From a virus: 64,000 bases of DNA. The stretch lies in the IMG/VR virus record IMGVR_UViG_3300020470_003428, positions 16,540 through 80,539 of that record, one strand, 5' to 3'. Position numbers and translations under genes: made by a program. The notes under the pieces are model-generated. The model made no database searches. It was not told the origin of the DNA and saw nothing but the letters and a program-made list of their open reading frames with translations. This document shows positions 1 to 64,000 of the stretch, in pieces (positions within the stretch are counted from its first letter, which is position 1; the number at the start of each line of letters is the position of its first letter).

Positions 1-206
1 AACAGGGAGGGGCAACAGTTGACCCAGTTAATGATTATAAGATGAGCAATACTGCTGTTCTAAATAGAAGGCATAGGAACAGGATGGCTGCCACTGCATT
101 AGCGACCTTACTAGGAGGCGGTTTTGCTGTTAATCAACTAAACAAAAACGACAATATGGATGTCTTAGGCGATATCAAACGCCAAGCTCTACTTGCTCAC
201 TCTTAA
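1..206 (+). CDS. 3' end of hypothetical protein (partial)
   Basis: Open frame from position 3 to TAA at 204-206, with a hydrophobic Gly/Ala stretch near the C-terminus. Confidence 0.6.
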   Translation, partial: QGGATVDPVNDYKMSNTAVLNRRHRNRMAATALATLLGGGFAVNQLNKNDNMDVLGDIKRQALLAHS

Positions 207-211
207 TTACC

Positions 212-574
212 ATGGAACTCGCTGGCAAAAAACTGGGACTTACCCCAACAACTGTTGGAGATATTGCCCAAGCAACACAAGAAGGGAAATCTGAGGAGAA
301 CGTCAACATGTTCACTCAGATAATGAAAACCCTGAGTTCTATTGTTGGACCTAGAGAAGGTGAATTCAATACTGGAACAGGCATTCAACCAGAAGGAATG
401 CATCCTTATCAAAAGGAACTCTTATTGCAAAGACAGATGGAGGAAGCGAGAGAGGAGGCTAAGAAGCAAAAGCAAAAAGAATTGGCGCCAGGAATAAGTG
501 ATCTTCTTTATAGAGGTGACACAGGATTAAGAAAAATCCATCCTTTCTATTCAGGTGAGGGCTGGGGACCTTAA
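212..574 (+). CDS. hypothetical protein
   Basis: 120-aa ORF, TAATG coupling to next gene. Confidence 0.7.
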   Translation: MELAGKKLGLTPTTVGDIAQATQEGKSEENVNMFTQIMKTLSSIVGPREGEFNTGTGIQPEGMHPYQKELLLQRQMEEAREEAKKQKQKELAPGISDLLYRGDTGLRKIHPFYSGEGWGP

Positions 575-1755
575 TGCCTAAGCGGATTAGCAAAGAAGAA
601 TTTGATGCTCGCTTTGGAAAGAGAAGATTTTCCGAGCAAGAGTTGTTTGAAAGAGGATTGTCGACAGATCCTAACGGTCAAGTTCGTCCCACTGCTGAAG
701 TATTTAACGATCTCTTTATTGATGGCGTTAACCGTTTAGGCCTAAGTCATCCAGAAGCTAAAGCAAGAGCGAATAGGTATTTTGGACGTAATACAGATCC
801 TCTAAGCCATACGCAAGCAGGACCAGAATTACAGTCTTTAGTTACGAAAGCTCAGGCTAGTCCACCTCCTCCGGCGGATATTCTAAATGCTCCAGCAAGT
901 CCTGCGGCACAAAGAGTTAGGACTGAAGCTCAGTTAGACGATAGTGCTTTGAGGGATATTTCTGATGATTTTCGTAGTATGTTTGGTGAAGTAAATGCTG
1001 ATTTTTCTAATGTAGGCCCTGACAAGAGAGATTGGATTAGGGCTAAACAGATCGCAGACAATATAGATTCTTATCAATATTCTTTAAATAACGTTTCTGC
1101 ATTTGGAGGTAGTTCCAAGCCTTATCCTTTGTCACCTCAAGACAGCCAATTTGTTTCTGATTTCTTCAAGAAACAGATGATATATGACGACGGGGCTGGC
1201 ACTAATGTTTATGGGCGTGAAGGTGACGCAGAAGCTACTCGTCAATTCTATGATTTGCTTTATGACTTGGAAGTCGGTTCTGGAAAGAATGCAAAGACAA
1301 GAAGACAGATTAGTGACGAATTAGATGCTAAACGCTTTGCAGAAGAAGAAGCATTGTTTGCCGCAGAACAAGCTGCTAAAGCAACTCCAGTTCAGAAACA
1401 AGTTACAGATGATATATGGTCAGACAATTCATCTATAGATCCTAGGAATATTCCTGTCACGCCAGATTCTGTATCAAGAACTGATCTATGGGGTGGAGGA
1501 AGTGTACCTCCTGATCAGGTTTCTCCTAGTTCTAGGCAGCCATATATTTATCCTGAGGATTTACAATTAGCAGTTCGAATGCTTAATGAAGCTAAAGAAA
1601 CTAAATCACCCACGGGTAATCGAATGAGTATGAAGTTTTCGCCTGAATTAATAGCTGCCTTACTGGTTCCCTCTGCTGTAGTATCACCTCTAGTTCTTGA
1701 TGAGATAGGACAACCGAAACCAAAAGATGAAAAAGCCTTACAAAAAACTTATTAA
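574..1755 (+). CDS. hypothetical protein (possible virion protein)
   Basis: 393-aa ORF in plus-strand operon. Confidence 0.75.
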   Translation: MPKRISKEEFDARFGKRRFSEQELFERGLSTDPNGQVRPTAEVFNDLFIDGVNRLGLSHPEAKARANRYFGRNTDPLSHTQAGPELQSLVTKAQASPPPPADILNAPASPAAQRVRTEAQLDDSALRDISDDFRSMFGEVNADFSNVGPDKRDWIRAKQIADNIDSYQYSLNNVSAFGGSSKPYPLSPQDSQFVSDFFKKQMIYDDGAGTNVYGREGDAEATRQFYDLLYDLEVGSGKNAKTRRQISDELDAKRFAEEEALFAAEQAAKATPVQKQVTDDIWSDNSSIDPRNIPVTPDSVSRTDLWGGGSVPPDQVSPSSRQPYIYPEDLQLAVRMLNEAKETKSPTGNRMSMKFSPELIAALLVPSAVVSPLVLDEIGQPKPKDEKALQKTY

Positions 1756-1852
1756 ACTAAGCAAAAAAGCCGAGCAATGTTCTACTAGAGAAGAAGCTCA
1801 ACTTCTCATTAAAAAAGCCAGTAAATGGCATAAAAAATTACAATCAATTTAA
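1727..1852 (+). CDS. small basic helical protein (cyanophage-type)
   Basis: Own translation MKKPYKKLIKLSKKAEQCSTREEAQLLIKKASKWHKKLQSI; TAATG-coupled to next ORF; below ORF-track cutoff. Confidence 0.6.
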   Translation: MKKPYKKLIKLSKKAEQCSTREEAQLLIKKASKWHKKLQSI

Positions 1853-2025
1853 TGAATTTTTACAGTGATCCAGCAGCTTTTCAGCTTGCTATTCTATTTC
1901 CGTTTATCCCATTAATTTGCGTAGGAATTGTTACTTTCGCTTTAGGCTATGACATGCGTGATGATAATGATGATGATGATGATGATAGAGGTACTTTAGT
2001 TCCTGTAATGTATCCTGCGTCTTAA
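1852..2025 (+). CDS. small membrane protein with poly-Asp tail (picocyanobacterial type)
   Basis: Own translation MNFYSDPAAFQLAILFPFIPLICVGIVTFALGYDMRDDNDDDDDDRGTLVPVMYPAS: one TM helix then a D-run. Confidence 0.65.
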   Translation: MNFYSDPAAFQLAILFPFIPLICVGIVTFALGYDMRDDNDDDDDDRGTLVPVMYPAS

Positions 2026-2171
2026 TCGTCAACAGGTTTAAAAACTTCTACGAAGGCATGACATTTAGGACATGTCAGGATTGTTACGATAGACCATTCA
2101 TCCATTAGATTCGGATCAACTGTTTTGTCTGGGCCGCGATCAAGAGGAGTATTGCAATAAAGACAGTTCAT
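2022..2171 (-). CDS. small Zn-ribbon protein
   Basis: Own translation MNCLYCNTP...TCPKCHAFVEVFKPVDD with two CxxC pairs. Confidence 0.65.
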   Translation of the reverse strand: MNCLYCNTPLDRGPDKTVDPNLMDEWSIVTILTCPKCHAFVEVFKPVDD

Positions 2172-2212
2172 ATTTTAAAAAGCCTAATATTAATGTAGCG
2201 GTTTAAAATTAC

Positions 2213-2653
2213 ATGGCTACTGAAGAAGTAATTCAGGAAGAACCTAAGAAAAGTATTTTCCAAAAAATAAAGGAAAAGATAGATGATAAGGAAGAACAGT
2301 TTGAATACATCTCAGTCGCAGTAAGGCTTCTCGTGGTTTTCTGGTCCGGAGCCCTGGTGACCTTAAATTATTTGCCAAAGATTCCTGGCCTAACGTCAGG
2401 GGAAAAACAGGATATAACTTTTCCGGCTTCTCTCCTGGCTTCGTCGCTTGCAAGTTTTGGCCTGGAGAAGAGTGCTAAAAAGAAAGGCGATGGAACATAT
2501 GATGTTAATTCAGAGGATAAGCCATTAAGTAAGAAAGAAATGTTGGCTTTAATGTCAAACCAAGGCGGTGGCTTCCAGACAATTCGTGTAGAGACTCCGA
2601 TTAAGATATTAGGTGCAGACGTTGTTGATTCTTCCAAAAAGGTTAAGTCATGA
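2213..2653 (+). CDS. cyanophage membrane protein
   Basis: 146-aa ORF with two hydrophobic segments. Confidence 0.75.
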   Translation: MATEEVIQEEPKKSIFQKIKEKIDDKEEQFEYISVAVRLLVVFWSGALVTLNYLPKIPGLTSGEKQDITFPASLLASSLASFGLEKSAKKKGDGTYDVNSEDKPLSKKEMLALMSNQGGGFQTIRVETPIKILGADVVDSSKKVKS

Positions 2654-2862
2654 CTTGCGAGAACCATTCGAATGTAGACGCCTCTCAGGAGACCCGCCTG
2701 ACAGTGCAAGCTCTCAAAATCGAAAGATTGGAAGAGAAGCAAGAGGAGTTACGTGAACGCCTCAAGGTTGTAGAGAAGTGGGTTATCGGGGCTGCAGCAG
2801 TATTGGCAGCCGGGGTGACTTTAATAGGGTTCGCTACGAATATATCGAAAGCATATTTATGA
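2650..2862 (+). CDS. coiled-coil protein with C-terminal TM helix
   Basis: 70-aa ORF, ATGA overlaps with both neighbours. Confidence 0.7.
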   Translation: MTCENHSNVDASQETRLTVQALKIERLEEKQEELRERLKVVEKWVIGAAAVLAAGVTLIGFATNISKAYL

Positions 2863-3047
2863 TCGAAAAAACGGTAGATCCACAATTAGTATTTGTTATA
2901 GGTAGTTTAGTAACCATTCTTTTGGGTGCTATTAGCTACGGAATTTATTTAACTCTTGGAAGTGGATCTAAAGATTTAAGAGATCCTATTGATGAACACG
3001 CCAAGATGCACGAGTTGGGTATAGCTCACGGACATCGTAAAAAATAA
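2859..3047 (+). CDS. psbN: PsbN-like small membrane protein
   Basis: TM helix followed by YGIYLTLGSGSKDLRDPIDEH, matching the PsbN pattern GY.iY..FG..S..LRDPfEEH; start reassigned to ATG 2859. Confidence 0.65.
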   Translation: MIEKTVDPQLVFVIGSLVTILLGAISYGIYLTLGSGSKDLRDPIDEHAKMHELGIAHGHRKK

Positions 3048-3083
3048 TTACCTACTATAAGTAGAGACGTCTAAATTTTTCCC

Positions 3084-3614
3084 ATGAAGCGCGTAGTGTT
3101 ACCAGCGCTGTTGCTCACATCTCTTGCAGCGCCTGCGATGGCAGATATAACGCATAGTCTGAGTTCTTCGGTTCAATTGACCGTGGATGGGGCCAGTTCA
3201 GTGGCGACCAGGGTGCCAAGTACATATAGCGTGTCGGGTACAAATATAAAAGTTGGCACTGGTAATAGCGACGTATTTGGAGGTTTGACCGCTGGATCGG
3301 CTACTGCTGCACCGACAATGAAGGCCGGTACCTACGATTTGAATGTCTCCGGAAATCAATTCAGCTTTTCAGAAAGTTGGCTCCAAGGGGACGCCATACC
3401 TGCTATTAATGCAGGTTCGACTGTGTCAACCACAACCGGTCAGGTACAGTCCATTCCGGCGTTTGGCTCGACTACAACATTTGCCGGTGGAACAAAAGGT
3501 ACGTTGGCCGGTGGAGTCTCAAGTTTATCCGGTGGAACAGTTACTTCGCTAACCGCCGGTGGCGCCGGTACTACCGCTATTGGACAATTCATATCTACTC
3601 TTAACGTGAAGTAG
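3084..3614 (+). CDS. secreted Gly/Thr/Ser-rich beta protein (cyanophage cluster)
   Basis: Signal peptide ending APAMA-D; ADITHSLSSSVQLTVD N-terminus. Confidence 0.75.
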   Translation: MKRVVLPALLLTSLAAPAMADITHSLSSSVQLTVDGASSVATRVPSTYSVSGTNIKVGTGNSDVFGGLTAGSATAAPTMKAGTYDLNVSGNQFSFSESWLQGDAIPAINAGSTVSTTTGQVQSIPAFGSTTTFAGGTKGTLAGGVSSLSGGTVTSLTAGGAGTTAIGQFISTLNVK

Positions 3615-3666
3615 ATGGGCAATGTTTTCAGTATCCGTGAGACCGGTTGCCCCGATTGTTGGCGCA

Positions 3667-4107
3667 ATGTGGAAATTAAAGTTTGCTGTACTTGCGGTGG
3701 TTGCTCTTGTCACACCTGCAAATGCGGTCCCAGTAGTACCGAATTTTTCATCCGGCCAGCTTACTCAGACTACGACATCGCGGTCTGTGATATCTGAGTC
3801 GATAGTCTCGGAAGATTTTGCGACAGGCTGGCAATACACTGTGTCCGGTACAGGGATTTCTTTAGATGGTGCATCTATCGAACCATCTGCCATAATCAAT
3901 ACAAATACAACTGCCGCGTCAGGAATAACTACAAAATGGACAGGCTTAGACGTGAACAACAAGCCAAATTGGACGCTGACTCAGCCCGGGGGTTCGTTCC
4001 AATTTCAATCCAGTTACTCCGGACCCGGACTCCAGAATCGCACGACCATAACGAGGACCATAGAAACGGACACAACGATAGAATCGGTTTCCGTATTTTC
4101 TCAGTAA
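3667..4107 (+). CDS. secreted beta-rich protein (cyanophage cluster)
   Basis: Signal peptide ANA-VPVVPNF; ends SVFSQ; start could be 3622. Confidence 0.75.
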   Translation: MWKLKFAVLAVVALVTPANAVPVVPNFSSGQLTQTTTSRSVISESIVSEDFATGWQYTVSGTGISLDGASIEPSAIINTNTTAASGITTKWTGLDVNNKPNWTLTQPGGSFQFQSSYSGPGLQNRTTITRTIETDTTIESVSVFSQ

Positions 4108-4130
4108 TACCAAGGGTTCTTAGCATTTTA

Positions 4131-4949
4131 ATGCTATTTCCTTTTTGTCCTGTCGTCAAGGCAAGTGACGTGGGAGGAATATCTGCTACCTCTAATCCGG
4201 TCGCTAATTCATCCGGTCAAGCGAATGTCAATGCATACCAAGTGTTGACAGGAAACTTCATGCAGTCAGGTTTTACCAATGGTGTTGTTTGCCAGTCTGA
4301 GACATTAACAATATCTCCTTACGTGGGTCGTTCTGCAAATATTAAAGAACCTTTTTTCGAAACTTACGAAGATCCGGTATACGATGTTCGAGATTTAGAT
4401 GGTGATGGTGCTCCTGATAATCCTGGAGATATTTTGTGGTACAAAACAGTACAAACCCTGCAGAAAGATAACTACTCCTTAAACATGGGAATAACGGCTC
4501 AATGGAGTCGGCCACTCGATAAGGAGATGATGTCTCTTTGCAAGGACGCTGCTGCGACTGAAATAGCCTTAAGAAAAGCAACATTAAATTTACGGGTTTT
4601 AGACTACGAAATTTCTCGGCTCAAGCATTGCGGAAATTTAGCGAAGGAGGGCATAGTATGGGATCCGACCAGTAAATACAAGGTCATCTGCGAGGATGTC
4701 CTCTTAACGAATCCTCCCGGAGTGTTATTAAATCACAGTCATTCAATTGATCCTATTACTTTCGATTCTTCCTCTGTTCAGTCATCCTCTCTCGAACAGA
4801 CAGAATCTTCTCAGGCTTCTTCAGAATCTTCTTTAGAACAGTCTTCGTCACTTTCTTCGCCAGAGGCTTCACAATCTTCATTAGATACTGTTGGAGAGGT
4901 TGGCCCACTAGGGCCACCCCTAGAGTTGCGCCTACAGCTATCGAAGTAG
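4131..4949 (+). CDS. secreted protein (cyanophage cluster)
   Basis: Signal-like N-terminus, DLDGDG Ca-binding-like motif, Cys pairs; start uncertain (ORF open from 3936). Confidence 0.7.
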   Translation: MLFPFCPVVKASDVGGISATSNPVANSSGQANVNAYQVLTGNFMQSGFTNGVVCQSETLTISPYVGRSANIKEPFFETYEDPVYDVRDLDGDGAPDNPGDILWYKTVQTLQKDNYSLNMGITAQWSRPLDKEMMSLCKDAAATEIALRKATLNLRVLDYEISRLKHCGNLAKEGIVWDPTSKYKVICEDVLLTNPPGVLLNHSHSIDPITFDSSSVQSSSLEQTESSQASSESSLEQSSSLSSPEASQSSLDTVGEVGPLGPPLELRLQLSK

Positions 4950-5568
4950 TATTCAGGACGGTTGCAGGAGGGGGCGTGTAGTTATTGATGACATTGAGCA
5001 AAGCAATATCTTCGTACAACGTAATACATTCGCCTTCAGAGTTTTTCTCGTAGCCTTTTACAATCTTCGTACCATACTTACCGTATGCTCCCGGCGGGGG
5101 ACTTCCTGGTCTGGGACAGGGGAGATCAATGTCAATAGGCTTAATAGCGTTAACATCGAGACCAGGAAGATCAGAGACTTGACTTGCTCCCTCTGTATTG
5201 GATTCATCTGTTTCACTTTCGTTATCCTTGGATTTTGTATTTCCTAAACCACTAACGGCTCCCAAGTTAGGAGTATTCTCCATGGGAATAACTACTAATT
5301 CTTTGCTTGGATCAAACTCAGGGGGATTGAAGGAGGGCATACCTGGCCCTGTACATAGCGTGAGAGTTCCTTGAGGATCGTCTTCTATTAGTTTGTTATT
5401 ACCTTGTGTCTCTCTAGCTTCAACACAACCAGGCATCTCTACGGTTGGGAAGCCTATCTGCAGAGTCACAGGAGGGGCTTGAGGAATGCTTAAAGGTAAA
5501 TCAATCGCCCATGTCGGTACCTGTGGAACGTATATCTCCCTGACGCCTATCCGAGGGACTGAACCCAC
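4756..5568 (-). CDS. Pro-rich membrane-anchored protein
   Basis: 270-aa ORF, C-terminal TM helix plus basic tail; overlaps convergent gene by 194 nt. Confidence 0.7.
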   Translation of the reverse strand: MGSVPRIGVREIYVPQVPTWAIDLPLSIPQAPPVTLQIGFPTVEMPGCVEARETQGNNKLIEDDPQGTLTLCTGPGMPSFNPPEFDPSKELVVIPMENTPNLGAVSGLGNTKSKDNESETDESNTEGASQVSDLPGLDVNAIKPIDIDLPCPRPGSPPPGAYGKYGTKIVKGYEKNSEGECITLYEDIALLNVINNYTPPPATVLNTTSIAVGATLGVALVGQPLQQYLMKIVKPLAKKVTKTVLKKILKKPEKILSVRERMTEQRKNRK

Positions 5569-5573
5569 TGATC

Positions 5574-5840
5574 TTACTTGTTAACTGGCAGAACGCCCCC
5601 AGTGGTACTAGGAATAGATAGAAAACTGCTAGTGCCACCAGAAGCACTACCACCGAGGCCAGGTAATGCACTCTTGATTTGAGATTCGACCAAAGGTCCG
5701 ACTTGTTCAATTAATGCCTTCTTTAATTGTTCTTGAGTTGCTGGAGCTTTGAGGTAAAAATAGGCTGCAATAGTTCCACCAACAAGGCTACCTGATAACG
5801 CTAAGCTTGCTGCTGCGAGAATAGTGGGAAGGTTTTTCAT
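5574..5840 (-). CDS. small membrane protein
   Basis: 88-aa ORF, N-terminal TM helix. Confidence 0.7.
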   Translation of the reverse strand: MKNLPTILAAASLALSGSLVGGTIAAYFYLKAPATQEQLKKALIEQVGPLVESQIKSALPGLGGSASGGTSSFLSIPSTTGGVLPVNK

Positions 5841-5940
5841 GGTTATTTAGGTGCCACTTCTAATCTTAGGCACTTTTCAGTAGTGAATGCAGGAAAATAT
5901 AGATTTTATTTTTTAATCTTGGTGTAACCGAAAATTACGA

Positions 5941-6450
5941 TTGACACCAGAACACTGGGGTTCATACGTGTTTAACCTTGTAGACCTGTCTAAAGGTGCT
6001 GCACGAAAAAGGTTTAAACAATCTATTAAAGACGAATGGAGGTGTTGTGCCTATTGCGGAATTGATGATTCTCTTCTGACTATCGACCACTTGAAACCTA
6101 AAAAACATGGTGGAGATAGTTGCAGGAGAAACCTTGTACCTGCCTGTCGATGCTGTAATACCAATAAAGGATCTCTCATGGATTGGCGTCTTTGGTACCA
6201 ACAACAAGTATTCTTTTCTAAAGTTAGAGAAAACAGAATTTTGGAATGGATGAAACCAAGACCAATGGAGAATCTTGAATTATGGTATGTAAAAAGGGAG
6301 GAGCATGAGAGACGATCTAACTCAAGAACAGCAGTTCATGCTTCAACGTATAACGTTGGAAATCAAGGATTACTCGAAAGAGGAACTTATAGAAGCATTG
6401 CTAAGCTGCTGGGAGGCACGATTCAGGCAGAAGCAAATCTTTCTTGCTAG
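5941..6450 (+). CDS. HNH endonuclease
   Basis: CAYC...TIDHLKPKKHGG...NLVPACRCCNTNKG. Confidence 0.85.
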   Translation: MTPEHWGSYVFNLVDLSKGAARKRFKQSIKDEWRCCAYCGIDDSLLTIDHLKPKKHGGDSCRRNLVPACRCCNTNKGSLMDWRLWYQQQVFFSKVRENRILEWMKPRPMENLELWYVKREEHERRSNSRTAVHASTYNVGNQGLLERGTYRSIAKLLGGTIQAEANLSC

Positions 6451-6646
6451 TAGTCAAGATGCTGGATTTTCTTTCGCATTTAATGATGGTGTAGCTGTCA
6501 TGCCAGAAGCTGCTGTTAAAGAATTTGAACAGTCCCATGGCTACAAACCAACATGGGAAGACGCGGAAGACTACATGGAATCGATTGCAGAGGAGGCTTG
6601 TATGGAGCTAGACATGGAAGCTATTGTTCTTGAACCTGAAGAATAA
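6305..6646 (+). CDS. nblA: NblA-like phycobilisome degradation adaptor with acidic C-terminal extension
   Basis: LTQEQQFMLQRITLEIKDYSKEELIEALLSCW resembles NblA LSLEQQF...MSREQAQEFL; GGAGGAG RBS upstream. Confidence 0.55.
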   Translation: MRDDLTQEQQFMLQRITLEIKDYSKEELIEALLSCWEARFRQKQIFLASSQDAGFSFAFNDGVAVMPEAAVKEFEQSHGYKPTWEDAEDYMESIAEEACMELDMEAIVLEPEE

Positions 6647-6680
6647 CTCGTTACACTAATATTCAGATACGTATTTTTTA

Positions 6681-7064
6681 ATGGAAACCCTCATAGCAGG
6701 AGCAGCAGCAGTTTTAGTGGGGATTTTTTCCGGTAGAGTAATTACCTTGAAACAAGGGGAGAAAAAGGGAGTAGCTTTTCATGAACACAATGAGTTACTT
6801 CAAAGGGTTTCAGATATTGAGCAAGTCATACCAGGGCTAATTCCTCGTACTGAAGTGCAAGATGCTATTAACAAGGTTCCTCCTTTGGTCATGGATGCTG
6901 TTAGAACGGAGATTAATAGTATTGGCTTATCGATGAATCAGAGACCTGCTCCTTCAGTTGGTTTAGGAGGAGTTGATCTTGCTCAAGTTAGGGCTGACAC
7001 GGAGAAGATGAAACAGTTGAATGACATGCTTAAGAACTTCGAACAGGCTCAAGGTAATGGCTAA
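6681..7064 (+). CDS. hypothetical protein, N-terminal TM
   Basis: 127-aa ORF. Confidence 0.7.
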   Translation: METLIAGAAAVLVGIFSGRVITLKQGEKKGVAFHEHNELLQRVSDIEQVIPGLIPRTEVQDAINKVPPLVMDAVRTEINSIGLSMNQRPAPSVGLGGVDLAQVRADTEKMKQLNDMLKNFEQAQGNG

Positions 7065-7776
7065 ACTTTTTGAGACATATTATCTAGATACTAAAACTGC
7101 TGACGATATAGAGGCATGGGTCTTAAAGAAAAATACTCCCTTGAATTGGAGTTTCAACGATAATGTTGCTTATGATTATCATCATCTACAAGAAACTAAA
7201 AAGAAATGGGGACATGAATTGAACTTTGAAGAGAACACATGGTTTTGTCCTGGGTTTTCTTGTCGCTTAATTCACCAAGGATCAGAACATCCTAATTTTT
7301 GGTTACCTGGTTGTATGAAGAATCTACAAATTCCCAAACTAAAGTCATTACTAGATAGTAAATATACAGCATTAAATATATGGAGAATGCAACTTTGGAT
7401 ATATCCTTCTGTTAGTCAGGAAGCATTTAATCAGCCTCATAGTCCTCACATAGATATTTCTACTCGTAAAGGTCGTAAGAATGGAAGAAGAATAACTAAA
7501 GATGAAACAGGAGAAGGGAATATAGTCCTCTTATATTACATTAATGATGCTGATGGTGATAATTTCTTTTACAAGGTCAAAGATGAATATATAGATCACC
7601 CTTCGTTAGATGATGATCAAATGTATCATCCTGACCTACTAGACATAGTGCATACGGAGACTCCTGAAAAAGGCAAATTATTAGTGATGGATGGCGACGT
7701 AATTCATGCTAGTTCCTCCCCTTCTAAAGGAATAAGGTCAACATTAAATATCAATTTACTACCTAAACGTGATTGA
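7057..7776 (+). CDS. 2OG-Fe(II) oxygenase
   Basis: PHID ... IHASS ... RSTLNIN triad pattern; start reassigned to ATG 7057. Confidence 0.8.
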   Translation: MAKLFETYYLDTKTADDIEAWVLKKNTPLNWSFNDNVAYDYHHLQETKKKWGHELNFEENTWFCPGFSCRLIHQGSEHPNFWLPGCMKNLQIPKLKSLLDSKYTALNIWRMQLWIYPSVSQEAFNQPHSPHIDISTRKGRKNGRRITKDETGEGNIVLLYYINDADGDNFFYKVKDEYIDHPSLDDDQMYHPDLLDIVHTETPEKGKLLVMDGDVIHASSSPSKGIRSTLNINLLPKRD

Positions 7777-8338
7777 GTTACCTTTCTTACATAATTTTTT
7801 CTACACTGATATACCTAGTAATAAAGATGAATTATTGCATGAAATAGAAAATAGCGAGTTAGATAAAAACCAAGATTTCTCATGGAATACTTTTTGCTCA
7901 TTAAAGTTAGAACGACTTGATTTAGATAAAAAAATAGAATTATTTTATCCTTCTTTATCCAAGTTCTTTAAAGAATTAGATATTGAAGGTCGGAATGTTA
8001 AACTTCGATTATGTGGTATGTGGAAAAATACATATAGCAAACATGCTTTTCAAGAAATTCATGATCATTGTCCTCATCATTTTTCAGGTGTTTTATTTTT
8101 AACGGATGAACAACCTGGTGATAGTAGATTTTATTTTGTAAATAAACATGGAAGCGAGATTCCGCAGGGTTGGCGAAAACTTAGAAAAAATCAAAATATT
8201 CTTCATGCGGGTAGGTATTGGGTAAAAGCTGAACGAGGTCGAATTATATTCTTTCCTTCTTATTTAATGCATGGTGTTACGGAACATCAATCAGATAAAC
8301 CTAGGCAGACAGTATCCTTTAATTTTGATTTCCTTTAA
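7769..8338 (+). CDS. 2OG-Fe(II) oxygenase (TIGR02466-like)
   Basis: HDH ... FPSYLMHGV ... RQTVSFN. Confidence 0.85.
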   Translation: MIELPFLHNFFYTDIPSNKDELLHEIENSELDKNQDFSWNTFCSLKLERLDLDKKIELFYPSLSKFFKELDIEGRNVKLRLCGMWKNTYSKHAFQEIHDHCPHHFSGVLFLTDEQPGDSRFYFVNKHGSEIPQGWRKLRKNQNILHAGRYWVKAERGRIIFFPSYLMHGVTEHQSDKPRQTVSFNFDFL

Positions 8339-8982
8339 GTTGGGTTATAAAAACTACACCACCCAGTTGCAATATATTTTTCTCCTTTATTAGGAGTGAC
8401 TCCTTTGTGGGGATGAGTCCAATAAGCAGGCCAAATCACAACACGTCCTTCCTTAGGTTGAATAGTTGTAGCTTGATGGGGAAATTCTGTTCCCGATTGT
8501 GCATCATTTAAATAAATCATCCAAACCAGCATACGATCTCCAGCTAGTGCGTGATCTTCTGCAGTTAATGAATTTAGGTCTAATTCCTGATTATTAATAT
8601 TTTTCCATCTAGAAACATGTTCACAATGTAAGCCGCTGTATCCTTGGCCTTCTGAATAATATTGAATGTTATACCAAGATCTCAAACACCATGAGGCTAA
8701 TTGATCTAGAAATGGATAAGTGATTTTATATCGCCCAATAGCCTCAACAACAGTCGGTAAAAGAATTGTATTGAACTGACGAAATGGTGTATATGGTATT
8801 TCATTATCAATTTCAGAAAAATCGACATTAAAATCTATCGATTTCTTGGATTCTGTATCTCTCGAATACATGAAACGCTGTTTGTCTTTATCTTTTAATT
8901 GTTTGAAGTATTGAATGACTGATTGGCAAGAATTTGAATCTAATAAATCATCATAAATTTCAATAAAGGATACATCAGTCAT
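8335..8982 (-). CDS. 2OG-Fe(II) oxygenase (prolyl-hydroxylase-like)
   Basis: HCE ... WMIYLND ... GTEF ... WPAYWTHPH ... KYIATGW. Confidence 0.85.
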   Translation of the reverse strand: MTDVSFIEIYDDLLDSNSCQSVIQYFKQLKDKDKQRFMYSRDTESKKSIDFNVDFSEIDNEIPYTPFRQFNTILLPTVVEAIGRYKITYPFLDQLASWCLRSWYNIQYYSEGQGYSGLHCEHVSRWKNINNQELDLNSLTAEDHALAGDRMLVWMIYLNDAQSGTEFPHQATTIQPKEGRVVIWPAYWTHPHKGVTPNKGEKYIATGWCSFYNPT

Positions 8983-10147
8983 TTTGTTTTAATTCTTCTG
9001 TCATTCCTTTGTGCCAATATTTTAAACCAGATAGAGCCCAAGGACCGTATCTAAAACTTGCAGGATTAGTCGCTTCAGCAATTTTGACATCTTCTAATGT
9101 TTTGTTTGCAATAAACTCAAAGGCATCATGAAACAAAGGCTCATGTATTGATAGATCCTTTGCATACTTCCAAAATGGAGTGTCATATTTAGAACCAAAT
9201 TTATAGTGCCAAAGGATAAAAGTTTCCACCTGTTTAATATGTTGTTTGATATCTATGGAAGCATGATGAGCAGCCCAACCTTTGTTGCCAATGAACTGAT
9301 ATGAATACCTAGCCCATGTTTGATAAGTTGAAATAGATGTGGATTCCATTGGTTCTAAAAAGAACAAACGATTCCCATTAAGAATGATTCGATTATTGAT
9401 AACAGGTTGTTTAGCTACATAGTTCTTAAATGTCAAATGATCAGTGATTTTAACGTTAAAATTTTTGGTGAAATTTTTTTCAGCATCTTCCCGCGAGGTT
9501 ATTTCCTTGTTATATAAATATCCAATAGACCTGTCATATGATGGTGATTCTTCATGAGTTGGAATAATAAATGTCCAACCATCCTCTGTTGCTATGTGTT
9601 TGGTATATGGATCATTTATTTTAGACTCAGGCTTACCTAAGACAACCGCATTAACAGGGTTAATCAATTCATCGTAATCGTCAAAATTTGAAGGTCTCCC
9701 CCTGCAGTCAATAATATAATCTGCGTCTACTTCATCTAAATTATTAATTGCTTTTTCAACAACTTTAAAAGTATTAGATGATAAAACATATCGTTGCATT
9801 TCCGCAGGACAAAAATGTACTGCAATTTGATTACCAGGGAAAGGATGAAAAACATCTTTATTAATCTTGCCCCAATCCTGATATAAGATTCCTAACTTAG
9901 GAGTGGCATGAATAGCATTGGAGTAATAATTAAATTCTTCCTCTAAAGCACTCCAAAGTAATTGAGGCTGTTGAGGAAATGTTGCCTGACCTACTTTTTC
10001 AGTCTCAGTATGAGGATCATGAATCAGTTCAATTTCGTCAATCCCTCTGCCATTGCCTCTCCATTTATCCATCTTGGATTGCCAAGAATACTCCAAAGCT
10101 GAGAAGCATCCTGCATTACCAGCCCCAACGATAGAAACTTTAGTCAT
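8975..10147 (-). CDS. flavin-dependent (tryptophan) halogenase-like protein
   Basis: GAGNAG FAD motif, ATPKLGI (catalytic Lys position), GWTFIIP, FLEPMESTS. Confidence 0.8.
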   Translation of the reverse strand: MTKVSIVGAGNAGCFSALEYSWQSKMDKWRGNGRGIDEIELIHDPHTETEKVGQATFPQQPQLLWSALEEEFNYYSNAIHATPKLGILYQDWGKINKDVFHPFPGNQIAVHFCPAEMQRYVLSSNTFKVVEKAINNLDEVDADYIIDCRGRPSNFDDYDELINPVNAVVLGKPESKINDPYTKHIATEDGWTFIIPTHEESPSYDRSIGYLYNKEITSREDAEKNFTKNFNVKITDHLTFKNYVAKQPVINNRIILNGNRLFFLEPMESTSISTYQTWARYSYQFIGNKGWAAHHASIDIKQHIKQVETFILWHYKFGSKYDTPFWKYAKDLSIHEPLFHDAFEFIANKTLEDVKIAEATNPASFRYGPWALSGLKYWHKGMTEELKQND

Positions 10148-10226
10148 CGACGTACCTTTTTAATAGTGAGATATAAATTGGAATACGCAGCAATTACCAA
10201 TAAGACTAATAGAAAAGTATTAACTG

Positions 10227-10547
10227 TCATCTGCCATCTCCTTTAGTAAAGGCTTCCTCATCGGGACCGGTGAATCTGTCGTCAGTTCCCCATCCATTTC
10301 TTTGGTATTCCATGAGAAAGAGGAGGCAGCATCCGGCGTGGGCAAGGTGGGAGTATCCTGTCTCTGGGTCATTATCCTCTCCTCTCCACCAGGCAAAGAG
10401 GTGTCTACATAACGCGGCAAAGTAACGCCCCCACTCAGTTCCCCTACACCAGTTATTAGAGCTATACTTTCGAGCACCGTAGCCGAGAACGTCAGCGATG
10501 TCTCCAACAGCTTGCCAAGGGACGAGATCAAAACGAGTCTTTTCCAT
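10227..10547 (-). CDS. dATP/dGTP diphosphohydrolase domain protein (DUF5664)
   Basis: YGARKY..NNW..G...RY..A..RHL..W..GED.DPETG.SHLAHA signature. Confidence 0.85.
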   Translation of the reverse strand: MEKTRFDLVPWQAVGDIADVLGYGARKYSSNNWCRGTEWGRYFAALCRHLFAWWRGEDNDPETGYSHLAHAGCCLLFLMEYQRNGWGTDDRFTGPDEEAFTKGDGR

Positions 10548-10598
10548 TTATAGTTCTATTTTGCCTAGGATAGAAAATGAAGCAAGTTCTATCAAGTT

Positions 10599-10889
10599 TT
10601 GAAAGGTAATTCGAGTTCTCCTTACAGGTGGGGACCTAAAAGTAAGTCAGGATTAGTACGGCAATACCTGGCCAAAGCTAGAAACTTTAATGCAAAAGCG
10701 CAACATTATGGTGGTAGTACTGGAGGAAGAAAAAGTATTGATCAAGGATCAGGAATATCCGTATTAAATAGACGTTCTGCAGAGCAAGCAGCTAAGAAAA
10801 AAGTATTTGAGCAAGAGGTCAAGCCTTTCAGTGCAGGAAAAGCTGCATGGGATGTTAAAAAAGAATTATATAAAGACTTAGGCACTTAG
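10599..10889 (+). CDS. hypothetical basic protein
   Basis: 96-aa ORF, TTG start, TAGGAT -10-like box upstream. Confidence 0.55.
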   Translation: MKGNSSSPYRWGPKSKSGLVRQYLAKARNFNAKAQHYGGSTGGRKSIDQGSGISVLNRRSAEQAAKKKVFEQEVKPFSAGKAAWDVKKELYKDLGT

Positions 10890-11317
10890 TTAATTGCTTG
10901 AGCCTCCACTAATCTTGAAGTAAGTTTAGTTAACTGCAAACGATTACCTCTTCTCGTTTTGTTGTAATGCAGTAAGTCTTCAGAAGAAAAATCGGCAACC
11001 ATAAAACGACAAGTCTTACCTGAATTCCATCTATCGTCTGCATCCGTAGGATCCCACCATAGAACAAATTCAAAGGGAGGCTCCATTGTGCCTTTATAGC
11101 CGGGTAGTGATTGATGGAATTTGTGAAGTCTCCCTGCTAATTCTGTGATGTTGGAAAAATTCTCTAGTGTTAATAATTTCCTCTGAGCTTCATCTATAGG
11201 TAATGCATCTTTCCATGTAATCCATGAGTCGTAAACAATTGCTCTAATTGTTAGATAGGTCTTACCATCCGGCGCCTGGAATTTGTCAGGCGGATTATCG
11301 AATATTTGATTATCCAT
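10886..11317 (-). CDS. hypothetical protein, possibly degenerate peptidase M15A fold
   Basis: ITWKDAL...NITELAGRL resembles the N-terminal part of cyanobacterial M15A; start set at ATG 11317, right after upstream stop. Confidence 0.5.
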   Translation of the reverse strand: MDNQIFDNPPDKFQAPDGKTYLTIRAIVYDSWITWKDALPIDEAQRKLLTLENFSNITELAGRLHKFHQSLPGYKGTMEPPFEFVLWWDPTDADDRWNSGKTCRFMVADFSSEDLLHYNKTRRGNRLQLTKLTSRLVEAQAIN

Positions 11318-11318
11318 G

Positions 11319-11963
11319 TCAAGAATGGAAGTCATACGCTTTACGACAGGTAATCTGATACGATTTTTCCCAATCGTTTTCGCCGCTATATTCGTTGAAA
11401 ACAATCCGCCCCATTGGATGAAAAACATTATGGAAACGAGATAATCCTGTTTGAAATTGATCGTGTTGGACTGGCGGCAAATAAATAATTGCCGACCAAT
11501 CAGATGGAGAAACGCTTCTAAATGTATCTAATTCATCGTCATACCACATTGGACGTAGTCTTCTAAATGGAATGCAGATCGGAAAGTCCCAAATCCAAGG
11601 AGCACGAATGATTGCCTCGTTATGGGCAATCCAAATCACAGCGTGGTCTATATGACCTTTTCTATATTCCTTTAATGTTTTATTCAGCAGTCGTCGTGTT
11701 AAGGCTGCTCCTGTTGGGGCTCCTACAAAAACTCTTCTAGAAGAACTATGAACATCATCTGTATACCAATCTTTGCGGATAATATCTTCTAAGGATTCTT
11801 GCTCTCGGTTGTAATAGCGAGATGCTCCAATCAACCGATTGAGATCAGGTGATGAATAAGGGTCGAGATCAATAGAACCTAGAACAGATTTAGCCCCGGC
11901 AACGACATCAGCTGGTGGCGCTAAATCACACTTGTCTGGATGATGACGAATCTTATCGCTCAT
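11319..11963 (-). CDS. phage N6-adenine methyltransferase-like protein (catalytic motif altered)
   Basis: IDLDPYSS...N..IGA..YY...ED...W; VFVGAP where VFxNPPY is expected. Confidence 0.6.
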   Translation of the reverse strand: MSDKIRHHPDKCDLAPPADVVAGAKSVLGSIDLDPYSSPDLNRLIGASRYYNREQESLEDIIRKDWYTDDVHSSSRRVFVGAPTGAALTRRLLNKTLKEYRKGHIDHAVIWIAHNEAIIRAPWIWDFPICIPFRRLRPMWYDDELDTFRSVSPSDWSAIIYLPPVQHDQFQTGLSRFHNVFHPMGRIVFNEYSGENDWEKSYQITCRKAYDFHS

Positions 11964-11965
11964 CC

Positions 11966-12436
11966 TTACAAGTCATTCATTAATTTTGCAATTCTCCCTG
12001 CTGGATTGTCTCGCGGTAATGTCGTACAAGAAGCACCAGATTTATCTATCAAAATGAGACATATCTCTTCTTTAGGATTAGCACCCTTGATTGTTTTTAA
12101 TGCATCTTTGCAAAACTCTACGACTGTTGAATCATTATTTCTTTCCGCATCTTTTAAATCCTCTGACATCATGAATTCATTAATATAATTAGATCTGTCT
12201 GGGTGGCCTTTTTCAGCTATTAAATTTAAAATAATTGCTCCTGCTCCGAGATAGCTATAGGCACGATCATATCTATCTATCATGTCAGCCATGATCGCTT
12301 CGCAAATTCTGATATTTAATTCCTTAGAAGCTTCTTTATTACCTTCAGGAACTTTCTTGTCTATTAATTCTGGAAAAAACTTAACAAGAAATTCGGCTGG
12401 TTGAGGTCTCGCCACGAAAGTAAGTACGTTGAACAT
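11966..12436 (-). CDS. hypothetical protein
   Basis: 156-aa ORF in operon. Confidence 0.65.
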   Translation of the reverse strand: MFNVLTFVARPQPAEFLVKFFPELIDKKVPEGNKEASKELNIRICEAIMADMIDRYDRAYSYLGAGAIILNLIAEKGHPDRSNYINEFMMSEDLKDAERNNDSTVVEFCKDALKTIKGANPKEEICLILIDKSGASCTTLPRDNPAGRIAKLMNDL

Positions 12437-12575
12437 CTATTAACAAAGAGTCGCAACGTTCTTCTGCGTCTTGAGCTAAAGGTATTAAGTGCTCGAACTC
12501 TTTGTCTACAGATATCGAATCAACTAACTGACTGAGATAATCATGCAGTTCAGCGACGTCAATAACAAGATCCAT
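12381..12575 (-). CDS. hypothetical acidic protein
   Basis: 64-aa ORF, TAATG-coupled. Confidence 0.55.
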   Translation of the reverse strand: MDLVIDVAELHDYLSQLVDSISVDKEFEHLIPLAQDAEERCDSLLIDVQRTYFRGETSTSRISC

Positions 12576-13345
12576 TAGACTCTTAATTCGGTTTTAGAAC
12601 GTTGGCTGTTAGACCACCATGCATACACTTCAGGAACCCAATTAGCAACATGATCAGCAATTAGATCTGTCAAGCTCTTTGTTTCGTAAGACTTATTAGG
12701 TCTAGAACAGCTATCGAGTAAACGTAGCCATGCACGAAGACTACCTGAAGCTGTAACATTCTGCAACATACACATCGTTAATAACTGCTGTGCTTGTACT
12801 GCACTCGCTCCTGCTTCTCGTTGACAGTTGTAGTCAATAGCGGAAGAATAAGCAGAAGCAAGTTGGTTTTGTTCATCCTCTTCGCTCCAAGGATGTCGAT
12901 TGCCAGTGTAGTCTGGATAATTCCCAGGGGTTCGAGAGTGGAAAAGTTTTTCTAGAGGATAATCTTTTTCGTGAACACATAATCTTGTATCTTCTGCCGC
13001 TTCATATAAGGGTTGAAAGCTAAATGTAATATCATTTCTTTCAGTACATAACTCGTGTAATGTACTATGATCTGCTCTTATATATAGAGATAAATAAGGA
13101 TGTTCAAGAGAGGAAAAAGATCCCCAAGAAGGATGAGTCTGACTTGTATTGCGAAAATGACTCGTTAAAAGGTTGCCACAAGTATCTTCTGCAAAAGCAT
13201 CCTCTTGAACATCTTCTTGCTTTTCTATGTTATTAATAAAGTCGCCATGCTTATTCATATATAAAGCCGTATACATTAAACGTTGAGGCATTTCCGTCCC
13301 TGCAACTTTTTGCACCTCGTAGGCTTGTATGGCTGACTTGGTCAA
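12575..13345 (-). CDS. ThyX-like protein (divergent)
   Basis: SLEHP and EAG....QA..LL......SGSLRAWL.LL follow the ThyX layout; RHR and SxRY motifs absent. Confidence 0.6.
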   Translation of the reverse strand: MTKSAIQAYEVQKVAGTEMPQRLMYTALYMNKHGDFINNIEKQEDVQEDAFAEDTCGNLLTSHFRNTSQTHPSWGSFSSLEHPYLSLYIRADHSTLHELCTERNDITFSFQPLYEAAEDTRLCVHEKDYPLEKLFHSRTPGNYPDYTGNRHPWSEEDEQNQLASAYSSAIDYNCQREAGASAVQAQQLLTMCMLQNVTASGSLRAWLRLLDSCSRPNKSYETKSLTDLIADHVANWVPEVYAWWSNSQRSKTELRV

Positions 13346-13427
13346 AATACTCAGTATCTCTTGGCAAAGAGTATCACCATGCCATTGTTAGGCAAGCCAT
13401 CTTGAGCTTTTCGATTGTTAAGTTTTA

Positions 13428-14246
13428 TTAATCGTCGTCGTCGTCGTCGCCGTACACTTTGCTGTGGAAATAATCAAACATCTCCTTGGGATCCATGTAA
13501 TCAGGAATGTTTAATTTATTACCAATAACTTTACCGTAGTCATCACGTTCATATGTTCTGCCTTGGTGATAATTTAATGCTGCGCCAGTTTCTAATACTC
13601 CCCTATCTATATATGCCTTGTTCTGAGGCAAGCCACGCATATAAAAATGATCGGTCATACGATTACCTGCACTTGCTGCAGCATCTATACCGTCATTAAC
13701 TTCATACTCAGGAAGAGTAGGAGAAAAATTATTCCAATCAATATCTTGCCAATTAGGCCCTGGCGTTGGAGTTGGAGTTGGAGTAGGGGTAGGGGTTGGA
13801 GTAGGGGTAGGAGTAGGAGTCGGGGTAGGAGTGGGAGAAGTATTACGTTGTTTCCATTCGTCTGAACGTCTGATATTTGCTAAGACGTCATCTCTAGTCG
13901 CTCCTTGTTTAAGGTCGTTCATCCAATAAGACCGGCCTTCATCTCTTAATCCTCGGCCTAATTCACTTTTATAAGTATCTTGAAGCCACTTTTCGTCACT
14001 CAACCCTATGTCTCTTTCTATATCTGCTTTTGAAGTTCCGCTACGATAAGCATCACCCCAGTAATTAAGACCTTCTTCCCCGACATCTCTCCCAAGATCT
14101 CTCTGATAGACGCTACGCAACCAAGAACTGGTTGCTGGATCTTTCTTCCATGCGTCTGTTCTTTCTATTGCGGATTGCTGGTTACTTAATATACCTGAAG
14201 CAGCCTTTGATATTGCGTTATTTAATATCCCAGGAGAGAACAACAT
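13428..14246 (-). CDS. protein with two DUF4214-like domains and a (PT)n linker
   Basis: Two copies of Y...LGR....EG..YW....G..+.+...I..SDE. Confidence 0.75.
   Translation of the reverse strand: MLFSPGILNNAISKAASGILSNQQSAIERTDAWKKDPATSSWLRSVYQRDLGRDVGEEGLNYWGDAYRSGTSKADIERDIGLSDEKWLQDTYKSELGRGLRDEGRSYWMNDLKQGATRDDVLANIRRSDEWKQRNTSPTPTPTPTPTPTPTPTPTPTPTPTPGPNWQDIDWNNFSPTLPEYEVNDGIDAAASAGNRMTDHFYMRGLPQNKAYIDRGVLETGAALNYHQGRTYERDDYGKVIGNKLNIPDYMDPKEMFDYFHSKVYGDDDDDD
13762..13838 (-). repeat. Pro-Thr coding repeat (6-nt period)
   Basis: ggagtt/ggagta/ggggta units with synonymous variation. Confidence 0.85.
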
Positions 14247-14285
14247 TTGGACTGTACGAATTATCTAATCTTTATTTTAAACGAG

Positions 14286-14573
14286 TTACTTGTTCAACTC
14301 TGCGTAAACAGCGTCCTTGCTAATGCATGTTCCGTTTTTATGAGAATAAAAACCACCTTTCTGAGCACAAGCATACTCTGGAGAAAGCATGATATTAGAC
14401 AACACTTCTGTTCTAGTTGCGCCTCCTCTGAGATCTGCACCCCAATATTCAAGACCTTCTGTGCATACGTCTCTACCAAGATGCTTGGTATACATAGCTT
14501 GTAGCCATTTTGCGTTCTCAGGATCTTTATCCCAAGCAATAGTTCGAGCGTCTTTTTCTGCTGTGATGGTCAT
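14286..14573 (-). CDS. single DUF4214-like domain protein
   Basis: MYTKHLGRDVCTEGLEYW...TRTEVLSNIMLSPEY. Confidence 0.75.
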   Translation of the reverse strand: MTITAEKDARTIAWDKDPENAKWLQAMYTKHLGRDVCTEGLEYWGADLRGGATRTEVLSNIMLSPEYACAQKGGFYSHKNGTCISKDAVYAELNK

Positions 14574-14615
14574 AGCAATATTTCAATGTGTTACAAGACT
14601 AGCTCGAAATCTTGA

Positions 14616-15140
14616 CTATGAAAGGAATGAATCAGTATCGTCCCACATCGAGGCGATCAAACTATTAGCTAATTTACTGCTTTCTTGTGGTTTATTATGC
14701 AGGAAATCGACGAATCGTCCGGATTTATAGCGGTTGCCATATTGATTAGAAGTGACAAAAGGAATTGAACCCATCTGTTCTGCTGGAGTTAAATCAACAC
14801 CTAGTCTTCTTCCTAGCGGATTCCAAGTATCTTCGAAGTGTCCTCCGTATCCTCCGACTTTTGGTTCAGGAATTGTAGATGATCCAGATGGGTCGTCTGG
14901 ATCTACTGGAACGACAGGAGTTACTGGATCAGGTCTTTGTGCTAAGCCGCGACGGTATCCGTCATACTCAGGACTTCTTCTGATATTGGCTATCACTTGT
15001 TCACGGGTTTGACCTCTCTCATGAACGTCATCAGTCCAATATTTACGTCCTTCAGCGCCTAGTTCTCTTCCTAGTTCATCTCTGTATACACCTTCTAACC
15101 AAGCTTCAGTTCGAGCCCTCGCATCATCAGTGGCTGACAT
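14616..15140 (-). CDS. DUF4214-like domain protein
   Basis: VYRDELGRELGAEGRKYW...TREQVIANIRRSPEY. Confidence 0.75.
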   Translation of the reverse strand: MSATDDARARTEAWLEGVYRDELGRELGAEGRKYWTDDVHERGQTREQVIANIRRSPEYDGYRRGLAQRPDPVTPVVPVDPDDPSGSSTIPEPKVGGYGGHFEDTWNPLGRRLGVDLTPAEQMGSIPFVTSNQYGNRYKSGRFVDFLHNKPQESSKLANSLIASMWDDTDSFLS

Positions 15141-15179
15141 TATCGACTTAAAATTAACACTAGTTATATCTTAGTTGAT

Positions 15180-15854
15180 CTAAGGTTGTTGCTTTTCTTT
15201 GACGGCTGTGGGACTGAGTGGACCATTTGCTGCTAATCGGAAATCAATCCACATTCGATTAGCTGCTTGAATTTTTTTAAATCGTTTAGGATCTTTGTCG
15301 TGAGTTGTTTCGAGAAATAATTGAGTCTCATGAGTCAACTTATTAGACGAGAATTCTAAGTCAACTGTTTGTAAATGACGGTTATGAAAGAAATGAGGAA
15401 CTCCTTTTACTCTGAGGTGTAATGGGTTACAGCAATTATTGTCACCACAAACTGCTTTAATAGGTAGTCTTCCTATATCTCCCCAAGTAAACCATGCTGC
15501 AACTCTAGGAGCAGAATACTGTCTACCAGAACCCCAGTGTCTTGGCATAGGAAAATAACTAGAGTTTGACCGGGAATGGAATTTACCCCTCCATGGCCAA
15601 CATTCTTCTGGGCCTCTTATTTCAACGAACGACCAAAATTCCAAGAATCTACGTCTATATTTTTTCTCGATCTTGTGAACATCTAAGGATAATCTTCCTT
15701 CAGTAAGAGAACTAATACACCTGACGCAAGCATGACTATCTGTGTAGCGAGGTATTAATCCATCCTTAGAGCCGATGGAATGTTCACAGTGGAAACATAT
15801 AGGACCTCCTTCTGTTTTGGAATGCAACTTAGGAGGAATAGCCCATTGAGACAT
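15180..15854 (-). CDS. His-Me finger/HNH-like protein with N-terminal Zn finger
   Basis: CFHC...CVRC; CWPWRG...R.AAW..WG...CGDNNCCNPLHL. Confidence 0.7.
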   Translation of the reverse strand: MSQWAIPPKLHSKTEGGPICFHCEHSIGSKDGLIPRYTDSHACVRCISSLTEGRLSLDVHKIEKKYRRRFLEFWSFVEIRGPEECWPWRGKFHSRSNSSYFPMPRHWGSGRQYSAPRVAAWFTWGDIGRLPIKAVCGDNNCCNPLHLRVKGVPHFFHNRHLQTVDLEFSSNKLTHETQLFLETTHDKDPKRFKKIQAANRMWIDFRLAANGPLSPTAVKEKQQP

Positions 15855-16081
15855 TACTTTAAATGAAGAGGAAAACCAGTTGGTGGTTTAAACTTACCGC
15901 CTAATTTCACTAATTGCTGTGCAAGAGGTTTGAGTTTCGTTTGGACTTCAGGCCATAACTCCTTACGAGTACTACCTTCTATAGCTACTGGAACTAATTT
16001 GTTGTAAGGACTGCTAATAACGAATCCATTGCGGCCATCATTAATATTCTTAACACGATGTCCTATTTTGAGGTCTTTCAT
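15854..16081 (-). CDS. hypothetical SH3-like protein
   Basis: 75-aa ORF, KIGHRV...G.V pattern; TAATG-coupled. Confidence 0.6.
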   Translation of the reverse strand: MKDLKIGHRVKNINDGRNGFVISSPYNKLVPVAIEGSTRKELWPEVQTKLKPLAQQLVKLGGKFKPPTGFPLHLK

Positions 16082-16120
16082 GGTATAAGACGAATCTATA
16101 TACCCGCTACAGTAGCTTAA

Positions 16121-16612
16121 TTATTCTTCTGTATCGTCTATTTCTCCATCAAAGGGAATACGATGCACTGCAATACCTGCTTCTACACACATTTCCCTGG
16201 CTTTATCAAATGATTCTTGCCATCGATAAGGCTCTACAAAATCAGGAACAATAATTTGAGCAATATCTGCTTGAATTAAAACTGCAGCACATTGACTGCA
16301 AGTCATTAAAGGCCAAACATACATTGTCGCACCTGCTAAACAAACTCCATTTCGCGCTGCAAATGAAACACAATTCATCTCTGCATGTACTGTCATAGCA
16401 AGACGAGTATCTCGATTCTTTAACCTAGAGTCTGAGTCAGTTATCCCACTAGGTAGTCCGTTATAACCCTGCACTAAAATACGTCTATCTCTAACAGCAA
16501 CTGCTCCGACTTTAGTACTAGGATCTTTCGACCAACCCGCGAACATCCTTGCGGCGTGTAGGAATCTTTGATCCCAATTCTTTGGAGTTCGTGGTGCTTT
16601 AAGAGATGTCAT
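16121..16612 (-). CDS. dCMP deaminase
   Basis: SKDPSTKVGA, GYNG, HAE, CSQC. Confidence 0.9.
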   Translation of the reverse strand: MTSLKAPRTPKNWDQRFLHAARMFAGWSKDPSTKVGAVAVRDRRILVQGYNGLPSGITDSDSRLKNRDTRLAMTVHAEMNCVSFAARNGVCLAGATMYVWPLMTCSQCAAVLIQADIAQIIVPDFVEPYRWQESFDKAREMCVEAGIAVHRIPFDGEIDDTEE

Positions 16613-16641
16613 AGAATAAAGATGTAAAGGAGGTATTTGAT

Positions 16642-16857
16642 TTGTTGGAAGTCACCGCCATTATCGGAATAGCCTCAGCTGGAGCCTTGTGGAGGATGGC
16701 TTTCACTTGGGGAAGTATGAAGACAGGGATGGAAGCAATTTTAAGAGAAGTTAAGTTATTAAGAACTGAACTATCTAAGGATATAGTAATGTTAAAAGAA
16801 GATGTCAAGGATCATGAAATGAGACTTAGACAACTAGAAAATTCCAAACGCAGATGA
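16642..16857 (+). CDS. small TM plus coiled-coil protein
   Basis: 71-aa ORF, AGGAGG RBS. Confidence 0.65.
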   Translation: MLEVTAIIGIASAGALWRMAFTWGSMKTGMEAILREVKLLRTELSKDIVMLKEDVKDHEMRLRQLENSKRR

Positions 16858-16860
16858 ACT

Positions 16861-17073
16861 GTGGACTGGGACGCAGAACTTAAAAACGAACAATGTGAAA
16901 GTATGCTCACTGTTTATCAAGATCACATTGAAGAATTACAAAAAGAAATCAAAGAGAAAGAAGTGCATATTAAATTCCTAGAGCAACAATTAGAGTATAA
17001 AACTATGGGTCCACCTGACACAGAACCTGTTGATACTCAAACTTTTCTTTCTATTGGCCGCAACCTGCTGTAA
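16861..17073 (+). CDS. coiled-coil cyanophage protein
   Basis: 70-aa ORF. Confidence 0.6.
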   Translation: MDWDAELKNEQCESMLTVYQDHIEELQKEIKEKEVHIKFLEQQLEYKTMGPPDTEPVDTQTFLSIGRNLL

Positions 17074-17353
17074 CATCAGCGCCTGAACCTATTTCGTCTT
17101 CTTCTAATCGGCCCGGTCTCCACCCACTTTGCCAAATACTTTTAGATTTTTCGTTAAGTTGATCGGGAGTCTTGTCCCACTTATGAAGCGCCATGATAAT
17201 ACTATCTCGAATATCTTCACTATTAGGTACGCCGCTATAACGAATGAGGATTCGAGATGCATTGGTGATATCGTCATTAGTTAGATTTTCTAGGTCTTTA
17301 GATGCTAATCTATCCGCGATTTCTTTGTCTGTCTCGTAAAGTGGACTAGGCAT
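17051..17353 (-). CDS. DUF3288-like cyanobacterial protein
   Basis: PLYETD..I.DRL...R..IRY...P...DI......W....L......IW..G pattern. Confidence 0.65.
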   Translation of the reverse strand: MPSPLYETDKEIADRLASKDLENLTNDDITNASRILIRYSGVPNSEDIRDSIIMALHKWDKTPDQLNEKSKSIWQSGWRPGRLEEDEIGSGADVTAGCGQ

Positions 17354-17600
17354 GGTGCCAGGGTGCCAAGGGTGACAGTGCTACTATAAACTTTTTTTGA
17401 GTTTATCTTTCTTATTTAATTAAATATCTACAAAATCGTCACATATTTCAATACTAAGTGTTTTAAAAAGTGAACAACTTTCTATTTTTCTAATAAAGGT
17501 TTTCTAGAAGGGTGTCACCTATGGCCCCATTTATGAGACTCATTCGAGCAGAAGAGATATAAACAACAAGACCCTGGCACCTAAGTACCAGAGTCCTAAT
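17354..17600. other. putative replication origin (iteron-like repeats flanking an AT-rich core)
   Basis: GGTGCCAG, GGTGCCAA, GGTGACAG direct repeats at 17354-17378, inverted copy ACCCTGGCACC at 17571-17581, AT-rich interior, immediately downstream of primase-helicase. Confidence 0.45.
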
Positions 17601-17636
17601 AAAAAAGACCACTGATTAAGTTATGTCAGCAGTCTT
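17601..17636 (-). terminator. intrinsic terminator after primase-helicase
   Basis: AAGACUGCUGA/UCAGUGGUCUU stem followed by U-run. Confidence 0.7.
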
Positions 17637-17669
17637 GGTGTGAGATTAATTTATCTAGTCTCGAGAATC

Positions 17670-20018
17670 TCAGTTTGGACCAAGCCAGATTCTTTGACTT
17701 TTACCATTTCTTTTGATTCTCTTCGGTTTGTAACCTAATCTTTTTAAGCAGTCAGTTACTGGTGTTGTCATTTGATGTTGTTGAGCAACATTGACATCGA
17801 CCCATGTGAACAGATCTGCAAGGATGACGTAAGATTGGCCTTGATAGTAGCCACTGCTATTGGTCTCTAACGCACGAGTAACCAAGGCGTCAATAGGGTT
17901 ATCTCGTGTGAATGAATCTTGATAGTCAGCAATATAGCTGAGCTCGTAACTGGAAAAGACATGAACAGGATCGTCTAGGTAAGCCTTATATGCTGCAGCC
18001 CATATTGAATCACGATCTTTCTTCAGCCTATCTAAGTCAATAATTTTTAACGCAGGATTCTCTTTCGAAGGTACTTTGCCTTCTACGATGATCGGCATAA
18101 ACCTACGATTTCCTGTTGGATCACATAGGAAGTCTGAGTTATTTGTAGCAGCAGCTAAGACGAAGGCACGAGGATAAGATTTCTCATTCTCATACTTGCG
18201 AGCAGATCTATCGACAGAGACAGAAACTAGGTTCTTTAATTCTTCCGAGTACTTTCGTTTGCAGTAACGTTCAAACTCATCCATGACAACGATGAATCCT
18301 GCATGCAAAGCGTGGGGTTTTTCCTTTAGGTATTCAATCCCCTGCTGCATAGTGACTACCCAAGGGTAGGTACCAGGGTCATCTAATGATGGTGGAGTTA
18401 AGTATTGGAAGAAGGTTGTTTTACCGCAATTTTGGTTGCCGATTAAAATTGGCATCCAGTCATGGCGACATCCCGGAGCTAAAACTCTGGCTACCGCACC
18501 AATCAGGAAACGTTTGATGATAACATCTGCCAGTAAATTTCCGCAAGGCATGACAGGATTTTGCATGTCATCCTTTGGTACACCTAGGATCTCAGAGGCA
18601 ATTCTATCAAAGTAAGTACAAGGACTAGCACTAGCTGCGCATCTTTCTAAGTAGGATTTTACGGGGTGGAATCTATTCTCATACCCAATAACTCCTGCTA
18701 AATCAAAAACTAGGGTTTTAGGAAAGACCTGTCTTTGACCTCTAGAAATATAGACATAAGCTTGAGATATATCGTGTATTTCTCTTGGTTGTTGCTCTGG
18801 ACCATAAACCAACTGTTGGCTCATGCAATTCAATCGCAAGCCGTTGTAATGACTATCAAGTAGATCTTTAATTCGTTCAACTAAGTCCTCGTTATTACTA
18901 TTGTTATTTCCTCTTGAGCGAGGAGTATTCGGAGGTTCTTCATGATCAAAGGTGGCGACTTCAGCCGGTTCATTATTATCATCTGGCTTATCTATAACTG
19001 CTATTTGTGTCCAAGGTTTATTCTCATCAAACAAACCTTGAGCTTGTTCAATAGGTTCTACAATATCTGGTTCACCGAGAAAATCCTCATGGTCATACCC
19101 TGCAAAAGCATCTCCATGGACTCCTAATTTAAAAGATCCTGAGTTACCTTTTAGTTCGGGAGGTAAAGACTGCCTCCAGCCGGGTTGTTGGGTATCGGCA
19201 GCCCAAAAGATGGTTGCCAACGATTTACCACGCCATCCATAGAAGAATTTTTCGCTGGTTTGAGATTTATTTTTTCCTTTTCCGTGGTGTCCTCTAGATG
19301 CCCATTCTGACCAACAGGAGAATAAAGCTTCTCCTCCAGTACTGGCTGCTCTGGTGATACTACAGAATTGGTCTCTATCACCATCGGAAGTAGGATCCAA
19401 CACATGCTCGAGACAATAAGCAGCAAGGTTAATTGAATGTTCATCAACATCGGCTGATTGGGAGTGATAAGTCGTCCGTTGATGTGCTGCGTGTGCTACC
19501 GCATCATCTATGAAAGATTCAGGCAATACTGCTTTCGGTTGCCAAACAGGGTGTTGAGCACGACTATTACCGTAGAAAATCCTGCAACGGTCAGAACAAT
19601 TAGCGTCACCTCCTAAAGATTTGATCAGGAGTGATGTGATTGATTGGTATAGTTCTCCATCGCTAATCCTATGAGGAAGTTGAAATACAACTCTAAAGCG
19701 ATGCTTATCTGCCTTAGGATTATGGCTTGCAGAGGTATACACCCATGCTGCCAAGCTAGATAAGGAATGTTTAGCGAATTGTTCTAATGTTAAACCGTTA
19801 TCAATGTCGACGACGACAAGATCAGCGTGGTCGAAGGCTGCGCTATTCCTGTGGTCGGACACCATCGCTGCAGGAATAAAGGCTCCGCCATGTGAAATAT
19901 GATCCTTTAAATCAAATATCGTACCTGATTTCCTTTGCCAATTCTTACCAAAGGCTGGTGACCATACACTTGGCTTGTCTTTTATTGTGGGATGAATACT
20001 GAATTCAATCTTTCGCAC
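17670..20018 (-). CDS. primase-helicase (AEP-like primase, PriCT-2, VapE/VirE SF3 helicase)
   Basis: VDID and YTSASH primase motifs; GNQNCGKTT Walker A; MDE; ATN...FL.DPTGNRRF. Confidence 0.9.
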   Translation of the reverse strand: MRKIEFSIHPTIKDKPSVWSPAFGKNWQRKSGTIFDLKDHISHGGAFIPAAMVSDHRNSAAFDHADLVVVDIDNGLTLEQFAKHSLSSLAAWVYTSASHNPKADKHRFRVVFQLPHRISDGELYQSITSLLIKSLGGDANCSDRCRIFYGNSRAQHPVWQPKAVLPESFIDDAVAHAAHQRTTYHSQSADVDEHSINLAAYCLEHVLDPTSDGDRDQFCSITRAASTGGEALFSCWSEWASRGHHGKGKNKSQTSEKFFYGWRGKSLATIFWAADTQQPGWRQSLPPELKGNSGSFKLGVHGDAFAGYDHEDFLGEPDIVEPIEQAQGLFDENKPWTQIAVIDKPDDNNEPAEVATFDHEEPPNTPRSRGNNNSNNEDLVERIKDLLDSHYNGLRLNCMSQQLVYGPEQQPREIHDISQAYVYISRGQRQVFPKTLVFDLAGVIGYENRFHPVKSYLERCAASASPCTYFDRIASEILGVPKDDMQNPVMPCGNLLADVIIKRFLIGAVARVLAPGCRHDWMPILIGNQNCGKTTFFQYLTPPSLDDPGTYPWVVTMQQGIEYLKEKPHALHAGFIVVMDEFERYCKRKYSEELKNLVSVSVDRSARKYENEKSYPRAFVLAAATNNSDFLCDPTGNRRFMPIIVEGKVPSKENPALKIIDLDRLKKDRDSIWAAAYKAYLDDPVHVFSSYELSYIADYQDSFTRDNPIDALVTRALETNSSGYYQGQSYVILADLFTWVDVNVAQQHQMTTPVTDCLKRLGYKPKRIKRNGKSQRIWLGPN

Positions 20019-20190
20019 AGGGTTCTACCTCTCTTAAATGATTTTGAGCTTCTATTAGGTCGTTACAAAAACGACATGATCCGAGATAACAAGCTAAGTG
20101 ACGAACAAACGTAGATTTTCCGCCTGTTAACGGATAGGTATGGATCGTTCCCCCTAGTGGAGTTGTCAGAATTAGTTCTGGCTTGGGCAT
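20005..20190 (-). CDS. conserved picocyanobacterial small protein
   Basis: MPKPELIL.TPLGGTIH...LACYLGSCRFC; start set at ATG 20190. Confidence 0.6.
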   Translation of the reverse strand: MPKPELILTTPLGGTIHTYPLTGGKSTFVRHLACYLGSCRFCNDLIEAQNHLREVEPCAKD

Positions 20191-20293
20191 CGGGGTTTCA
20201 CAATTTAGTACACGCATATGGAGTATGCCGATTATTCTGACGAATTGCAAATTTACTCTTTTATTCTAAAATCTATTCAAAGTATCTTTTCCC

Positions 20294-20881
20294 ATGCCGT
20301 TGACAACTAATAATTGGTTGCAAAAGACAGCAGTGATTGCAGTAGCCGGCACCTTTGGTCTATCTCACTTATGGATGATTAGTTTAATCGCTAACAAAGA
20401 AGGTGGGCTGCCGAAGTTTAATCTACCTGTCGGTCCATATAGTCAATACACAATTGATGCTAGTAAGGAAGGCTACAGGATTACCCATCGGATGAATGAT
20501 CCGAAGGTGATGGAGATGCGTAAGGATATCGTTGTCCCTCAAGGAGGGTTGTTCGGTAGCAAGAAAGATAAGAAAATTTTCCAGCTTGAGCAGTACACCA
20601 TGGAGGGCCATCAGCATTTGGTAGGTCCAGGTATCTTTCAAGCTCAAGAAGGAGGAGACGGAAAACTTACCGAAAAACAAATCGCCTGTCTCAAGAAAGC
20701 CGGATCCGGAGCAGGAGTTGGGGCTGCGGTTGGCGCTGCGGCAGCTTCTGAGTATATCGCTCCTTCCGTTTCTTCCATACCTATTATCGGTTGGGTTGCA
20801 TCTGGCTTTGCTACTGCTTTCGGAGCTAAGAAAGGGGGTGAAGTAGGAGAAAATCTGGCTGAGTGGTACCATGACTGCTAG
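20294..20881 (+). CDS. cyanophage membrane protein with Gly-zipper C-terminus
   Basis: 195-aa ORF. Confidence 0.75.
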   Translation: MPLTTNNWLQKTAVIAVAGTFGLSHLWMISLIANKEGGLPKFNLPVGPYSQYTIDASKEGYRITHRMNDPKVMEMRKDIVVPQGGLFGSKKDKKIFQLEQYTMEGHQHLVGPGIFQAQEGGDGKLTEKQIACLKKAGSGAGVGAAVGAAAASEYIAPSVSSIPIIGWVASGFATAFGAKKGGEVGENLAEWYHDC

Positions 20882-21401
20882 GGTTGAGAGTCTATTTGGC
20901 ATTCCGTTATGGGTCTTAGAAGGAGATTTACTAGAAGGTAGTTTGGAATGGGCATTGGATTTTAAGAGAAAAAATCCTGATGGTGCTCAAATGACAAACC
21001 AAGGGGGATATCACAGTCGGGATATGCAAGACGAGTTCCCTTTCTTTGATCACTTGAAATCAAGAATCGAGACATTACCTAGATGCAAGGTTGTTTCTGC
21101 TTGGATCAATGTTAACGGTCAAGGACATTCCAATAGTATTCATACACATCCTCTAACGGATATTGCGTTGGTGTGGTATTTAACGAACAACCAAAACGCC
21201 TTGAGACTTGTAGATCCTTTGGGAGGAATGAAGCATAAATTATTGCGAGCTTTGGACTATACAAACATGGATGATACGAACCTAGTCCGAGCTACTGCAG
21301 GGGATATGGTGGCTTTCCCAGGATTCATTCCTCATTTGGTTGAGCCTAATAAAGAGGAAACCGAACGTGTGTCAATTGCTATAAATCTAGTATGTCCATA
21401 A
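20871..21401 (+). CDS. 2OG-Fe(II) oxygenase (TIGR02466-like)
   Basis: WIN.N...HTHP...FPGFIPHLV.PN....RVSIAIN. Confidence 0.85.
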   Translation: MTARVESLFGIPLWVLEGDLLEGSLEWALDFKRKNPDGAQMTNQGGYHSRDMQDEFPFFDHLKSRIETLPRCKVVSAWINVNGQGHSNSIHTHPLTDIALVWYLTNNQNALRLVDPLGGMKHKLLRALDYTNMDDTNLVRATAGDMVAFPGFIPHLVEPNKEETERVSIAINLVCP

Positions 21402-21480
21402 CGATTGTTGATGGACGGTATAAGACTAAGTAATATTACCTAGTGGCTATACTTAGCTTGTAATCTTTTCTTTAGATTTA

Positions 21481-21666
21481 ATGACTACGACTACTGAGTA
21501 CGGCAAGCAAAACATGTTTGCCAAGGAAGTAGCTCCTCATGTTACAGAGGCTGGATCTTATTCAGAGCAATCAGAATTACTTAACGGTCGTCTTGCAATG
21601 ATCGGCTTTGTTGCTGCTCTTGGTGCTTACGTTACTACTGGTCAACTCATCCCTGGCATCTTTTAG
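21481..21666 (+). CDS. hli: high-light inducible protein
   Basis: ELLNGRLAMIGF...TGQLIPGIF. Confidence 0.95.
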   Translation: MTTTTEYGKQNMFAKEVAPHVTEAGSYSEQSELLNGRLAMIGFVAALGAYVTTGQLIPGIF

Positions 21667-22413
21667 AATTTGTTTAGCTAGTCGTTCTTCTTCTTTTATT
21701 TCTTGATAACGACGAACTTTTTGAAGCCATTTTGTTTGGAACTTCGCTAATTCGTTGGCATTTAATATAAAACTTTGGTCCATCTCTGGTGTAGACACAA
21801 TGATTTCAGCACAGCTGACGTTGACTCCCAAAGTTTCCTTGCATGCCTGAGCATAAGCAGCTAACTGCATTGCACATTTATTGAACTTATTCCATCCAGT
21901 AAATAAGCTTCTATTAGAACTATTAGAAGAAGGATAGTAGCGACAATAAGGTTGATTAGATGTTTTAAAGTCTCCAATAATCACTGTGTCATTACGGATT
22001 CCTAGTAAATCAGGACACCCGCAATACATATATTTATGACTCCAAACTCTACTGATTCCGTCCTCGCCTGTACAGAATTTCCATTCTGGTCTTAAGGGCA
22101 TTTCACTCCAGATAAATTCATCGTATTTATCTAAGTGTTTACTTATTCCCTCCCAAAATGGTTGGTATTCTTTTTCTATTGTTATTTCTTTCCCTCGAAT
22201 ATAGTCCTCGCAGGCTTGGTGTACCGCTGAACCTCGCTTGGCTGCGGCTGCGGCACCGTTCGGATTCTTGATTTGCCAGTTCAGCAGAGCTTTCTTGCTC
22301 TTTTCTGATGATGTTTTTCCGAGGATAGTTGTTACGGATGGATATGCTTTATCTGCTTGATCTGTTGCATAATGACGTTCGCCGTCTATCTCAAATCGAG
22401 TCGGCGCAGTCAT
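21577..22413 (-). CDS. PD-(D/E)XK exonuclease
   Basis: YPSVTTIL, RGSAVH, GCPD, DFKTS, QLAAY. Confidence 0.85.
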   Translation of the reverse strand: MTAPTRFEIDGERHYATDQADKAYPSVTTILGKTSSEKSKKALLNWQIKNPNGAAAAAKRGSAVHQACEDYIRGKEITIEKEYQPFWEGISKHLDKYDEFIWSEMPLRPEWKFCTGEDGISRVWSHKYMYCGCPDLLGIRNDTVIIGDFKTSNQPYCRYYPSSNSSNRSLFTGWNKFNKCAMQLAAYAQACKETLGVNVSCAEIIVSTPEMDQSFILNANELAKFQTKWLQKVRRYQEIKEEERLAKQILKDARDELTSSNVSTKSSNKADHCKTTVK

Positions 22414-22470
22414 AAACAGTTACATTATTTCTTCTAATGTAACAATTTATTGAGTTTTGTCACAAAATTG

Positions 22471-22703
22471 GGGGCTTGGCTCTTCAGTGTCCTTGTAACC
22501 AGCCTATGAAAAGAGGCTCCCATTAAACCCCTTCGGCACTACTGGTTAACCTCGATGGGTCCCTGATCTGGTAAGACTAATTCTTGAAAGAAGCAAGATT
22601 ACCGTCCTGCTAGAACCAACCACATAGCCCGAGTAGTTGCTTTCTCAAATTAAGGGAGAACACTTAATGGCGGCAATCATGCAAAACCTCCGAAGGAAGC
22701 CCC
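22471..22703 (-). ncRNA. candidate structured non-coding RNA (unknown family)
   Basis: No ORF; closing GGGGCUU/AAGCCCC helix and at least five other complementary segments; G-U pairs favour the minus strand. Confidence 0.45.
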
Positions 22704-22708
22704 TATAA

Positions 22709-23098
22709 TTACTCTGCCGTATTTTCCTTAGAATTCAAGAACTCTAACGCATTACTTAATATATCCTTTTGTTGCTGTTGTTCTTGGTAGGCAGAATACT
22801 CTTCTGTCACCTGAGAAGACAAGTGAACCATTCCTTTTAATATCTCTTCAATTCCTCTCACATTATCTAACTTACGTGCCAATGCTGGTCCTGCTAGCAA
22901 TAGATATGCCAATGTTGCAGTGTCTGGTATGTACCCATTAAAACTGACTCCACCAGAGGTGAAGCCATTGACTAGATAACGTAAATCTTCTGTTGCTTTA
23001 GCTATAAGTCTTAAGTACTCACCATTGTGCTTTGTCTCTTGGAGAATGTCTGTTAGCAGTTGGTGGTCGTTCTTCTCTGTCTGTTTCTTTGTAGTCAT
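22709..23098 (-). CDS. hypothetical protein
   Basis: ORF; start set at ATG 23098. Confidence 0.65.
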   Translation of the reverse strand: MTTKKQTEKNDHQLLTDILQETKHNGEYLRLIAKATEDLRYLVNGFTSGGVSFNGYIPDTATLAYLLLAGPALARKLDNVRGIEEILKGMVHLSSQVTEEYSAYQEQQQQKDILSNALEFLNSKENTAE

Positions 23099-23279
23099 GA
23101 ATAATTGTGCCTTGGAAAACGTTTGCAAATTGAAGTGCAGCCCTATCTACTGAGCTTAGTTGTTTCCAAGCTTTATTACATTCTGCTTGCCCGTATTGAT
23201 CGATAATACGCTTGACATCCCTACCGCAAGTTGCCTCACGGAGGGAATCAAGTGCTATTGAATATTCAGACCCAGTCAC
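23019..23279 (-). CDS. hypothetical protein
   Basis: 86-aa ORF in operon. Confidence 0.6.
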   Translation of the reverse strand: MTGSEYSIALDSLREATCGRDVKRIIDQYGQAECNKAWKQLSSVDRAALQFANVFQGTIIHDYKETDREERPPTANRHSPRDKAQW

Positions 23280-24015
23280 TGCCGATACTTTCCTCGGTAG
23301 TTTTCTTGCCTATTTCATGGTCTGCACCTAGTTCATCTCTGTGAGTAGGAGGCAGTCCTCTAGTTGTCGCCTCTGCTGGCTTACCAGCAAAAGGATCTGC
23401 GTTGTCATATAGAGCAGGTAGATACCATTTATCTTTGATTTCTGCCCATTTTTTAGCGACGGCATTTCTGACAGGCGCTTTCAGGGGAGCAGGAGTTAAT
23501 GTATAAACAGTGTCTGTACCTGATCCTTTTCGAGCTAACTTCATCATGAAGTTGTAGACACCATCGTCGTTCGCCTCGTAAGAATCCATAGACAGGATTT
23601 CTTCTAAGGCTGTACGTAGTCCTCGAGTATTGAACTCGATAATGGCAAAGTCTTTCTTCTCTTTGATATAGCCAATAAAGCTAAGAATTTGCTTTGGCTT
23701 ATCTAAGTCATCTTCCGTATGAGATCCATATTCAACTTTACGTTTAAATTTAGCCTCATAGTTTAAGCCGATATCCTCCTTATAGTCTTTTGGATAACCC
23801 TCAGAGAAAGGAGTCGTATGTGGTTGACCATCATTTTTAAAATACTTATAGCCACTAATGACATGACCAGTATCAAAACCACCGCAGACGATTATTTCAT
23901 GAGAATCGCCATCTTTTAATTGTTTACCAGGTGAGTAGAAGCGATCAGTTTCTTCCTGTGTAAAAGTGTTTGCTGTGTCTGTAGCAAACTTATGATCTGG
24001 AGGAAAGAATCCCAT
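23266..24015 (-). CDS. phage ssDNA-binding-like protein
   Basis: RKGSGTDTVYTL.P motif typical of phage SSBs; acidic tail ending DWV. Confidence 0.6.
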   Translation of the reverse strand: MGFFPPDHKFATDTANTFTQEETDRFYSPGKQLKDGDSHEIIVCGGFDTGHVISGYKYFKNDGQPHTTPFSEGYPKDYKEDIGLNYEAKFKRKVEYGSHTEDDLDKPKQILSFIGYIKEKKDFAIIEFNTRGLRTALEEILSMDSYEANDDGVYNFMMKLARKGSGTDTVYTLTPAPLKAPVRNAVAKKWAEIKDKWYLPALYDNADPFAGKPAEATTRGLPPTHRDELGADHEIGKKTTEESIGSDWV

Positions 24016-24018
24016 AAT

Positions 24019-24708
24019 TTATTTCCAAGAGTTAGAGGTTGGCATGTCACCAGGATCGTCGTCACCCATAAACGCAGAGGGCTCATATCCTGATGCGGAA
24101 GTATCTTTAGCTGGATCTTGAGCTCCAGAACCTCCTTTTGTTCTTTCGTGAATGCGGATACGTCGGCATTTCACTTCCGTATAGATTTTTCCTTTCGAAT
24201 CTTTTTGAGGAGTGAGCATACCTAATACTTCAGCTAAGCTTCCCTTTGGATAATCAAGGATTCGTTCCTTCCAATTACCGTATCCTCTTACTCGATACCA
24301 GTCAGTGTGTTGAGTACCTGCAACATATCTGTTGACTGCGACACTTCTACTAGCGCTTTTCTCTGCTGCTCTTCCATCCTTAGAAAAGCGTCCAACAAAC
24401 ATTGCTTCGTTGATGAACTGGTCTGGGTTGGCATTACAGATAGTACTAATGGTGATGATGGGTATGCCATCATGTTCTGTCTCTTTTTCTCCTAAAGCTA
24501 GAGCACCAACAACAAGAATATTCTCATCTGGCTTTTTCGCTTGAAATTTAGAAGCGGGACCGGAACTGTTTTTCAAAGCTGCTCGAAGGATAACCGCCAT
24601 CGGTTCAGGAGTGCTTGCAACAGCAGGAGCTTCTAAATACTCCTGTCCATTAATGACGACCTGAGTGGGTATTGATCCTAGAGCAACCGTAAGAATTGCT
24701 GTAGACAA
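24019..24708 (-). CDS. SSB-family (tandem OB-fold) protein
   Basis: AVNR...TDWYRV..YG...KGSL..V.G.L; acidic C-tail. Confidence 0.7.
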   Translation of the reverse strand: MSTAILTVALGSIPTQVVINGQEYLEAPAVASTPEPMAVILRAALKNSSGPASKFQAKKPDENILVVGALALGEKETEHDGIPIITISTICNANPDQFINEAMFVGRFSKDGRAAEKSASRSVAVNRYVAGTQHTDWYRVRGYGNWKERILDYPKGSLAEVLGMLTPQKDSKGKIYTEVKCRRIRIHERTKGGSGAQDPAKDTSASGYEPSAFMGDDDPGDMPTSNSWK

Positions 24709-24767
24709 ACTTCTTCATAGTGTGGGCAATTCAGAATAACGCTGCTCGTAGCGGATGCAAGTTTTAT

Positions 24768-25406
24768 TTATACCATCTGTGGTGTTGCACCTTCGTGAGC
24801 ATAATTCCTTAGCCATTGAGGAATAGGTGGAATCGGCTCTGCTGTCTGAGGCATAACAAGTACGACTATTTCTCCAGAGCTTTCTTCTATTCTCATTGGA
24901 CCACCATTAAACGAACTAAGGATTACAGAAGCATTGAGTGTACTCAATCCTTTAATTGCTCGTTGAATGTAAGAGATGTTGTATCGACCAGCTGTTGCAG
25001 ATACGGACTGTGCATCTAATCGATCCCAATGATCTAAACAATCTTTCAAAGCTTTGGCTAAGTTCGGAGAATTGACTGAACTGCGATTGATTGGAATTTC
25101 TTTTGTTTCTGAAGTGGTCTTCCTATATGTCGTGACCTTTGCAATATCGTTTTCAATTACCAAAGTTCTAGTAGCTGTTTTAACTCCACGAGAGGCTTTT
25201 ATCAGTTCTGAATTTGGTAGTAGATTAATTGTTTCATCGCCTTCTCCTGCTGGATCAAAGGCTAAGCAGGCTACGTTTCCTTTATCTGTAGAAGCTAGGA
25301 AGACTCCTCCTCTCTCATGAGGTGTTAATTCAACGGCTTGGTAGGGAGCATAAGTGCCTGTAAATTCAGACGCTATGGCAAGCAGTGCCGAATTGCAACT
25401 GAGCAT
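24768..25406 (-). CDS. DNA polymerase III beta clamp-like protein (short)
   Basis: ASTD.G motif and C-terminal VLVMP; replication context. Confidence 0.5.
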   Translation of the reverse strand: MLSCNSALLAIASEFTGTYAPYQAVELTPHERGGVFLASTDKGNVACLAFDPAGEGDETINLLPNSELIKASRGVKTATRTLVIENDIAKVTTYRKTTSETKEIPINRSSVNSPNLAKALKDCLDHWDRLDAQSVSATAGRYNISYIQRAIKGLSTLNASVILSSFNGGPMRIEESSGEIVVLVMPQTAEPIPPIPQWLRNYAHEGATPQMV

Positions 25407-25641
25407 TTTCTGATGTCTCGGCTAAATTGACTGTCCCAGCAAGATTAACTAAATTTCCCACCCATTGCCATTGCCATATACTATAATCTTCGTCTAATAA
25501 GTGATTCGCCATATCAAACTCCTCTTGAGATATGAGTGGTCTCCAATGCATATCTAGGCACTTCTTGTTCTGCCTGTCGATCAGAACTGCTCTTCTCATT
25601 CCTTCCATTTTCTTTTTTCGCGGAATTACATCATATATCAA
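25366..25641 (-). CDS. hypothetical protein
   Basis: 91-aa ORF. Confidence 0.55.
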   Translation of the reverse strand: MIYDVIPRKKKMEGMRRAVLIDRQNKKCLDMHWRPLISQEEFDMANHLLDEDYSIWQWQWVGNLVNLAGTVNLAETSENAQLQFGTACHSV

Positions 25642-25718
25642 ATGGTTAAGAAACGAAACAATTCTTAATTGAAAAATTATTACAATCAGGCAGAATAAGG
25701 AGAACGCTGAGGTTTTTC

Positions 25719-25967
25719 GTGAGTCAAGAATACAAGCAAATTAAATCGTATACTTATTATTTGTTTTGGGGTGCTGCGACTATTGCAGTTGTTGTAGGAC
25801 AAATGCAAATATCGAAAGGTCTTTACGCTTTAAGTGAGAGCATCGAAAGATCTGCTTGGCAGTTGAGACCAGAACCAAGATTTTCCCCTGTCCCAATACC
25901 TTCAGAACCAGAGCCTTACATAGAACCTATCTATATAGAACCCTATCCAGATATCAGTAATTACTAG
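25719..25967 (+). CDS. small membrane protein
   Basis: 82-aa ORF, TM helix, Pro-rich tail. Confidence 0.65.
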   Translation: MSQEYKQIKSYTYYLFWGAATIAVVVGQMQISKGLYALSESIERSAWQLRPEPRFSPVPIPSEPEPYIEPIYIEPYPDISNY

Positions 25968-25997
25968 AATAAGAAGGTTATCAATGCTTACTGTTAG

Positions 25998-26468
25998 ATG
26001 TCCAATATATTAGATCGAATAGGTGGTTGGACTGGAATTGACGCAGCCTCTATAGAAGATTACGCCCTCAGAGAAGCAGCTAAACAAGCAGGGGTTAGTT
26101 ATGACGGTCGTACCTTTAGTAGGAGAGCAGGTGAGAATCCACAGGTTAATCAGCTTATGAATAGTATGCAAAATCAGACCGGCACTCTGATAGATCAAGG
26201 CCAAACAGCTGATGGAATTAACCCAAGTCAACAGAAGAATGTTGTTCCTTGGAATTTCAGTGTTGATGCTGACAGTTCAGGGGTGCAAAATTTAGGAGTG
26301 AATTTTAGCCCTAATGATCAATTCAATGTCTCTGGAAATTTAGACACGCAATATGGGGGATTAGGTGTACAAGGCAGCTACCAACCTAATAAGAACGTAA
26401 AGATTGATTTTAATTACGACACTAGACAAGGACCAGGTATATACGGTGGTGGAAATTTTACGTTCTAA
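25998..26468 (+). CDS. hypothetical protein with beta-strand-rich C-terminus ending in Phe
   Basis: 156-aa ORF, TAGAAT upstream. Confidence 0.7.
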   Translation: MSNILDRIGGWTGIDAASIEDYALREAAKQAGVSYDGRTFSRRAGENPQVNQLMNSMQNQTGTLIDQGQTADGINPSQQKNVVPWNFSVDADSSGVQNLGVNFSPNDQFNVSGNLDTQYGGLGVQGSYQPNKNVKIDFNYDTRQGPGIYGGGNFTF

Positions 26469-26505
26469 ATCGTTAAATTTTGTAAAACCGTATCAAGGTG
26501 ATACA

Positions 26506-26519
26506 GTATCGGTTGATAC
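26506..26519. promoter_or_regulatory. NtcA-binding box
   Basis: GTATCGGTTGATAC = GTA-N8-TAC; an N9 variant at 26490-26504; extended -10 TGtTAGGAT at 26524-26532. Confidence 0.6.
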
Positions 26520-26543
26520 CGTTTGTTAGGATGAAGATATAAT

Positions 26544-26593
26544 CGTCGGACCTTATAGGTTGCAATCACCAGCACCATACGACGGGGGTGTTG
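26544..26593 (+). ncRNA. glutamine-II (Downstream-peptide) riboswitch-like element, variant
   Basis: P1 CGUCG/CGACG, P2 GACCU/AGGUU, GCA linker, pseudoknot CAGCACC/GGUGUUG; directly upstream of GGAG RBS and DUF4278 ORF. Confidence 0.65.
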
Positions 26594-26608
26594 TTATGGA
26601 GAAAAACC

Positions 26609-26713
26609 ATGGCTACAGCAACAGCTACAAAACCTGCACAGAAGTCTGTCACTTTAACTTATAGAGGAGTTGCATATAAGCAGCAGCCTTTAACTTGCGT
26701 TAGAGGAAGCTAG
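26609..26713 (+). CDS. DUF4278 small protein
   Basis: Own translation MATATATKPAQKSVTLTYRGVAYKQQPLTCVRGS with LTYRGVxY. Confidence 0.8.
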   Translation: MATATATKPAQKSVTLTYRGVAYKQQPLTCVRGS

Positions 26714-26714
26714 T

Positions 26715-26804
26715 ATGACAGAACTTCTATTAATTCGTAGGCGTTTACTTAGAGCAAGACGCCTACATGATGCACAGGTTATGGCATGTGTACCTCATCG
26801 TTAG
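26715..26804 (+). CDS. small basic peptide
   Basis: Own translation MTELLLIRRRLLRARRLHDAQVMACVPHR; GAGGA RBS. Confidence 0.5.
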   Translation: MTELLLIRRRLLRARRLHDAQVMACVPHR

Positions 26805-27004
26805 ATTAATTTCTTATCTAACAGAATCGACTCAAGGATGGACGCCCACCGTTGGATTGTCCATCCTTTTCTTATGGTGCGATAAGTAAGTTTATTAAGG
26901 TGATTAGCTGTCTCAACAGCAACCTCAATATTTTCTGTATCCCTTAGTCTTGCCCAACAAGAGACCAAGTCTTTCGCTGAGCCTTGCAGATATAATTCAT
27001 TCAT
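26801..27004 (-). CDS. hypothetical protein
   Basis: 67-aa ORF, ATGA-coupled. Confidence 0.55.
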   Translation of the reverse strand: MNELYLQGSAKDLVSCWARLRDTENIEVAVETANHLNKLTYRTIRKGWTIQRWASILESILLDKKLI

Positions 27005-27534
27005 TTCTTGGCATTCATCCAGTGATCAGTCTTATTTAATTCATGCTTGCAGATGTTAGGAGCAATTTCCTCTAAGTGTCCTCCCTTATATTTATCAGGT
27101 TCAACAACAGTACAGAAGGTCATAACTCCAGCATCATTTTGTTCATCATCTTGAGATGCAATAGCCCATATATCTTTATGAGGATTAGGTGTGGATCCTA
27201 TAGATAGTCTTAGTGCCAAGGTGGAATTAGTCCAATGACCACATTCTTCTTCATCTAAATATTTAACCGCAGTGATAGTCCTGCCTAGAAGTTGTTCTCT
27301 AAACCTATTAGCCCATGCTTGCCCGAAGGGAAGTTTTCTTGGTTTCCTTTTCGCGGTTTCCTTTTGCTTTGCTATTTTCTTTTGAAGTTTTTCTGCTTTA
27401 GCCACTGATTGTTTGACGTCACTAGAGACTTTCCATTGAGAGTCTTCCTGAGCTCGACGTTGTCTAGCTAGAAACTCATCGACTTCTTTTTGATTTTCAA
27501 GAGGAGTTTTTGTGTTTGAAGTTGTCACTTTCAT
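27001..27534 (-). CDS. hypothetical protein
   Basis: ORF; start set at ATG 27534. Confidence 0.65.
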   Translation of the reverse strand: MKVTTSNTKTPLENQKEVDEFLARQRRAQEDSQWKVSSDVKQSVAKAEKLQKKIAKQKETAKRKPRKLPFGQAWANRFREQLLGRTITAVKYLDEEECGHWTNSTLALRLSIGSTPNPHKDIWAIASQDDEQNDAGVMTFCTVVEPDKYKGGHLEEIAPNICKHELNKTDHWMNAKK

Positions 27535-28570
27535 AGTGGGGATAAGTGGATAAGTGTTTAATTCGTTGTAGAGGTACAGCAGCACAAGCCGGAACTATGG
27601 TATTTCCGAGTGCTTTTAAACGAGATATCCGATTGGATAACCCATCATCTCCTCTACGAAGTGTGGGTTCAGATACGTACTCTCGCCACTGCGGGTCAAG
27701 GCGTCTGGAAGTTGGCGGGGTCTGCCACCTGATCGATCCTGGAAACCTTGGCCTGATCTGCCCTTCCAATCCCGAGCGCATGGGGTTGGCAGGCTGTTCG
27801 TCAAGACGACCGCCGAACCAGCTAGCCTTCTTTTTTGGTGAGCCTTCTCGTAATTCAGGTTGGGACCCGAGTCCTTGTGGTCTCTCGCTGTCGGAGTTGG
27901 TAGAGGTGGATTCCTCATCTCCTTCAGTTCCTCGAAGAGTTGAATTGCTTCTGGGTTGACTGCCTCCCTGAGATTGGAGAGTTGTGTCCTGCCTGGTCTC
28001 GTCTCTGTCACTTGCTTGATCATGGATTCCTTGCTCCTTAGAGGGAGGGAGTCCATTGTGTTTGGGGTAGGCAATGATCCAGATACGTTCTCTTTTATGA
28101 CAGGCTCCCACATCTCTAGCTGAAACAATCGACCATTCAGCATCGTACCCTGCTTTGGCAATTTGAAAGAGAATTTCTTGGAAGGTTTCCCCTTGCTGGT
28201 GCGAGATAAGATTTCTAACGTTTTCAAGTAAGACGAATCGAGGTCGAATGAGCCTAACCAATCGCATGACTTCGTAGAAAAGACCGCTGCGAGTTCCTGC
28301 TCCAATACCCTTCTGCGAACCAGCCACGGACAAATCTTGGCAAGGAAATCCGGCTGTAAGTAAGTCGTACTCTCCTTGGTATGATTGGAATGTGGTGATG
28401 TCATTGTGTATAGGAATGTTAGGAAAATTCTTCTTTAAAACTGATTGACAATAAGGATCGATTTCAATGAATTGTTTAGTTTCAAATCCACCGACTAGTC
28501 TTTCAGCTGCATAAGAGAATCCTCCTATGCCAGCAAAGGCGTCTAATAGTTTCAACTTACATTGGTTCAT
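27497..28570 (-). CDS. C5-cytosine DNA methyltransferase (large/alpha chain)
   Basis: FAGIGG (I), GFPCQ (IV), ENV (VI), HKRERIW (VIII), RLKALGN (X). Confidence 0.9.
   Translation of the reverse strand: MNQCKLKLLDAFAGIGGFSYAAERLVGGFETKQFIEIDPYCQSVLKKNFPNIPIHNDITTFQSYQGEYDLLTAGFPCQDLSVAGSQKGIGAGTRSGLFYEVMRLVRLIRPRFVLLENVRNLISHQQGETFQEILFQIAKAGYDAEWSIVSARDVGACHKRERIWIIAYPKHNGLPPSKEQGIHDQASDRDETRQDTTLQSQGGSQPRSNSTLRGTEGDEESTSTNSDSERPQGLGSQPELREGSPKKKASWFGGRLDEQPANPMRSGLEGQIRPRFPGSIRWQTPPTSRRLDPQWREYVSEPTLRRGDDGLSNRISRLKALGNTIVPACAAVPLQRIKHLSTYPHYESDNFKHKNSS
27616..28404 (-). CDS. nested alternative-frame ORF: putative MTase small/beta chain (TRD plus motif IX)
   Basis: Three LPTP units and terminal LNPHFVEEMMGYPIG; true start unknown. 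Confidence 0.6.
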   Translation of the reverse strand: MTSPHSNHTKESTTYLQPDFLAKICPWLVRRRVLEQELAAVFSTKSCDWLGSFDLDSSYLKTLEILSRTSKGKPSKKFSFKLPKQGTMLNGRLFQLEMWEPVIKENVSGSLPTPNTMDSLPLRSKESMIKQVTETRPGRTQLSNLREAVNPEAIQLFEELKEMRNPPLPTPTARDHKDSGPNLNYEKAHQKRRLAGSAVVLTNSLPTPCARDWKGRSGQGFQDRSGGRPRQLPDALTRSGESTYLNPHFVEEMMGYPIGYLV

Positions 28571-28838
28571 CGTCGGTAACAGCGCACCAAGCCATTTGAA
28601 AATCTATTAACCATTGTCGCTGATCTTTTGAAAGATACAAGTCATCCATGTGATCAACTAATTCATCTTCAGGAATACCAGCCCAACCTTTTATGTCGGT
28701 TGTGAGTGGGCTGATATCTTTATTAAGAAGATCATCACAGCACCAATTAGGTAGTGATTGTTCTTTACAGAATTTCTCGAGTTGCTCGGATAAGCAGACT
28801 CGAAATTCTTTAATAGGAGTAACAGTAGTTTTAGTCAT
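28557..28838 (-). CDS. hypothetical protein
   Basis: ORF; start set at ATG 28838. Confidence 0.6.
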   Translation of the reverse strand: MTKTTVTPIKEFRVCLSEQLEKFCKEQSLPNWCCDDLLNKDISPLTTDIKGWAGIPEDELVDHMDDLYLSKDQRQWLIDFQMAWCAVTDDEPM

Positions 28839-29001
28839 ACTCTTTGACCTTATGAACAACGGATGAATCGTAATCGGTGTAATCATCGTAGTGATCTACA
28901 CCATCTTCATTAACTATCCTGAGAGCTTCCTTTTTACAGGATGCTTCTATGTTGTAGTCAAGATAACGATTCATAACGCAAGTGATTTTGTAGTTAGGCA
29001 T
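28831..29001 (-). CDS. small acidic protein
   Basis: Own translation MPNYKITCVMNRYLDYNIEASCKKEAL...; TAATG-coupled. Confidence 0.6.
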   Translation of the reverse strand: MPNYKITCVMNRYLDYNIEASCKKEALRIVNEDGVDHYDDYTDYDSSVVHKVKEYD

Positions 29002-29216
29002 TACGTGTAAGATGCAGCGTCGCTTTCGGAATCATAAGATTCGTCTCCATCAGGATCCTCGATCTTATCTATACCGAGAAAGTTGCTGGTTGAATCAACA
29101 CGGTCGAGATATTCGAACTCTGATTCATCCATTTGTTCAACATCTTCAAGACTGTTAGCCTTGACATGAACGGTATAGCTGGTTTTCTCAGAGCAAGTGA
29201 CGTGAAAAATAGGCAT
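29001..29216 (-). CDS. small acidic protein
   Basis: 71-aa ORF, TAATG-coupled. Confidence 0.65.
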   Translation of the reverse strand: MPIFHVTCSEKTSYTVHVKANSLEDVEQMDESEFEYLDRVDSTSNFLGIDKIEDPDGDESYDSESDAASYT

Positions 29217-29458
29217 TAGGTTTTCTCCTTTTTGTGAATAAAGAGTGTGTTGTCAATTAATTCAGCTAATAAATCTTTGTCATCAGCTTCTATTAACTCT
29301 TTCAGTTGATCGGGAGTTTTCTTAGCGTAGTGTTCTATAAGCATTTCGGTATGTTCTGCTTGTAGTTGCTTGGTGTCCATTCGATCAACTTCTATTTCAG
29401 AGAATTGTTCGACAAGTGTTCCCATTTGTTCTGGGGTTAAATCATGAATCGTTGTCAC
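29216..29458 (-). CDS. small acidic helical protein
   Basis: 80-aa ORF. Confidence 0.65.
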   Translation of the reverse strand: MTTIHDLTPEQMGTLVEQFSEIEVDRMDTKQLQAEHTEMLIEHYAKKTPDQLKELIEADDKDLLAELIDNTLFIHKKEKT

Positions 29459-29625
29459 TAGACTTCCTCTACTTCGTGAACATAGTAATCATCGCTATCA
29501 AATTCCTCCCAACTTAAGTTGTCGTTTCTCATTTCTTTAGCTTTTTCCTTGCTAACAGCTTGTACTGTTGTTGAGTAGTTAGTAATTCGAGAGGCATGGA
29601 GGCGATACCATTTAAGTTCAGTCAT
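29458..29625 (-). CDS. small acidic protein
   Basis: Own translation MTELKWYRLHASRITNYSTTVQAVSKEKAKE... Confidence 0.6.
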   Translation of the reverse strand: MTELKWYRLHASRITNYSTTVQAVSKEKAKEMRNDNLSWEEFDSDDYYVHEVEEV

Positions 29626-29980
29626 TGTTCTTCGTCATGAATTTGGTGTACAACATTTTGGCTGGTCTAGACGCCCAGCGTGGAGTACGAAGACATTCGA
29701 TGTAATGATCCAAGGTTGGAACAAAACCGAGATCTTCTGTAATGTGTTGCTCAAGGATGAGAGAGGTAGGTACTTTTCTTCCTTTGGAATTAGTGAAGGT
29801 GTCGCCAAACAAGGCAACACCATCTGCTATTCCTTGGGTGTGATGACACAACATCCTATGAAGGATCTTGCTTGTACCTGTACGTCCTCTATCCATCCAC
29901 TTATGTAGTGGTGCATAATCTTCTGGTTCACCACCAAAAGCTTTAGCAGAACTAACACAGTGATAGTGGTAGTGGGACAT
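29618..29980 (-). CDS. DUF6915-like His-rich protein
   Basis: H..SSAK.FGG..EDY..LH.W.D...HR...HH..G...EQH..EDLG. Confidence 0.7.
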   Translation of the reverse strand: MSHYHYHCVSSAKAFGGEPEDYAPLHKWMDRGRTGTSKILHRMLCHHTQGIADGVALFGDTFTNSKGRKVPTSLILEQHITEDLGFVPTLDHYIECLRTPRWASRPAKMLYTKFMTKNND

Positions 29981-30549
29981 TAGAACATCTCCACCTCATG
30001 TCTTTCAGTGGTGATTACATTGTTCTCGTGATCACAGGTACACTTCCATTGACCTAGATCGTTGTGATCTTTTTTGATATCAATTTCACCTTGACCTCCT
30101 TCATTGTTATGAAAACCAGGAGAAACATCTTGTGTTATCCACCATCCCGCTTCTGATACGTGCTTATAGATCAGATCGTCGCTTGATATATTAATAACTT
30201 TGCCTTTTCTGTCATAGAATTCAACATCTTCAACTTGGCCGTCATCTCCTTGACCTTCATATCGGATATTAATAGCATCCAATTCAGGGTGGACAAGACT
30301 GATTGCATTCAAGGCATGCTGAAAAGCTTGCATCTTTCTCATGAACAAGTCATGTTCCCATGCTTGTGACTGAGCCCAAAAATTGTTCCAATCTCCTTCC
30401 ATTTCAGGAAATCTAGGCTTCTTTCTTCCTACGATATTTGCTGAGTTTTCATGTTTAAAATATTCATCAAGACGTTCAAAGTATTCAGCGAGTGATTCGT
30501 CGCGATTCTTTTTAAAGTCCAATGGGACTACTGTGGTGGAATTTGACAT
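29980..30549 (-). CDS. DUF6878-like protein
   Basis: YEGQGDDGQVED...GFHNNEGGQG; adjacent to DUF6915-like gene. Confidence 0.65.
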   Translation of the reverse strand: MSNSTTVVPLDFKKNRDESLAEYFERLDEYFKHENSANIVGRKKPRFPEMEGDWNNFWAQSQAWEHDLFMRKMQAFQHALNAISLVHPELDAINIRYEGQGDDGQVEDVEFYDRKGKVINISSDDLIYKHVSEAGWWITQDVSPGFHNNEGGQGEIDIKKDHNDLGQWKCTCDHENNVITTERHEVEMF

Positions 30550-30551
30550 GG

Positions 30552-31193
30552 TTAGTGATATAGAAGAGCAAAGGGTTGGTCTATAGGACCGTAAGCAAGA
30601 TCATCTTTCTTATCAATAGGAAGATTAAGCTTGGCAGCTTCTTCCTCTGAGCGAACGACTCTTGCATTTCGTGGAAAATCAACAGGGTTGATTAAGTGAT
30701 CGAAGCGACCTCCCCAACTAGCAGAGAGTCTGTAGTTGTCAGGTCTTTTGACATCCAAGAATAAAGGTAAATTCTTGGTGTAAGAGTAATGAATCAGATG
30801 ATTAATCTCTTTAGAAGTATTAAAAATTGCATCACGGAGTTTAACCGAGTCGCAATCACCTGAAACAAACCATCTCACTTTCTCAGCTTTTTTGAAGCCT
30901 TTATGGGTAGAGATGGATATGACCATGAGGTCAGTAAGATCTGTAAGAGTTAGAGAATCTATAAGATCTTTGTTATGCCAACGAGCCTTACGGACATTGG
31001 GATAACGAGCTTCCATACGTGCTGCATAGCAGTCATATAAAAGGTTGGCAGCTTTAGTGAGCTTGCCTGTCTCTCTGTCAGAAATAACGTGACAGTGCTT
31101 AGCACCAGGACAGCAATGGCCAGCTGGTGTGCTAAAGGTGAGGATGGTGTCGGCAAGCTTGAGGTTACCTGCCCCAAGCTTTAATAGATCCAT
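30552..31193 (-). CDS. GP88-family Cys-cluster protein
   Basis: CPGAKHC...CYA...RWFVSGD...YSYTK; start reassigned to ATG 31193 next to the repeat motif. Confidence 0.7.
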   Translation of the reverse strand: MDLLKLGAGNLKLADTILTFSTPAGHCCPGAKHCHVISDRETGKLTKAANLLYDCYAARMEARYPNVRKARWHNKDLIDSLTLTDLTDLMVISISTHKGFKKAEKVRWFVSGDCDSVKLRDAIFNTSKEINHLIHYSYTKNLPLFLDVKRPDNYRLSASWGGRFDHLINPVDFPRNARVVRSEEEAAKLNLPIDKKDDLAYGPIDQPFALLYH

Positions 31194-31197
31194 AAAA

Positions 31198-31253
31198 GTA
31201 CTGATGAAAAGATCCAACAAAAAATCCCTCTGCGCCCACCAACGCAAAGGGAT
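31198..31253 (-). promoter_or_regulatory. early cassette element, copy 1 (hairpin + U-run + TTTTCATCAGTAC)
   Basis: AUCCCUUUGCG/CGCAGAGGGAU stem, U-run, motif 4 nt before ATG. Confidence 0.8.
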
Positions 31254-31356
31254 CTTAAGCCTGGGCTTACGTGAGATGATATGAATTAATGCTTCTCTAT
31301 CACTGGATTCATACCATACCCTTTCTGTCTCACGGCCAGAAAAGGTTACATGAATC

Positions 31357-31539
31357 TTAGTCCATTGAATCTAAGCTGTTATGGAATCTGATCTTCTTTG
31401 TTGGCGTATCAAATTCTGCTATAAATTCATTAATCCTTTCAATCATTGCGATTGTGGATGGAGTGGTGGGGATCTTAGATAAAACGTCATCTCGGAGAGA
31501 GACTAATTCGTTTCTAGTTACTTCAATGGAACGGTGCAT
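31357..31539 (-). CDS. hypothetical protein
   Basis: 60-aa ORF. Confidence 0.5.
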   Translation of the reverse strand: MHRSIEVTRNELVSLRDDVLSKIPTTPSTIAMIERINEFIAEFDTPTKKIRFHNSLDSMD

Positions 31540-31590
31540 TGTGCGGATGTGGGATAGATGTTGCAGATTGGTTGAACAGAAGTCACAGAC

Positions 31591-31773
31591 TTAGCTGCTT
31601 CTTCTATTAGTTTTAGGAAGTTTTGCCGATGATCGGATGTCAATTGTGTCAATGTTTCCATCAGGAAATAGGGGTTGTCCGTCTGTATTTAATTGGTATC
31701 TAAGGGAACGCTTATAGCTGCCTTCCCTTAGTCTATATTTTTGACTGTATGTTTTACGTTTATGCTTGCCCAT
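31591..31773 (-). CDS. hypothetical basic protein
   Basis: 60-aa ORF. Confidence 0.5.
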   Translation of the reverse strand: MGKHKRKTYSQKYRLREGSYKRSLRYQLNTDGQPLFPDGNIDTIDIRSSAKLPKTNRRSS

Positions 31774-32014
31774 TATCAGGTATTAGCATCGCTTGCGCTA
31801 CTGGAGTGGGTTCTGATTTACCTTCGAACATCACGTAGTACCCTGGGTGAGTACGTCCGTTAGTGTATTTCAGATCTTTTCTGCCACAGATAACACCCTT
31901 CTTGGTGCGAAGGGTTCCATTGCGGTCAGGTTTAAGCACTTTGTCTCCTAATTTGAACTTGGCTCCTTCAGTCTTATTAGACCTCTTCTTGAGCTTGTAA
32001 TTAGTGTCCGGCAT
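31760..32014 (-). CDS. SH3-like small protein
   Basis: KFKLGDKV...G.I...Y.V.F; start set at ATG 32014. Confidence 0.6.
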   Translation of the reverse strand: MPDTNYKLKKRSNKTEGAKFKLGDKVLKPDRNGTLRTKKGVICGRKDLKYTNGRTHPGYYVMFEGKSEPTPVAQAMLIPDNGQA

Positions 32015-33080
32015 AGAATTTAACTTTCGGATGGTCAAGCAAGTGGTTAGTAAAGCTAGCATTTAATCTGGCTATTGGGCCATCAAGCTGCTGAGCAAAT
32101 CTTGCTTCGTCCCCATTTTTAACGTGTTTTGTGTGACTTGTAAATTGGGTGACTGCAGAATGAACACTAAACATATTGTTTTGTCTTGTTTCCAGTTCGC
32201 TTCCTATGAGATCTCCTTTGAAGATCCTTTCTAATTGATTCAAGAACTTACTCTTGATCGGAGAGTTAGGGAACTGAAGGGCATGGCCTCTGTCTTCCTC
32301 TGGAATCATATCTTGGAAAAATTCACGCATTAACACAACACCTTCTTCTTGAGAACATGGTGTATTAATCATGCGGATTTTGTCTTTGATATATTGTTCG
32401 CCAGTGGTGATAGCAGCATCCATTGCTTGTTCTACGTCGATAATGTCACGCTTTTGCCTATGACTTACTCTTGTGTCTGACCCTTGTACTCGACGTGTCA
32501 TCCCATTGTCACAAACCAATTCATTTGCATAAACAGTTGCTCTCATGGATTGAGCCTTGAGATAGTTGATGGTGTACATCAAAAAGAAGTCGGTAGTATC
32601 ACCAACTTTTCTTAACTCAGGAGGATTAAGGTTGGTCATCTTAGAAAAGAAGTACAAGACTTTCTGTTCTGGCAACCAACCAATACCATCAAGGGTAATG
32701 TCGGGTTTGTTCTCTATGGATTTCTTGTACCAATTCAATGCGTCTACTGGATTAACAATGAATCTTTTATCTGAGAATTGACCTAACTTATCTCCAGTAT
32801 TGCTTTGATACCAATGGACTACGTTAGGATATTCTTTATCAAAATTTCTAGAGTAAAGAGTTTCAGGCTCTACCGTCCAGTTACAACCAATTGATTTCAA
32901 TTGTTCTTCTGTTGTTTGCCAATCTCTACACTCTGATTTATATCCTTGGAAGAACTTAGCGTCTTCTCGAGTTAACTTACCGGGGACAAATACAGTTGAA
33001 CCTGGGTCATCAATTTCTTTTGTACAGATACCTGCCGTTGTTTGAGAACGAGGCATAGCTTGGGTGGGAGTAATAGTCAT
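32001..33080 (-). CDS. DUF932-family protein
   Basis: LVCDNGM...H...AVTQFTSH pattern. Confidence 0.65.
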   Translation of the reverse strand: MTITPTQAMPRSQTTAGICTKEIDDPGSTVFVPGKLTREDAKFFQGYKSECRDWQTTEEQLKSIGCNWTVEPETLYSRNFDKEYPNVVHWYQSNTGDKLGQFSDKRFIVNPVDALNWYKKSIENKPDITLDGIGWLPEQKVLYFFSKMTNLNPPELRKVGDTTDFFLMYTINYLKAQSMRATVYANELVCDNGMTRRVQGSDTRVSHRQKRDIIDVEQAMDAAITTGEQYIKDKIRMINTPCSQEEGVVLMREFFQDMIPEEDRGHALQFPNSPIKSKFLNQLERIFKGDLIGSELETRQNNMFSVHSAVTQFTSHTKHVKNGDEARFAQQLDGPIARLNASFTNHLLDHPKVKFYAGH

Positions 33081-33092
33081 TGAAGGATAGGG

Positions 33093-33326
33093 TTAAGGAC
33101 TTCTGAGTGCTAGATCTGTTGCAATATCTTCAACAATGATCTCAATAGCGGTGAGATCTCTGCGAAGAGAAGGATCTAATTTGGGTTTAATCTTACGTAA
33201 CTTCCCAAGTATGAAAGTTACGTTGTCTTTTGTATTAAGAGGTGGTTGATTCTCCTGTTCTTGAACTCGCTTCAATAAGAGTTTGTTCTGCCTGAACTTC
33301 GTCAAGTCTGTTATCTTGCTCATCAT
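33093..33326 (-). CDS. hypothetical protein
   Basis: 77-aa ORF. Confidence 0.55.
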   Translation of the reverse strand: MMSKITDLTKFRQNKLLLKRVQEQENQPPLNTKDNVTFILGKLRKIKPKLDPSLRRDLTAIEIIVEDIATDLALRSP

Positions 33327-33960
33327 TTACACCTATTAATTGTGAGAAAGGAAGAGGTTGATCTAGTTTTCTACAAAGTTCGCAGACTCTATCTTCAAAC
33401 AACAGTGGATCACGAGTGAATGCAGTACCCTGCACTGGTCTGTTATCCGTGTTGAAGATATTGGCAAAGATGCCACCTTTGGATCCTCTAGATGTGTATA
33501 TCGTGCCGTAAATATCCCAGAGGTCAAGATTGTTTGTTATGTGGTAGTCGATAATCGACTCTAAGTCTCCTAACAGGGTTGCAGGTGCGCATTGTATGAG
33601 CTTTTTACCTGTATCAGGGTTAACTAGGCCTCCACATCTCATCTTGAGAATACCTGTGACAACTTCATCTGTTCGCTCAAGATCAGGAAGGATATTGAAC
33701 GTTTGAAAAATGAAGTTTAAATAAGGTGTCTTTTGCCCTTTGCTGAAGTGATGGCTGACTCTAAGGACAGGCTTGCTCCAGAAGACAAGACCTTCGTTTT
33801 TCTCTAGCGTGAACGCTGGATTGTCAGGAGTCTGACCATAACCATAGATACAGCCGGATCCATTAATACCCATGACTACAGTGTTAGTCTCGGGTTTGAA
33901 CTGTCTAGTAGTGTCAACTACAGCAGTATCAGTGGTGAGAGAACTCGTGTTAGAACTCAT
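33235..33960 (-). CDS. hypothetical protein
   Basis: Start reassigned to ATG 33960, downstream of motif copy 2. Confidence 0.7.
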   Translation of the reverse strand: MSSNTSSLTTDTAVVDTTRQFKPETNTVVMGINGSGCIYGYGQTPDNPAFTLEKNEGLVFWSKPVLRVSHHFSKGQKTPYLNFIFQTFNILPDLERTDEVVTGILKMRCGGLVNPDTGKKLIQCAPATLLGDLESIIDYHITNNLDLWDIYGTIYTSRGSKGGIFANIFNTDNRPVQGTAFTRDPLLFEDRVCELCRKLDQPLPFSQLIGVNDEQDNRLDEVQAEQTLIEASSRTGESTTS

Positions 33961-33984
33961 AAAACAAAAGCAACAACATAAAAC

Positions 33985-34002
33985 GTACTGATGAACAGCC
34001 GC
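33985..34002 (-). promoter_or_regulatory. early cassette motif, copy 2 (degenerate, no clear hairpin)
   Basis: TGTTCATCAGTAC at head of a minus-strand operon. Confidence 0.65.
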
Positions 34003-34043
34003 ACAAAAAGCTCTCCTAAGATAGGAATAATCGCATCTTTCAG

Positions 34044-34571
34044 ATGGAACTACATAACGCTCCTGTACCAGAATCTCCAGACCAACCAAAGTTGGCACTA
34101 ATGGTGCAAGGAGAATCTTACGAAGATAAAGTGGGAGCTATTGGAGAGAAGTTGGTTTTATTAGCTGCGTTTGCCAAAGAATTACAGACACAATCTCACC
34201 TTATTCATTTCAACTACGAAGGATCTAATTTCCTTGCAGTGCATCAGTTCTTAAAGGATCAGTATGAATTACATACAGAGCAATTTGATACCTTAGGCGA
34301 GTTGGTGAGGACTCTTAATTATTGGATGCCTATGTGTTCTAAAGGATTAAAAGAATCGTTAGGTCCTTGCTTCAAGCATTGCGATTGCTACGAGGGAAAT
34401 GCAATGCTGGCTACGTATTATAGAAATCTAGAATCATTCTCTAGCATGGTCAAGATGGTTGAACCAGCTGCTCAAGAAACACAGCATTACGATATTGCTA
34501 ATTATCTAGGCGAATTGATTGGTCAGATATGGAAAACTTGCTGGATGGTTAAAGCTACTCTGAAGAATTAG
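34044..34571 (+). CDS. dps: Dps/ferritin-like protein
   Basis: HFNYEGSNF.AVH.FL..QY......D.LGE..R ferroxidase pattern. Confidence 0.75.
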   Translation: MELHNAPVPESPDQPKLALMVQGESYEDKVGAIGEKLVLLAAFAKELQTQSHLIHFNYEGSNFLAVHQFLKDQYELHTEQFDTLGELVRTLNYWMPMCSKGLKESLGPCFKHCDCYEGNAMLATYYRNLESFSSMVKMVEPAAQETQHYDIANYLGELIGQIWKTCWMVKATLKN

Positions 34572-34878
34572 AGCCATCGAAATCTTCTATTGCTTGTTCA
34601 AAATCACTTGCTGTGAGTTCAGCTGGTTTATCAGATGGCAACGTATGAATCACAGGTGGTTTACTACTAGTAATATTTTCTTCTTCTTCGGTATTGCATA
34701 GCCATTTAACAATAGTGACAGGAAAGGTTAGAGACTGTTCTTCTCTACCTCTGACTTCTAGCATTATTTTGGATGTCAGCCATCCTATTAATGCTTCCTT
34801 AGTAGCGAATGTATCTAATTCTTCCGACTTAGGACCAGAAACGCCTTGTCTTACTGCGTATACTTGTTGAAGGGGCAT
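34555..34878 (-). CDS. hypothetical protein
   Basis: 107-aa ORF. Confidence 0.6.
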   Translation of the reverse strand: MPLQQVYAVRQGVSGPKSEELDTFATKEALIGWLTSKIMLEVRGREEQSLTFPVTIVKWLCNTEEEENITSSKPPVIHTLPSDKPAELTASDFEQAIEDFDGSNSSE

Positions 34879-34907
34879 AGCCTTGTTTGATCTGACAATA
34901 TATTAGT

Positions 34908-35096
34908 TCAACTGTAGTCATATGTCGGTAGAACTTGCCACACATCTGCTGAGCCTCTTTTGCAGGCTGGAATAGTTTTCAGAAATCTTTCCATGGCTGT
35001 ATGAGACGTACATCCATACGCTAAGAAATGGAAGGGAAACGACTCCCCTGGCGGTCGGTATCGAACTTGCCAGTCACCTAAGTATGTGTGTTGCAT
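34908..35096 (-). CDS. hypothetical protein
   Basis: 62-aa ORF. Confidence 0.5.
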   Translation of the reverse strand: MQHTYLGDWQVRYRPPGESFPFHFLAYGCTSHTAMERFLKTIPACKRGSADVWQVLPTYDYS

Positions 35097-35097
35097 A

Positions 35098-35253
35098 TCA
35101 GTAAGATGGAACGTCTAAAAAAGCTTCGTCTTTACAATCGCTAGAGCAGGTTTGGTCGTTGAGAGCGCATTCAGATAAGCATTCAAAGTATTGATCTATT
35201 TCATCTAGTTGAGTCGCGTCTTTAGGTAGGAGAGTGGGTGAAATGGTCTTCAT
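35098..35253 (-). CDS. small 4-Cys acidic protein (picocyanobacterial type)
   Basis: IDQYFECLSEC.LND..C...C; GGAGG RBS before ATG 35253. Confidence 0.6.
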   Translation of the reverse strand: MKTISPTLLPKDATQLDEIDQYFECLSECALNDQTCSSDCKDEAFLDVPSY

Positions 35254-35514
35254 GTTGGTGCCTCCCTGCGTGTCTGTGTTTGGCTTTTCTCTGGATACCA
35301 TAGAGAATAATAAACCAGGAAAAGAATCCTAATAAGTCTAAGAAAGTCATAAAAATAATTCCAGTAGTGAAAACAATAGTCTGCTAGTATTACCTGCCTC
35401 GGGGAATTAAAGTGATATTTTTAACTGCACTTCCTTTCGTCCACTTGATTCTCACCCTGTGAGCAGGGAACTTGTAGGATAATTTAACCCATTGGATGAA
35501 GCGTTTGAAATGTT

Positions 35515-35748
35515 TCATAAATCTATAAGTTCTTTAATGAGTAGATATTCTGTCTGGGCATTACGCCAAGGAATTAGTTTGGCATGTCCTCCTGCTCCTT
35601 TCTTGAAAGAATAAGAGAGGACTCGACTGCCTGATCTTTTCCATGCGTAACAATCCCTTTGGTCTTTAGAGCAAACAGAAATAGTTTTACCTAGTTCTAG
35701 CTCTAAGAGAACACTTTTGCGAAGATGATCATCGTTGTTCTTCTTCAT
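35515..35748 (-). CDS. hypothetical protein
   Basis: 77-aa ORF. Confidence 0.5.
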   Translation of the reverse strand: MKKNNDDHLRKSVLLELELGKTISVCSKDQRDCYAWKRSGSRVLSYSFKKGAGGHAKLIPWRNAQTEYLLIKELIDL

Positions 35749-35971
35749 TTTCTTTGCGTTCCTCCTCGAAGAAATGTTCTAAGGCAGGATCTCCTATGCA
35801 ATGTTGAATGTTATAGGAGTCCAAGGTATAAGGAGGTGGATAGTCGCTTTTGATAGGCCATTCCACCTCCGGAGAGATAGTGATCTCTTCTGGTAATGGC
35901 TCAATAGAACTGTCTGCAATCTTTCCATCCTTAATAGTGAGAATGATTTTGTAATCTTGCATCGTATTCAA
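35729..35971 (-). CDS. hypothetical acidic protein
   Basis: 80-aa ORF. Confidence 0.55.
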   Translation of the reverse strand: MNTMQDYKIILTIKDGKIADSSIEPLPEEITISPEVEWPIKSDYPPPYTLDSYNIQHCIGDPALEHFFEEERKENEEEQR

Positions 35972-35993
35972 TACCTATTGAGACATATATTAG

Positions 35994-36653
35994 TTATGTA
36001 TCAGCCTCTTGGCTAAATTGTCGTTGCCTTCTGATTTGGCCGTTAGCAATAAAGTCTTTACCACTGTTAATGGCACAGGAGACAACGGATCTTTGAATAT
36101 GGTCGACTGTGAAAGCAGGTTTGCATCCTAAGCGTTTAGCAGCATAAAGCATGCCATCGCATAGTTGCTCAATCATGTACTTAAAGTCTGGGTCCAACTG
36201 TCCAAAAGAGTCAGTGGTATTGATACCATCTGCTCCGTAGTTGTCTGGGTAACCTTCAAATCCAGCTTCTTGCCAGTCTGTTGAAATGAACGTAGAGTCG
36301 TCTTCCATTTTCGTGTTGCTTGCTTGTTGCTCGTCGCTAAAAAGGAGTACGTCGACGCCGAGGTCACGGTCGTATTGGATTCTTGTTGTGTAATGGTTTC
36401 CTTCGATTGGAGTTCCATCTGTGCTGAATGGCTCTCCTTTCTTGAATAACTCAGCGACTCTTTCTCGTGCTGATGCAGGGAACGCGACTGTTGCATGGAC
36501 AGGTGCTCCGTTCCTTCCTCTGACGAGGTAGTCGAACCTAACGAACCAATATCCTGCGTGTGCAGGTTTTGATTTGACGCAGGCTGATGGGACTCCTGTG
36601 AATTTGTGGAAGGACTTGTAAGGTGTTTTGGCTTTCGTAGGGGTGGTAACCAT
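35994..36653 (-). CDS. hypothetical protein
   Basis: 219-aa ORF. Confidence 0.7.
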   Translation of the reverse strand: MVTTPTKAKTPYKSFHKFTGVPSACVKSKPAHAGYWFVRFDYLVRGRNGAPVHATVAFPASARERVAELFKKGEPFSTDGTPIEGNHYTTRIQYDRDLGVDVLLFSDEQQASNTKMEDDSTFISTDWQEAGFEGYPDNYGADGINTTDSFGQLDPDFKYMIEQLCDGMLYAAKRLGCKPAFTVDHIQRSVVSCAINSGKDFIANGQIRRQRQFSQEADT

Positions 36654-36856
36654 TTGACTGAATAGGTGGGTGGGATGAAATGGGTAACGATAGCTTCTAT
36701 GTCTCGAAGACAGAAAACAATAGAGTCTCCTTGTCTGGAGGAGTTGCCTCCGACAAATACATCAGTCCATAGGAAAGCTAACGCTTCTTGCGTAACAGGA
36801 GTAAGGAAAACTTCACTAGCTCCTTTACGTGTTGAGACTAAGAAGTCATGTGTCAT
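36173..36856 (-). CDS. hypothetical protein with long overlapping tail
   Basis: ATGA-coupled to upstream gene; first ~68 codons unique, remainder overlaps 35994..36653. Confidence 0.45.
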   Translation of the reverse strand: MTHDFLVSTRKGASEVFLTPVTQEALAFLWTDVFVGGNSSRQGDSIVFCLRDIEAIVTHFIPPTYSVKWLPPLRKPKHLTSPSTNSQESHQPASNQNLHTQDIGSLGSTTSSEEGTEHLSMQQSRSLHQHEKESLSYSRKESHSAQMELQSKETITQQESNTTVTSASTYSFLATSNKQATRKWKTTLRSFQQTGKKLDLKVTQTTTEQMVSIPLTLLDSWTQTLST

Positions 36857-37515
36857 TCGAATCTAAAAGCTCGACGATTGTGCATCTTAACTCCTTGGAA
36901 TTGAACTCCATGTTTAAGGTGGTCTTTGATGGCTGATTTCTTAATAGAAACAGATACTTCTTTACAATCAAGAGGTATTTCTTCCCAATCGATATTGTCG
37001 TAGTCGATATCAATGACATTAGAAACCATCTTGGACTTCATCTCGAAGCTTGGAAAGCTGTATTTAGTTTCGTTCGGATGTAAGACGCTCATAACATCTA
37101 GGATCCTTTCCTCTATTTGATCAGCCTTGCGTTGAGCTTCCGAAGCTAAAGCATTTAGTCTCTTGACTTCTTGCTTACGTGCTTGCACCAAGGAGAGATA
37201 TTTCTGCCTGAGGTGAAGGATACGATCAGCTTCTTGTTCGAACTGTTCAGACTTACTTAAATACTCCTGAATGCTCTGATATAATTCATCTCTTTCTTCG
37301 TCTGTTTCTACATCTGCAAGTGAATCTATTAAGATCTCAATCGGACTTAAAGATCCTTTGCTTTGAATGTCGAGGTCGAAGGATGAAATCTGGGACTTTA
37401 GTTGGTTGGAGATCCCCTTCGCAGAGGTCACCGGAGTAGAGGGCGAGGCAGTAGTTACCTGCGTCTTCTGTTGTGTCGAAGCTTTCGACCCATTGGAGGT
37501 TGGTTTTGTGGTCAT
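36853..37515 (-). CDS. siphovirus Gp157-family protein
   Basis: Coiled coil (E.KRL.AL) and C-terminal IP.....KK.AIK..LK.G....GV. Confidence 0.7.
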   Translation of the reverse strand: MTTKPTSNGSKASTQQKTQVTTASPSTPVTSAKGISNQLKSQISSFDLDIQSKGSLSPIEILIDSLADVETDEERDELYQSIQEYLSKSEQFEQEADRILHLRQKYLSLVQARKQEVKRLNALASEAQRKADQIEERILDVMSVLHPNETKYSFPSFEMKSKMVSNVIDIDYDNIDWEEIPLDCKEVSVSIKKSAIKDHLKHGVQFQGVKMHNRRAFRFE

Positions 37516-37699
37516 GAATTTGAATCCTTTTGAAATTGTCTCGATAAGGAGTGGCTGTGTATCTATCCATGGGTTCTACCGAGTCTTGAGGTAAGTAGGC
37601 AGACCAATGAACGTACACGTCTTGCTTTGGGCTGTGGAATATCCTGAAGGGATTCATGTGAACTATCAATCGCTTCAAGAAGTTGTTGAATTCCGTCAT
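37337..37699 (-). CDS. hypothetical protein
   Basis: ORF overlapping 5' end of Gp157-like gene. Confidence 0.4.
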   Translation of the reverse strand: MTEFNNFLKRLIVHMNPFRIFHSPKQDVYVHWSAYLPQDSVEPMDRYTATPYRDNFKRIQIHDHKTNLQWVESFDTTEDAGNYCLALYSGDLCEGDLQPTKVPDFILRPRHSKQRIFKSD

Positions 37700-37866
37700 T
37701 GCGGCAATTGATCTTAGAAGCAGAACCATGTGCTAGCATTTCTAACTTGTAGGTAATTAGATGATGCCGAATAAAACAAGTTTTGGGTAGTCCTGGTCTT
37801 AAGCTTTAGCCAGAAAAGTGGAGCAGACCATCCACAAGATTGGATTGCAGCCAGGACTATCACTTG

Positions 37867-38283
37867 TTATGCAGCAGCAGTGGCTTGCTTCTTGGCAGTA
37901 TTATTCTTAGCAATGGCAGCATTGTCAGCGGCTGACTGTTGAACCATCTTTGCTATGTACTCGCCAGAGATTGTCCAGCCTTGGTAGACTCTAGTTTCGT
38001 AGGTCTGACCTGTGGTAGGACATGTGAAGTCTTCTCCTTCTACAACTGGGCATGACATCAGTTCAGCGACAGAAGTCTTTTTGATGATCTCAGCACAGTC
38101 TTCATAGGAAGTTTTGAAAACTCTAGGGATACCTTCGTACTTACCACCGAGTCGGTTAAGTTGCCATGCGTTGACAGTGGCACCACCTTCTCTGTATCGG
38201 TAATACGTAAGGAGACCACCGAAGAACTCTGCAAATGCAGGATCATCTTTGGTGTAGAAATTGGGTTTGGTTTTGGTGTTCAT
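37867..38283 (-). CDS. hypothetical early protein
   Basis: Biased codon usage; start set at ATG 38283 downstream of motif copy 3. Confidence 0.75.
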   Translation of the reverse strand: MNTKTKPNFYTKDDPAFAEFFGGLLTYYRYREGGATVNAWQLNRLGGKYEGIPRVFKTSYEDCAEIIKKTSVAELMSCPVVEGEDFTCPTTGQTYETRVYQGWTISGEYIAKMVQQSAADNAAIAKNNTAKKQATAAA

Positions 38284-38325
38284 TGTGATTGTGAACGTGA
38301 ACAACCCCCATCATCAACACAAAAA

Positions 38326-38343
38326 GTACTGATGAAAAAGGTC
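38326..38343 (-). promoter_or_regulatory. early cassette motif, copy 3 (no hairpin; operon head)
   Basis: GACCTTTTTCATCAGTAC between divergent genes. Confidence 0.75.
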
Positions 38344-38400
38344 AAATAAGAAAATGAAACAACGTTAAACTATAGAGAGAACGGTTGTTTCATTGAATCG

Positions 38401-39024
38401 ATGGCTGAACAGAGGGTAAGACGTAGAGACATAGCAATGGCTGCTCTACAGGAGAAATTAGCTGAACTACAGCAGAAGGTTGGAAATATTCCACAAGGTA
38501 TTACCGATAAAGCTCAGTCATTAGAGCAAATGGTGATAAATCAAGCATCTGATAGGGCTCGTAACGCTAGAACTCAGCAGATTAGTAATATTTCTGGGGG
38601 ATATAGGCGTCAAGCAGAGAAAGGAAATGAGCAGATATTCAAATTATTAGCAGCTGCAATATTCGAGGAGGCAAATGATGTGACTGTCGCTGCTGTTAAA
38701 CAACGCATAGGAACACACGGATTAGATTCTGTAGTTCAGGAAGCTGCAAAGAATACAGCTAGACCAAAATACAGTGTTAATACTGCATATCAATCTGTTA
38801 ACGAGGCAATTGCTAATGATCCAAATATCAGAAGAGTAGGTGGACCCGTAGCGGCAGCAGCTGGTGCAGTAGCAGGAACTGGAGCATTAATGGAATGGAA
38901 TGATCCTGACAGAGGTTTTGCAATCGTAGCTGGACCTAATGTCAATCAGGCAGCGATGCAGGATATCATAGAATTCCTAGAGAATGGTGATCCTCTAAGA
39001 AGAGAGACAGAAACAATCGCATGA
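38401..39024 (+). CDS. hypothetical Ala-rich protein (possible virion protein)
   Basis: 207-aa ORF. Confidence 0.7.
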   Translation: MAEQRVRRRDIAMAALQEKLAELQQKVGNIPQGITDKAQSLEQMVINQASDRARNARTQQISNISGGYRRQAEKGNEQIFKLLAAAIFEEANDVTVAAVKQRIGTHGLDSVVQEAAKNTARPKYSVNTAYQSVNEAIANDPNIRRVGGPVAAAAGAVAGTGALMEWNDPDRGFAIVAGPNVNQAAMQDIIEFLENGDPLRRETETIA

Positions 39025-39251
39025 GATTAGCTGGCGACCTATTTGATTTTGATCTGACCGAGGGTTTAACTGCAGGTAATATTGACAGCCTGAGGCGTGG
39101 CTTCAGGGCTGACAAGATGATACCTAGGTCTTTAACTCGTGGTTTCTATGATATTAAAGATATACAGAGGAATGAGATGGCTCCTGAGAATAGCGAGCCT
39201 GAATATACATTGACAGGTGCTTACCAGCCTGAAGTCACCTATGGGCTTTAA
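39021..39251 (+). CDS. hypothetical protein
   Basis: 76-aa ORF, ATGA-coupled. Confidence 0.6.
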   Translation: MRLAGDLFDFDLTEGLTAGNIDSLRRGFRADKMIPRSLTRGFYDIKDIQRNEMAPENSEPEYTLTGAYQPEVTYGL

Positions 39252-39853
39252 GTCTCGATCTTATCTCCGTAATAATTAACATTAATCACTGACCTATAAG
39301 GTTTATCGGTACAAGTAGCACCTCTATGTGGATATTTGTTGGAGAAGATAATAGCTCTATTAGCAACAGTATCTATCTTTTGTTCGAAGTTGTCTAAGTC
39401 TGGGTGTTGAACATTGGTCCATCCATTACATGTATTTAAATGGATGATGGCAACCATGCAATTGTCTCCGTATGCCTCAGGTGGATTTTCGTCATGGTGG
39501 TAGGGAGCAGGTATATGCTTTCCTTTTGCACAGTTAAGGTTGACCTTAATTCTGACAGGCACTCTGGATTTGAGGGCAAACAGCATAGGAATGAATCTAT
39601 TGAAATGTTGAGATATATGAAATTCTGGTGAGACAGAGTAATGGTTAGCTACGAATTGAAGATTAGCGTCAGGTGGTAAGTCTTTGAAATACTCTATATA
39701 TCGTTTCTTCTCACTATCTGGCATATTAGGGTCTCCTATACCAGAAATAGTGCTTATCTCCCAAGGTTGATAGACTTCGCACCAATGGTTAAGTTCGTCG
39801 AAGTATTTCTTATCTAGGAAGTTATCAATGATTTGGACGTCTTCTAGTGCCAT
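39248..39853 (-). CDS. 2OG-Fe(II) oxygenase
   Basis: RIKVNL...HHD...LNTCNG.T...H...TCTD...R.VIN.NY. Confidence 0.85.
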   Translation of the reverse strand: MALEDVQIIDNFLDKKYFDELNHWCEVYQPWEISTISGIGDPNMPDSEKKRYIEYFKDLPPDANLQFVANHYSVSPEFHISQHFNRFIPMLFALKSRVPVRIKVNLNCAKGKHIPAPYHHDENPPEAYGDNCMVAIIHLNTCNGWTNVQHPDLDNFEQKIDTVANRAIIFSNKYPHRGATCTDKPYRSVINVNYYGDKIET

Positions 39854-39930
39854 TAGTAATTTTGATAGACATAGTTAACAATAAGGTAAACGCTGACAAC
39901 AATAATTGCCAATAATAAGAGGTGAGTCAT
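39853..39930 (-). CDS. 25-aa membrane peptide
   Basis: Own translation MTHLLLLAIIVVSVYLIVNYVYQNY; TAATG-coupled. Confidence 0.45.
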   Translation of the reverse strand: MTHLLLLAIIVVSVYLIVNYVYQNY

Positions 39931-39949
39931 GGGTGCTGATGTAAGAGAG

Positions 39950-39982
39950 AAAAAAAGCCCTAACAGTTAGAGCTATTAGGGC
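39950..39982 (-). terminator. intrinsic terminator closing the early cassette array
   Basis: GCCCUAAUAG/CUGUUAGGGC stem plus U7. Confidence 0.8.
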
Positions 39983-39988
39983 AATATA

Positions 39989-40360
39989 TTAGTCCTTGTT
40001 TGGGTAGAAGTTGGGGTACTTCTTCTTGCTTATAACGTGATTGTTTATATTACGAGGCACACCTCGCTTATCACGGTAGACGCAAATTTCACCATCGTAA
40101 AACTCAGCTAGAAATTGAGCTAGTTCTAGTGGTACGTTCCTCATTGCAAAGAGGAGTTTAACTATAAGAGGGATAATTGGTCGAGAGGCTGCATTAATAA
40201 AACGAGCAAGAAGGTCAAGGATGTTCTTTGCCTTCCGATAGGTTTTCATTGCGAATTCGGAAAGTCTTGCCATAAGATTAACGCGGTTTGACTCATTTAG
40301 CTCTTCATAGTCAATGTCAAGGACTTCTCCAGGGACTTCGGTAGTCAGGATGGAGTTCAT
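39989..40360 (-). CDS. early hypothetical protein
   Basis: Start reassigned to ATG 40360 (4 nt after motif). Confidence 0.7.
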   Translation of the reverse strand: MNSILTTEVPGEVLDIDYEELNESNRVNLMARLSEFAMKTYRKAKNILDLLARFINAASRPIIPLIVKLLFAMRNVPLELAQFLAEFYDGEICVYRDKRGVPRNINNHVISKKKYPNFYPNKD

Positions 40361-40415
40361 AAAAGTACTGATGAAAAGGTACAAAAAAGCCCCACCTCAA
40401 GGGCAGGGCTGGGGT

Positions 40416-40598
40416 TTAAATGTGAGATTCATCAAGAGTGTCGTCAAAGAGCAGTTGGTCGGCTGCATAGCCTTCAACATCCGGAATCTCGTCAGGTTCA
40501 TAAATGTTCTCTCCGACAGGGATGCCATCGGAGTTCTTTATGATCTTGTGAGGGTTGGCCTTCATAGGAAAGCCTTCGAAGCCACGTCGGTCACTCAT
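40416..40598 (-). CDS. early acidic small protein
   Basis: 60-aa ORF, TAATG-coupled. Confidence 0.6.
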   Translation of the reverse strand: MSDRRGFEGFPMKANPHKIIKNSDGIPVGENIYEPDEIPDVEGYAADQLLFDDTLDESHI

Positions 40599-40897
40599 TA
40601 GTTATCCTCGTTGAGGTCTGAGTATTCTGACATAGCCTTCTCTTGTTTGGACTCGAGTTCAGCCTGACGCTTGGCATAATCAACAAGTTGCATCTTGCTT
40701 TGATCGTGAGACCATTTCAAGATGTCATATCTATGGTTGATCTTTTCAAGTAGAGTCTTGTGAATTCTCTCTAGGCCGGGCTTATTGAAGAGGTGCATAG
40801 CATCAAGAAGAGCTAGTGCCTCCTTAACAGTGATCCATCCTAGATCGATATCAAGATCTTCTACTTTGGGTTCAGGTTGATCGTACTTAGATAGCAT
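40598..40897 (-). CDS. early hypothetical protein
   Basis: 99-aa ORF, ATG 3 nt after motif. Confidence 0.7.
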   Translation of the reverse strand: MLSKYDQPEPKVEDLDIDLGWITVKEALALLDAMHLFNKPGLERIHKTLLEKINHRYDILKWSHDQSKMQLVDYAKRQAELESKQEKAMSEYSDLNEDN

Positions 40898-40963
40898 GTC
40901 GTACTGATGAAAAGGTACAAAAAAGCCCCATCCAGCATGTGAAAGCTAGACAGGGCTGTTGGG

Positions 40964-41548
40964 TTAGAAGTCAGCGATAGCAGTATTCTCTTTAGGAGCG
41001 CTAGTCAAGACATCGAAGGCAAAAACCTTCTTGCTTGGGTTGTAGCGCAGAGTCTTCTCTTTCTGACCAGTAGGTTGACCATTGTCATCCAAGATGTCTC
41101 TTAGTTCAATGTCTTCCTTCTTTGAGTACCATTCCCAGTAGAGTCTTACAACTGCATATTCAGTCGTGTCAACCAATTCCATGATTTGGTCTCCTACTGG
41201 GTTTGGCTCTGCCTCTGTGCCATTGTTCCAGAAGTCAAACCAGGTTTCCCTGACTTTAACTTTCTGGTACTTGCCGTCACCCATGAAGATGTCGACTGAC
41301 TCTCTTACAGGAGCAACAAAGAGGTTAGGAGAGATAACTGTGCCATCTTTCCTAGTACCAGGTTTTGCATAATTGATCAGACCAACCGTAGTAAAGTCTG
41401 CCCTCTGCTTACGGATCTCTAGCTTAGAAAGGGTTGGAGACTGAGCAGCTAATAGCTCCTCATATTTATCAGCAACCTCATTCTTTGTGCCAGATGCAAT
41501 CCTTTGCTTAGGAGTCATTTCTGCAAAAGTGGTAGAAGCGTTAGCCAT
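40964..41548 (-). CDS. early hypothetical protein
   Basis: Start reassigned to ATG 41548. Confidence 0.75.
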   Translation of the reverse strand: MANASTTFAEMTPKQRIASGTKNEVADKYEELLAAQSPTLSKLEIRKQRADFTTVGLINYAKPGTRKDGTVISPNLFVAPVRESVDIFMGDGKYQKVKVRETWFDFWNNGTEAEPNPVGDQIMELVDTTEYAVVRLYWEWYSKKEDIELRDILDDNGQPTGQKEKTLRYNPSKKVFAFDVLTSAPKENTAIADF

Positions 41549-41624
41549 AGTACGCAGCACTAAAAGTACTGATGAAAAGGTACAAAAAAGCCCCCACTCA
41601 GAGAAGTTGAGCAGGGGCGTTGGG

Positions 41625-41801
41625 TTAGTCAGTCCAAAAATCGAAGCTACTATCCCAGCCTTCAGCTGAAATATGTCTATAGGCATCGATACGAGCGTGG
41701 GCTCTTTGGGCTGACCCGTCTTCTAAGAATGAAAGCAACGCTGCACGTATAGAATCTTGTGCGGTGGCAGGCCGACCTTCATATAAAAAACTAGAAGCCA
41801 T
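41625..41801 (-). CDS. early small protein (58 aa)
   Basis: Own translation MASSFLYEGRPATAQDSIRAALLSFLEDG...DFWTD; fills the space between two elements exactly. Confidence 0.65.
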   Translation of the reverse strand: MASSFLYEGRPATAQDSIRAALLSFLEDGSAQRAHARIDAYRHISAEGWDSSFDFWTD

Positions 41802-41883
41802 GGTGGTGAGCAGTACCTAAAACGTACTGATGAAAATGGACAAAAAACCCCCACTCATACAAAAAATGAGCAGGGGTGTGGGG

Positions 41884-42036
41884 CTAGGCATCATATTCCT
41901 CTACGACCTTCTTGATATGTTCAAATTCTCTTTCGATGATCTCTAACTCTGCAGGAGTGAATAGAGAATGCATCTCTTCTTTGAACTGAAGGTTGGACTT
42001 AGCAATTTCCAAGGAATTAGGCTGACCGTTAAACAT
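41884..42036 (-). CDS. early small acidic protein (50 aa)
   Basis: Own translation MFNGQPNSLEIAKSNLQFKEEMHSLF...EEYDA; fills the space between two elements exactly. Confidence 0.65.
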   Translation of the reverse strand: MFNGQPNSLEIAKSNLQFKEEMHSLFTPAELEIIEREFEHIKKVVEEYDA

Positions 42037-42099
42037 AACGTACTGATGAAAGGGAACGAAAAACCCCCACTCAGAGAGAAACTGAGCAGGGGTGTTGGG

Positions 42100-42360
42100 T
42101 TAGAAAGGGAGATCGTCGTACTGACTTGAGTCTCCTACCTTCGCAGGTAAGGACTCATTCTCGATTCTTATCAGATTGTCAATAACTGTGTCTTTGATCC
42201 TGATCAACTGTTTCTGCGTTAGAACTTGGCTGTGGCCATGCTCAAGCAAATCCATGATCGTCTCAAAGCGAGACAGGCCGACCTCAGTCCTAGAAGGAGG
42301 CTGGGGAGTGGCTTTGAAATCTGCGTAAGGAGAGGAGATTTGTGGCGCTTGTGTCGTCAT
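42100..42360 (-). CDS. early small protein ending DDLPF
   Basis: Start reassigned to ATG 42360. Confidence 0.7.
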   Translation of the reverse strand: MTTQAPQISSPYADFKATPQPPSRTEVGLSRFETIMDLLEHGHSQVLTQKQLIRIKDTVIDNLIRIENESLPAKVGDSSQYDDLPF

Positions 42361-42422
42361 CGTAAAAGTACTGATGAAAAGGGACAAAAATACCCCCACT
42401 CAAGCAGAGCAGGGGCAAAACT

Positions 42423-42800
42423 TTAATGCCAAACTAAGCCTTCTTTACATATTTCTAGAATCTCAAGGGATCTATCATATGTCAGATCGGCGTTGGCAGA
42501 GAGGAGGAGCCTGAGACAGAGCTCGGGATCTTTGGTGGATCCGATGGACTCATCCTCAGGAATGAGACTGAGATCAAACTTACCCCATCCGTAAGACAGG
42601 AAGTCACGATATTTAGCAATAGGACCACCCTCGACAGCGACATGAAATGCTAAATCAACTTCGTCGATCTCCATTTTCTCGTAAGCGCAGTCCAAGGCAT
42701 TCATAAGGATCTGGTAGTAATCGGCAATCCCAGAACGGACGCCGGCTAACTTCTCAAGATCACTATCTGAACACTTAGCAGGATAAAGACGCGTACCCAT
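42423..42800 (-). CDS. early acidic protein
   Basis: 125-aa ORF, ATG 3 nt after motif. Confidence 0.7.
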   Translation of the reverse strand: MGTRLYPAKCSDSDLEKLAGVRSGIADYYQILMNALDCAYEKMEIDEVDLAFHVAVEGGPIAKYRDFLSYGWGKFDLSLIPEDESIGSTKDPELCLRLLLSANADLTYDRSLEILEICKEGLVWH

Positions 42801-42869
42801 AATGTACCGATGAAAAGGAACAAAAAAACCCCACCTAGCGGCGGGGTAGCGCGCAGTAGTACGGAACTA

Positions 42870-43025
42870 CTACATGAATACAGGAGCTAAAGGATTGAAG
42901 AATCTAGTGACAGACTGACCAACCCAGTACCAACGGATGACAGTGCCTAGGGCTATGCAGATGGCGAGATACCAGCCGGTATGCTCCATTGCAAAGTCAA
43001 CAACGTCATGGAATAAGCGATTCAT
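42870..43025 (-). CDS. early small membrane protein
   Basis: Start reassigned to ATG 43025; one TM helix. Confidence 0.65.
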   Translation of the reverse strand: MNRLFHDVVDFAMEHTGWYLAICIALGTVIRWYWVGQSVTRFFNPLAPVFM

Positions 43026-43090
43026 GGAATGTACTGATGAAAGGGTACAAAAAACCCCCACTTCATAGAAACGAAGCAGGGGATTTAAGG

Positions 43091-43294
43091 TTATGACCAC
43101 TGTCTAACGACTTGTGGATTACCTTGACCGAAGGCTGTCCTCCACTGCTGAAGCTGGTGGAAAGCATCCTTTGGGCCAAGATCAGGGACTAACTTGCCTA
43201 ACCGTCTGCACTTAGCACTCATGATCACACCATGCCTGGAGATGATGGCGAGCTTATTACCTTGTGCAAAATCGTAGCGAGTTTCAGTAAACAT
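43091..43294 (-). CDS. first early gene, hypothetical
   Basis: 67-aa ORF, ATG 6 nt after motif. Confidence 0.65.
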   Translation of the reverse strand: MFTETRYDFAQGNKLAIISRHGVIMSAKCRRLGKLVPDLGPKDAFHQLQQWRTAFGQGNPQVVRQWS

Positions 43295-43389
43295 GAAAAT
43301 GTACCGATGAAAAGTGACACTAACATCGGATTAACATAGTTTTGACATACGTCTACGCTTGGTAGCCATCAAAGGAACAATAGCTACAA

Positions 43390-43767
43390 GCGAATGTTAT
43401 GTGAGAAGAATTGCGTAGCAATTCGAACACAAACATGAGCGACAATAAGGATAGCGAATAGCGAATATTACTGTGATGAATCACGAAGTGATTTACACAT
43501 AATATGAGCGTAATGAGCGTTCAAAGGTTCCCCAGTGATGCGTAAACGCAGCAGCTATGTAGGGTTGTCAAGGGATTTGGCGCACTCGCAAGCGCAAGAG
43601 GGAGGCGTGGGATAAACGCGCTATGCATGCGCATATACGCTGGATAACTGTTGCTAACGCAGAAGACAAAGGGGAACAGGTGAACGCACAAGAGTTGACA
43701 AAGGAACGCGTCCCTCAAGCGAGCGATTGATGCGCTAATTAGGAACTAATTACGCACAATTGCGAGC
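43390..43767 (+). other. structured non-coding region with three GNA-triloop/tandem-GA hairpins and a long rod
   Basis: Hairpins at 43390-43440, 43461-43509, 43719-43767; nested helices 43517-43687. Confidence 0.7.
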
Positions 43768-44086
43768 GCTAATTAACACACACTTAACAGAAACGTTGCG
43801 TCGCTTAACATCAGAGCAACATCGGTGCGCTAGAATCGCCCCTTATTTTTTTGTTTACGCGGTATCGCAACTTGCAGTGGGTGTTTGATGTATAGCGCGG
43901 AGAGCAAAAAATTAGCAATTTCTCCCGCGAGGCTATATAGGGAATAACATCGCTTCATAGTGAAAATTCGCGACGTCAAATTCTGTGAAATTTTTTGTTC
44001 CCTATTTCCCGCGAGGCGCTTACCGGCGAAACCCTAGTAATCAGAGCCGATAGACTTGTAATACGTGGAATGTGTATCTGAGTCGA

Positions 44087-47011
44087 ATGAACGCTTGGGA
44101 ACGGTTAATTAATCTGGATCAAAGCAAGATGCAAGATCCAAAAAATACTTATTTCGGTCAAAAATATCCCGGGACGACGAACGAAAAAAAGAAAACTATT
44201 TTTAATGCCTTGCAAAACGCGGCAGGCTCTTTACCTCAATCGTTATTTCCGCCGATAACCATAAATAAACCTGTTGATAATTACCAAATTCCAACTGTTT
44301 CTAATACTCAATACTCTCCTGCTAAAAAAATAGCTGCAATCGCCACGAGTCCCGGCGAAATGAGGCCTACTGCAAAAGTTGCTTTACCTGTAGGCAAGAT
44401 TGTTGTCCCAGAAATGCAGCGAATTACGCAAAAGAACGCTACAAACCTGAAAGCAACAGGACGTCTTCGCTTAACGACGCCTGCTAAAGGTGATTCTTGG
44501 GATTTATCTGGTTTTGATACGTTAAATAAGCAATATGGCAAACGAAATTACGCTGTTACTCCTATTGGACTAGCTCAGCAACAACAAACTACTAAATGGC
44601 CGGCACCACTTTCTAGTAGAAGGGGCGACAGGACAGTACCAGGAGTAAATCTTGCAATTAATAAACAAAAAACATTACAAAACAGCGAGCAAAAAGGCAA
44701 CGAATTAGGAACAACAGAGAGTAGATTCGGTCGCAAAGTTGTACCGCAGTTTGAAAACTATGAATATAAAGGTGCTGTTACTGATTCCAGGAAAAAACCT
44801 CAAACTTCTTGGTTTAAAAGGAGCAAAGATGATGCCACACCTGGTCGTTGGGACGGCAATCAGTATATAAAAGCTGTTGAAGATACTGTAGAGCGTAAGG
44901 TCTTAACTTCTCCTGCCGGTTCTATCAGCAGTCGGCGAAGTAGAAGTGGTATGCCTGCTCAAGGACCAACATCATTAAATCCAGAAGCGAGAAAAATTCT
45001 AGAAGAATATAGAACTGGAATGCAATATGAAACAGATGTCAGACCAGAAACCAAGGAACAATTAAGAGGTGGAGTAAAAGCCGTTAATCCTGCAACTGGA
45101 GGAGATTGGACTCAAAACCCAGTTAAAGGCAGAAGAATTCCATATCCATTCGAAAATAACCCTAATTACGGCAAAGAGGTTGGCGGAACTAACTATGAAG
45201 TTGGTGTTGACATGCTTTATAAGACCGGTGATCAAACATATGATGTTCGTCGTGTATACGGTACGGATGCTGCAGGAGTAAGAACCAAAGATCCTGACGC
45301 TCGCTTCTTCAACGAGCAACAAGAGGATAAGCGATTGGGAACAGCCGCAACAGAAGCAATGGATGCGACTAAAACGCCTCTTATTAGCGGTAAGACTCTT
45401 GGGGAGATGAAAGAACAAGGCTTAGCAAGATTGGCAACTCCGGCTGACATGACAGCTACAGGTCCTAGTGGAAGACTGAAATACGAAAATAAGAGAGGTA
45501 AATTGAATATCGGTGGGGTAAGAACTGACTTAAAAGGATTCCTAAGAGGCGCAAAAGATCCCGATACAGGTAATTATTCTAAAATCCCTGTTTATCTATA
45601 TCGCGGGGAAAACGAGAAAGATCCTGCAAAAAGACTATATAGACAAGGAGTACCTACTAATAGAGATCTAGACGAAATGAGGAGGATATTGGCTGATCCT
45701 CGTAGAGAAACTAGCGTCAATCAATTAATAACAAATGCGTCAAGAGAAAGAGGTAAACCAGTGGAAAGAGGGTTTACTCCTTTCTTGAACAGAGAAGATG
45801 TGTATGACAAGGTCGGAGGAATTAGAAAGGGTTATGAAAATCCTATAAAATTCCCTCTTCCTCCTAAAGGACCACAAAATCCATACGGTGTAACAGAAGC
45901 TCAGTTAACGAGAGATTACAGCGAAGCTATAAGGATTCTTCAGACACAACATAGAGCAGACAATAAATTCCCGATGACTAGCCAACATTCTTTGGCTGAA
46001 AGTTATAGACGTGTTCTTGCAAGTGCTGCAGCAAGTGGCGCAATGGTTGGTGCTCCTAGTCAGGCGGTTTCAGATTACATGAGATCTTCTAACCTCCAAA
46101 GAGTTGTAGAAGCCGGAGGCCGACAGTTAAGACATGCAATGATCCAAGCGAAAGCTCAAGGTCGGGTATTTAATACAGAGCAATTAATAGCAGCGTCCAA
46201 CGCTATTGGATCAAGGATAGGAGTGAGTGGTAACGCTATTATCAACGCTGCGACTGCAAATGTTGCTATGGGTCCGAACAGAGAAGTCAATCTGTTCCAA
46301 GAGCCTTATGGTTACGATCCACTTTTACCGAAGAATCAGCAAGGGCCAACTCCATTCACTAATAAGAAACAATTAAGAGACAGAGAAGCTTTAGCGGCCT
46401 TACTTTCTCGCGATCAAAATTTATTAGATGATGAAGAAATAGCGTTAAGAGATTCTATTGTTAGCAAGGTAAGAAATAAGCCTTTAGATGAATCTGAAAT
46501 TTATGCATTAAGTTACGAAGACAGAGGAACCAGTGAAGATGGGGTAAAAGGGTACAGAGTGATAGACGATGATGAATACAGGAAAGCAATCGCTGCAAGT
46601 CCTGACCTATATCTAGATGTTGATAATATTGCGAGACGTGCTCCTCAAGCGCCTGTTACTCAGGATAATTTCCTTAGAACTTCCGTTGGTGGTCCAACAG
46701 TCTTGACTACTGGTGACGTCCCTGCTCAAGCCGCCGCACTACGAGCTCGGTACAACGCTGATCCTCGCGTAGCTCTTGGACAAGAAGCTCATAATGATTC
46801 CCGGGTCTTGCAAGCTGGTGTAGATGGTGCTTCACTAAATGCACCTGCTAAACAAACAGCCCCTGTTCCTTACATGGATTACAGAAACGTCGCTGCTGCT
46901 TTAGGTGCTGGCAACGAAGGAAATATATCTGATGAAGCTTTCCTAAGACAGCGGAGAGCCGAAGCTATTATCGCCCAAAGAATTGCTGCCAGAAATAGAA
47001 TGAGAGTATGA
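44087..47011 (+). CDS. large basic hypothetical protein (possible internal virion protein)
   Basis: ~975-aa ORF, first plus-strand gene; TAGACT upstream. Confidence 0.8.
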   Translation: MNAWERLINLDQSKMQDPKNTYFGQKYPGTTNEKKKTIFNALQNAAGSLPQSLFPPITINKPVDNYQIPTVSNTQYSPAKKIAAIATSPGEMRPTAKVALPVGKIVVPEMQRITQKNATNLKATGRLRLTTPAKGDSWDLSGFDTLNKQYGKRNYAVTPIGLAQQQQTTKWPAPLSSRRGDRTVPGVNLAINKQKTLQNSEQKGNELGTTESRFGRKVVPQFENYEYKGAVTDSRKKPQTSWFKRSKDDATPGRWDGNQYIKAVEDTVERKVLTSPAGSISSRRSRSGMPAQGPTSLNPEARKILEEYRTGMQYETDVRPETKEQLRGGVKAVNPATGGDWTQNPVKGRRIPYPFENNPNYGKEVGGTNYEVGVDMLYKTGDQTYDVRRVYGTDAAGVRTKDPDARFFNEQQEDKRLGTAATEAMDATKTPLISGKTLGEMKEQGLARLATPADMTATGPSGRLKYENKRGKLNIGGVRTDLKGFLRGAKDPDTGNYSKIPVYLYRGENEKDPAKRLYRQGVPTNRDLDEMRRILADPRRETSVNQLITNASRERGKPVERGFTPFLNREDVYDKVGGIRKGYENPIKFPLPPKGPQNPYGVTEAQLTRDYSEAIRILQTQHRADNKFPMTSQHSLAESYRRVLASAAASGAMVGAPSQAVSDYMRSSNLQRVVEAGGRQLRHAMIQAKAQGRVFNTEQLIAASNAIGSRIGVSGNAIINAATANVAMGPNREVNLFQEPYGYDPLLPKNQQGPTPFTNKKQLRDREALAALLSRDQNLLDDEEIALRDSIVSKVRNKPLDESEIYALSYEDRGTSEDGVKGYRVIDDDEYRKAIAASPDLYLDVDNIARRAPQAPVTQDNFLRTSVGGPTVLTTGDVPAQAAALRARYNADPRVALGQEAHNDSRVLQAGVDGASLNAPAKQTAPVPYMDYRNVAAALGAGNEGNISDEAFLRQRRAEAIIAQRIAARNRMRV

Positions 47012-47223
47012 AAGAGTATTTAGTTGCCATCACTCCTGAAGACATGAGGAGGCATACTGAACAAGGTTATGCACTGTTGGGAGCTATTACAAATGAAAAG
47101 GGTTTTGACCCAGTTGCTGTAGTAATGTTATCGACATTGATCTTTAATACTCATACATGGATCTTCCACGCATTTGTACTGAAGAACGGAACCGTGCATG
47201 GTATAGAATTAAGAGATGAATAA
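47008..47223 (+). CDS. hypothetical protein
   Basis: 71-aa ORF, ATGA-coupled. Confidence 0.6.
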   Translation: MKEYLVAITPEDMRRHTEQGYALLGAITNEKGFDPVAVVMLSTLIFNTHTWIFHAFVLKNGTVHGIELRDE

Positions 47224-47320
47224 ATCTTGCGACACCAAAAAAGGTAGTTGTGGTTGCGACAAATGCAATCATGAGGAAGCCAAAGAAAGGGCTATGACTT
47301 ACCGAAGAAATAAATCTTAA
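47216..47320 (+). CDS. small Cys-rich peptide
   Basis: Own translation MNKSCDTKKGSCGCDKCNHEEAKERAMTYRRNKS. Confidence 0.45.
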   Translation: MNKSCDTKKGSCGCDKCNHEEAKERAMTYRRNKS

Positions 47321-47366
47321 GTTTCTAGAATAGTTAATATAGATAATGAAAGGTATCCAGTAAGAC

Positions 47367-47705
47367 GTGGCTTTTAAGTTAAACAGAGATCCTGGATTTA
47401 CGAGAGATGCTCTCAATGATATTGTTGGTGCTGAGGGTCGTGGAACTTTAGCTGGGTTAGAACCGAAAGAACGTCAAATAGATTTTACATATAAGGCATC
47501 TTCTCCAGAGAAAAAGGTTGCTGCTGTCCCACCATGGGAAGAAGGGATAGGAGGCAGGGAGTTTGGTGCTAAAGCTAATGATATGGAGCATCCAATTCAG
47601 GAAAATTTAACGGCATTTGTTCAGAAACTTCAACAAGGACCATTCCCTCTGTATCCTCCTGAGACGGATCGGATGGCAGGAGAACAAGGGCCACCAATCG
47701 CATAA
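47367..47705 (+). CDS. hypothetical protein
   Basis: 112-aa ORF, TAGAAT upstream. Confidence 0.65.
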   Translation: MAFKLNRDPGFTRDALNDIVGAEGRGTLAGLEPKERQIDFTYKASSPEKKVAAVPPWEEGIGGREFGAKANDMEHPIQENLTAFVQKLQQGPFPLYPPETDRMAGEQGPPIA

Positions 47706-48292
47706 TGTTTAGAAGAAAAGCAGCCCAATTTATGGCGAAGCCAATCACCAAACGATTGGCTAGATTCGCAAAGCAATGGGGAGATGATCTCCTCCCTGGT
47801 GCTCCTGGCCAAGGAATATTAAGCCCTCGCGCTTTAGCTGAAACTGCTATTTGGTATGGTCCTGATATCTTGTTATGGCCATCGATTTCAGCAAGTATGC
47901 TCCCTGCGGGGACGTCAGCAGCCGATAGAGCAAAAGTCTTCATGCAAGACGCGGGTATAAATGTAGGAGCTTCGCTAATAGGCCAGTCCGGTGGTATTGG
48001 AATTGCAAGAGCCCTAGGAAAAGGTAAGGGAACAGGTACATTTACCACGTTAAAAACACTTGGAGACATGGGGGCTGCTCCATTAAACATGGGTGTTAGG
48101 AGACCTACAGAAACAAAAATCTATAATCAGCTAGCTGCTGAACAAGAGCAGGCTTTGATTGAGAGAATTAGAGCAGAAGAGCAGATGAAAGCTCAACAAT
48201 TTCTCCAATCTTTAATGACCGGAGGCGGTGCTTATCGTAAAGAAGACATTCTTCGTGCTCAACTTGGACTTCCTTGGGGAGGAATGAGTTAA
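47705..48292 (+). CDS. putative virion protein
   Basis: 195-aa Gly/Ala-rich ORF. Confidence 0.7.
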   Translation: MFRRKAAQFMAKPITKRLARFAKQWGDDLLPGAPGQGILSPRALAETAIWYGPDILLWPSISASMLPAGTSAADRAKVFMQDAGINVGASLIGQSGGIGIARALGKGKGTGTFTTLKTLGDMGAAPLNMGVRRPTETKIYNQLAAEQEQALIERIRAEEQMKAQQFLQSLMTGGGAYRKEDILRAQLGLPWGGMS

Positions 48293-49744
48293 ATGGCTGA
48301 TAGTTTTCCTTTAAATCCCACTTGGGAAGAGTTGGTAGACGTTTATAGACGTTCTTTCGAGGCTAATCCTAGAAATTATGCGGATTATCGTCGTAAAGCA
48401 ACGGGATATGAGAATACTCCTCTCATGGACATGGGACAAGGCTCCCAAACATGGAATTATCTAAGGCAAGCTCTGCCTGAAAACGTAGGATCCCTGCAAT
48501 GGTTCCAAGATCAAGCAAGAAATATTCAATCTGCTAATAATTCCCCTAATTGGAGGAGAAAATTAGCTACTAATGTTATGAATGCTGTTGAAAACATACC
48601 TTTAGGTGGTTACACAGCAAAAGAAAGGCAGATGTACGCAGAAGCTCGTGCAGCTGATTACAACGTTCGAACTAAAACAGTTGATTTTAACCAAGTTCTA
48701 GATCCTAGGACTATGACAAAAGCTGCTGAAGCAGCAGGTGTCATGCCTCAGTATGTGGATATCGGTAATAATGCTAGGGTCAGGGCTGCTCAAGCTGCAG
48801 GAGTTGTTTCAGCTGATATAGCTACAGATGGTGCTCGTAATATTTGGTGGTTCTTAAATGCACCTCAGGCTGTGGCATCTATGGCAGCTTTAAGTGCTTT
48901 ACATCATGCTCAATCAGGATCTGAAAAAGTCATAAGAGACAAAGGTATATCTCAGGAGAACGTTCAAGTTCCAATGATGAAAAAACGTGGATATAGACTA
49001 GCTGCAACTCTACCTTCGGTCATCGCGATGTCTGCGGCTGTAGGGAATATCGGAAGGAAGCCAGGTTACAAGCAAGTTGTCCCTAGTGCTGAAGATCCTC
49101 GTAAAACTGCTGATCCATGGCAGGAAGCATTAAGTCGGTATTTCTTAGGTAGAACAGGACGTTTACTCCCTTATAAAGAATTTTCTAGGGAAAGACCTGA
49201 TGTTTCTCCTGATGAATACAGAAGATATAAAGCATATAGTTTCGATCAAAAAACTGATTTAAATCCGTTAGATGGTGATTTTAATATTCTGGGAGCATTA
49301 AGAGGAACAACTCAGGGGATCCATGGACCAGAAGTTAATTTCATGGGTAAGAGTATTCCTATTGGAACTGGAGTCTTACCTGTGGCAGCTGGTGTTATAG
49401 GTACTCGTATGGGTGCTAAGAAGGCGATGAAGAGATTGATAGATATGAAAGCAAAAACTTCGGATTACGGTATTGACAAGTTAAATGCATACAGCACGAA
49501 ACTGAGTGAGATGGAGGATGCTCAGAGAAGAAGAATAGATCCCGAAACCGAGGCACCATTCAGGTCAGCTAAAGAAGAGAGAGATTTTGCTGCAAGAGTA
49601 GACCGCTTAAAAATGCATAAAGATGAAATTGATTCCAAGAACCAAAGAGAAGTATTAAGACAAGCTCTTTTATATGGTGGAGCAGGTGTAACAGGTACTG
49701 CTCTTGTAGGAGAAGGGGTTGAGCAAATAAGGAGGGCAGGCTAA
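48293..49744 (+). CDS. putative internal virion protein
   Basis: 483-aa Ala/Gly-rich ORF. Confidence 0.75.
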   Translation: MADSFPLNPTWEELVDVYRRSFEANPRNYADYRRKATGYENTPLMDMGQGSQTWNYLRQALPENVGSLQWFQDQARNIQSANNSPNWRRKLATNVMNAVENIPLGGYTAKERQMYAEARAADYNVRTKTVDFNQVLDPRTMTKAAEAAGVMPQYVDIGNNARVRAAQAAGVVSADIATDGARNIWWFLNAPQAVASMAALSALHHAQSGSEKVIRDKGISQENVQVPMMKKRGYRLAATLPSVIAMSAAVGNIGRKPGYKQVVPSAEDPRKTADPWQEALSRYFLGRTGRLLPYKEFSRERPDVSPDEYRRYKAYSFDQKTDLNPLDGDFNILGALRGTTQGIHGPEVNFMGKSIPIGTGVLPVAAGVIGTRMGAKKAMKRLIDMKAKTSDYGIDKLNAYSTKLSEMEDAQRRRIDPETEAPFRSAKEERDFAARVDRLKMHKDEIDSKNQREVLRQALLYGGAGVTGTALVGEGVEQIRRAG

Positions 49745-50442
49745 TGGCTGGATTATTCTCTGATCATGGAGTAGCAGACTCTGTAAATGCGGTTACAAAA
49801 GAGAAACAGTATGAGGCATTAGCAAGAGCTAAAGCATTCGAATTAGAACGTAAAAAAGTTATGGGTGAGAAGGCGATTGAAGCAAGTAGAAAATCAGGTC
49901 AATTACAAGCGGATGCAACTAAATATGCTGGCACAATGAATTTGTTAGGTAGTGTTGTTAGTGCTGCAACTAGTATTATTCCTCAAACAGGTGCTTATAA
50001 GAAGTGGGCTGGCAATAATTTTGGACCAAACAAGTATTCAGATGTCGCTGCATACGCAACGGATCATGGCATCTCTTATAACCAAGCTGACCATATATTG
50101 AACGGGGCTGGGACTACTTGGAATACTGACCAATCGCTGAGTTCATGGTCTCCTGCGACAGCTAGTGCTTTCTCTAACAGTATGAATAATGCGAATATAG
50201 TTAATTCGGTTAATTTTTATAATCCAAGCGGAGAATATATAGGGCATACTTATCCAGGTACAAATATTGATGCGTTTAAGACGAGTTCATTCAACCCTGG
50301 TGATAATTATTACAACTTTAATAATTCCAATGCCTTTAATAATACCTTTAGCAACTCTGTCTTGAGTAATTCTTACTCAAACAATAGCTTATACAATGAT
50401 GGTGGGTTGCTTATCCAAACAAACAAGGCTTTTGCTTTTTGA
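49744..50442 (+). CDS. putative virion/ejection protein, Asn-rich C-terminus
   Basis: 232-aa ORF. Confidence 0.7.
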   Translation: MAGLFSDHGVADSVNAVTKEKQYEALARAKAFELERKKVMGEKAIEASRKSGQLQADATKYAGTMNLLGSVVSAATSIIPQTGAYKKWAGNNFGPNKYSDVAAYATDHGISYNQADHILNGAGTTWNTDQSLSSWSPATASAFSNSMNNANIVNSVNFYNPSGEYIGHTYPGTNIDAFKTSSFNPGDNYYNFNNSNAFNNTFSNSVLSNSYSNNSLYNDGGLLIQTNKAFAF

Positions 50443-50445
50443 TCC

Positions 50446-50904
50446 ATGCTTAAAACAGACGTTACTTATAAACTCAATACAGATGATGAGATTACTGATG
50501 CTCTAGATCAGTACACATCTAATAAAGATAGAGAGATTGAAGGCCCTGATCCTAAGGACTTTGGGGTTCCAACTGTTGGTAGTCAGGCTAAATCGTATCT
50601 AGCGTCTCAGACCAAAGCTGGCCCATTAGGTAAATATGCCGTAGAATTTACTGGTTTTCAAAAACCTTTAGAGAGTGTTGAGTCAACGGTAGGACGAGAG
50701 ATAAATAAAAGTATTGAGGGACAAAGAGATCAGCTTTTAGGGCAAGGTATACGTATGGTGGAACAGAAACATGCAGAAGAGATGGAAGGCGACAGATTAC
50801 AAGCTCAAATAGATATTGCGCAGATGGGTGCTTCTGCAACAAAAAGTGCTGCAACCAAAGGTTTGATAGGTAGTGTGATTGTTGGTGGAGCTATCTTGTT
50901 TTAA
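50446..50904 (+). CDS. putative virion protein, hydrophobic C-terminus
   Basis: 152-aa ORF. Confidence 0.7.
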   Translation: MLKTDVTYKLNTDDEITDALDQYTSNKDREIEGPDPKDFGVPTVGSQAKSYLASQTKAGPLGKYAVEFTGFQKPLESVESTVGREINKSIEGQRDQLLGQGIRMVEQKHAEEMEGDRLQAQIDIAQMGASATKSAATKGLIGSVIVGGAILF

Positions 50905-50946
50905 TTTTTTTCTTCGATAGAATAACGAGCAGCGTAGGGGAAATTT

Positions 50947-51741
50947 TTGAATAAGAAACTAGAACGTACTGATCAGATTATTGATTCTTGCGTGAATACT
51001 TTTCTGTCAACAATGATGTGTTGGTCAGGGGGTAAAGATAGCATGGTACTACTCCATTTATTAAGAAGACATGGAGTAAAAATTCCGATCTTATTCTTTA
51101 GAGAACCATGGCAACCATTTAAATATGAGTTCCATGATCGAATTATTCGAGATTGGGAGTTATTGGTTTATTCATGGCATCCTTACGAATCCTTAATGCA
51201 GGAGAAAAATGGAGAGTTTGAAGTTCAAAACAGGTATGCAATCAACGGTTATACGATTTCCTGCCCTACAGGAATCGTTGATCCTGTCGATGATTTACCT
51301 TGTACTAGCTGTCTGGAAATTTTAAGACGTCCTAAACAAAAAGAACTACTTGTTCCCTATTTAGATGCTATTTGGATAGGACATAAAGGAAGCGATACGG
51401 ACTCCTTAGCAGGAGATGTTGGAATTAAATCTGAGGTTCGACAAGTTCCCGGTGGAGTATCTTCTATTTTTCCTTTAAGAGATTGGACTGATGAGGACGT
51501 ATGGAATTATATAGAAGAGCATGATGTACCTTATGACGAAAAACGATATGAAAAATTTGAAGGTAAATGGAGAGAGCGTCCTGATAGAAGGCATAATGCT
51601 GATTACGTTCATGCCTGTACTCGAAGCGTAGACAGAAGGGAAGGAGCAGAAGAGTTCCCTTATTGCAGGAAATTAAAAACAACAGTTCAAAATATGGCTA
51701 AATATGTTGTATGGACGGAACCTGTTAAGCCTGACTATTAA
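50947..51741 (+). CDS. PAPS reductase-family (PP-loop) protein
   Basis: WSGGKDS, PLRDWTDEDVWNYI. Confidence 0.8.
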   Translation: MNKKLERTDQIIDSCVNTFLSTMMCWSGGKDSMVLLHLLRRHGVKIPILFFREPWQPFKYEFHDRIIRDWELLVYSWHPYESLMQEKNGEFEVQNRYAINGYTISCPTGIVDPVDDLPCTSCLEILRRPKQKELLVPYLDAIWIGHKGSDTDSLAGDVGIKSEVRQVPGGVSSIFPLRDWTDEDVWNYIEEHDVPYDEKRYEKFEGKWRERPDRRHNADYVHACTRSVDRREGAEEFPYCRKLKTTVQNMAKYVVWTEPVKPDY

Positions 51742-51768
51742 AGTCATTAGAATCAGTACATAGGAATA

Positions 51769-52386
51769 TTGTGTCTAGTTTTGGATCCTACAGATTTTGC
51801 GAAAGCAGTACGAGAGAAAGCTATTCTCGAAGAATATATAAGAAGGCAAGCCGTTGGTAGGGGTGGTCAACTAGCTCCTGTGACGATGGCATTTGGAAAT
51901 CCATTCCAAAGAGGATGGAAGAATTACGTAAATTATGTAGATGATTTTAATAGAACTGTTACTCCAAAAGTTGCTGGTTTTGCTAAAGCATATGGACCTT
52001 TAGCTGTATTAGTAGATGCTGGATTAGAAATGACAGATACTGATGATCCAGCAGCTGTCAACGTAGCGGAAGGAGTCGGCAGTGGTCTTGGATGGTGGGG
52101 AGGTGCTGCCTTGGGAGCTAAGCTCGCGGCTCCTCTTTCCTTCATCCCCGGAGCACCAATAATAGGAGGAGTTGCAGGAGGTTTAATTGGTAGTGGTGCA
52201 TTGAAAGGTGCTGCTCGTGGTGTTTACAAAGCATTTGATCCTGAAGTTGATCAAAGGAAAGCATTAAAACAGCAAGAGAGAGCTAATGAATTGTATCTAA
52301 AACAAATGGAGCCTAGACTTCAATTAATGCAGCAGATCCAAGCACTTCAAAATAGTGGCGGTCGTGCATACGATCTTCTTCAATAA
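51769..52386 (+). CDS. Gly-zipper protein (putative virion)
   Basis: GxxxG-rich hydrophobic segments; start uncertain. Confidence 0.7.
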   Translation: MCLVLDPTDFAKAVREKAILEEYIRRQAVGRGGQLAPVTMAFGNPFQRGWKNYVNYVDDFNRTVTPKVAGFAKAYGPLAVLVDAGLEMTDTDDPAAVNVAEGVGSGLGWWGGAALGAKLAAPLSFIPGAPIIGGVAGGLIGSGALKGAARGVYKAFDPEVDQRKALKQQERANELYLKQMEPRLQLMQQIQALQNSGGRAYDLLQ

Positions 52387-52388
52387 TT

Positions 52389-52943
52389 ATGGCAGCAAAC
52401 ATTTCTATTCCTTCTCTTTCTAGCCGAGCATATAGGCCAGTAGCTATACCTCAAACTACTGACTTGTATGGAGCCGGGGGACCAGGGACTAACGCTGGAA
52501 TGAACATGATGAATAATGTTCTGACCTCTAACGCATCACTAGGTAAAGCGTTAACCCTTCAAGCAATGGAGGACAAGAGTGCTTTGACTATTGCTGATAT
52601 GAATAATAAAGCAGCAATAGAGAAGGCGAAGATCATGTATAAAGGTCCTACTTTATTTGACAAGCTAACGGCTATTAACAGTTTGTTTGACGATGATCCA
52701 ATTCAAGTTGGAGTAGGGAATAGCAATCTGAGCAATGGTAGTGCTATTGGCTTGCCAAATGATCCAGCCACTGAAGCTTACAATGCTGCATTAAAGGAGA
52801 CACTACAGAAGGAGTTCCTTGAAAAAATGGAGCAAATCAGATTAGGGCAGAGTGAACTGACTAATTACTCTGAGATTCTTAGTAATTCGAAAGCGAATTC
52901 TATTTTGAACAATAATGCATTAAATAATGTGAATCCTAAGTAG
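52389..52943 (+). CDS. putative virion protein
   Basis: 184-aa ORF. Confidence 0.7.
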   Translation: MAANISIPSLSSRAYRPVAIPQTTDLYGAGGPGTNAGMNMMNNVLTSNASLGKALTLQAMEDKSALTIADMNNKAAIEKAKIMYKGPTLFDKLTAINSLFDDDPIQVGVGNSNLSNGSAIGLPNDPATEAYNAALKETLQKEFLEKMEQIRLGQSELTNYSEILSNSKANSILNNNALNNVNPK

Positions 52944-52985
52944 AGCTAATATTAGAACAGTTCTCTTGTCGAAACTAGAAGCATA

Positions 52986-53783
52986 ATGTCGGACAACCTT
53001 ACTCTTGACAACACTAACGTAAACCAGCGGATTCTTCGGGAATATTTAAATCAAAAAAGGGATGAGCTTGAGAGGAAGTATGTCCCTGAAGCACGAGGTC
53101 TGGATGTTACTCGTTTTCTAGGCATTGATAATGCTTTCCGCTATCCAGCACTAGATAAGGCTTTCGAAACAGAAGTTTTAGAGCCTTTAGTGGCTCAAGG
53201 AATTATTGATAGGAATTCTTACAACCAGCTAATGGTTGATGGTGCCGACAGACGTATACGTAGTGGTTGGTATCACATGGGAGGAGATAAACAAAAAGCA
53301 GCCCATTTAGACCTGATCAATAATTTGCAGCTTGGGGCGAATGCTAATAGCATGCTCAACGAAAAGCAATTCCAAACAGCTGTCAACGCCATCTCACCTG
53401 GTAGTGGCACTTACCAAAATACTGTTCAAGATAATACTTTAAATGATTTAAGCAAAGCTCAAGAAATTTTGAATAAGACGAATTTGTCGAGTATACAAAA
53501 AAATAACCTTGAAAATCAGTTCACCAAAGATAAGTTTTCAAACCAAAGTTTCATAGACAAAAATATTCCTATAGAGGAATTAGGTGGAAAGACCATACAA
53601 CAACAACTAGAGCTCACTGGTCCTAATGCGATTAAAACTAGACAATTACAACAATTAATACAGCAAGGACAACAACCTCAGAATGAAGCCCTTGAACTGC
53701 AGCAACAACAGATAAAAAATCGACAGACTAAAAATTTAATTACAGGTATATTGGCTGGTGCTGCAATCTTGAAAGGTGACTAA
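52986..53783 (+). CDS. putative virion protein, Gln/Asn-rich
   Basis: 265-aa ORF. Confidence 0.7.
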   Translation: MSDNLTLDNTNVNQRILREYLNQKRDELERKYVPEARGLDVTRFLGIDNAFRYPALDKAFETEVLEPLVAQGIIDRNSYNQLMVDGADRRIRSGWYHMGGDKQKAAHLDLINNLQLGANANSMLNEKQFQTAVNAISPGSGTYQNTVQDNTLNDLSKAQEILNKTNLSSIQKNNLENQFTKDKFSNQSFIDKNIPIEELGGKTIQQQLELTGPNAIKTRQLQQLIQQGQQPQNEALELQQQQIKNRQTKNLITGILAGAAILKGD

Positions 53784-53835
53784 TAGATCTGACTAAGATA
53801 GAAAGGATAGACGTTAAGACAGCAGTTACACCAAC

Positions 53836-56154
53836 ATGGCAGCTTTTGCATCTCAGCAGCCCATCGATGGCCTAGCCGATACTAGTTATTACCAAGAAGA
53901 ACTCGACAGAATTAGAAAGCGTGGTAACTCTGTTGTGCAAAATACTCCTCAAGGAGTGGCTGGAGGAGATAATATGATTGGTGACTTTTTAGATTTTTAC
54001 AACAGACAGAAAAGTCCTATATACGATGGTCTAGGAAATCAAATAGGTTTTAATCATGGCTATGGTGTTGAGGAAAGATGGGATCCTCAGCAACCAGGTG
54101 ATGACAAATGGATTAGTGATGAAGAGTGGGAGCAAATAAGAAATGAACCTTCTCCTCCACCAGAGCAGCGATGGCCTAACTTACCAGGGGAAGACGTAGA
54201 TGTACCTCAACCAATAGATAAAGGACTACCCGGATTAATCAACCCTGTTGAGCCTCCAGGTAATATCGATCCAGTATCTCCAAGATCTGGATATGGTAGT
54301 CGGATTGGCGCAGATCCTGATTCTATGTTCACCATGGATTTCCAAGATCAAGATGGTGACGGCACAGACGACAGACATCAAAGAGGCCCAGGTCAGCCAT
54401 ATATAACTTGGGAAGATTCAACTCCTGAGGAGAGAGGTAAATTTGGTCGTACACCGGGTGGACGTGATTCTAGGATTGGTCCTCCACCAGGGGGATGGGA
54501 AGAAGATATCATGCCTCCTGGTTGGGGTGGTTCAGGAACGCCTCCAAGAAGAGGTGAAAGTGCGGAAGACTATAGACGACGTATGCAGGAGATACAAGAT
54601 AACTGGGATAATAGAAGAAGAGAAGAACAAGAAGGTCGTAGACCACCTAGATGGCGTGGTGACGATCAAATTGGTCCAGGGGATCCTAGACCTCCTGTGA
54701 GACCGGGCTTACCTCGTCCTCCTGAGCCAAGACCAAGACCAAAGCCACCTGGACCAAGACCACCTGAGCCAAGACCACCTATTCCTAGTCCTGAGCCAAG
54801 ACCACCTATTCCTAGTCCTGAGCCAAGACCACCTAGACCAGAGCCAAGACCACCAAGACCAGAGCCAAGACCACCTAGACCTGACGGTGAATATGGTGAC
54901 CTTGTGCCATTCCCTATGCCACCGAGTTGGGAAGGATGTCCTACTCCTGACCAGCAAATTTTGCTAGCTGATAAAAGCTTGATTTTTGCAGGGGAACTCC
55001 AAGTTGGCGACAAAGTGCATACGATGCACGAGACAACATTTGAAAGTGGTGACTATGAAGTTACTCATGTAAGTTTCCATGAGCAGCCTGTTTATCTTGT
55101 TAAATTTAGCGATGATCACGAAATTAGATGTTCCGCGAGTCATAAGCTTTATTCCGAAGATAAGGAAGCTTGGGTTTCTATTAAAGAGTTAGGTTCTGGG
55201 GAGAGAGTCTCTTTATATGACGGAGAGGTTGCCTTTATTTCAGCTGAATACACTGGTGATGAAAAGGTAGTCAAGATTACGGTTGAGGACGCTCATACCT
55301 ATATTTGTGAAGGTTTATTCTCTCATAACAAGACCTTAGCTCCTGAATCACATCCAGACCATCCTGACTACGGAAAAGATCCTTCTGAATGGGGCAATAA
55401 GCGTCCAAAAGACGAAGTAGCCATAGGACGTATGTATCAAGATTATCTAGGAAGGGACGCCGATAAAGAAGGATTTCAATATTGGTTAGATCAGGTACGT
55501 TCCGGTAATCAAAGCTTAGACCAAGTCGCTGCGAATATCAAAGCTTCTCCAGAGTCGGAAGACTACAGAGCTAGCAGACCTACTCCTGTTTCTTCGGGTG
55601 TAGGGGATGAGGATTACAGAGCCGTCAGCATTAGATATGCCGAGGGACATGAGCCTTCAGATGAGCAACATCGTATTAACCAGAAGAAATTCTGGGAGGA
55701 GATACAGGGACCAACTAGGCGATTTGGCGAGAAGAGAAACGAAGAAAGACAAAAACTCGCAGAAAAAACTCCAGCTGTACCTGAGGAAAGGAAAGAGGAG
55801 GCGAAGGAGAGAAGTAGGCAATGGCAGCAAGATCGTGGTCCTATCAGAAGAGAGGAAAGAGCACCTAAGCCAAACATAGGCAGAGATCCGGAAAGAAGAC
55901 CACGGATAGAGCCTTCTAGACCTGAGCCTTCTAGACCTAAACCTTCTAAGCCTAAGCCTTCTAGACCTGAACCTTCTAGACCTGAACCTAAGCGTGATTG
56001 GTTGGAAGCCGCCTATCAAGATAATCTTGGACGTGCCGCAGACAAGGGTGGAAGAGAATACTGGGCTAATGAAGTTGCATCCGGACGTCAGACTAAAGAA
56101 CAGGTGGTGGAAAACATTCGGAGATCAGACGAATACAAGAATAGGAATAGGTAG
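53836..56154 (+). CDS. Pro-rich protein with Hint domain and two DUF4214-like domains
   Basis: Hint from CPTPD (54937) to SHN (55329); YQDYLGR..D.EG..YW and YQDNLGR.AD..G..YW; PEPRP and EPSRP repeats. Confidence 0.8.
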   Translation: MAAFASQQPIDGLADTSYYQEELDRIRKRGNSVVQNTPQGVAGGDNMIGDFLDFYNRQKSPIYDGLGNQIGFNHGYGVEERWDPQQPGDDKWISDEEWEQIRNEPSPPPEQRWPNLPGEDVDVPQPIDKGLPGLINPVEPPGNIDPVSPRSGYGSRIGADPDSMFTMDFQDQDGDGTDDRHQRGPGQPYITWEDSTPEERGKFGRTPGGRDSRIGPPPGGWEEDIMPPGWGGSGTPPRRGESAEDYRRRMQEIQDNWDNRRREEQEGRRPPRWRGDDQIGPGDPRPPVRPGLPRPPEPRPRPKPPGPRPPEPRPPIPSPEPRPPIPSPEPRPPRPEPRPPRPEPRPPRPDGEYGDLVPFPMPPSWEGCPTPDQQILLADKSLIFAGELQVGDKVHTMHETTFESGDYEVTHVSFHEQPVYLVKFSDDHEIRCSASHKLYSEDKEAWVSIKELGSGERVSLYDGEVAFISAEYTGDEKVVKITVEDAHTYICEGLFSHNKTLAPESHPDHPDYGKDPSEWGNKRPKDEVAIGRMYQDYLGRDADKEGFQYWLDQVRSGNQSLDQVAANIKASPESEDYRASRPTPVSSGVGDEDYRAVSIRYAEGHEPSDEQHRINQKKFWEEIQGPTRRFGEKRNEERQKLAEKTPAVPEERKEEAKERSRQWQQDRGPIRREERAPKPNIGRDPERRPRIEPSRPEPSRPKPSKPKPSRPEPSRPEPKRDWLEAAYQDNLGRAADKGGREYWANEVASGRQTKEQVVENIRRSDEYKNRNR
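54700..54882 (+). repeat. PEPRPP coding tandem repeats
   Basis: cctgagccaagaccacct units including a 30-nt duplication. Confidence 0.85.
55908..55991 (+). repeat. EPSRP/KPSKP coding repeat (15-nt period)
   Basis: gagccttctagacct units. Confidence 0.85.
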
Positions 56155-56186
56155 ACTGAATTCATTAGTAGTCAATTAGACGTCTC

Positions 56187-56822
56187 ATGAGTTCAGCAGC
56201 TAATAGCGGCATCAGTAGAGTTGGCCAGCAAGGGCAGCAAGCGGTCGACCAATGGAAAAATTACGTTCCTCAAAATACTGGTGCCAGTATGGTCAACCAA
56301 GGAATGGGTGCTCTTACTTCTTGGGGATTAGCTAATCCTGGTAATGAAACTATTGGAGCTTATATATCTGGTGCGAATTTAGATCTTGGGTATACCTTGG
56401 CTCGCATGGGCTTAGCTTCTCAATATCAGAATGATCAGTTGAATAATATGGCAAGGTATTCAGGTATGATGGATAACCTGCATACAGGAAATACATTGAA
56501 GTTGATGGCAGGAGAAGGAGATATAGCTAGAACTTTAATGCGCGAGCAAGGCAGATTAGGTGACAGACAACTAGGGGTGATAGGTGATCAAGACAGAAGA
56601 ACTCTTCGTGTAGCAGGACAAGAGAAGAGACTGCAGTCTCAAGAAGAAGGTTCCCAAACAAGAATGAATTACATGGGTCAAGGTTTGCAGAACAGGATGC
56701 AAGCTAAGACAGAAGGAGAGGAAGACCGTAAGACACAAAGAGATAGATATAACGAAGAGAGAAAGATGAGAGCAGATGCTCGGGGAGCTATTCGTTCTTC
56801 AGGTGCAAGATTTTTTGGTTGA
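56187..56822 (+). CDS. putative ejection/pilot-like protein
   Basis: Gln/Gly-rich; 11-residue G..xR periodicity in the C-terminal half. Confidence 0.7.
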   Translation: MSSAANSGISRVGQQGQQAVDQWKNYVPQNTGASMVNQGMGALTSWGLANPGNETIGAYISGANLDLGYTLARMGLASQYQNDQLNNMARYSGMMDNLHTGNTLKLMAGEGDIARTLMREQGRLGDRQLGVIGDQDRRTLRVAGQEKRLQSQEEGSQTRMNYMGQGLQNRMQAKTEGEEDRKTQRDRYNEERKMRADARGAIRSSGARFFG

Positions 56823-56866
56823 TATTTTCTGAAAAATCCTAGGGGAACTTGTAGACTCGTATAAAA

Positions 56867-57376
56867 ATGGTAGTTAAAACAGAAGGACCTGTTAATTCCT
56901 TTCTCGTATCTTTAGAGCAAGACAGAAGAGAAGCATTTACGACTTATGTAGAGAATACATATTCAATTTATGAAATATGGCTTTACGCAAATGTTTTAGG
57001 TTATACAGGTGGTTTTACTGCTCTTGATAAATGGGTACTTCAGAATTACCCAAAACTCAATAGACGTGAATTAATGTTGGCTGAGATTGTCAAATTAGAA
57101 GCTGATATCGATTATTTAAGGCAACAAGTGCAAGCTGATATTGTGAAACCAGATGCTGCAGCTACTCGTATTGCTCATTTATCTAAAGAATTAAGAGGTC
57201 ATGTTGTCGAGGTAGAAAAGATGACACGAGGTACAGATCGTCGAGGCTTAGTATTGGCGGGTGCTGACAAAGTGATGCGTGAATTAAAATCAATATTCAA
57301 GGGTAATGATGATGTCGTTAATGCTCTTGAATTAGCTTACGAATCTGTTTGGGCAGCTTTAGCTGAGGAGAAGTAA
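56867..57376 (+). CDS. helical protein, possible terminase small subunit
   Basis: 169-aa helical ORF near TerL; function inferred from position only. Confidence 0.5.
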   Translation: MVVKTEGPVNSFLVSLEQDRREAFTTYVENTYSIYEIWLYANVLGYTGGFTALDKWVLQNYPKLNRRELMLAEIVKLEADIDYLRQQVQADIVKPDAAATRIAHLSKELRGHVVEVEKMTRGTDRRGLVLAGADKVMRELKSIFKGNDDVVNALELAYESVWAALAEEK

Positions 57377-57402
57377 CCTAATCTGAAGTTCATCGCAATT
57401 AG

Positions 57403-57687
57403 ATGACGGAAGAAAAAATCAGGGAAATCTTGCCGCACTTGTGTTACACCAAGGAAGAAGTAGATCTTCTATTGGATGATGCCGTAGCAAAAGCACGAGC
57501 AATTGATGAATTATCGATGAAAAAACATAATCGGAATGCAACTATTATTAGTATGATTTTGGGTTTCCTTTGTTTAGCATTGTTCTTGGATGGTTTATTA
57601 AGGATCTTAGGAATTATTCCACCCTTTTTAGGACTAGATGTGAATATAATTGATCAGATAGTCGATAAGGTGAAACATGCTCGATGA
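57403..57687 (+). CDS. cyanophage membrane protein
   Basis: HNRNATIISMILGF...DGLLRILGIIPPF. Confidence 0.7.
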   Translation: MTEEKIREILPHLCYTKEEVDLLLDDAVAKARAIDELSMKKHNRNATIISMILGFLCLALFLDGLLRILGIIPPFLGLDVNIIDQIVDKVKHAR

Positions 57688-58327
57688 CAAAACATACGAA
57701 GAACTAGCCGCAATGAAAGGTGCTGCTCGACGAATAGGTTATTTGCCGCTATTTCCATCCTTGGTTTACAAGTATGAAATGCCTCCTGCTCTCTTAGAAG
57801 AGATGCAAGAGCATGTTAAAGATATTGAAGGAACCAGCATTGACGTGATGTCTAATCCAAAATTTGATCTGTTGAAGCGTTGTGTTCAAATCTCTTGCGA
57901 TACCTGCGTTCCTTCCACTGATAAAACAGGAGAGTGGAAAGCTGTTACAGGTTGGATTAATAATCAAAAACCTGACGAGGATGGTTTTGGTTTTCACGGG
58001 CATTGTGATTCCTTCATGTCTTCTGTTGCTTACTTGGCAGGTGAAAATATTCAAATTCTTTTTCGTGATAGCCCGAAAACTACTGAGATTGCTTCCAACG
58101 AAAACAGGAGTAATTATGACTTATTAGTGAGGCATACTTGGTATGGAGATGAGGTGGTAGACGTCAAGCCAGGTGATATCTTGTATTTTCCTAGTTATTT
58201 ACTACATAAACAGGCCAAGAATACTGGATCAACAAATAGAGTGAGTGTTGCGTACAATATTGTGCCAGATAGAAGACCTCCTTCTCCAGATGCCAGAGCA
58301 CCTTGGTTTGTGCAATTTGAAATTTAA
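57677..58327 (+). CDS. 2OG-Fe(II) oxygenase (TIGR02466-like)
   Basis: WIN...HGH...FPSYLLH...RVSVAYN. Confidence 0.85.
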   Translation: MLDDKTYEELAAMKGAARRIGYLPLFPSLVYKYEMPPALLEEMQEHVKDIEGTSIDVMSNPKFDLLKRCVQISCDTCVPSTDKTGEWKAVTGWINNQKPDEDGFGFHGHCDSFMSSVAYLAGENIQILFRDSPKTTEIASNENRSNYDLLVRHTWYGDEVVDVKPGDILYFPSYLLHKQAKNTGSTNRVSVAYNIVPDRRPPSPDARAPWFVQFEI

Positions 58328-58360
58328 CTTACTATATTGAGTTAACACTGATTCCAATGG

Positions 58361-58594
58361 ATGAAAAAAGAAGAAGAAAATGCTCGTGTACCTATCCCTA
58401 TTTATGACCTATTAGATGCTTGCTGTGCTTTGCATGGAGGACTAGAACTAGATAAATTTGAAGATAAAAATTATTCCCTAAAACATGCATTGAATTTGTT
58501 CTTTGGTTACATGACCCCAGAAGCAAAGGCTGAATTTAATCAATGGGTGGAGAGAAAAGGATGGAAGAAGAAAGAGAGAATCATCCTGTCTTAA
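58361..58594 (+). CDS. hypothetical protein
   Basis: 77-aa ORF. Confidence 0.6.
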   Translation: MKKEEENARVPIPIYDLLDACCALHGGLELDKFEDKNYSLKHALNLFFGYMTPEAKAEFNQWVERKGWKKKERIILS

Positions 58595-58620
58595 TAGTGA
58601 ATAACACTTAGACTAGCTTT

Positions 58621-60153
58621 ATGCCTAATGCTTCTATATCCCTTGCACGTAGACGTAGTGCTCAGTTAGCAGCACAATCGATTAAGGCGAAACCAGAAGC
58701 TGTTGTTACCCCACCTCACGTTCTAAAGGCTAGGAATAATTTTGCCTATTTTTGTGAATTAATGGGTAAGAAACCCGCAAAGCATATGCGGGAGTGGCAT
58801 AAACAGATACTAACTGGAGAAAGTAACGAGCATTTGCTCGATATCGCGGGTCCCAACACTTGTCTATTAAGTCCACGAGGTAGTGCTAAGTCTACTGTTA
58901 TAGGACTATTAATAGCATGGCTGATAGGTAGGCATGCGGAAGCAGGGAAACTTTTAAGAACTCTCTATGTTTCTTATAACGTGGATGTTGCAAGGAATAA
59001 AAGTGCAGCAATTAAAAATTTGATATCTAATAAAGAGTATCAAGAGGTTTTCCCTAAAGTTCGATTATCTAAGCATCGAACAAGTGATGAGCTATGGTCG
59101 ATTGATTTTGAACATGCAGGGGTAGACATTAGAGGAGAAGATGCTTTTACTGTTGCTTGTGCAGGATTAAAAGGAACAATTACTTCCAAGCGAAGTTCTT
59201 TGATTATTGTTGATGACGCAATTAAAAGTGCTGCTGCGATTGCTAATCCAGACATCCGAAGAGAGATGGAATCGAACTGGACTAACGTTATTGTTCCCAC
59301 CATGTTCCAAGGTGCAAGAGCTATTGCACTAGGAACTCGTTTCCATTTTGATGATTTATTTACAACGATTTTTTGTGAGAAGAGAGGATGGAAAGTTATC
59401 ACTCAACAAGCGTTAAGTTACGACGATAATGGAACCCCTAAATCTTATTGGGGGTCAATGTGGTCGGTAAGTTATTTATTAAAACTTCAATCGGAAGACC
59501 GAATTGCTTTTTCTTATCAATATTTAAATCAACCAATCAAGACAACAGAGCTTGGCCTATCTCCAGAGTTGTTTATTAAAGGAGAGGTTCCTGATACTTA
59601 CGACACGATTGGTGTCGGTATTGATTTATCTGCAGGGATGAGTGAACGTAATGATTGGACTGTCTTTGTTTTGGCTGGGAGAGTAGAAGACAAGGTCTAT
59701 ATCATTGATTACAAGAGAATGAGATCAATGGGGAATATCGAGAAAATAGAGGCTTTAGCGGAATTATTAGTCGAATGGAATTTACTTGGAATGAATGATG
59801 AAGGACAATTTTTCAAGACTGAATCACCTGTTGTTATATGGCCTGAGATTGTTGCTTATCAGAAAAGTTTTGAAGGTGATTTAAAACGAATTCTTTTCAA
59901 TGAATGGCAGCTGTATAATTTAACTGTGAGTCCTGTCAAGGGTTTTCGTGGCGATAAACTCGCTCGTCTTAGAGGAATTATCGGTTTATTCCAAGGCAAG
60001 AAGATTATCTTCAATAAATACAGAGATTTTTCTTACATGGTTGACGAGGTTGTGAATTTCGGTCACGCATCACATGATGATTGTGCTGATGCTTTAAATA
60101 TCGTGGTGCAAGGTCTCATGAAACGAGGCGGTGCGCAGATCCAATGGCAGTAA
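58621..60153 (+). CDS. terL: terminase large subunit
   Basis: PRGSAKST Walker A, IIVDD Walker B, GTR, GIDL and HDDCADA nuclease motifs. Confidence 0.9.
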   Translation: MPNASISLARRRSAQLAAQSIKAKPEAVVTPPHVLKARNNFAYFCELMGKKPAKHMREWHKQILTGESNEHLLDIAGPNTCLLSPRGSAKSTVIGLLIAWLIGRHAEAGKLLRTLYVSYNVDVARNKSAAIKNLISNKEYQEVFPKVRLSKHRTSDELWSIDFEHAGVDIRGEDAFTVACAGLKGTITSKRSSLIIVDDAIKSAAAIANPDIRREMESNWTNVIVPTMFQGARAIALGTRFHFDDLFTTIFCEKRGWKVITQQALSYDDNGTPKSYWGSMWSVSYLLKLQSEDRIAFSYQYLNQPIKTTELGLSPELFIKGEVPDTYDTIGVGIDLSAGMSERNDWTVFVLAGRVEDKVYIIDYKRMRSMGNIEKIEALAELLVEWNLLGMNDEGQFFKTESPVVIWPEIVAYQKSFEGDLKRILFNEWQLYNLTVSPVKGFRGDKLARLRGIIGLFQGKKIIFNKYRDFSYMVDEVVNFGHASHDDCADALNIVVQGLMKRGGAQIQWQ

Positions 60154-60162
60154 GATTAAGAA

Positions 60163-62400
60163 ATGAGTAACCCATCTAACGAGAGATACCGTCAGATCCT
60201 AGAAGCTGCTAGGAAGCGTGATGGAAGCAGTGGCACTGACACGATGGTTGTCAATAGTCACTTAGCTCAGATGAAGCTTTTCATGCTGAGACAAGGAATT
60301 GAATTTTTCCCTGCACAAGATACATTTGGCTTTAGAAAAATATTCATTCAACAATTAGTTGAAGAGAATGAAATTGATAGCAGGTTAGAAGGAATTGTTG
60401 ATGATTTCTTACTAGATGGTAAAGGGTTATTTTATTTCAGACCTGTAGACGATACATATAGGTTGATGTGGTTCAGCAAAGAGAACTACAGAGCTTACTA
60501 TGACGCTCAGTCTCAGTTAGAAGAGATTGAACTGATTTATTCTTTCTCTGTGCGTAGTGGCACAGGAGCGCTAGCTATACCTACAGCAGATAATGGCAGC
60601 ACAAGATATGTCAAATTACAAGTTAGACGCGATACGATCAAAGAATCAATAACAACTGAAAGACCTTCTTTCGAAGCAGGACAAACTAACAGCTTTACTT
60701 GGTCTCCTAATCAAACAAGGACTTTGGTCAACAGCCTTGGATTTATCCCTGCGGTTGAAGCCTTTAACACAATGCGTTCTACAGGAATGGACGCAACAGG
60801 TGATTTTGATTGGTTGTCTGAGCAGATTGTATTGCATGATGATTTAGTTAAAAATATTCGTACAAACATTACGTTCTTTGGTAATCCAACCTTAGTTTCT
60901 AGTAGACCTAAACATGATCTAGTCGAATCAGGATCTGAAGAAGGTTTAAGACCAACAATTAGTTCTCAGGCAGGATTCTACTCAGCAAGTAGACCATCGA
61001 CTCGTGTAAGTGAACCTGGACCAAGTGGTGGTGGTGGATCCTTAAAAGTTCCTCGGATCATTGCCAATGTTGAACCGACTGACCGGGCTGTTTACTTAAC
61101 TCCTGATGCCGTTTCTGGTGATCAGAATTTATATGCACGTCAATATCGAGAGGAATTAAGAACCGCAATGGGCGGAGTAGATGAGCTAGGAATTAGTTCT
61201 GGAGCAACAGCCTACGAAATTAAATCTTTATATGGTCGAGCAGCTACAACGGCTACACGTCGATGCAAGGGGTTATTGACATACGGATTATGTAAATTAT
61301 TTGGTTTAATTATTTATCACGAAGAAAAAATCTTCCGTGATTCCTTCGCTATGGCGATAGGGATGAAAAGGCCGGCGCCACCTATCGAAGAGAACTTCCA
61401 ACCAGGAGAAGACTACGACAAAGCAGTAGGAGCTTTTCAGGAACAAGAGAAAGCATACGACGAACAACTAGAATTAGCCATCCGAGAAGCAGTCCAGTCC
61501 ACTGAACTTCCTCCGGGTGTTGTCGGTTTAATCCCCGACGGCAACAGGAAGATTGAGTGGAGATGGAAGGGTCCAGTCTTTGAGGACGGCACAGAGGATA
61601 TACTGAATTCAAGTATTGTGGTTCGTAACCTACAAGAACTCGGTGTTAACAGCATCGAAGCGTTGCGTTACCTCTTCCCTGACAAAACAGATGAAGAGAG
61701 AAGTGCAATGCTTAGTGGCTATCCATTTAGAATGGCTCAAGCCACCCAAAGCAGTATTGGACAATTCTTGGCGCTGATAAATGACATGCGTCAAACCCCT
61801 CATCCTCAGGCCCCAGATCTACCGCTTTTGGCAGATCCTAAACTTGACTTAACACCCTACGTCTATAGGGCATTCGAATTTTTAAAGAGAGAACTAACTT
61901 ATGCAGGACAGTATTCAGACACAACAGGCTCCGGCGACCCAACAGAACTCGATACCATCGAGCGCGCCCGTTCCGAACGCGGCTTACCAGCAAGCTCCGG
62001 CCCAGACCGCCCAAGTTTCGTACCAGACACCTTCGGAACAATCGGTTCAGGCGGTGGCACCCCAGGTTCAGGCACCCCAGCCACAGGCTCCGGTCCAGGA
62101 GGTCAATCCATGGCAGGAGGCGTTCAAGAGCCTCAGCGACAGTTTGAGCGCAACGCAGACCTCCCAGCCCCAGGCAGCTTACTCAACTCCGACCCCACAA
62201 CAACCGCAGACAAGCAGCTTTCCCTCTCAGGTTCAGCAATACCAAGCGGCTCCGTCCGTTTCGGGGATGCAGACTTATCAGCCCCAAGCAACGCCGGCGT
62301 ACTCCCCGACCCAGCAGGTACAGGCGCAGCCCTCGACACAGCAAGGAGCAACACAAGGCGGAGACGGGTATCTAGACAACGTCAGCAACGAAAGTCTTGA
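60163..62400 (+). CDS. portal protein (putative)
   Basis: 745-aa ORF directly after TerL; portal-like size and helical C-terminal region; low-complexity tail. Confidence 0.65.
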   Translation: MSNPSNERYRQILEAARKRDGSSGTDTMVVNSHLAQMKLFMLRQGIEFFPAQDTFGFRKIFIQQLVEENEIDSRLEGIVDDFLLDGKGLFYFRPVDDTYRLMWFSKENYRAYYDAQSQLEEIELIYSFSVRSGTGALAIPTADNGSTRYVKLQVRRDTIKESITTERPSFEAGQTNSFTWSPNQTRTLVNSLGFIPAVEAFNTMRSTGMDATGDFDWLSEQIVLHDDLVKNIRTNITFFGNPTLVSSRPKHDLVESGSEEGLRPTISSQAGFYSASRPSTRVSEPGPSGGGGSLKVPRIIANVEPTDRAVYLTPDAVSGDQNLYARQYREELRTAMGGVDELGISSGATAYEIKSLYGRAATTATRRCKGLLTYGLCKLFGLIIYHEEKIFRDSFAMAIGMKRPAPPIEENFQPGEDYDKAVGAFQEQEKAYDEQLELAIREAVQSTELPPGVVGLIPDGNRKIEWRWKGPVFEDGTEDILNSSIVVRNLQELGVNSIEALRYLFPDKTDEERSAMLSGYPFRMAQATQSSIGQFLALINDMRQTPHPQAPDLPLLADPKLDLTPYVYRAFEFLKRELTYAGQYSDTTGSGDPTELDTIERARSERGLPASSGPDRPSFVPDTFGTIGSGGGTPGSGTPATGSGPGGQSMAGGVQEPQRQFERNADLPAPGSLLNSDPTTTADKQLSLSGSAIPSGSVRFGDADLSAPSNAGVLPDPAGTGAALDTARSNTRRRRVSRQRQQRKS

Positions 62401-62965
62401 AGTTCTTCAGCACTTCGGAGCAGAAGCACCAGCACTTTTAAATAGATATGCATGCACCGTTGAGGATGCACTTCTTCAGCAGGCAAATCAAACTCAGGAA
62501 GCGTTCCAAAGAATTAATACCTTAGCCAAGAACGTCGAAGGAGCTAAGAAAGTTGTTGATGCTGCAGCCGCAGATAATGCTGCATACCATACAATGCTGA
62601 CTAACCCTGACCTACTCTCTGAGTACGTTAACGAGTTCTTCGGTCCTAATGGTCCTCATCCTGTAGAGATAGCTCAGGATCGTCTAGCAGCAGAAGTTGC
62701 AGCGAACGAAGCAAAGATGGGAATTACTCAGGCTCCTGCTCCTCAGGCTCCTGCCCCTCAAGCTCCTGCTGGACAAACTCCAACTCAACAGTTCCAGCGT
62801 CCTCAGATCGATATGCCTAACCCAGGCGTACAAGCTCCTCAAAACGGAGATTTCTGGGCAGAGTTCTCTAACTTGAGTGATAAGAACCCAGCAGCTGCAT
62901 GGCAGGCTTTGAGTTCAGCTACTCCAGATCAACTACGTAGCAAGCTTCTCGTTTCAGAAGGCTAA
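61901..62965 (+). CDS. capsid scaffolding-like protein
   Basis: Gln/Pro-rich N-terminus, helical core; follows portal; ends before a terminator. Confidence 0.6.
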   Translation: MQDSIQTQQAPATQQNSIPSSAPVPNAAYQQAPAQTAQVSYQTPSEQSVQAVAPQVQAPQPQAPVQEVNPWQEAFKSLSDSLSATQTSQPQAAYSTPTPQQPQTSSFPSQVQQYQAAPSVSGMQTYQPQATPAYSPTQQVQAQPSTQQGATQGGDGYLDNVSNESLEVLQHFGAEAPALLNRYACTVEDALLQQANQTQEAFQRINTLAKNVEGAKKVVDAAAADNAAYHTMLTNPDLLSEYVNEFFGPNGPHPVEIAQDRLAAEVAANEAKMGITQAPAPQAPAPQAPAGQTPTQQFQRPQIDMPNPGVQAPQNGDFWAEFSNLSDKNPAAAWQALSSATPDQLRSKLLVSEG

Positions 62966-62978
62966 ATAAGAAACACAA

Positions 62979-63013
62979 GAATCCACTGCCTGTAAGGGTG
63001 GTGGATTTTTTTT
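62979..63013 (+). terminator. intrinsic terminator
   Basis: AAUCCACUGCC/GGUGGUGGAUU stem plus U-run. Confidence 0.8.
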
Positions 63014-63030
63014 GTGTCTACAATGTAGAA

Positions 63031-63504
63031 ATGAGATATGCAAGCGTACCAGCCGTTCAATCCTTAGACGATTTGATGGGATCTGGCCCCTCTTTTGTTA
63101 GTAGTCTTCCTGTCGCAGACTGGGAAGCTATTGATAGAGATTTGGATGGTTTATGGAGAGATGCGAAAAGGGAAGAAGAAGAGGAAGTTATAGCTGATCC
63201 AGATCCGATAGTAGAAGAAGATAAGGAGCCTGAAAAAACTCCAGGTAGGCTTTTCACTGAAAAGTTATATGGAGGTGAGCCTATGACAGATATGGAATTA
63301 AAAGCAAGAATGAAATTTAACCCAGCCACTACTCCAGAGGATTATGCAAGAGCATTCGGTAAGTGCAGAACTACGAGAAGTAGCGATAAGCATGAGAGTA
63401 TTCCAAGCGATTGTTATTTCCCTGAAGAGAGTGGTTTAAGTATGGGTGATTTCACTGGAAGCCGCAACAGAGGCAGGGTAGGAGGTCGAGGTACTGGTAG
63501 GTAG
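63031..63504 (+). CDS. hypothetical acidic protein
   Basis: Start reassigned to ATG 63031. Confidence 0.6.
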   Translation: MRYASVPAVQSLDDLMGSGPSFVSSLPVADWEAIDRDLDGLWRDAKREEEEEVIADPDPIVEEDKEPEKTPGRLFTEKLYGGEPMTDMELKARMKFNPATTPEDYARAFGKCRTTRSSDKHESIPSDCYFPEESGLSMGDFTGSRNRGRVGGRGTGR

Positions 63505-63590
63505 GTAAACAAAACTTATACGGCTGATAGATATAGCTAATATTCCGAATTGCTAACATTAGATCTGAGTCTTTATTGACTCTATAAATA

Positions 63591-63624
63591 CCCCAAACCG
63601 AGACCATGGGGATAAGTCTCTCAT
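63591..63624 (+). ncRNA. PhotoRC-II-like psbA leader motif
   Basis: CCCC/GGGG hairpin with GAGAC/GUCUC pseudoknot followed by UCAU, upstream of psbA. Confidence 0.7.
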
Positions 63625-63653
63625 CTTACAAGTTCAATCGTACTATTACTTAA

Positions 63654-64000
63654 ATGACTTCTTCTTCTTTAACAAGAAGTGGCAGTGTTTTGAAAGGATG
63701 GGACGAGTTCTGTGAGTGGACTACTTCTACTAGTAATCGTATTTACGTTGGTTGGTTTGGAGTCTTAATGATTCCATGTCTACTTACTGCAGCAACTTGT
63801 TTCATCATTGCTTTCATAGCTGCTCCTCCTGTCGATATTGACGGGATTCGTGAACCAGTAGCAGGTTCATTCTTATATGGAAACAACATCATCTCAGGAG
63901 CCGTTGTACCGTCATCTAACGCAATCGGTCTTCACTTCTACCCAATCTGGGAAGCTGCAACCCTCGACGAATGGCTCTATAACGGAGGACCATATCAACT
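63654..64000 (+). CDS. psbA: photosystem II D1 protein (5' part, runs off window)
   Basis: Own translation ...[14 protein letters not shown]...[17 protein letters not shown]...[10 protein letters not shown]. Confidence 0.97.

Follow-up and report, generated by a model that had tools for sequence, protein, structure and literature searches.

The window, a 64,000-nt stretch of DNA (positions 16,540 to 80,539 of IMG/VR virus record IMGVR_UViG_3300020470_003428), belongs to an uncultured Prochlorococcus-type phage whose first genes are organized in one-gene units. The sequence GTACYGATGAA, which reads TTCATCRGTAC on the minus strand, is present on its + strand in 12 exact copies, compared with 0.05 expected from shuffles, none of which reached 12. 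The copies are confined to a 12-kb leftward block adjoining the divergence point, and the whole 80,539-bp genome contains no exact copy beyond these. All 12 are intergenic, lie in a single orientation and have minus-strand genes downstream, and each was found at exactly the position given in the original prediction.

The elements and genes described below are on the minus strand unless stated otherwise. Copy 1 (43301–43324) heads the array; it has no hairpin and consists of the 9-mer core CATCGGTAC (43301–43309) preceded by AGTGTCACTTTT, with the ATG of cassette gene 0 (43091–43294, 67 aa) 6 nt further on. In copy 2 (43031–43082), a hairpin (43055–43082, −18.4 kcal/mol) is followed by a T-run, TTTGTACCCTTT and the 9-mer (43031–43039), and the ATG of gene 1 (42870–43025, 51 aa) comes after 5 nt. 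The same arrangement was observed for copy 3 (42804–42847; hairpin 42828–42847, −16.0 kcal/mol, with CATCGGTAC), 3 nt before the ATG of gene 2 (42423–42800, 125 aa), copy 4 (42368–42417; hairpin 42391–42417, −18.9 kcal/mol), 7 nt before that of gene 3 (42100–42360, 86 aa), and copy 5 (42040–42093; hairpin 42063–42093, −20.8 kcal/mol), 3 nt before that of gene 4 (41884–42036, 50 aa). Copy 6 (41824–41877; hairpin 41847–41877, −19.1 kcal/mol) is separated from gene 5 (41625–41801, 58 aa) by a leader of 22 nt. Behind copy 7 (41566–41618; hairpin 41590–41618, −20.1 kcal/mol), an in-frame GTG is found after 5 nt and an ATG after 17 nt; counted from the ATG, gene 6 (40964–41542) encodes 192 aa; it is under purifying selection (differences by codon position, 1/1/13). 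Copy 8 (40901–40957; hairpin 40924–40957, −23.0 kcal/mol) stands 3 nt before the ATG of cassette 7 (40416–40897), which holds two genes of 99 aa and 60 aa, and copy 9 (40365–40410; hairpin 40388–40410, −15.1 kcal/mol) stands 4 nt before that of gene 8 (39989–40360, 123 aa). No family was found for any cassette protein in Pfam or PHROG. The sole terminator that had appeared to be without a motif (39957–39982, −15.7 kcal/mol) is followed by a T-run, CTCTCTTA and a degenerate thirteenth copy, CATCAGCAC (39933–39941; whole element 39933–39982), with the geometry of the exact copies and an identical sequence in five relatives. Its ATG, 2 nt further on, opens a 25-codon hydrophobic ORF (39853–39930) that overlaps the start of an endonuclease V-like gene (39248–39853).

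The other three exact copies lie further along the block. Copy 10 (38326–38349) is a unit head without a terminator that faces a + strand gene starting at 38401, and its first long gene (37867–38283, 138 aa) follows a leader of 42 nt. Copy 11 (33985–34008), also a unit head, lies in a 64-nt divergent gap beside a ferritin/Dps-like gene (34044–34571, + strand), which is real, with differences from relatives of 5/3/37 by codon position. Copy 12 (31198–31254) combines a hairpin at about 31218–31254 (−22.9 kcal/mol) with the 9-mer, and the ATG of a 213-aa gene (30552–31193; Pfam GP88, PHROG 1392) follows after 4 nt. As originally predicted, the three hairpin-less copies (43301, 38326 and 33985) are heads of transcription units. 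A minus-strand ATG 3–42 nt behind each copy had also been noted; at 33985 the near ATG, 5 nt past the motif, opens only a 9-codon ORF (33950–33979), and the 241-aa gene behind it (33235–33960, no family) starts 24 nt after the GTAC.

Nine exact copies stand directly behind GC-rich hairpins (−15 to −23 kcal/mol) with 5–7 U, as had been described before, and the degenerate copy brings the number to ten. The hairpins start 6–10 nt past the preceding stop codon, and a GC-rich hairpin with a direct U-tract 3′ of a stop codon is the form of an intrinsic terminator. All ten are predicted to be strong, each stands less than 35 nt upstream of the next start codon, and nothing other than the element is conserved in between, indicating that a new transcription start would be needed behind each of these joints of terminator and putative start signal, which are about 70 nt in length.

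Around the core, conservation extends from −14 to +13, giving a span of about 27 nt, TTTTTTGTnCCTTTTCATCRGTACnTT, in which the hairpin-less copies are included. Neither the T at −13 nor the G at −8 varies, even in copies that lack a terminator, indicating that the T-run belongs to the signal. Across 77 copies from 12 related sequences, the core changes at one position only; the position of the 11-mer's R is variable in relatives too, where C also occurs. Four more distant relatives (G046, G048, G049 and G050) with TerL 80–86% identical and GC contents of 41–60% carry 11–16 copies each, in a single orientation and in early regions, with the layout terminator, T-run, TG-N8-CANCNGTRC and then mostly ATT. 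The scan of genome and relatives that had been proposed thus yielded no extra exact copy in the genome and a family element in the relatives. The 11-mer is the core of a clade-wide element of about 30 nt, consisting of a T-run, TG, 8 nt and CANCNGTRC (here CATCRGTAC), which is new here. That the 11-mer is one phage's version of this pattern had been missed in the original prediction.

The element does not resemble a host signal. When 5 picocyanobacterial genomes were searched, the 13-mer had 0 matches. The 11-mer had about 1.3 matches per Prochlorococcus genome compared with 2.4 for the reversed control, and the family pattern had 8 matches across 26 genomes, the recurrent ones within coding genes. 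As a class, the element is missing from Prochlorococcus genomes and is not a host signal. A sigma-70 promoter scan detected no site at any element and reading of every register found no −10 TAnnnT, in line with the earlier statement that no sigma70 promoter fits. An unusual promoter for unaided host RNAP, in which the TG would serve as an extended −10 before a degenerate hexamer for the principal or an alternative host sigma, is therefore improbable: no lineage has the key A at −11, where C is mostly found, the sigma-70 scan was empty at the elements and the motif is not in use in host genomes. Such a promoter would suit the fixed distance of the TG from the 9-mer and the hexamer after TG, which mostly ends in T; moreover, in a phage without a virion polymerase the first genes are necessarily read by the host enzyme.

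The absence of a detected phage polymerase or sigma factor would also suit host reading. The original prediction had suggested that a phage or virion RNA polymerase reads the motif and that genes for RNAP or sigma-like proteins be sought, and the searches lent this no support. No match to the T7-type RNAP domain PF00940 was obtained in G000, G046, G048, G049 and G050 by a six-frame search run without a positive control, six-frame searches for the Sigma70_r2 and Sigma70_r4 domains gave no match, and Pfam/PHROG scans of about 70 proteins revealed no RNAP or sigma family. The largest protein without a family (974 aa) lacks conservation among relatives in which the element is retained.

The start codon stands 2–7 nt downstream of the motif in 10 of the 13 copies, supporting very short leaders in this phage, and no motif gene has a Shine-Dalgarno sequence before its start codon, as had been noted. 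In longer leaders, pairing between the 9-mer and sequence downstream of it gives a predicted hairpin at the 5′ edge of the leader. Copy 6 forms CAGUAC/GUACUG (41811–41829, −6.8 kcal/mol), which uses the 3′ two-thirds of the 9-mer, copy 7 forms CAGUAC/GUGCUG (41555–41571, read directly from the sequence), and copy 10 forms a 10-bp helix, UCAUCAGUAC/GUGUUGAUGA (38311–38335), with the whole motif inside and −7.7 to −11.8 kcal/mol according to which stretch is folded. Of 25 distinct long leaders, 16 were predicted to fold at −4.5 kcal/mol or better with five or more of their first 10 nt in pairs, compared with 8.0 ± 2.1 for shuffled tails, a fairly high control (8 of 25) that reached 16 in 1 of 300 shuffles. 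Of the 16 folding leaders, 11 have a helix that begins at position 1 or 2, and both lineage-variable positions show compensatory pairs (position 3, G-C/U-A/A-U; position 8, A-U/G-C). In G048 and G049, the 9-mer lies 18–40 nt from the ATG, inside the hairpin. Such burial and distance, together with the conservation of the upstream T-run and TG, make it very doubtful that the motif is a translation signal, either a Shine-Dalgarno substitute or a RegA-like repressor site at the start codon, even with the motif at the Shine-Dalgarno position, 2–7 nt before most start codons of genes that have no such sequence. To our knowledge, the motif is not complementary to the 3′ end of the 16S rRNA.

Two metatranscriptome studies contributed three whole contigs that terminate within the 9-mer, at its last base (31198 and 41566) or at its fourth (40370); being ends of assembled contigs with two different stop positions, they are no proof of a 5′ end and do not distinguish primary from processed RNA. 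Repeat branching in the assembly does not explain them, because their terminal 30-mers are unique and have one successor in all relatives. Another contig, X2 (about 42967–43175), spans the terminator and motif at 43031, as a result of read-through or of DNA present in the library. Together, the covarying leader hairpin and the three RNA contigs ending in the 9-mer suggest that the 9-mer is most likely the start of each early mRNA. Along with nine terminators less than 35 nt from starts, the same two observations carry the argument for promoter function, at which they hint. From the earlier proposal of a phage-specific promoter with short leaders, the short leaders and the composite joint thus stand, while promoter function is suggested more faintly.

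The main rival is an RNA processing site, which we consider unlikely. A few host-type promoters at unit heads would give transcripts that read through the hairpins, and an endoribonuclease (a T4 RegB-like phage enzyme or host RNase E/J) would cut at the 9-mer, leaving mRNAs of one gene each that carry a hairpin at the 3′ side and have a fixed 5′ end. The RNA contig ends in the motif suit cleavage as well as a start, one RNA contig bridges an element, and flush 5′ hairpins would shield a processed end too. Two hairpin-less copies have −10-like hexamers 30–40 nt upstream, TGCGATTAT at 33985 and TATAGT at 38326. RNase E prefers to cleave at RN|WUU, which the AC|UUU past the motif suits; however, it requires neither an invariant 9-mer nor TG-N8. 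Hardly any transcript would pass ten strong terminators in a row and be available for cutting, the conserved upstream T-run and TG would be lost with the fragment that is thrown away, and the searches turned up neither a nuclease family among the cassette genes nor a ribozyme.

Relatives differ by the presence, absence or replacement of single cassettes precisely between elements. Gene 2 is missing from L122, L124 and L126; gene 3 has divergent alleles in relatives (77–85% nt identity); gene 4 is missing from L119, L122, L125 and L126 and replaced by an unrelated gene in L120; and cassette 7 of L126 has an additional 225-nt ORF ahead of the terminator. Similarly, G048 and G049 differ by two cassettes present or absent and one replaced, whereas neighbouring cassettes are 97–99.7% identical. 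The predicted shuffling is borne out by these differences. Hybrid junctions lie in three parts of the element, namely the 5′ stem arm, the T-run and the core; for missing cassette 2, the junction is inside the core in L122 and L124 and in the T-run in L126. These different points fit homologous rather than site-specific exchange. The early region is therefore hypervariable, and metagenome assemblies also break there.

Since cassette exchange at the elements is real, pure recombination sites with no expression role, whether integron attC-like or plain homology, were considered together with targets of a trans-acting ribozyme; GUA|C is among the triplets that a hammerhead can cleave, and two RNA contigs end just past it. 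This group of explanations appears the least probable of all. No tyrosine recombinase (PF00589) match and hence no integrase was found, the junctions vary, and homology alone would not keep the 9-mer constant across lineages of 41–60% GC; no Rfam ribozyme and no other RNA in the genome complementary to the motif was found. Two specific candidates were rejected: an integron attC cassette, with no PF00589 match and a crossover point at three places instead of a fixed one, and a trans-acting hammerhead target, as no CUGANGA-stem II-GAAA unit (nor one ending in GAA) with arms matching the motif was detected.

The exchange fits homologous recombination as in the promoter-early stem-loop (PeSL) cassettes of the T4-type phages RB49/phi1, PST/T4 and nt-1/KVP40 (PMC2839356, PMC4122927). 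In both systems, the early region is hyperplastic and its small ORFan genes are separated by joints of terminator-plus-promoter type, and recombination from joint to joint deletes, inserts or replaces genes with crossover points that vary within the joint. A putative terminator stem-loop is found within the joint (10 predicted hairpins), as are ORFan flanks with recombinational indels and replacements (L119–L126; G048 versus G049). PeSLs, however, have a consensus sigma-70 promoter and a Shine-Dalgarno sequence at the 3′ end (PMC2839356, PMC4122927), whereas no element here has a sigma-70 early promoter (−35, −10 and AT-rich upstream), and the 3′ end of the joint has a start codon but in no case a Shine-Dalgarno sequence. 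Host genomes lack the signal described here, which includes the terminator U-tract, and the phage is an S-EIV1-related cyanophage, not a T4-type myovirus.

Synechococcus phage S-EIV1 (KJ410740), the closest cultured relative (TerL 52% identical), shares the leftward block of small early genes and the rightward virion block, but lacks the element (one chance match) and has other intergenic repeats and a different replication module. With its conserved span of about 27–30 nt and its predicted 5′ leader hairpin, the element would fit the pattern of promoters of the T7 group, which are long conserved phage-private signals (about 23–30 bp) running into the transcript with a 5′ hairpin; the search for a single-subunit RNA polymerase gene gave no match. 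The T7 phi10 leader begins with conserved bases that pair further downstream and so make a stabilising hairpin at the 5′ terminus. We know of no sequence likeness of the element to the T7, T3, SP6 or Syn5 promoters.

A composite of terminator and phage-specific start signal is, in our judgement, the probable explanation, held with some reserve. An intrinsic terminator would close the transcript of the upstream gene, and a phage-private start signal fused to its U-tract would begin the next early mRNA within the 9-mer or at its 5′ edge. With the start codon 2–7 nt on, the mRNAs would be nearly leaderless and therefore need no Shine-Dalgarno sequence; in longer leaders, the 9-mer and downstream sequence would form a 5′-terminal hairpin like that of the T7 phi10 leader. 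Not being a host promoter type, the signal would be read either by host RNAP that a phage factor redirects or by a phage polymerase not recognised as such. Among the points against a start signal, no RNAP or sigma factor to read it was found in the searches, and transcription start on C would be unusual for a polymerase. Recombination between joints, which are near-identical repeats of about 70 nt in one orientation, would delete, insert or replace single genes.

More tentatively, and with rather less than an even chance, the widespread S-EIV1-related clade of marine and freshwater cyanophages may carry an unrecognised transcription device, either a new kind of phage RNAP or a small factor that retargets the cyanobacterial enzyme. 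It would act on a promoter of about 30 bp (T-run, TG-N8-CANCNGTRC) to produce early mRNAs without Shine-Dalgarno sequences, nearly leaderless or capped by a 5′ hairpin. In one survey (PMC5332604), the S-EIV1 group accounted for about 3% of the marine cyanophage signal that was mapped. A precise, clade-wide candidate early start signal is now available that is not a host promoter type and comes without a known polymerase or sigma factor, making the transcription takeover of this lineage accessible to bench work with a defined 30-bp probe. Cassette exchange of the PeSL type, known from T4-type phages, also operates in this group, which is unrelated to them and uses another kind of signal.

The motif GTACYGATGAA occurred 12 times in the window (at 31198, 33985, 38326, 40365, 40901, 41566, 41824, 42040, 42368, 42804, 43031 and 43301), on the + strand only and versus 0.05 copies expected from shuffled sequences, and no extra copy was found in the remainder of the 80,539-bp virus record, of which the window comprises bases 16540-80539. 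The repeat described in the original prediction was confirmed and could be extended. When read on the minus strand, every copy appeared as TTTTCATCRGTAC followed by a start codon, and the 12 copies were conserved between positions -14 and +13 relative to the core, with an invariant T (-13) and an invariant G (-8), hairpin or not. Nine copies were directly preceded by hairpins (-15 to -23 kcal/mol) and a run of 5-7 U, and these hairpins ranked top in a terminator scan that returned 27 sites versus 11.1 in shuffles. The three copies lacking a hairpin were unit heads: copy 43301 opens the array, and copies 38326 and 33985 each occupy a short gap between diverging genes, next to a + strand gene. 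The gene next to copy 33985 (34044-34571, + strand) encodes a ferritin/Dps-like protein and, judged from differences of 5/3/37 by codon position relative to relatives, is a real gene. On the minus strand, copy 33985 is followed by a 9-codon ORF (33950-33979) that overlaps the start of the actual gene behind the copy (33235-33960). Copy 38326 lies entirely within a 10-bp hairpin (38311-38335, minus strand), paired with downstream sequence. The terminator at 39957-39982 only apparently lacked the motif, as a degenerate copy, CATCAGCAC, stands behind it at the usual spacing, 2 nt before a 25-codon ORF and unchanged in five relatives.

The genome carrying this array is that of a cyanophage: its contig end falls within psbA, for which the best matches were Prochlorococcus (88%), and the closest cultured phage was Synechococcus phage S-EIV1 (TerL 52% identical). 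With 8 kb as the query, blastn found nothing in the phage collection. Leftward genes from 43294 comprise small ORFans followed by recombination, nucleotide and replication genes, and rightward genes from 44087 are virion genes. The element was found only in the leftward block, within its first 12 kb. None of the cassette proteins, encoded by the small genes between two joints (terminator hairpin plus element), could be assigned to a family, and most cassette genes showed purifying selection, for example 40964-41542 with 1/1/13 differences by codon position. Farther left, a core gene at 10227-10547 (minus strand; product 76-80% identical across all relatives) carries a dATP/dGTP diphosphohydrolase N-terminal domain (PF18909, E 6e-32), with genes for a dCMP deaminase and a weakly ThyX-like protein nearby; together with the lack of a recognisable DNA polymerase in the phage, these genes hint that the phage manipulates nucleotide pools or has modified DNA. 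Ahead of the first gene of the rightward block, TCCCGCGAGGC occurred twice in 43915-44012, one copy adjoining TATATAG, and this pair may serve as the signal of the rightward (late) unit.

Scanning IMG/VR with a 14-mer yielded single chance matches only, and a longer degenerate pattern recovered one close relative. The same element was present in nine loci from metagenomes and two from IMG/VR. In 77 copies from 12 related sequences, the core was constant except for its single free position. When compared per cassette, the early regions of these close relatives were mostly ~85-99% identical to the window, down to 77-80% in L124 and L127, and their cassette content varied. The gene at 42423-42800 was missing in L122 and L124, with the junction inside the core and C as the variable base, and in L126, with the junction in the T-run. 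The gene at 41884-42036 was missing in L119, L122, L125 and L126 and was replaced in L120 by an unrelated gene between the same joints, and an extra ORF was found inside cassette 7 of L126. Since the junctions fell at differing points of the joint and no integrase was found, this pattern indicates that cassettes turn over by homologous exchange between the joint repeats, as demonstrated for the promoter-early stem-loop (PeSL) cassettes of T4-type phages (PMC2839356, PMC4122927). The proposed analogy to PeSL shuffling was therefore supported. In a 93%-identical relative represented by L118 and L001 (IMG/VR sample 3300020465), the assembly breaks between copies 41824 and 43301 of the cassette array, which is what a repeat-rich, population-variable region would be expected to produce.

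Hundreds of TerL relatives were found in marine data, and four near-complete IMG/VR genomes (G046, G048, G049 and G050; TerL 80-86% identical, GC 41-60%) were compared. The window 11-mer was absent from all four; each contained 11-16 copies of the same architecture in the early region and in a single orientation, namely a stop codon, a hairpin ending in GTGGGGG, a T-run, TG, 8 nt, the 9-mer CANCNGTRC and mostly ATT. The 9-mer was CATCRGTAC in the window, CAGCAGTGC in G048 and G049, CAACNGTGC in G050, and both CAYCAGTGC and CAACNGTGC in G046. By this comparison, the element is clade-wide and the window motif is one of its versions. Between G048 and G049, two cassettes were present or absent and one was replaced, with neighbours 97-99.7% identical. 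A 76-aa gene of no known family at 39021-39251 (+) lies within the early region but on its opposite strand; all four distant relatives keep it in the corresponding position (41-51% identity), and it is a candidate regulator. It belongs to a set of core proteins of no assigned role that this phage shares with G046, G048, G049 and G050, the others being encoded at 11319-11963, 11966-12436, 22709-23098, 23266-24015, 24019-24708, 24768-25406 and 48293-49744 of the window and at 5353-6759 in genome coordinates. Many TerL homologues of the clade (P0074, P0076, P0079 and others) are ~890 aa long and contain a LAGLIDADG domain (PF14528); inteins in TerL are thus common in the lineage. The element was absent from S-EIV1 itself, whose replication module differs so completely that presence/absence profiling against this phage was uninformative. 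S-EIV1 carries its own repeat, GTCCyrAGCATGACAyTAAACTGC, in five copies at 29121, 30466, 33554, 38756 and 42957, each ~35 nt ahead of a minus-strand start codon, and further structured intergenic repeats in its early region.

Most leaders were 2-7 nt long in the window and G046 and 18-23 nt in G048 and G049. The long leaders folded with the 9-mer as the 5' arm of a hairpin, as did the three long-leader copies of the window (41824, 41566 and 38326). Such a fold, at -4.5 kcal/mol or better, was obtained for 16 of 25 distinct long leaders versus 8.0 ± 2.1 with shuffled tails, and 11 of these 16 had a helix that began at position 1 or 2. Compensatory pairs were observed at both lineage-variable positions (G-C/U-A/A-U at position 3, A-U/G-C at position 8). 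A hairpin flush with the mRNA 5' end is a classic stabiliser, and the T7 phi10 leader hairpin, built from the conserved first bases of its promoter, has the same construction. A translation signal is unlikely, because the 9-mer is distant from the ATG and base-paired in G048 and G049. In two marine metatranscriptome studies, three whole contigs ended inside the 9-mer (31198, 41566 and 40370), and each terminal 30-mer was unique and had only one successor in all relatives, indicating that repeat branching during assembly does not explain the ends. Drawn from the contig-covered parts of the window, and being assembled contigs that cannot prove ends, they give a weak hint of a start in the 9-mer. 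The 9-mer is transcribed and probably starts the RNA. The main rival, an RNA processing site, fits the contig ends equally and also a contig spanning the element at 43031, but leaves unexplained how transcription passes ten strong terminators and why the upstream T-run and TG are conserved. Promoter function, as originally proposed, is thus the best reading of the element, though unproven, based on the leader hairpin, the RNA contig ends and terminators that need a restart.

Several other readings of the motif were rejected. Its + strand resembles a hammerhead core (CUGAUGA) with no stem II or GAAA behind it, which was taken as chance; as a trans-acting hammerhead target it had no Rfam ribozyme, no CUGANGA-stem-GAA unit with matching arms and no other complementary RNA in the genome. 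An NtcA site (GTA-N8-TAC) was dismissed on its N12 spacing, a LexA box on its misfitting second half-site, and restriction-site avoidance because GTAC was not depleted. A TACnTT -10 box would imply a start beyond the ATG, although synonymous changes set in exactly at that codon.

As for what would read a promoter, a sigma-70 scan returned 19 sites, fewer than the 30.7 in shuffles and none at any element, and no register gives a sigma-70 -10 box, as every lineage lacks the key A at -11. The 13-mer had no match in five picocyanobacterial genomes, across 41 Prochlorococcus genomes the 11-mer was less frequent than the reversed control, and the family pattern matched 8 times in 26 genomes, with recurrent host matches falling inside coding genes; by these counts, the signal is not one that the hosts use. 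The idea of a phage RNA polymerase has so far gained no support, with no T7-type polymerase or sigma domains found in the phage and no RNA polymerase or sigma family among ~70 scanned phage proteins. Triloop hairpins at 43390-43767, just upstream of the first element, resemble N4 early promoters in stem length (6-7 bp) and 3-nt loops, but no N4-type polymerase was present. The 974-aa protein encoded at 44087-47011, next to the array at the early/late divergence point, belonged to no family, had a mostly low-confidence or disordered AlphaFold2 model (pLDDT 29.7) and no match by PDB profile search or in the ESM Atlas. It was dropped as a candidate reader because G046-G050, which keep the element, have no homologue. 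With only 34-57% identity in L121-L126, versus mostly 90-99% in the adjacent early regions (L124 down to 77%), the gene is hypervariable, and its product is possibly injected or host-range related.

In a lineage of cyanophages with no transcription apparatus recognised, the system is PeSL-like in kind, sharing cassette exchange at joints with the T4-type phages and differing in its phage-private signal and messages lacking a Shine-Dalgarno sequence.

Follow-up and report, generated by a model that had tools for sequence, protein, structure and literature searches.

In phage N4, the early and the late genes diverge from the joined genome ends. T7 RNase III sites, put of HK022 and boxB of the lambda nut sites are processing or regulatory stem-loops of phage leader RNAs. 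Mini-hairpins of the GCGNAGC or CGNAG type are known at the origins of G4, St-1 and alpha3, at ssiA of RSF1010 (primase RepB') and at the promoters of N4, and the RNA counterparts of such mini-hairpins are much less stable (PMC13037366). Promoter-early stem-loop (PeSL) cassettes have been described in T4-type phages (Arbiol et al. 2010, PMC2839356). Here we describe three hairpins, A, B and C, that resemble these elements in some respects and depart from them in others.

The window analysed, a stretch of 64 000 nucleotides, corresponds to bases 16540-80539 of an 80.5-kb IMG/VR virus contig with a completeness of 95%. The large terminase is 52% identical to TerL of Synechococcus phage S-EIV1, the nearest cultured phage, and all related contigs originate from marine metagenomes; the phage is an uncultured cyanophage, a marine relative of S-EIV1. 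S-EIV1-like cyanophages are common across the oceans. S-EIV1 has a similar layout, in which leftward small early genes are followed by a non-coding gap of about 1 kb and then by rightward genes. In the window, the leftward (minus-strand) genes begin at 43294 and the rightward block opens with an ORF of 979 aa at 44072/44087. The phage genome encodes a VapE/D5-type primase-helicase of 782 aa (17670-20018), TerL and the likely TerS lie 14 kb from the non-coding hub between the two gene blocks, and a Mu Gam-like DNA-end protection protein (PHROG 253) is encoded at 36853-37515, among the early/middle genes. Since a related assembly (G002) extends 6.2 kb upstream of the start of the present contig (G000:C1:1), the full genome is probably about 86.5 kb long. 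The ends of two independent assemblies, G000 and G003, lie no more than about 60 nt apart, at window positions 63940-64000, and this break may mark a physical end, a repeat or a variable region.

Hairpins A, B and C all lie inside the 777-nt non-coding hub that separates the early from the late genes, which places them at the early/late divergence point, as the initial annotation had stated. The phage-type motifs on both sides of the hairpins point outward and the hairpins are located upstream of both. The features of the hub are the following, in window coordinates:

43301-43319, minus strand: the 19-nt early cassette motif in its first copy, just ahead of the ATG (43294) of the first early gene and outside the hairpin family
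43320-43338, + strand: left pair of YTAACAT words, spaced 11 nt, directly to the right of the first cassette motif, in both clades
43390-43440, + strand: hairpin A, loop C(GTA)G with its three bases at 43414-43416, with the apex GCGTAGC, an exact GCGNAGC mini-hairpin motif
43454-43518, + strand: hairpin B (core 43461-43509), loop C(GAA)G with its three bases at 43485-43487
43517-43687, + strand: long-range inverted repeat between B and C, arms 43517-43533 and 43671-43687
43640-43662, no strand assigned: conserved block CTGGATAACTGTTGCTAACGCAG, identical in both clades save for two free NN pattern positions
43719-43767, + strand: hairpin C, layout as in A, loop G(GAA)C with its three bases at 43742-43744
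43773-43823, + strand: right group of YTAACA words, starting at 43773, 43784, 43805 and 43816 (spacing 11, 21 and 11 nt)
43843-43856, no strand assigned: T-rich run TTATTTTTTTGTTT, conserved in both clades, T9 in S-EIV1
43874-43893, no strand assigned: conserved block GCAGTGGGTGTTTGATGTAT, with a core that is invariant in both clades

The three hairpins are present letter for letter as first reported, and A carries an exact GCGNAGC DNA mini-hairpin motif. Each of them is a single long imperfect stem-loop, a composite of about 19-20 bp that combines a GA clamp with a bulge and an internal loop. Hairpin A is built of a GC clamp, tandem G.A pairs, a 5-bp stem, a 1-nt bulge, a 4-bp stem, an internal loop and a 7-bp stem. 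Hairpin B possesses a second, outer GCGAAT/ATGAGC module with tandem G.A pairs (43454-43459 with 43513-43518), which lengthens its stem across a 1x3 internal loop; the module is doubled on both arms in register, giving a second GA module in the stem. A and B form a 71-nt tandem duplicate, and further 7-mers are duplicated as well. A regular-expression search of the 80.5-kb genome for GCGA...GAGC returned four matches, all on the + strand, three of which are A, B and C while the fourth precedes the window.

Folding on both strands with DNA and RNA parameters, which the initial annotation had proposed, yielded strong stem-loops and favoured the + strand. The + strand energies with DNA parameters are -9.9 kcal/mol for A, -7.5 for B and -11.7 for C, with z-scores from -3.6 to -4.5, and none of 200 shuffles equalled A, B or C. 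Genome-wide, C has the fourth lowest DNA folding energy among 51-nt segments. With RNA parameters, the + strand energies reach -18.3 for A, -19.7 for the extended B and -23.2 for C (z from -4.0 to -5.3); the RNA fold of C uses a competing AGCG/CGCU register at its base. Under RNA parameters, the + fold surpasses the - fold in stability in every one of the 14 distinct variants, the margin being 2.1-9.7 kcal/mol; under DNA parameters it does so in 13 of them. Changes fitting the + strand only outnumber those fitting the - strand only by 5 to 1 in the hairpins, according to the author's tally, and by about 8 to 1 when two conserved core helices are added. This preference results from G.T wobbles and from the conserved tandem G.A pairs. 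The claims of strand specificity and of a preference for the + strand, the template for the leftward early genes, are therefore upheld. Hairpins with a GNA triloop and a stem of at least 6 bp on the + strand number 22 in the whole genome, of which six fall within 43415-44068, overlap leaving five distinct ones. The + strand also shows two further, weak hairpins in which a GNA triloop is combined with several G.T pairs, TGTCAAG-GGA-TTTGGCG at 43563-43582 and ATACGTG-GAA-TGTGTAT at 44056-44078, the latter overlapping the start of the 979-aa ORF.

A, B and C are one paralogous family, and their fold is kept by selection and compensatory change. A covariance model built from the B variants alone recovers A (39 bits, E 7e-8) and C (37.5 bits, E 2e-7) over their full length and on the + strand only, and finds no further match in 254 kb (the window and the related loci). 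In an alignment of 14 distinct variants fitted to the model, 97.3% of the cells are paired, against 22-39% in slid controls. Two-sided changes occur in 12 of the 19 pairs and none of 500 shuffles matches this, a figure that is not a probability, the rows being paralogues and close relatives. The shared architecture and the compensatory changes reported initially are borne out by these results.

The GNA loops and the GA pairs are mostly conserved in the 12 related sequences that carry the hairpins; the initial annotation had named a lack of such conservation in relatives as grounds for its refutation. The tandem G.A pairs are retained in all variants, with GA/GA in a Py-GA-Pu context on both arms of every copy. 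In hairpin A of the divergent sequences L022 and L028, the outer clamp pair C-G, which flanks the conserved G.A pairs, is replaced by T-A, and a G-C pair at the base of the apical stem is replaced by G.T. In their hairpin C, the closing G-C is flipped to C-G and the loop changes from GAA to GTA, G1 and A3 being kept, while two to three further pairs become G.T, the outermost clamp pair included; this outermost change suits the register of the GA clamp and disrupts the competing AGCG/CGCU register of the RNA fold. Among the variants of hairpin B, an AC to CA swap merely shifts the bulge. Counter-examples are an A.C mismatch in hairpin C of G003 and L027, T.T and G.A mismatches in hairpin B of L026 and L033, and two exceptional loops, ATA in L026 and one with a deleted base in L023 and L031.

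Relatives were found through two conserved words of the hub, which gave five IMG/VR and 16 metagenome loci. The related hubs split into two clades, one formed by the 12 sequences that carry A, B and C, and a hairpin-less sister clade of ten loci with seven distinct sequences. The hub of the sister clade is 126 nt shorter on its left side and lacks A, B and the left arm of the long-range repeat, which is part of the clade-specific insert bearing A and B; at the position of C, a small and poorly conserved hairpin remnant is found. The sister clade retains the first early cassette motif, the cassette array, the hub core and the right-hand blocks, and the identity between clades over the common parts of the hub amounts to 72-82%. 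The first early genes and the first late gene beside the hub are not homologous between the clades. The alignment across related phages displayed covariation and also the absence of A and B from the sister clade. Because A, B and most of C are absent there, the hairpins are accessory and lineage-specific: they supplement a conserved control or origin hub and do not belong to its core, whether they act as DNA or as RNA. One hairpin-less locus, L013 (G001), carries on its reverse strand (4290-4170) a second cluster of (GT)GAGCGAA/AGCGAGC words, without hairpins, in another early intergenic gap.

The blocks of the hub are better conserved than the neighbouring genes. The CTGGATAACTGTTGCTAACGCAG block is partly recognisable in S-EIV1 as AGATAACTGTTAC, and conservation between the clades also covers the blocks CTGGATAACTGTTGC..ACGCAG and GCAGTGGGTGTTTRATGTAT. 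The YTAACA(T) words of the hub are found exclusively on the + strand and their positions are kept in both clades; on an alternative reading, the two that start at 43784 and 43805 would make up a sigma70-like promoter, TTAACA-16-TAACAT. The T-run begins 23 nt past the right YTAACA group and is preceded, in the hairpin-bearing clade, by a short GC-rich hairpin at 43826-43844. Helically phased direct repeats on both flanks, together with an AT-rich run and a short GC-rich element, give the hub the appearance of an origin or control region bound by protein; origins and operator arrays are arranged in this manner, and this is a matter of resemblance only. No GC-skew switch is observed at the hub. 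On its + strand, GAGCG is enriched 30-fold and AGCGA 13-fold; the hairpin-less clade shares an enrichment in AGCG words, which S-EIV1 contains as well. The hub of S-EIV1 displays a comparable layout with a 12-nt repeat of its own, and its hairpins have neither GA clamps nor GNA loops. Two other promoter-like sequences were noticed. The first, a sigma70-like TTAACA-17-TACGCT at 43331-43359, is a candidate promoter confined to the hairpin-bearing clade, in which its hexamers are retained and its spacer is variable; it precedes A by about 30 nt. The second, TTGCTA-18-TATACA on the minus strand (43917-43889), would put a leftward start near 43882.

We tentatively favour, with a probability of about 0.4, the reading of A, B and C as + strand single-stranded DNA hairpins, putative auxiliary priming or loading signals in an origin-like hub. 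The hub would unwind either at the initiation of replication or through the negative supercoiling that builds up between divergent transcription units. The exposed + strand would then snap into hairpins stabilised by the C(GNA)G triloops and by the tandem sheared G.A pairs in Py-GA-Pu context. Once folded, these would resist SSB and could operate as auxiliary recognition, priming or helicase-loading signals analogous to the G4-type and RSF1010 ssi signals, the likely partner being the phage's own VapE/D5-type primase-helicase. The + strand bias across the variants, the location of the site between divergent transcription units and the local enrichment of + strand GNA-triloop hairpins are consistent with such a role. 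The GA clamp appears to be under selection, as suggested by the duplicated module of B and by the C-G to T-A change in hairpin A of L022 and L028, and G1 and A3 were kept when the apex of C was remodelled in the same two sequences. A strand-specific stable hairpin with a mini-hairpin apex, a feature of ssi-type signals, is found in A (GCGTAGC) and in B (C(GAA)G).

The comparison with the G4-type and RSF1010 systems extends further. There as here, stable hairpins of 40-50 nt form on one strand with a GCGNAGC or CGNAG apex (PMC13037366). Three clustered hairpins recall G4 ori(c), hairpins next to direct repeats and an AT-rich stretch recall RSF1010 oriV, and a phage-encoded primase-helicase is present. 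Unlike these systems, the cyanophage has a dsDNA genome with no known ssDNA stage, its hairpins carry a tandem-GA clamp at the base of the stem, and the trio lies on a single strand, where RSF1010 uses the paired ssiA and ssiB. Other observations argue against a function in single-stranded DNA. The sister clade lacks A, B and most of C, which makes the hairpins dispensable for replication, and the hub has no GC-skew switch. Stems with bulges and internal loops extrude badly from duplex DNA. The G-C to G.T to A-T substitutions and the far larger RNA folding energies are RNA-like, and the candidate promoter upstream of A and, weakly, RNA-library contigs over C point in the same direction.

A close rival, which we regard as possible and place second, places the stem-loops in a non-coding RNA of the + strand, which would either lead the late operon or stand alone with a length of about 500 nt. 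Such an RNA would start near 43366, from the candidate host-type promoter TTAACA-17-TACGCT with its conserved hexamers, and run through A, B, the long-range helix and C to the T-run or to about 43885; its stem-loops, each some 20 bp long and interrupted by a bulge and an internal loop, would serve in protein binding, in antitermination or in processing of the RNase III type. With RNA parameters the + strand folds stably (-17 to -23 kcal/mol, z from -4 to -5.3), and the substitutions favouring it are G.U-type, both in the hairpins and in the two conserved core helices. A weak GC hairpin followed by a U-run lies at 43826-43856, and its stem changes in L022 are + compatible, as far as pairing can be judged by eye. 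The clade-specific insert adds an arm that pairs about 150 nt away, in the manner of RNA expansion segments. Small contigs from three RNA libraries, of three different studies, span 43588-43885, covering C and leaving A and B uncovered, and two of them terminate at 43874 and 43885, at the conserved GCAGTGGGTGT block. These contigs (Logan) are strandless and carry no transcript ends, and they come from runs that were picked for containing the 43588-43885 stretch; their clustering may be a matter of chance, to which the author gives a low but appreciable probability.

Against an RNA, no Rfam family was found at a useful score: Rfam 15 gave no match at gathering score over the window, and 43200-44150 gave only chance-level snoRNA hits with E of at least 1. 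The consensus fold of the whole hub (-20.95 on the + strand versus -18.35 on the - strand) was called no better on the + strand, and more two-sided changes are seen on the - strand; the minimum free energy of a 521-nt region is equal on both. In the sister clade, the candidate promoter does not keep its position. C(GNA)G triloops typify stable DNA hairpins and not RNA hairpins (PMC13037366). A large structured RNA was considered and is not claimed, the possible closing helix ACGUCUAC/GUGGGUGU consisting of G.U pairs only and the consensus folds leaving the strands unseparated. As to known leader elements, the hairpins share with T7 RNase III sites a length of about two helical turns and an internal loop, with HK022 put the tandem arrangement of A and B shortly downstream of a candidate promoter, and with lambda nut boxB a sheared G.A pair in the loop. 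They differ from all three by their triloops, which replace GNRA-like penta- or tetraloops, by the lack of sequence or Rfam similarity and by their position upstream of the phage-type late motif.

It is improbable that the hairpins have no dedicated single-strand function and are either by-products of duplication and template switching or duplex sites or cruciforms for a dimeric DNA-binding protein. Template switching in inverted repeats can mimic compensatory change; the C-apex change of L022 could be a conversion from A, the tandem duplication of A and B and the duplicated 7-mers point the same way, and the hairpins are missing from a sister clade whose hub is otherwise intact. However, the non-complementary GA/GA breaks the dyad symmetry in all hairpins and variants, and + compatible changes exceed - compatible ones by the 5 to 1 given above. 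The stem sequences of A, B and C differ while the fold is kept, unlike what a single dimeric reader of duplex DNA would call for. The GA/GA contexts and the duplication of the GA module of B in register on both arms fit a folded single strand and do not fit a dimeric reader of a duplex palindrome.

The neighbouring early array bears on the next alternative. A 19-nt linear motif without any hairpin precedes 12 of the 12 early genes. GTACYGATGAAAAGGTACA occurs in 12 copies between 31198 and 43319, all on the + strand; most copies come after the intrinsic terminator of the preceding minus-strand gene, and each stops a few bases short of the next ATG, with no Shine-Dalgarno sequence. The early array looks like PeSL-like terminator-promoter cassettes around small genes. 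It shares with PeSL the association of a terminator and a promoter-like motif with small variable genes and the differences between relatives (PMC2839356). Hairpins A, B and C, unlike PeSL, have no promoter and no U-run and do not flank ORFs.

The initial annotation had suggested that the hairpins could load a virion RNA polymerase and form one system with the cassette motif. N4-type single-stranded DNA hairpin promoters, read by a virion-delivered RNA polymerase for early transcription, would account for hairpins on the template strand of the early genes and upstream of them, for 3-nt loops of the G-N-A type that are comparable to the GGA and GAA loops of N4 promoters (PMC13037366), and for early and late genes that diverge from the hub as they do from the N4 joined ends. 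This is nevertheless very unlikely. Every early gene has its own linear motif, and the sister clade keeps the same 19-nt array without A, B and most of C, which argues against a single system of hairpins and cassettes. The composite stems are bulged and about 20 bp long versus 5-7 bp in N4, they stand at no fixed short distance from any start, and they lie 95-475 nt from the first early ATG, hence at least 95 nt away. No ORF exceeds 979 aa and none matches PF00940, although control genomes likewise gave no match, and a DxDGD scan for two-barrel RNA polymerases returned only three incidental matches. Even less likely is a structure at or near the physical genome ends, telomere-like or packaging-related, which had also been put forward: the assemblies are compatible with terminal repeats and the S-EIV1 record is listed as circular, but the hub is internal in all four long contigs (113.5, 86.5, 80.5 and 63.9 kb), the recurrent break at which two assemblies stop is 20 kb off and TerL with the likely TerS is 14 kb off.

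Several other candidates were rejected. The hairpins resemble REP/REPIN-RAYT and IS200/IS605 hairpins as imperfect, strand-specific palindromes with the short 5' word GCGA that are present or absent among close relatives. Unlike these mobile elements, they amount to three copies at a single locus, are found in no other IMG/VR context and are accompanied by no Y1 transposase, PF01797 being absent from the phage genome (the control was positive in 10 of 14 genomes). The pattern GCGAATRTTA-N25-35-WAAYATGAGC matched in IMG/VR, beyond the same locus, four unrelated stretches that do not fold. Mini-ORFs of 14 and 8 codons within the hairpins are not conserved among A, B and C. A CRP- or NtcA-like reading of TGTG...CACA has the wrong spacing, a K-turn would require a 3-nt bulge that is missing beside the GA pairs, and an integron attC-like reading finds neither an integrase nor R/L boxes.

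On the late side, ATAGKGAATAACA occurs exactly twice, in the hub at 43937-43949, about 135 nt before the 979-aa ORF, and at 58594-58606, 15 nt before the TerL start. It is followed in the hub by CGCTTCATAGTGAAAA (43951-43966), which contains TTCAT(C)AG of the early cassette motif in rightward orientation. The element is a candidate late-promoter word. The first late gene (44087-47011) encodes the 979-aa protein, the largest ORF, which belongs to no Pfam or PHROG family. Its homologues (35-99% identity) are metagenome-derived proteins only; it was undetected in the hairpin-less clade and in S-EIV1, and tblastn against phages found none. Used as a query for related loci, the protein or its 16-row alignment recovered only the near-identical G003, an Atlas search gave no usable hit, and the AF2 model is unusable (pLDDT 31). 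A megablast of 42800-47100 against the phage collection gave no match.

No other non-coding DNA near the early/late switch is conserved as well as the hub, and the hairpin trio provides a precise strand-specific handle on it, as folded single-stranded DNA signals or as a new structured RNA. Initiation by the logic of G4 and RSF1010 is, to our knowledge, so far undescribed in tailed cyanophages. The more specific proposal that a dsDNA cyanophage possesses ssi hairpins inside its origin, combining the mini-hairpin with tandem GA pairs, read by its own primase-helicase and gained or lost between clades, is a long shot. The presence of the hairpins in one clade and their absence from its sister constitute a natural control for hairpin function.
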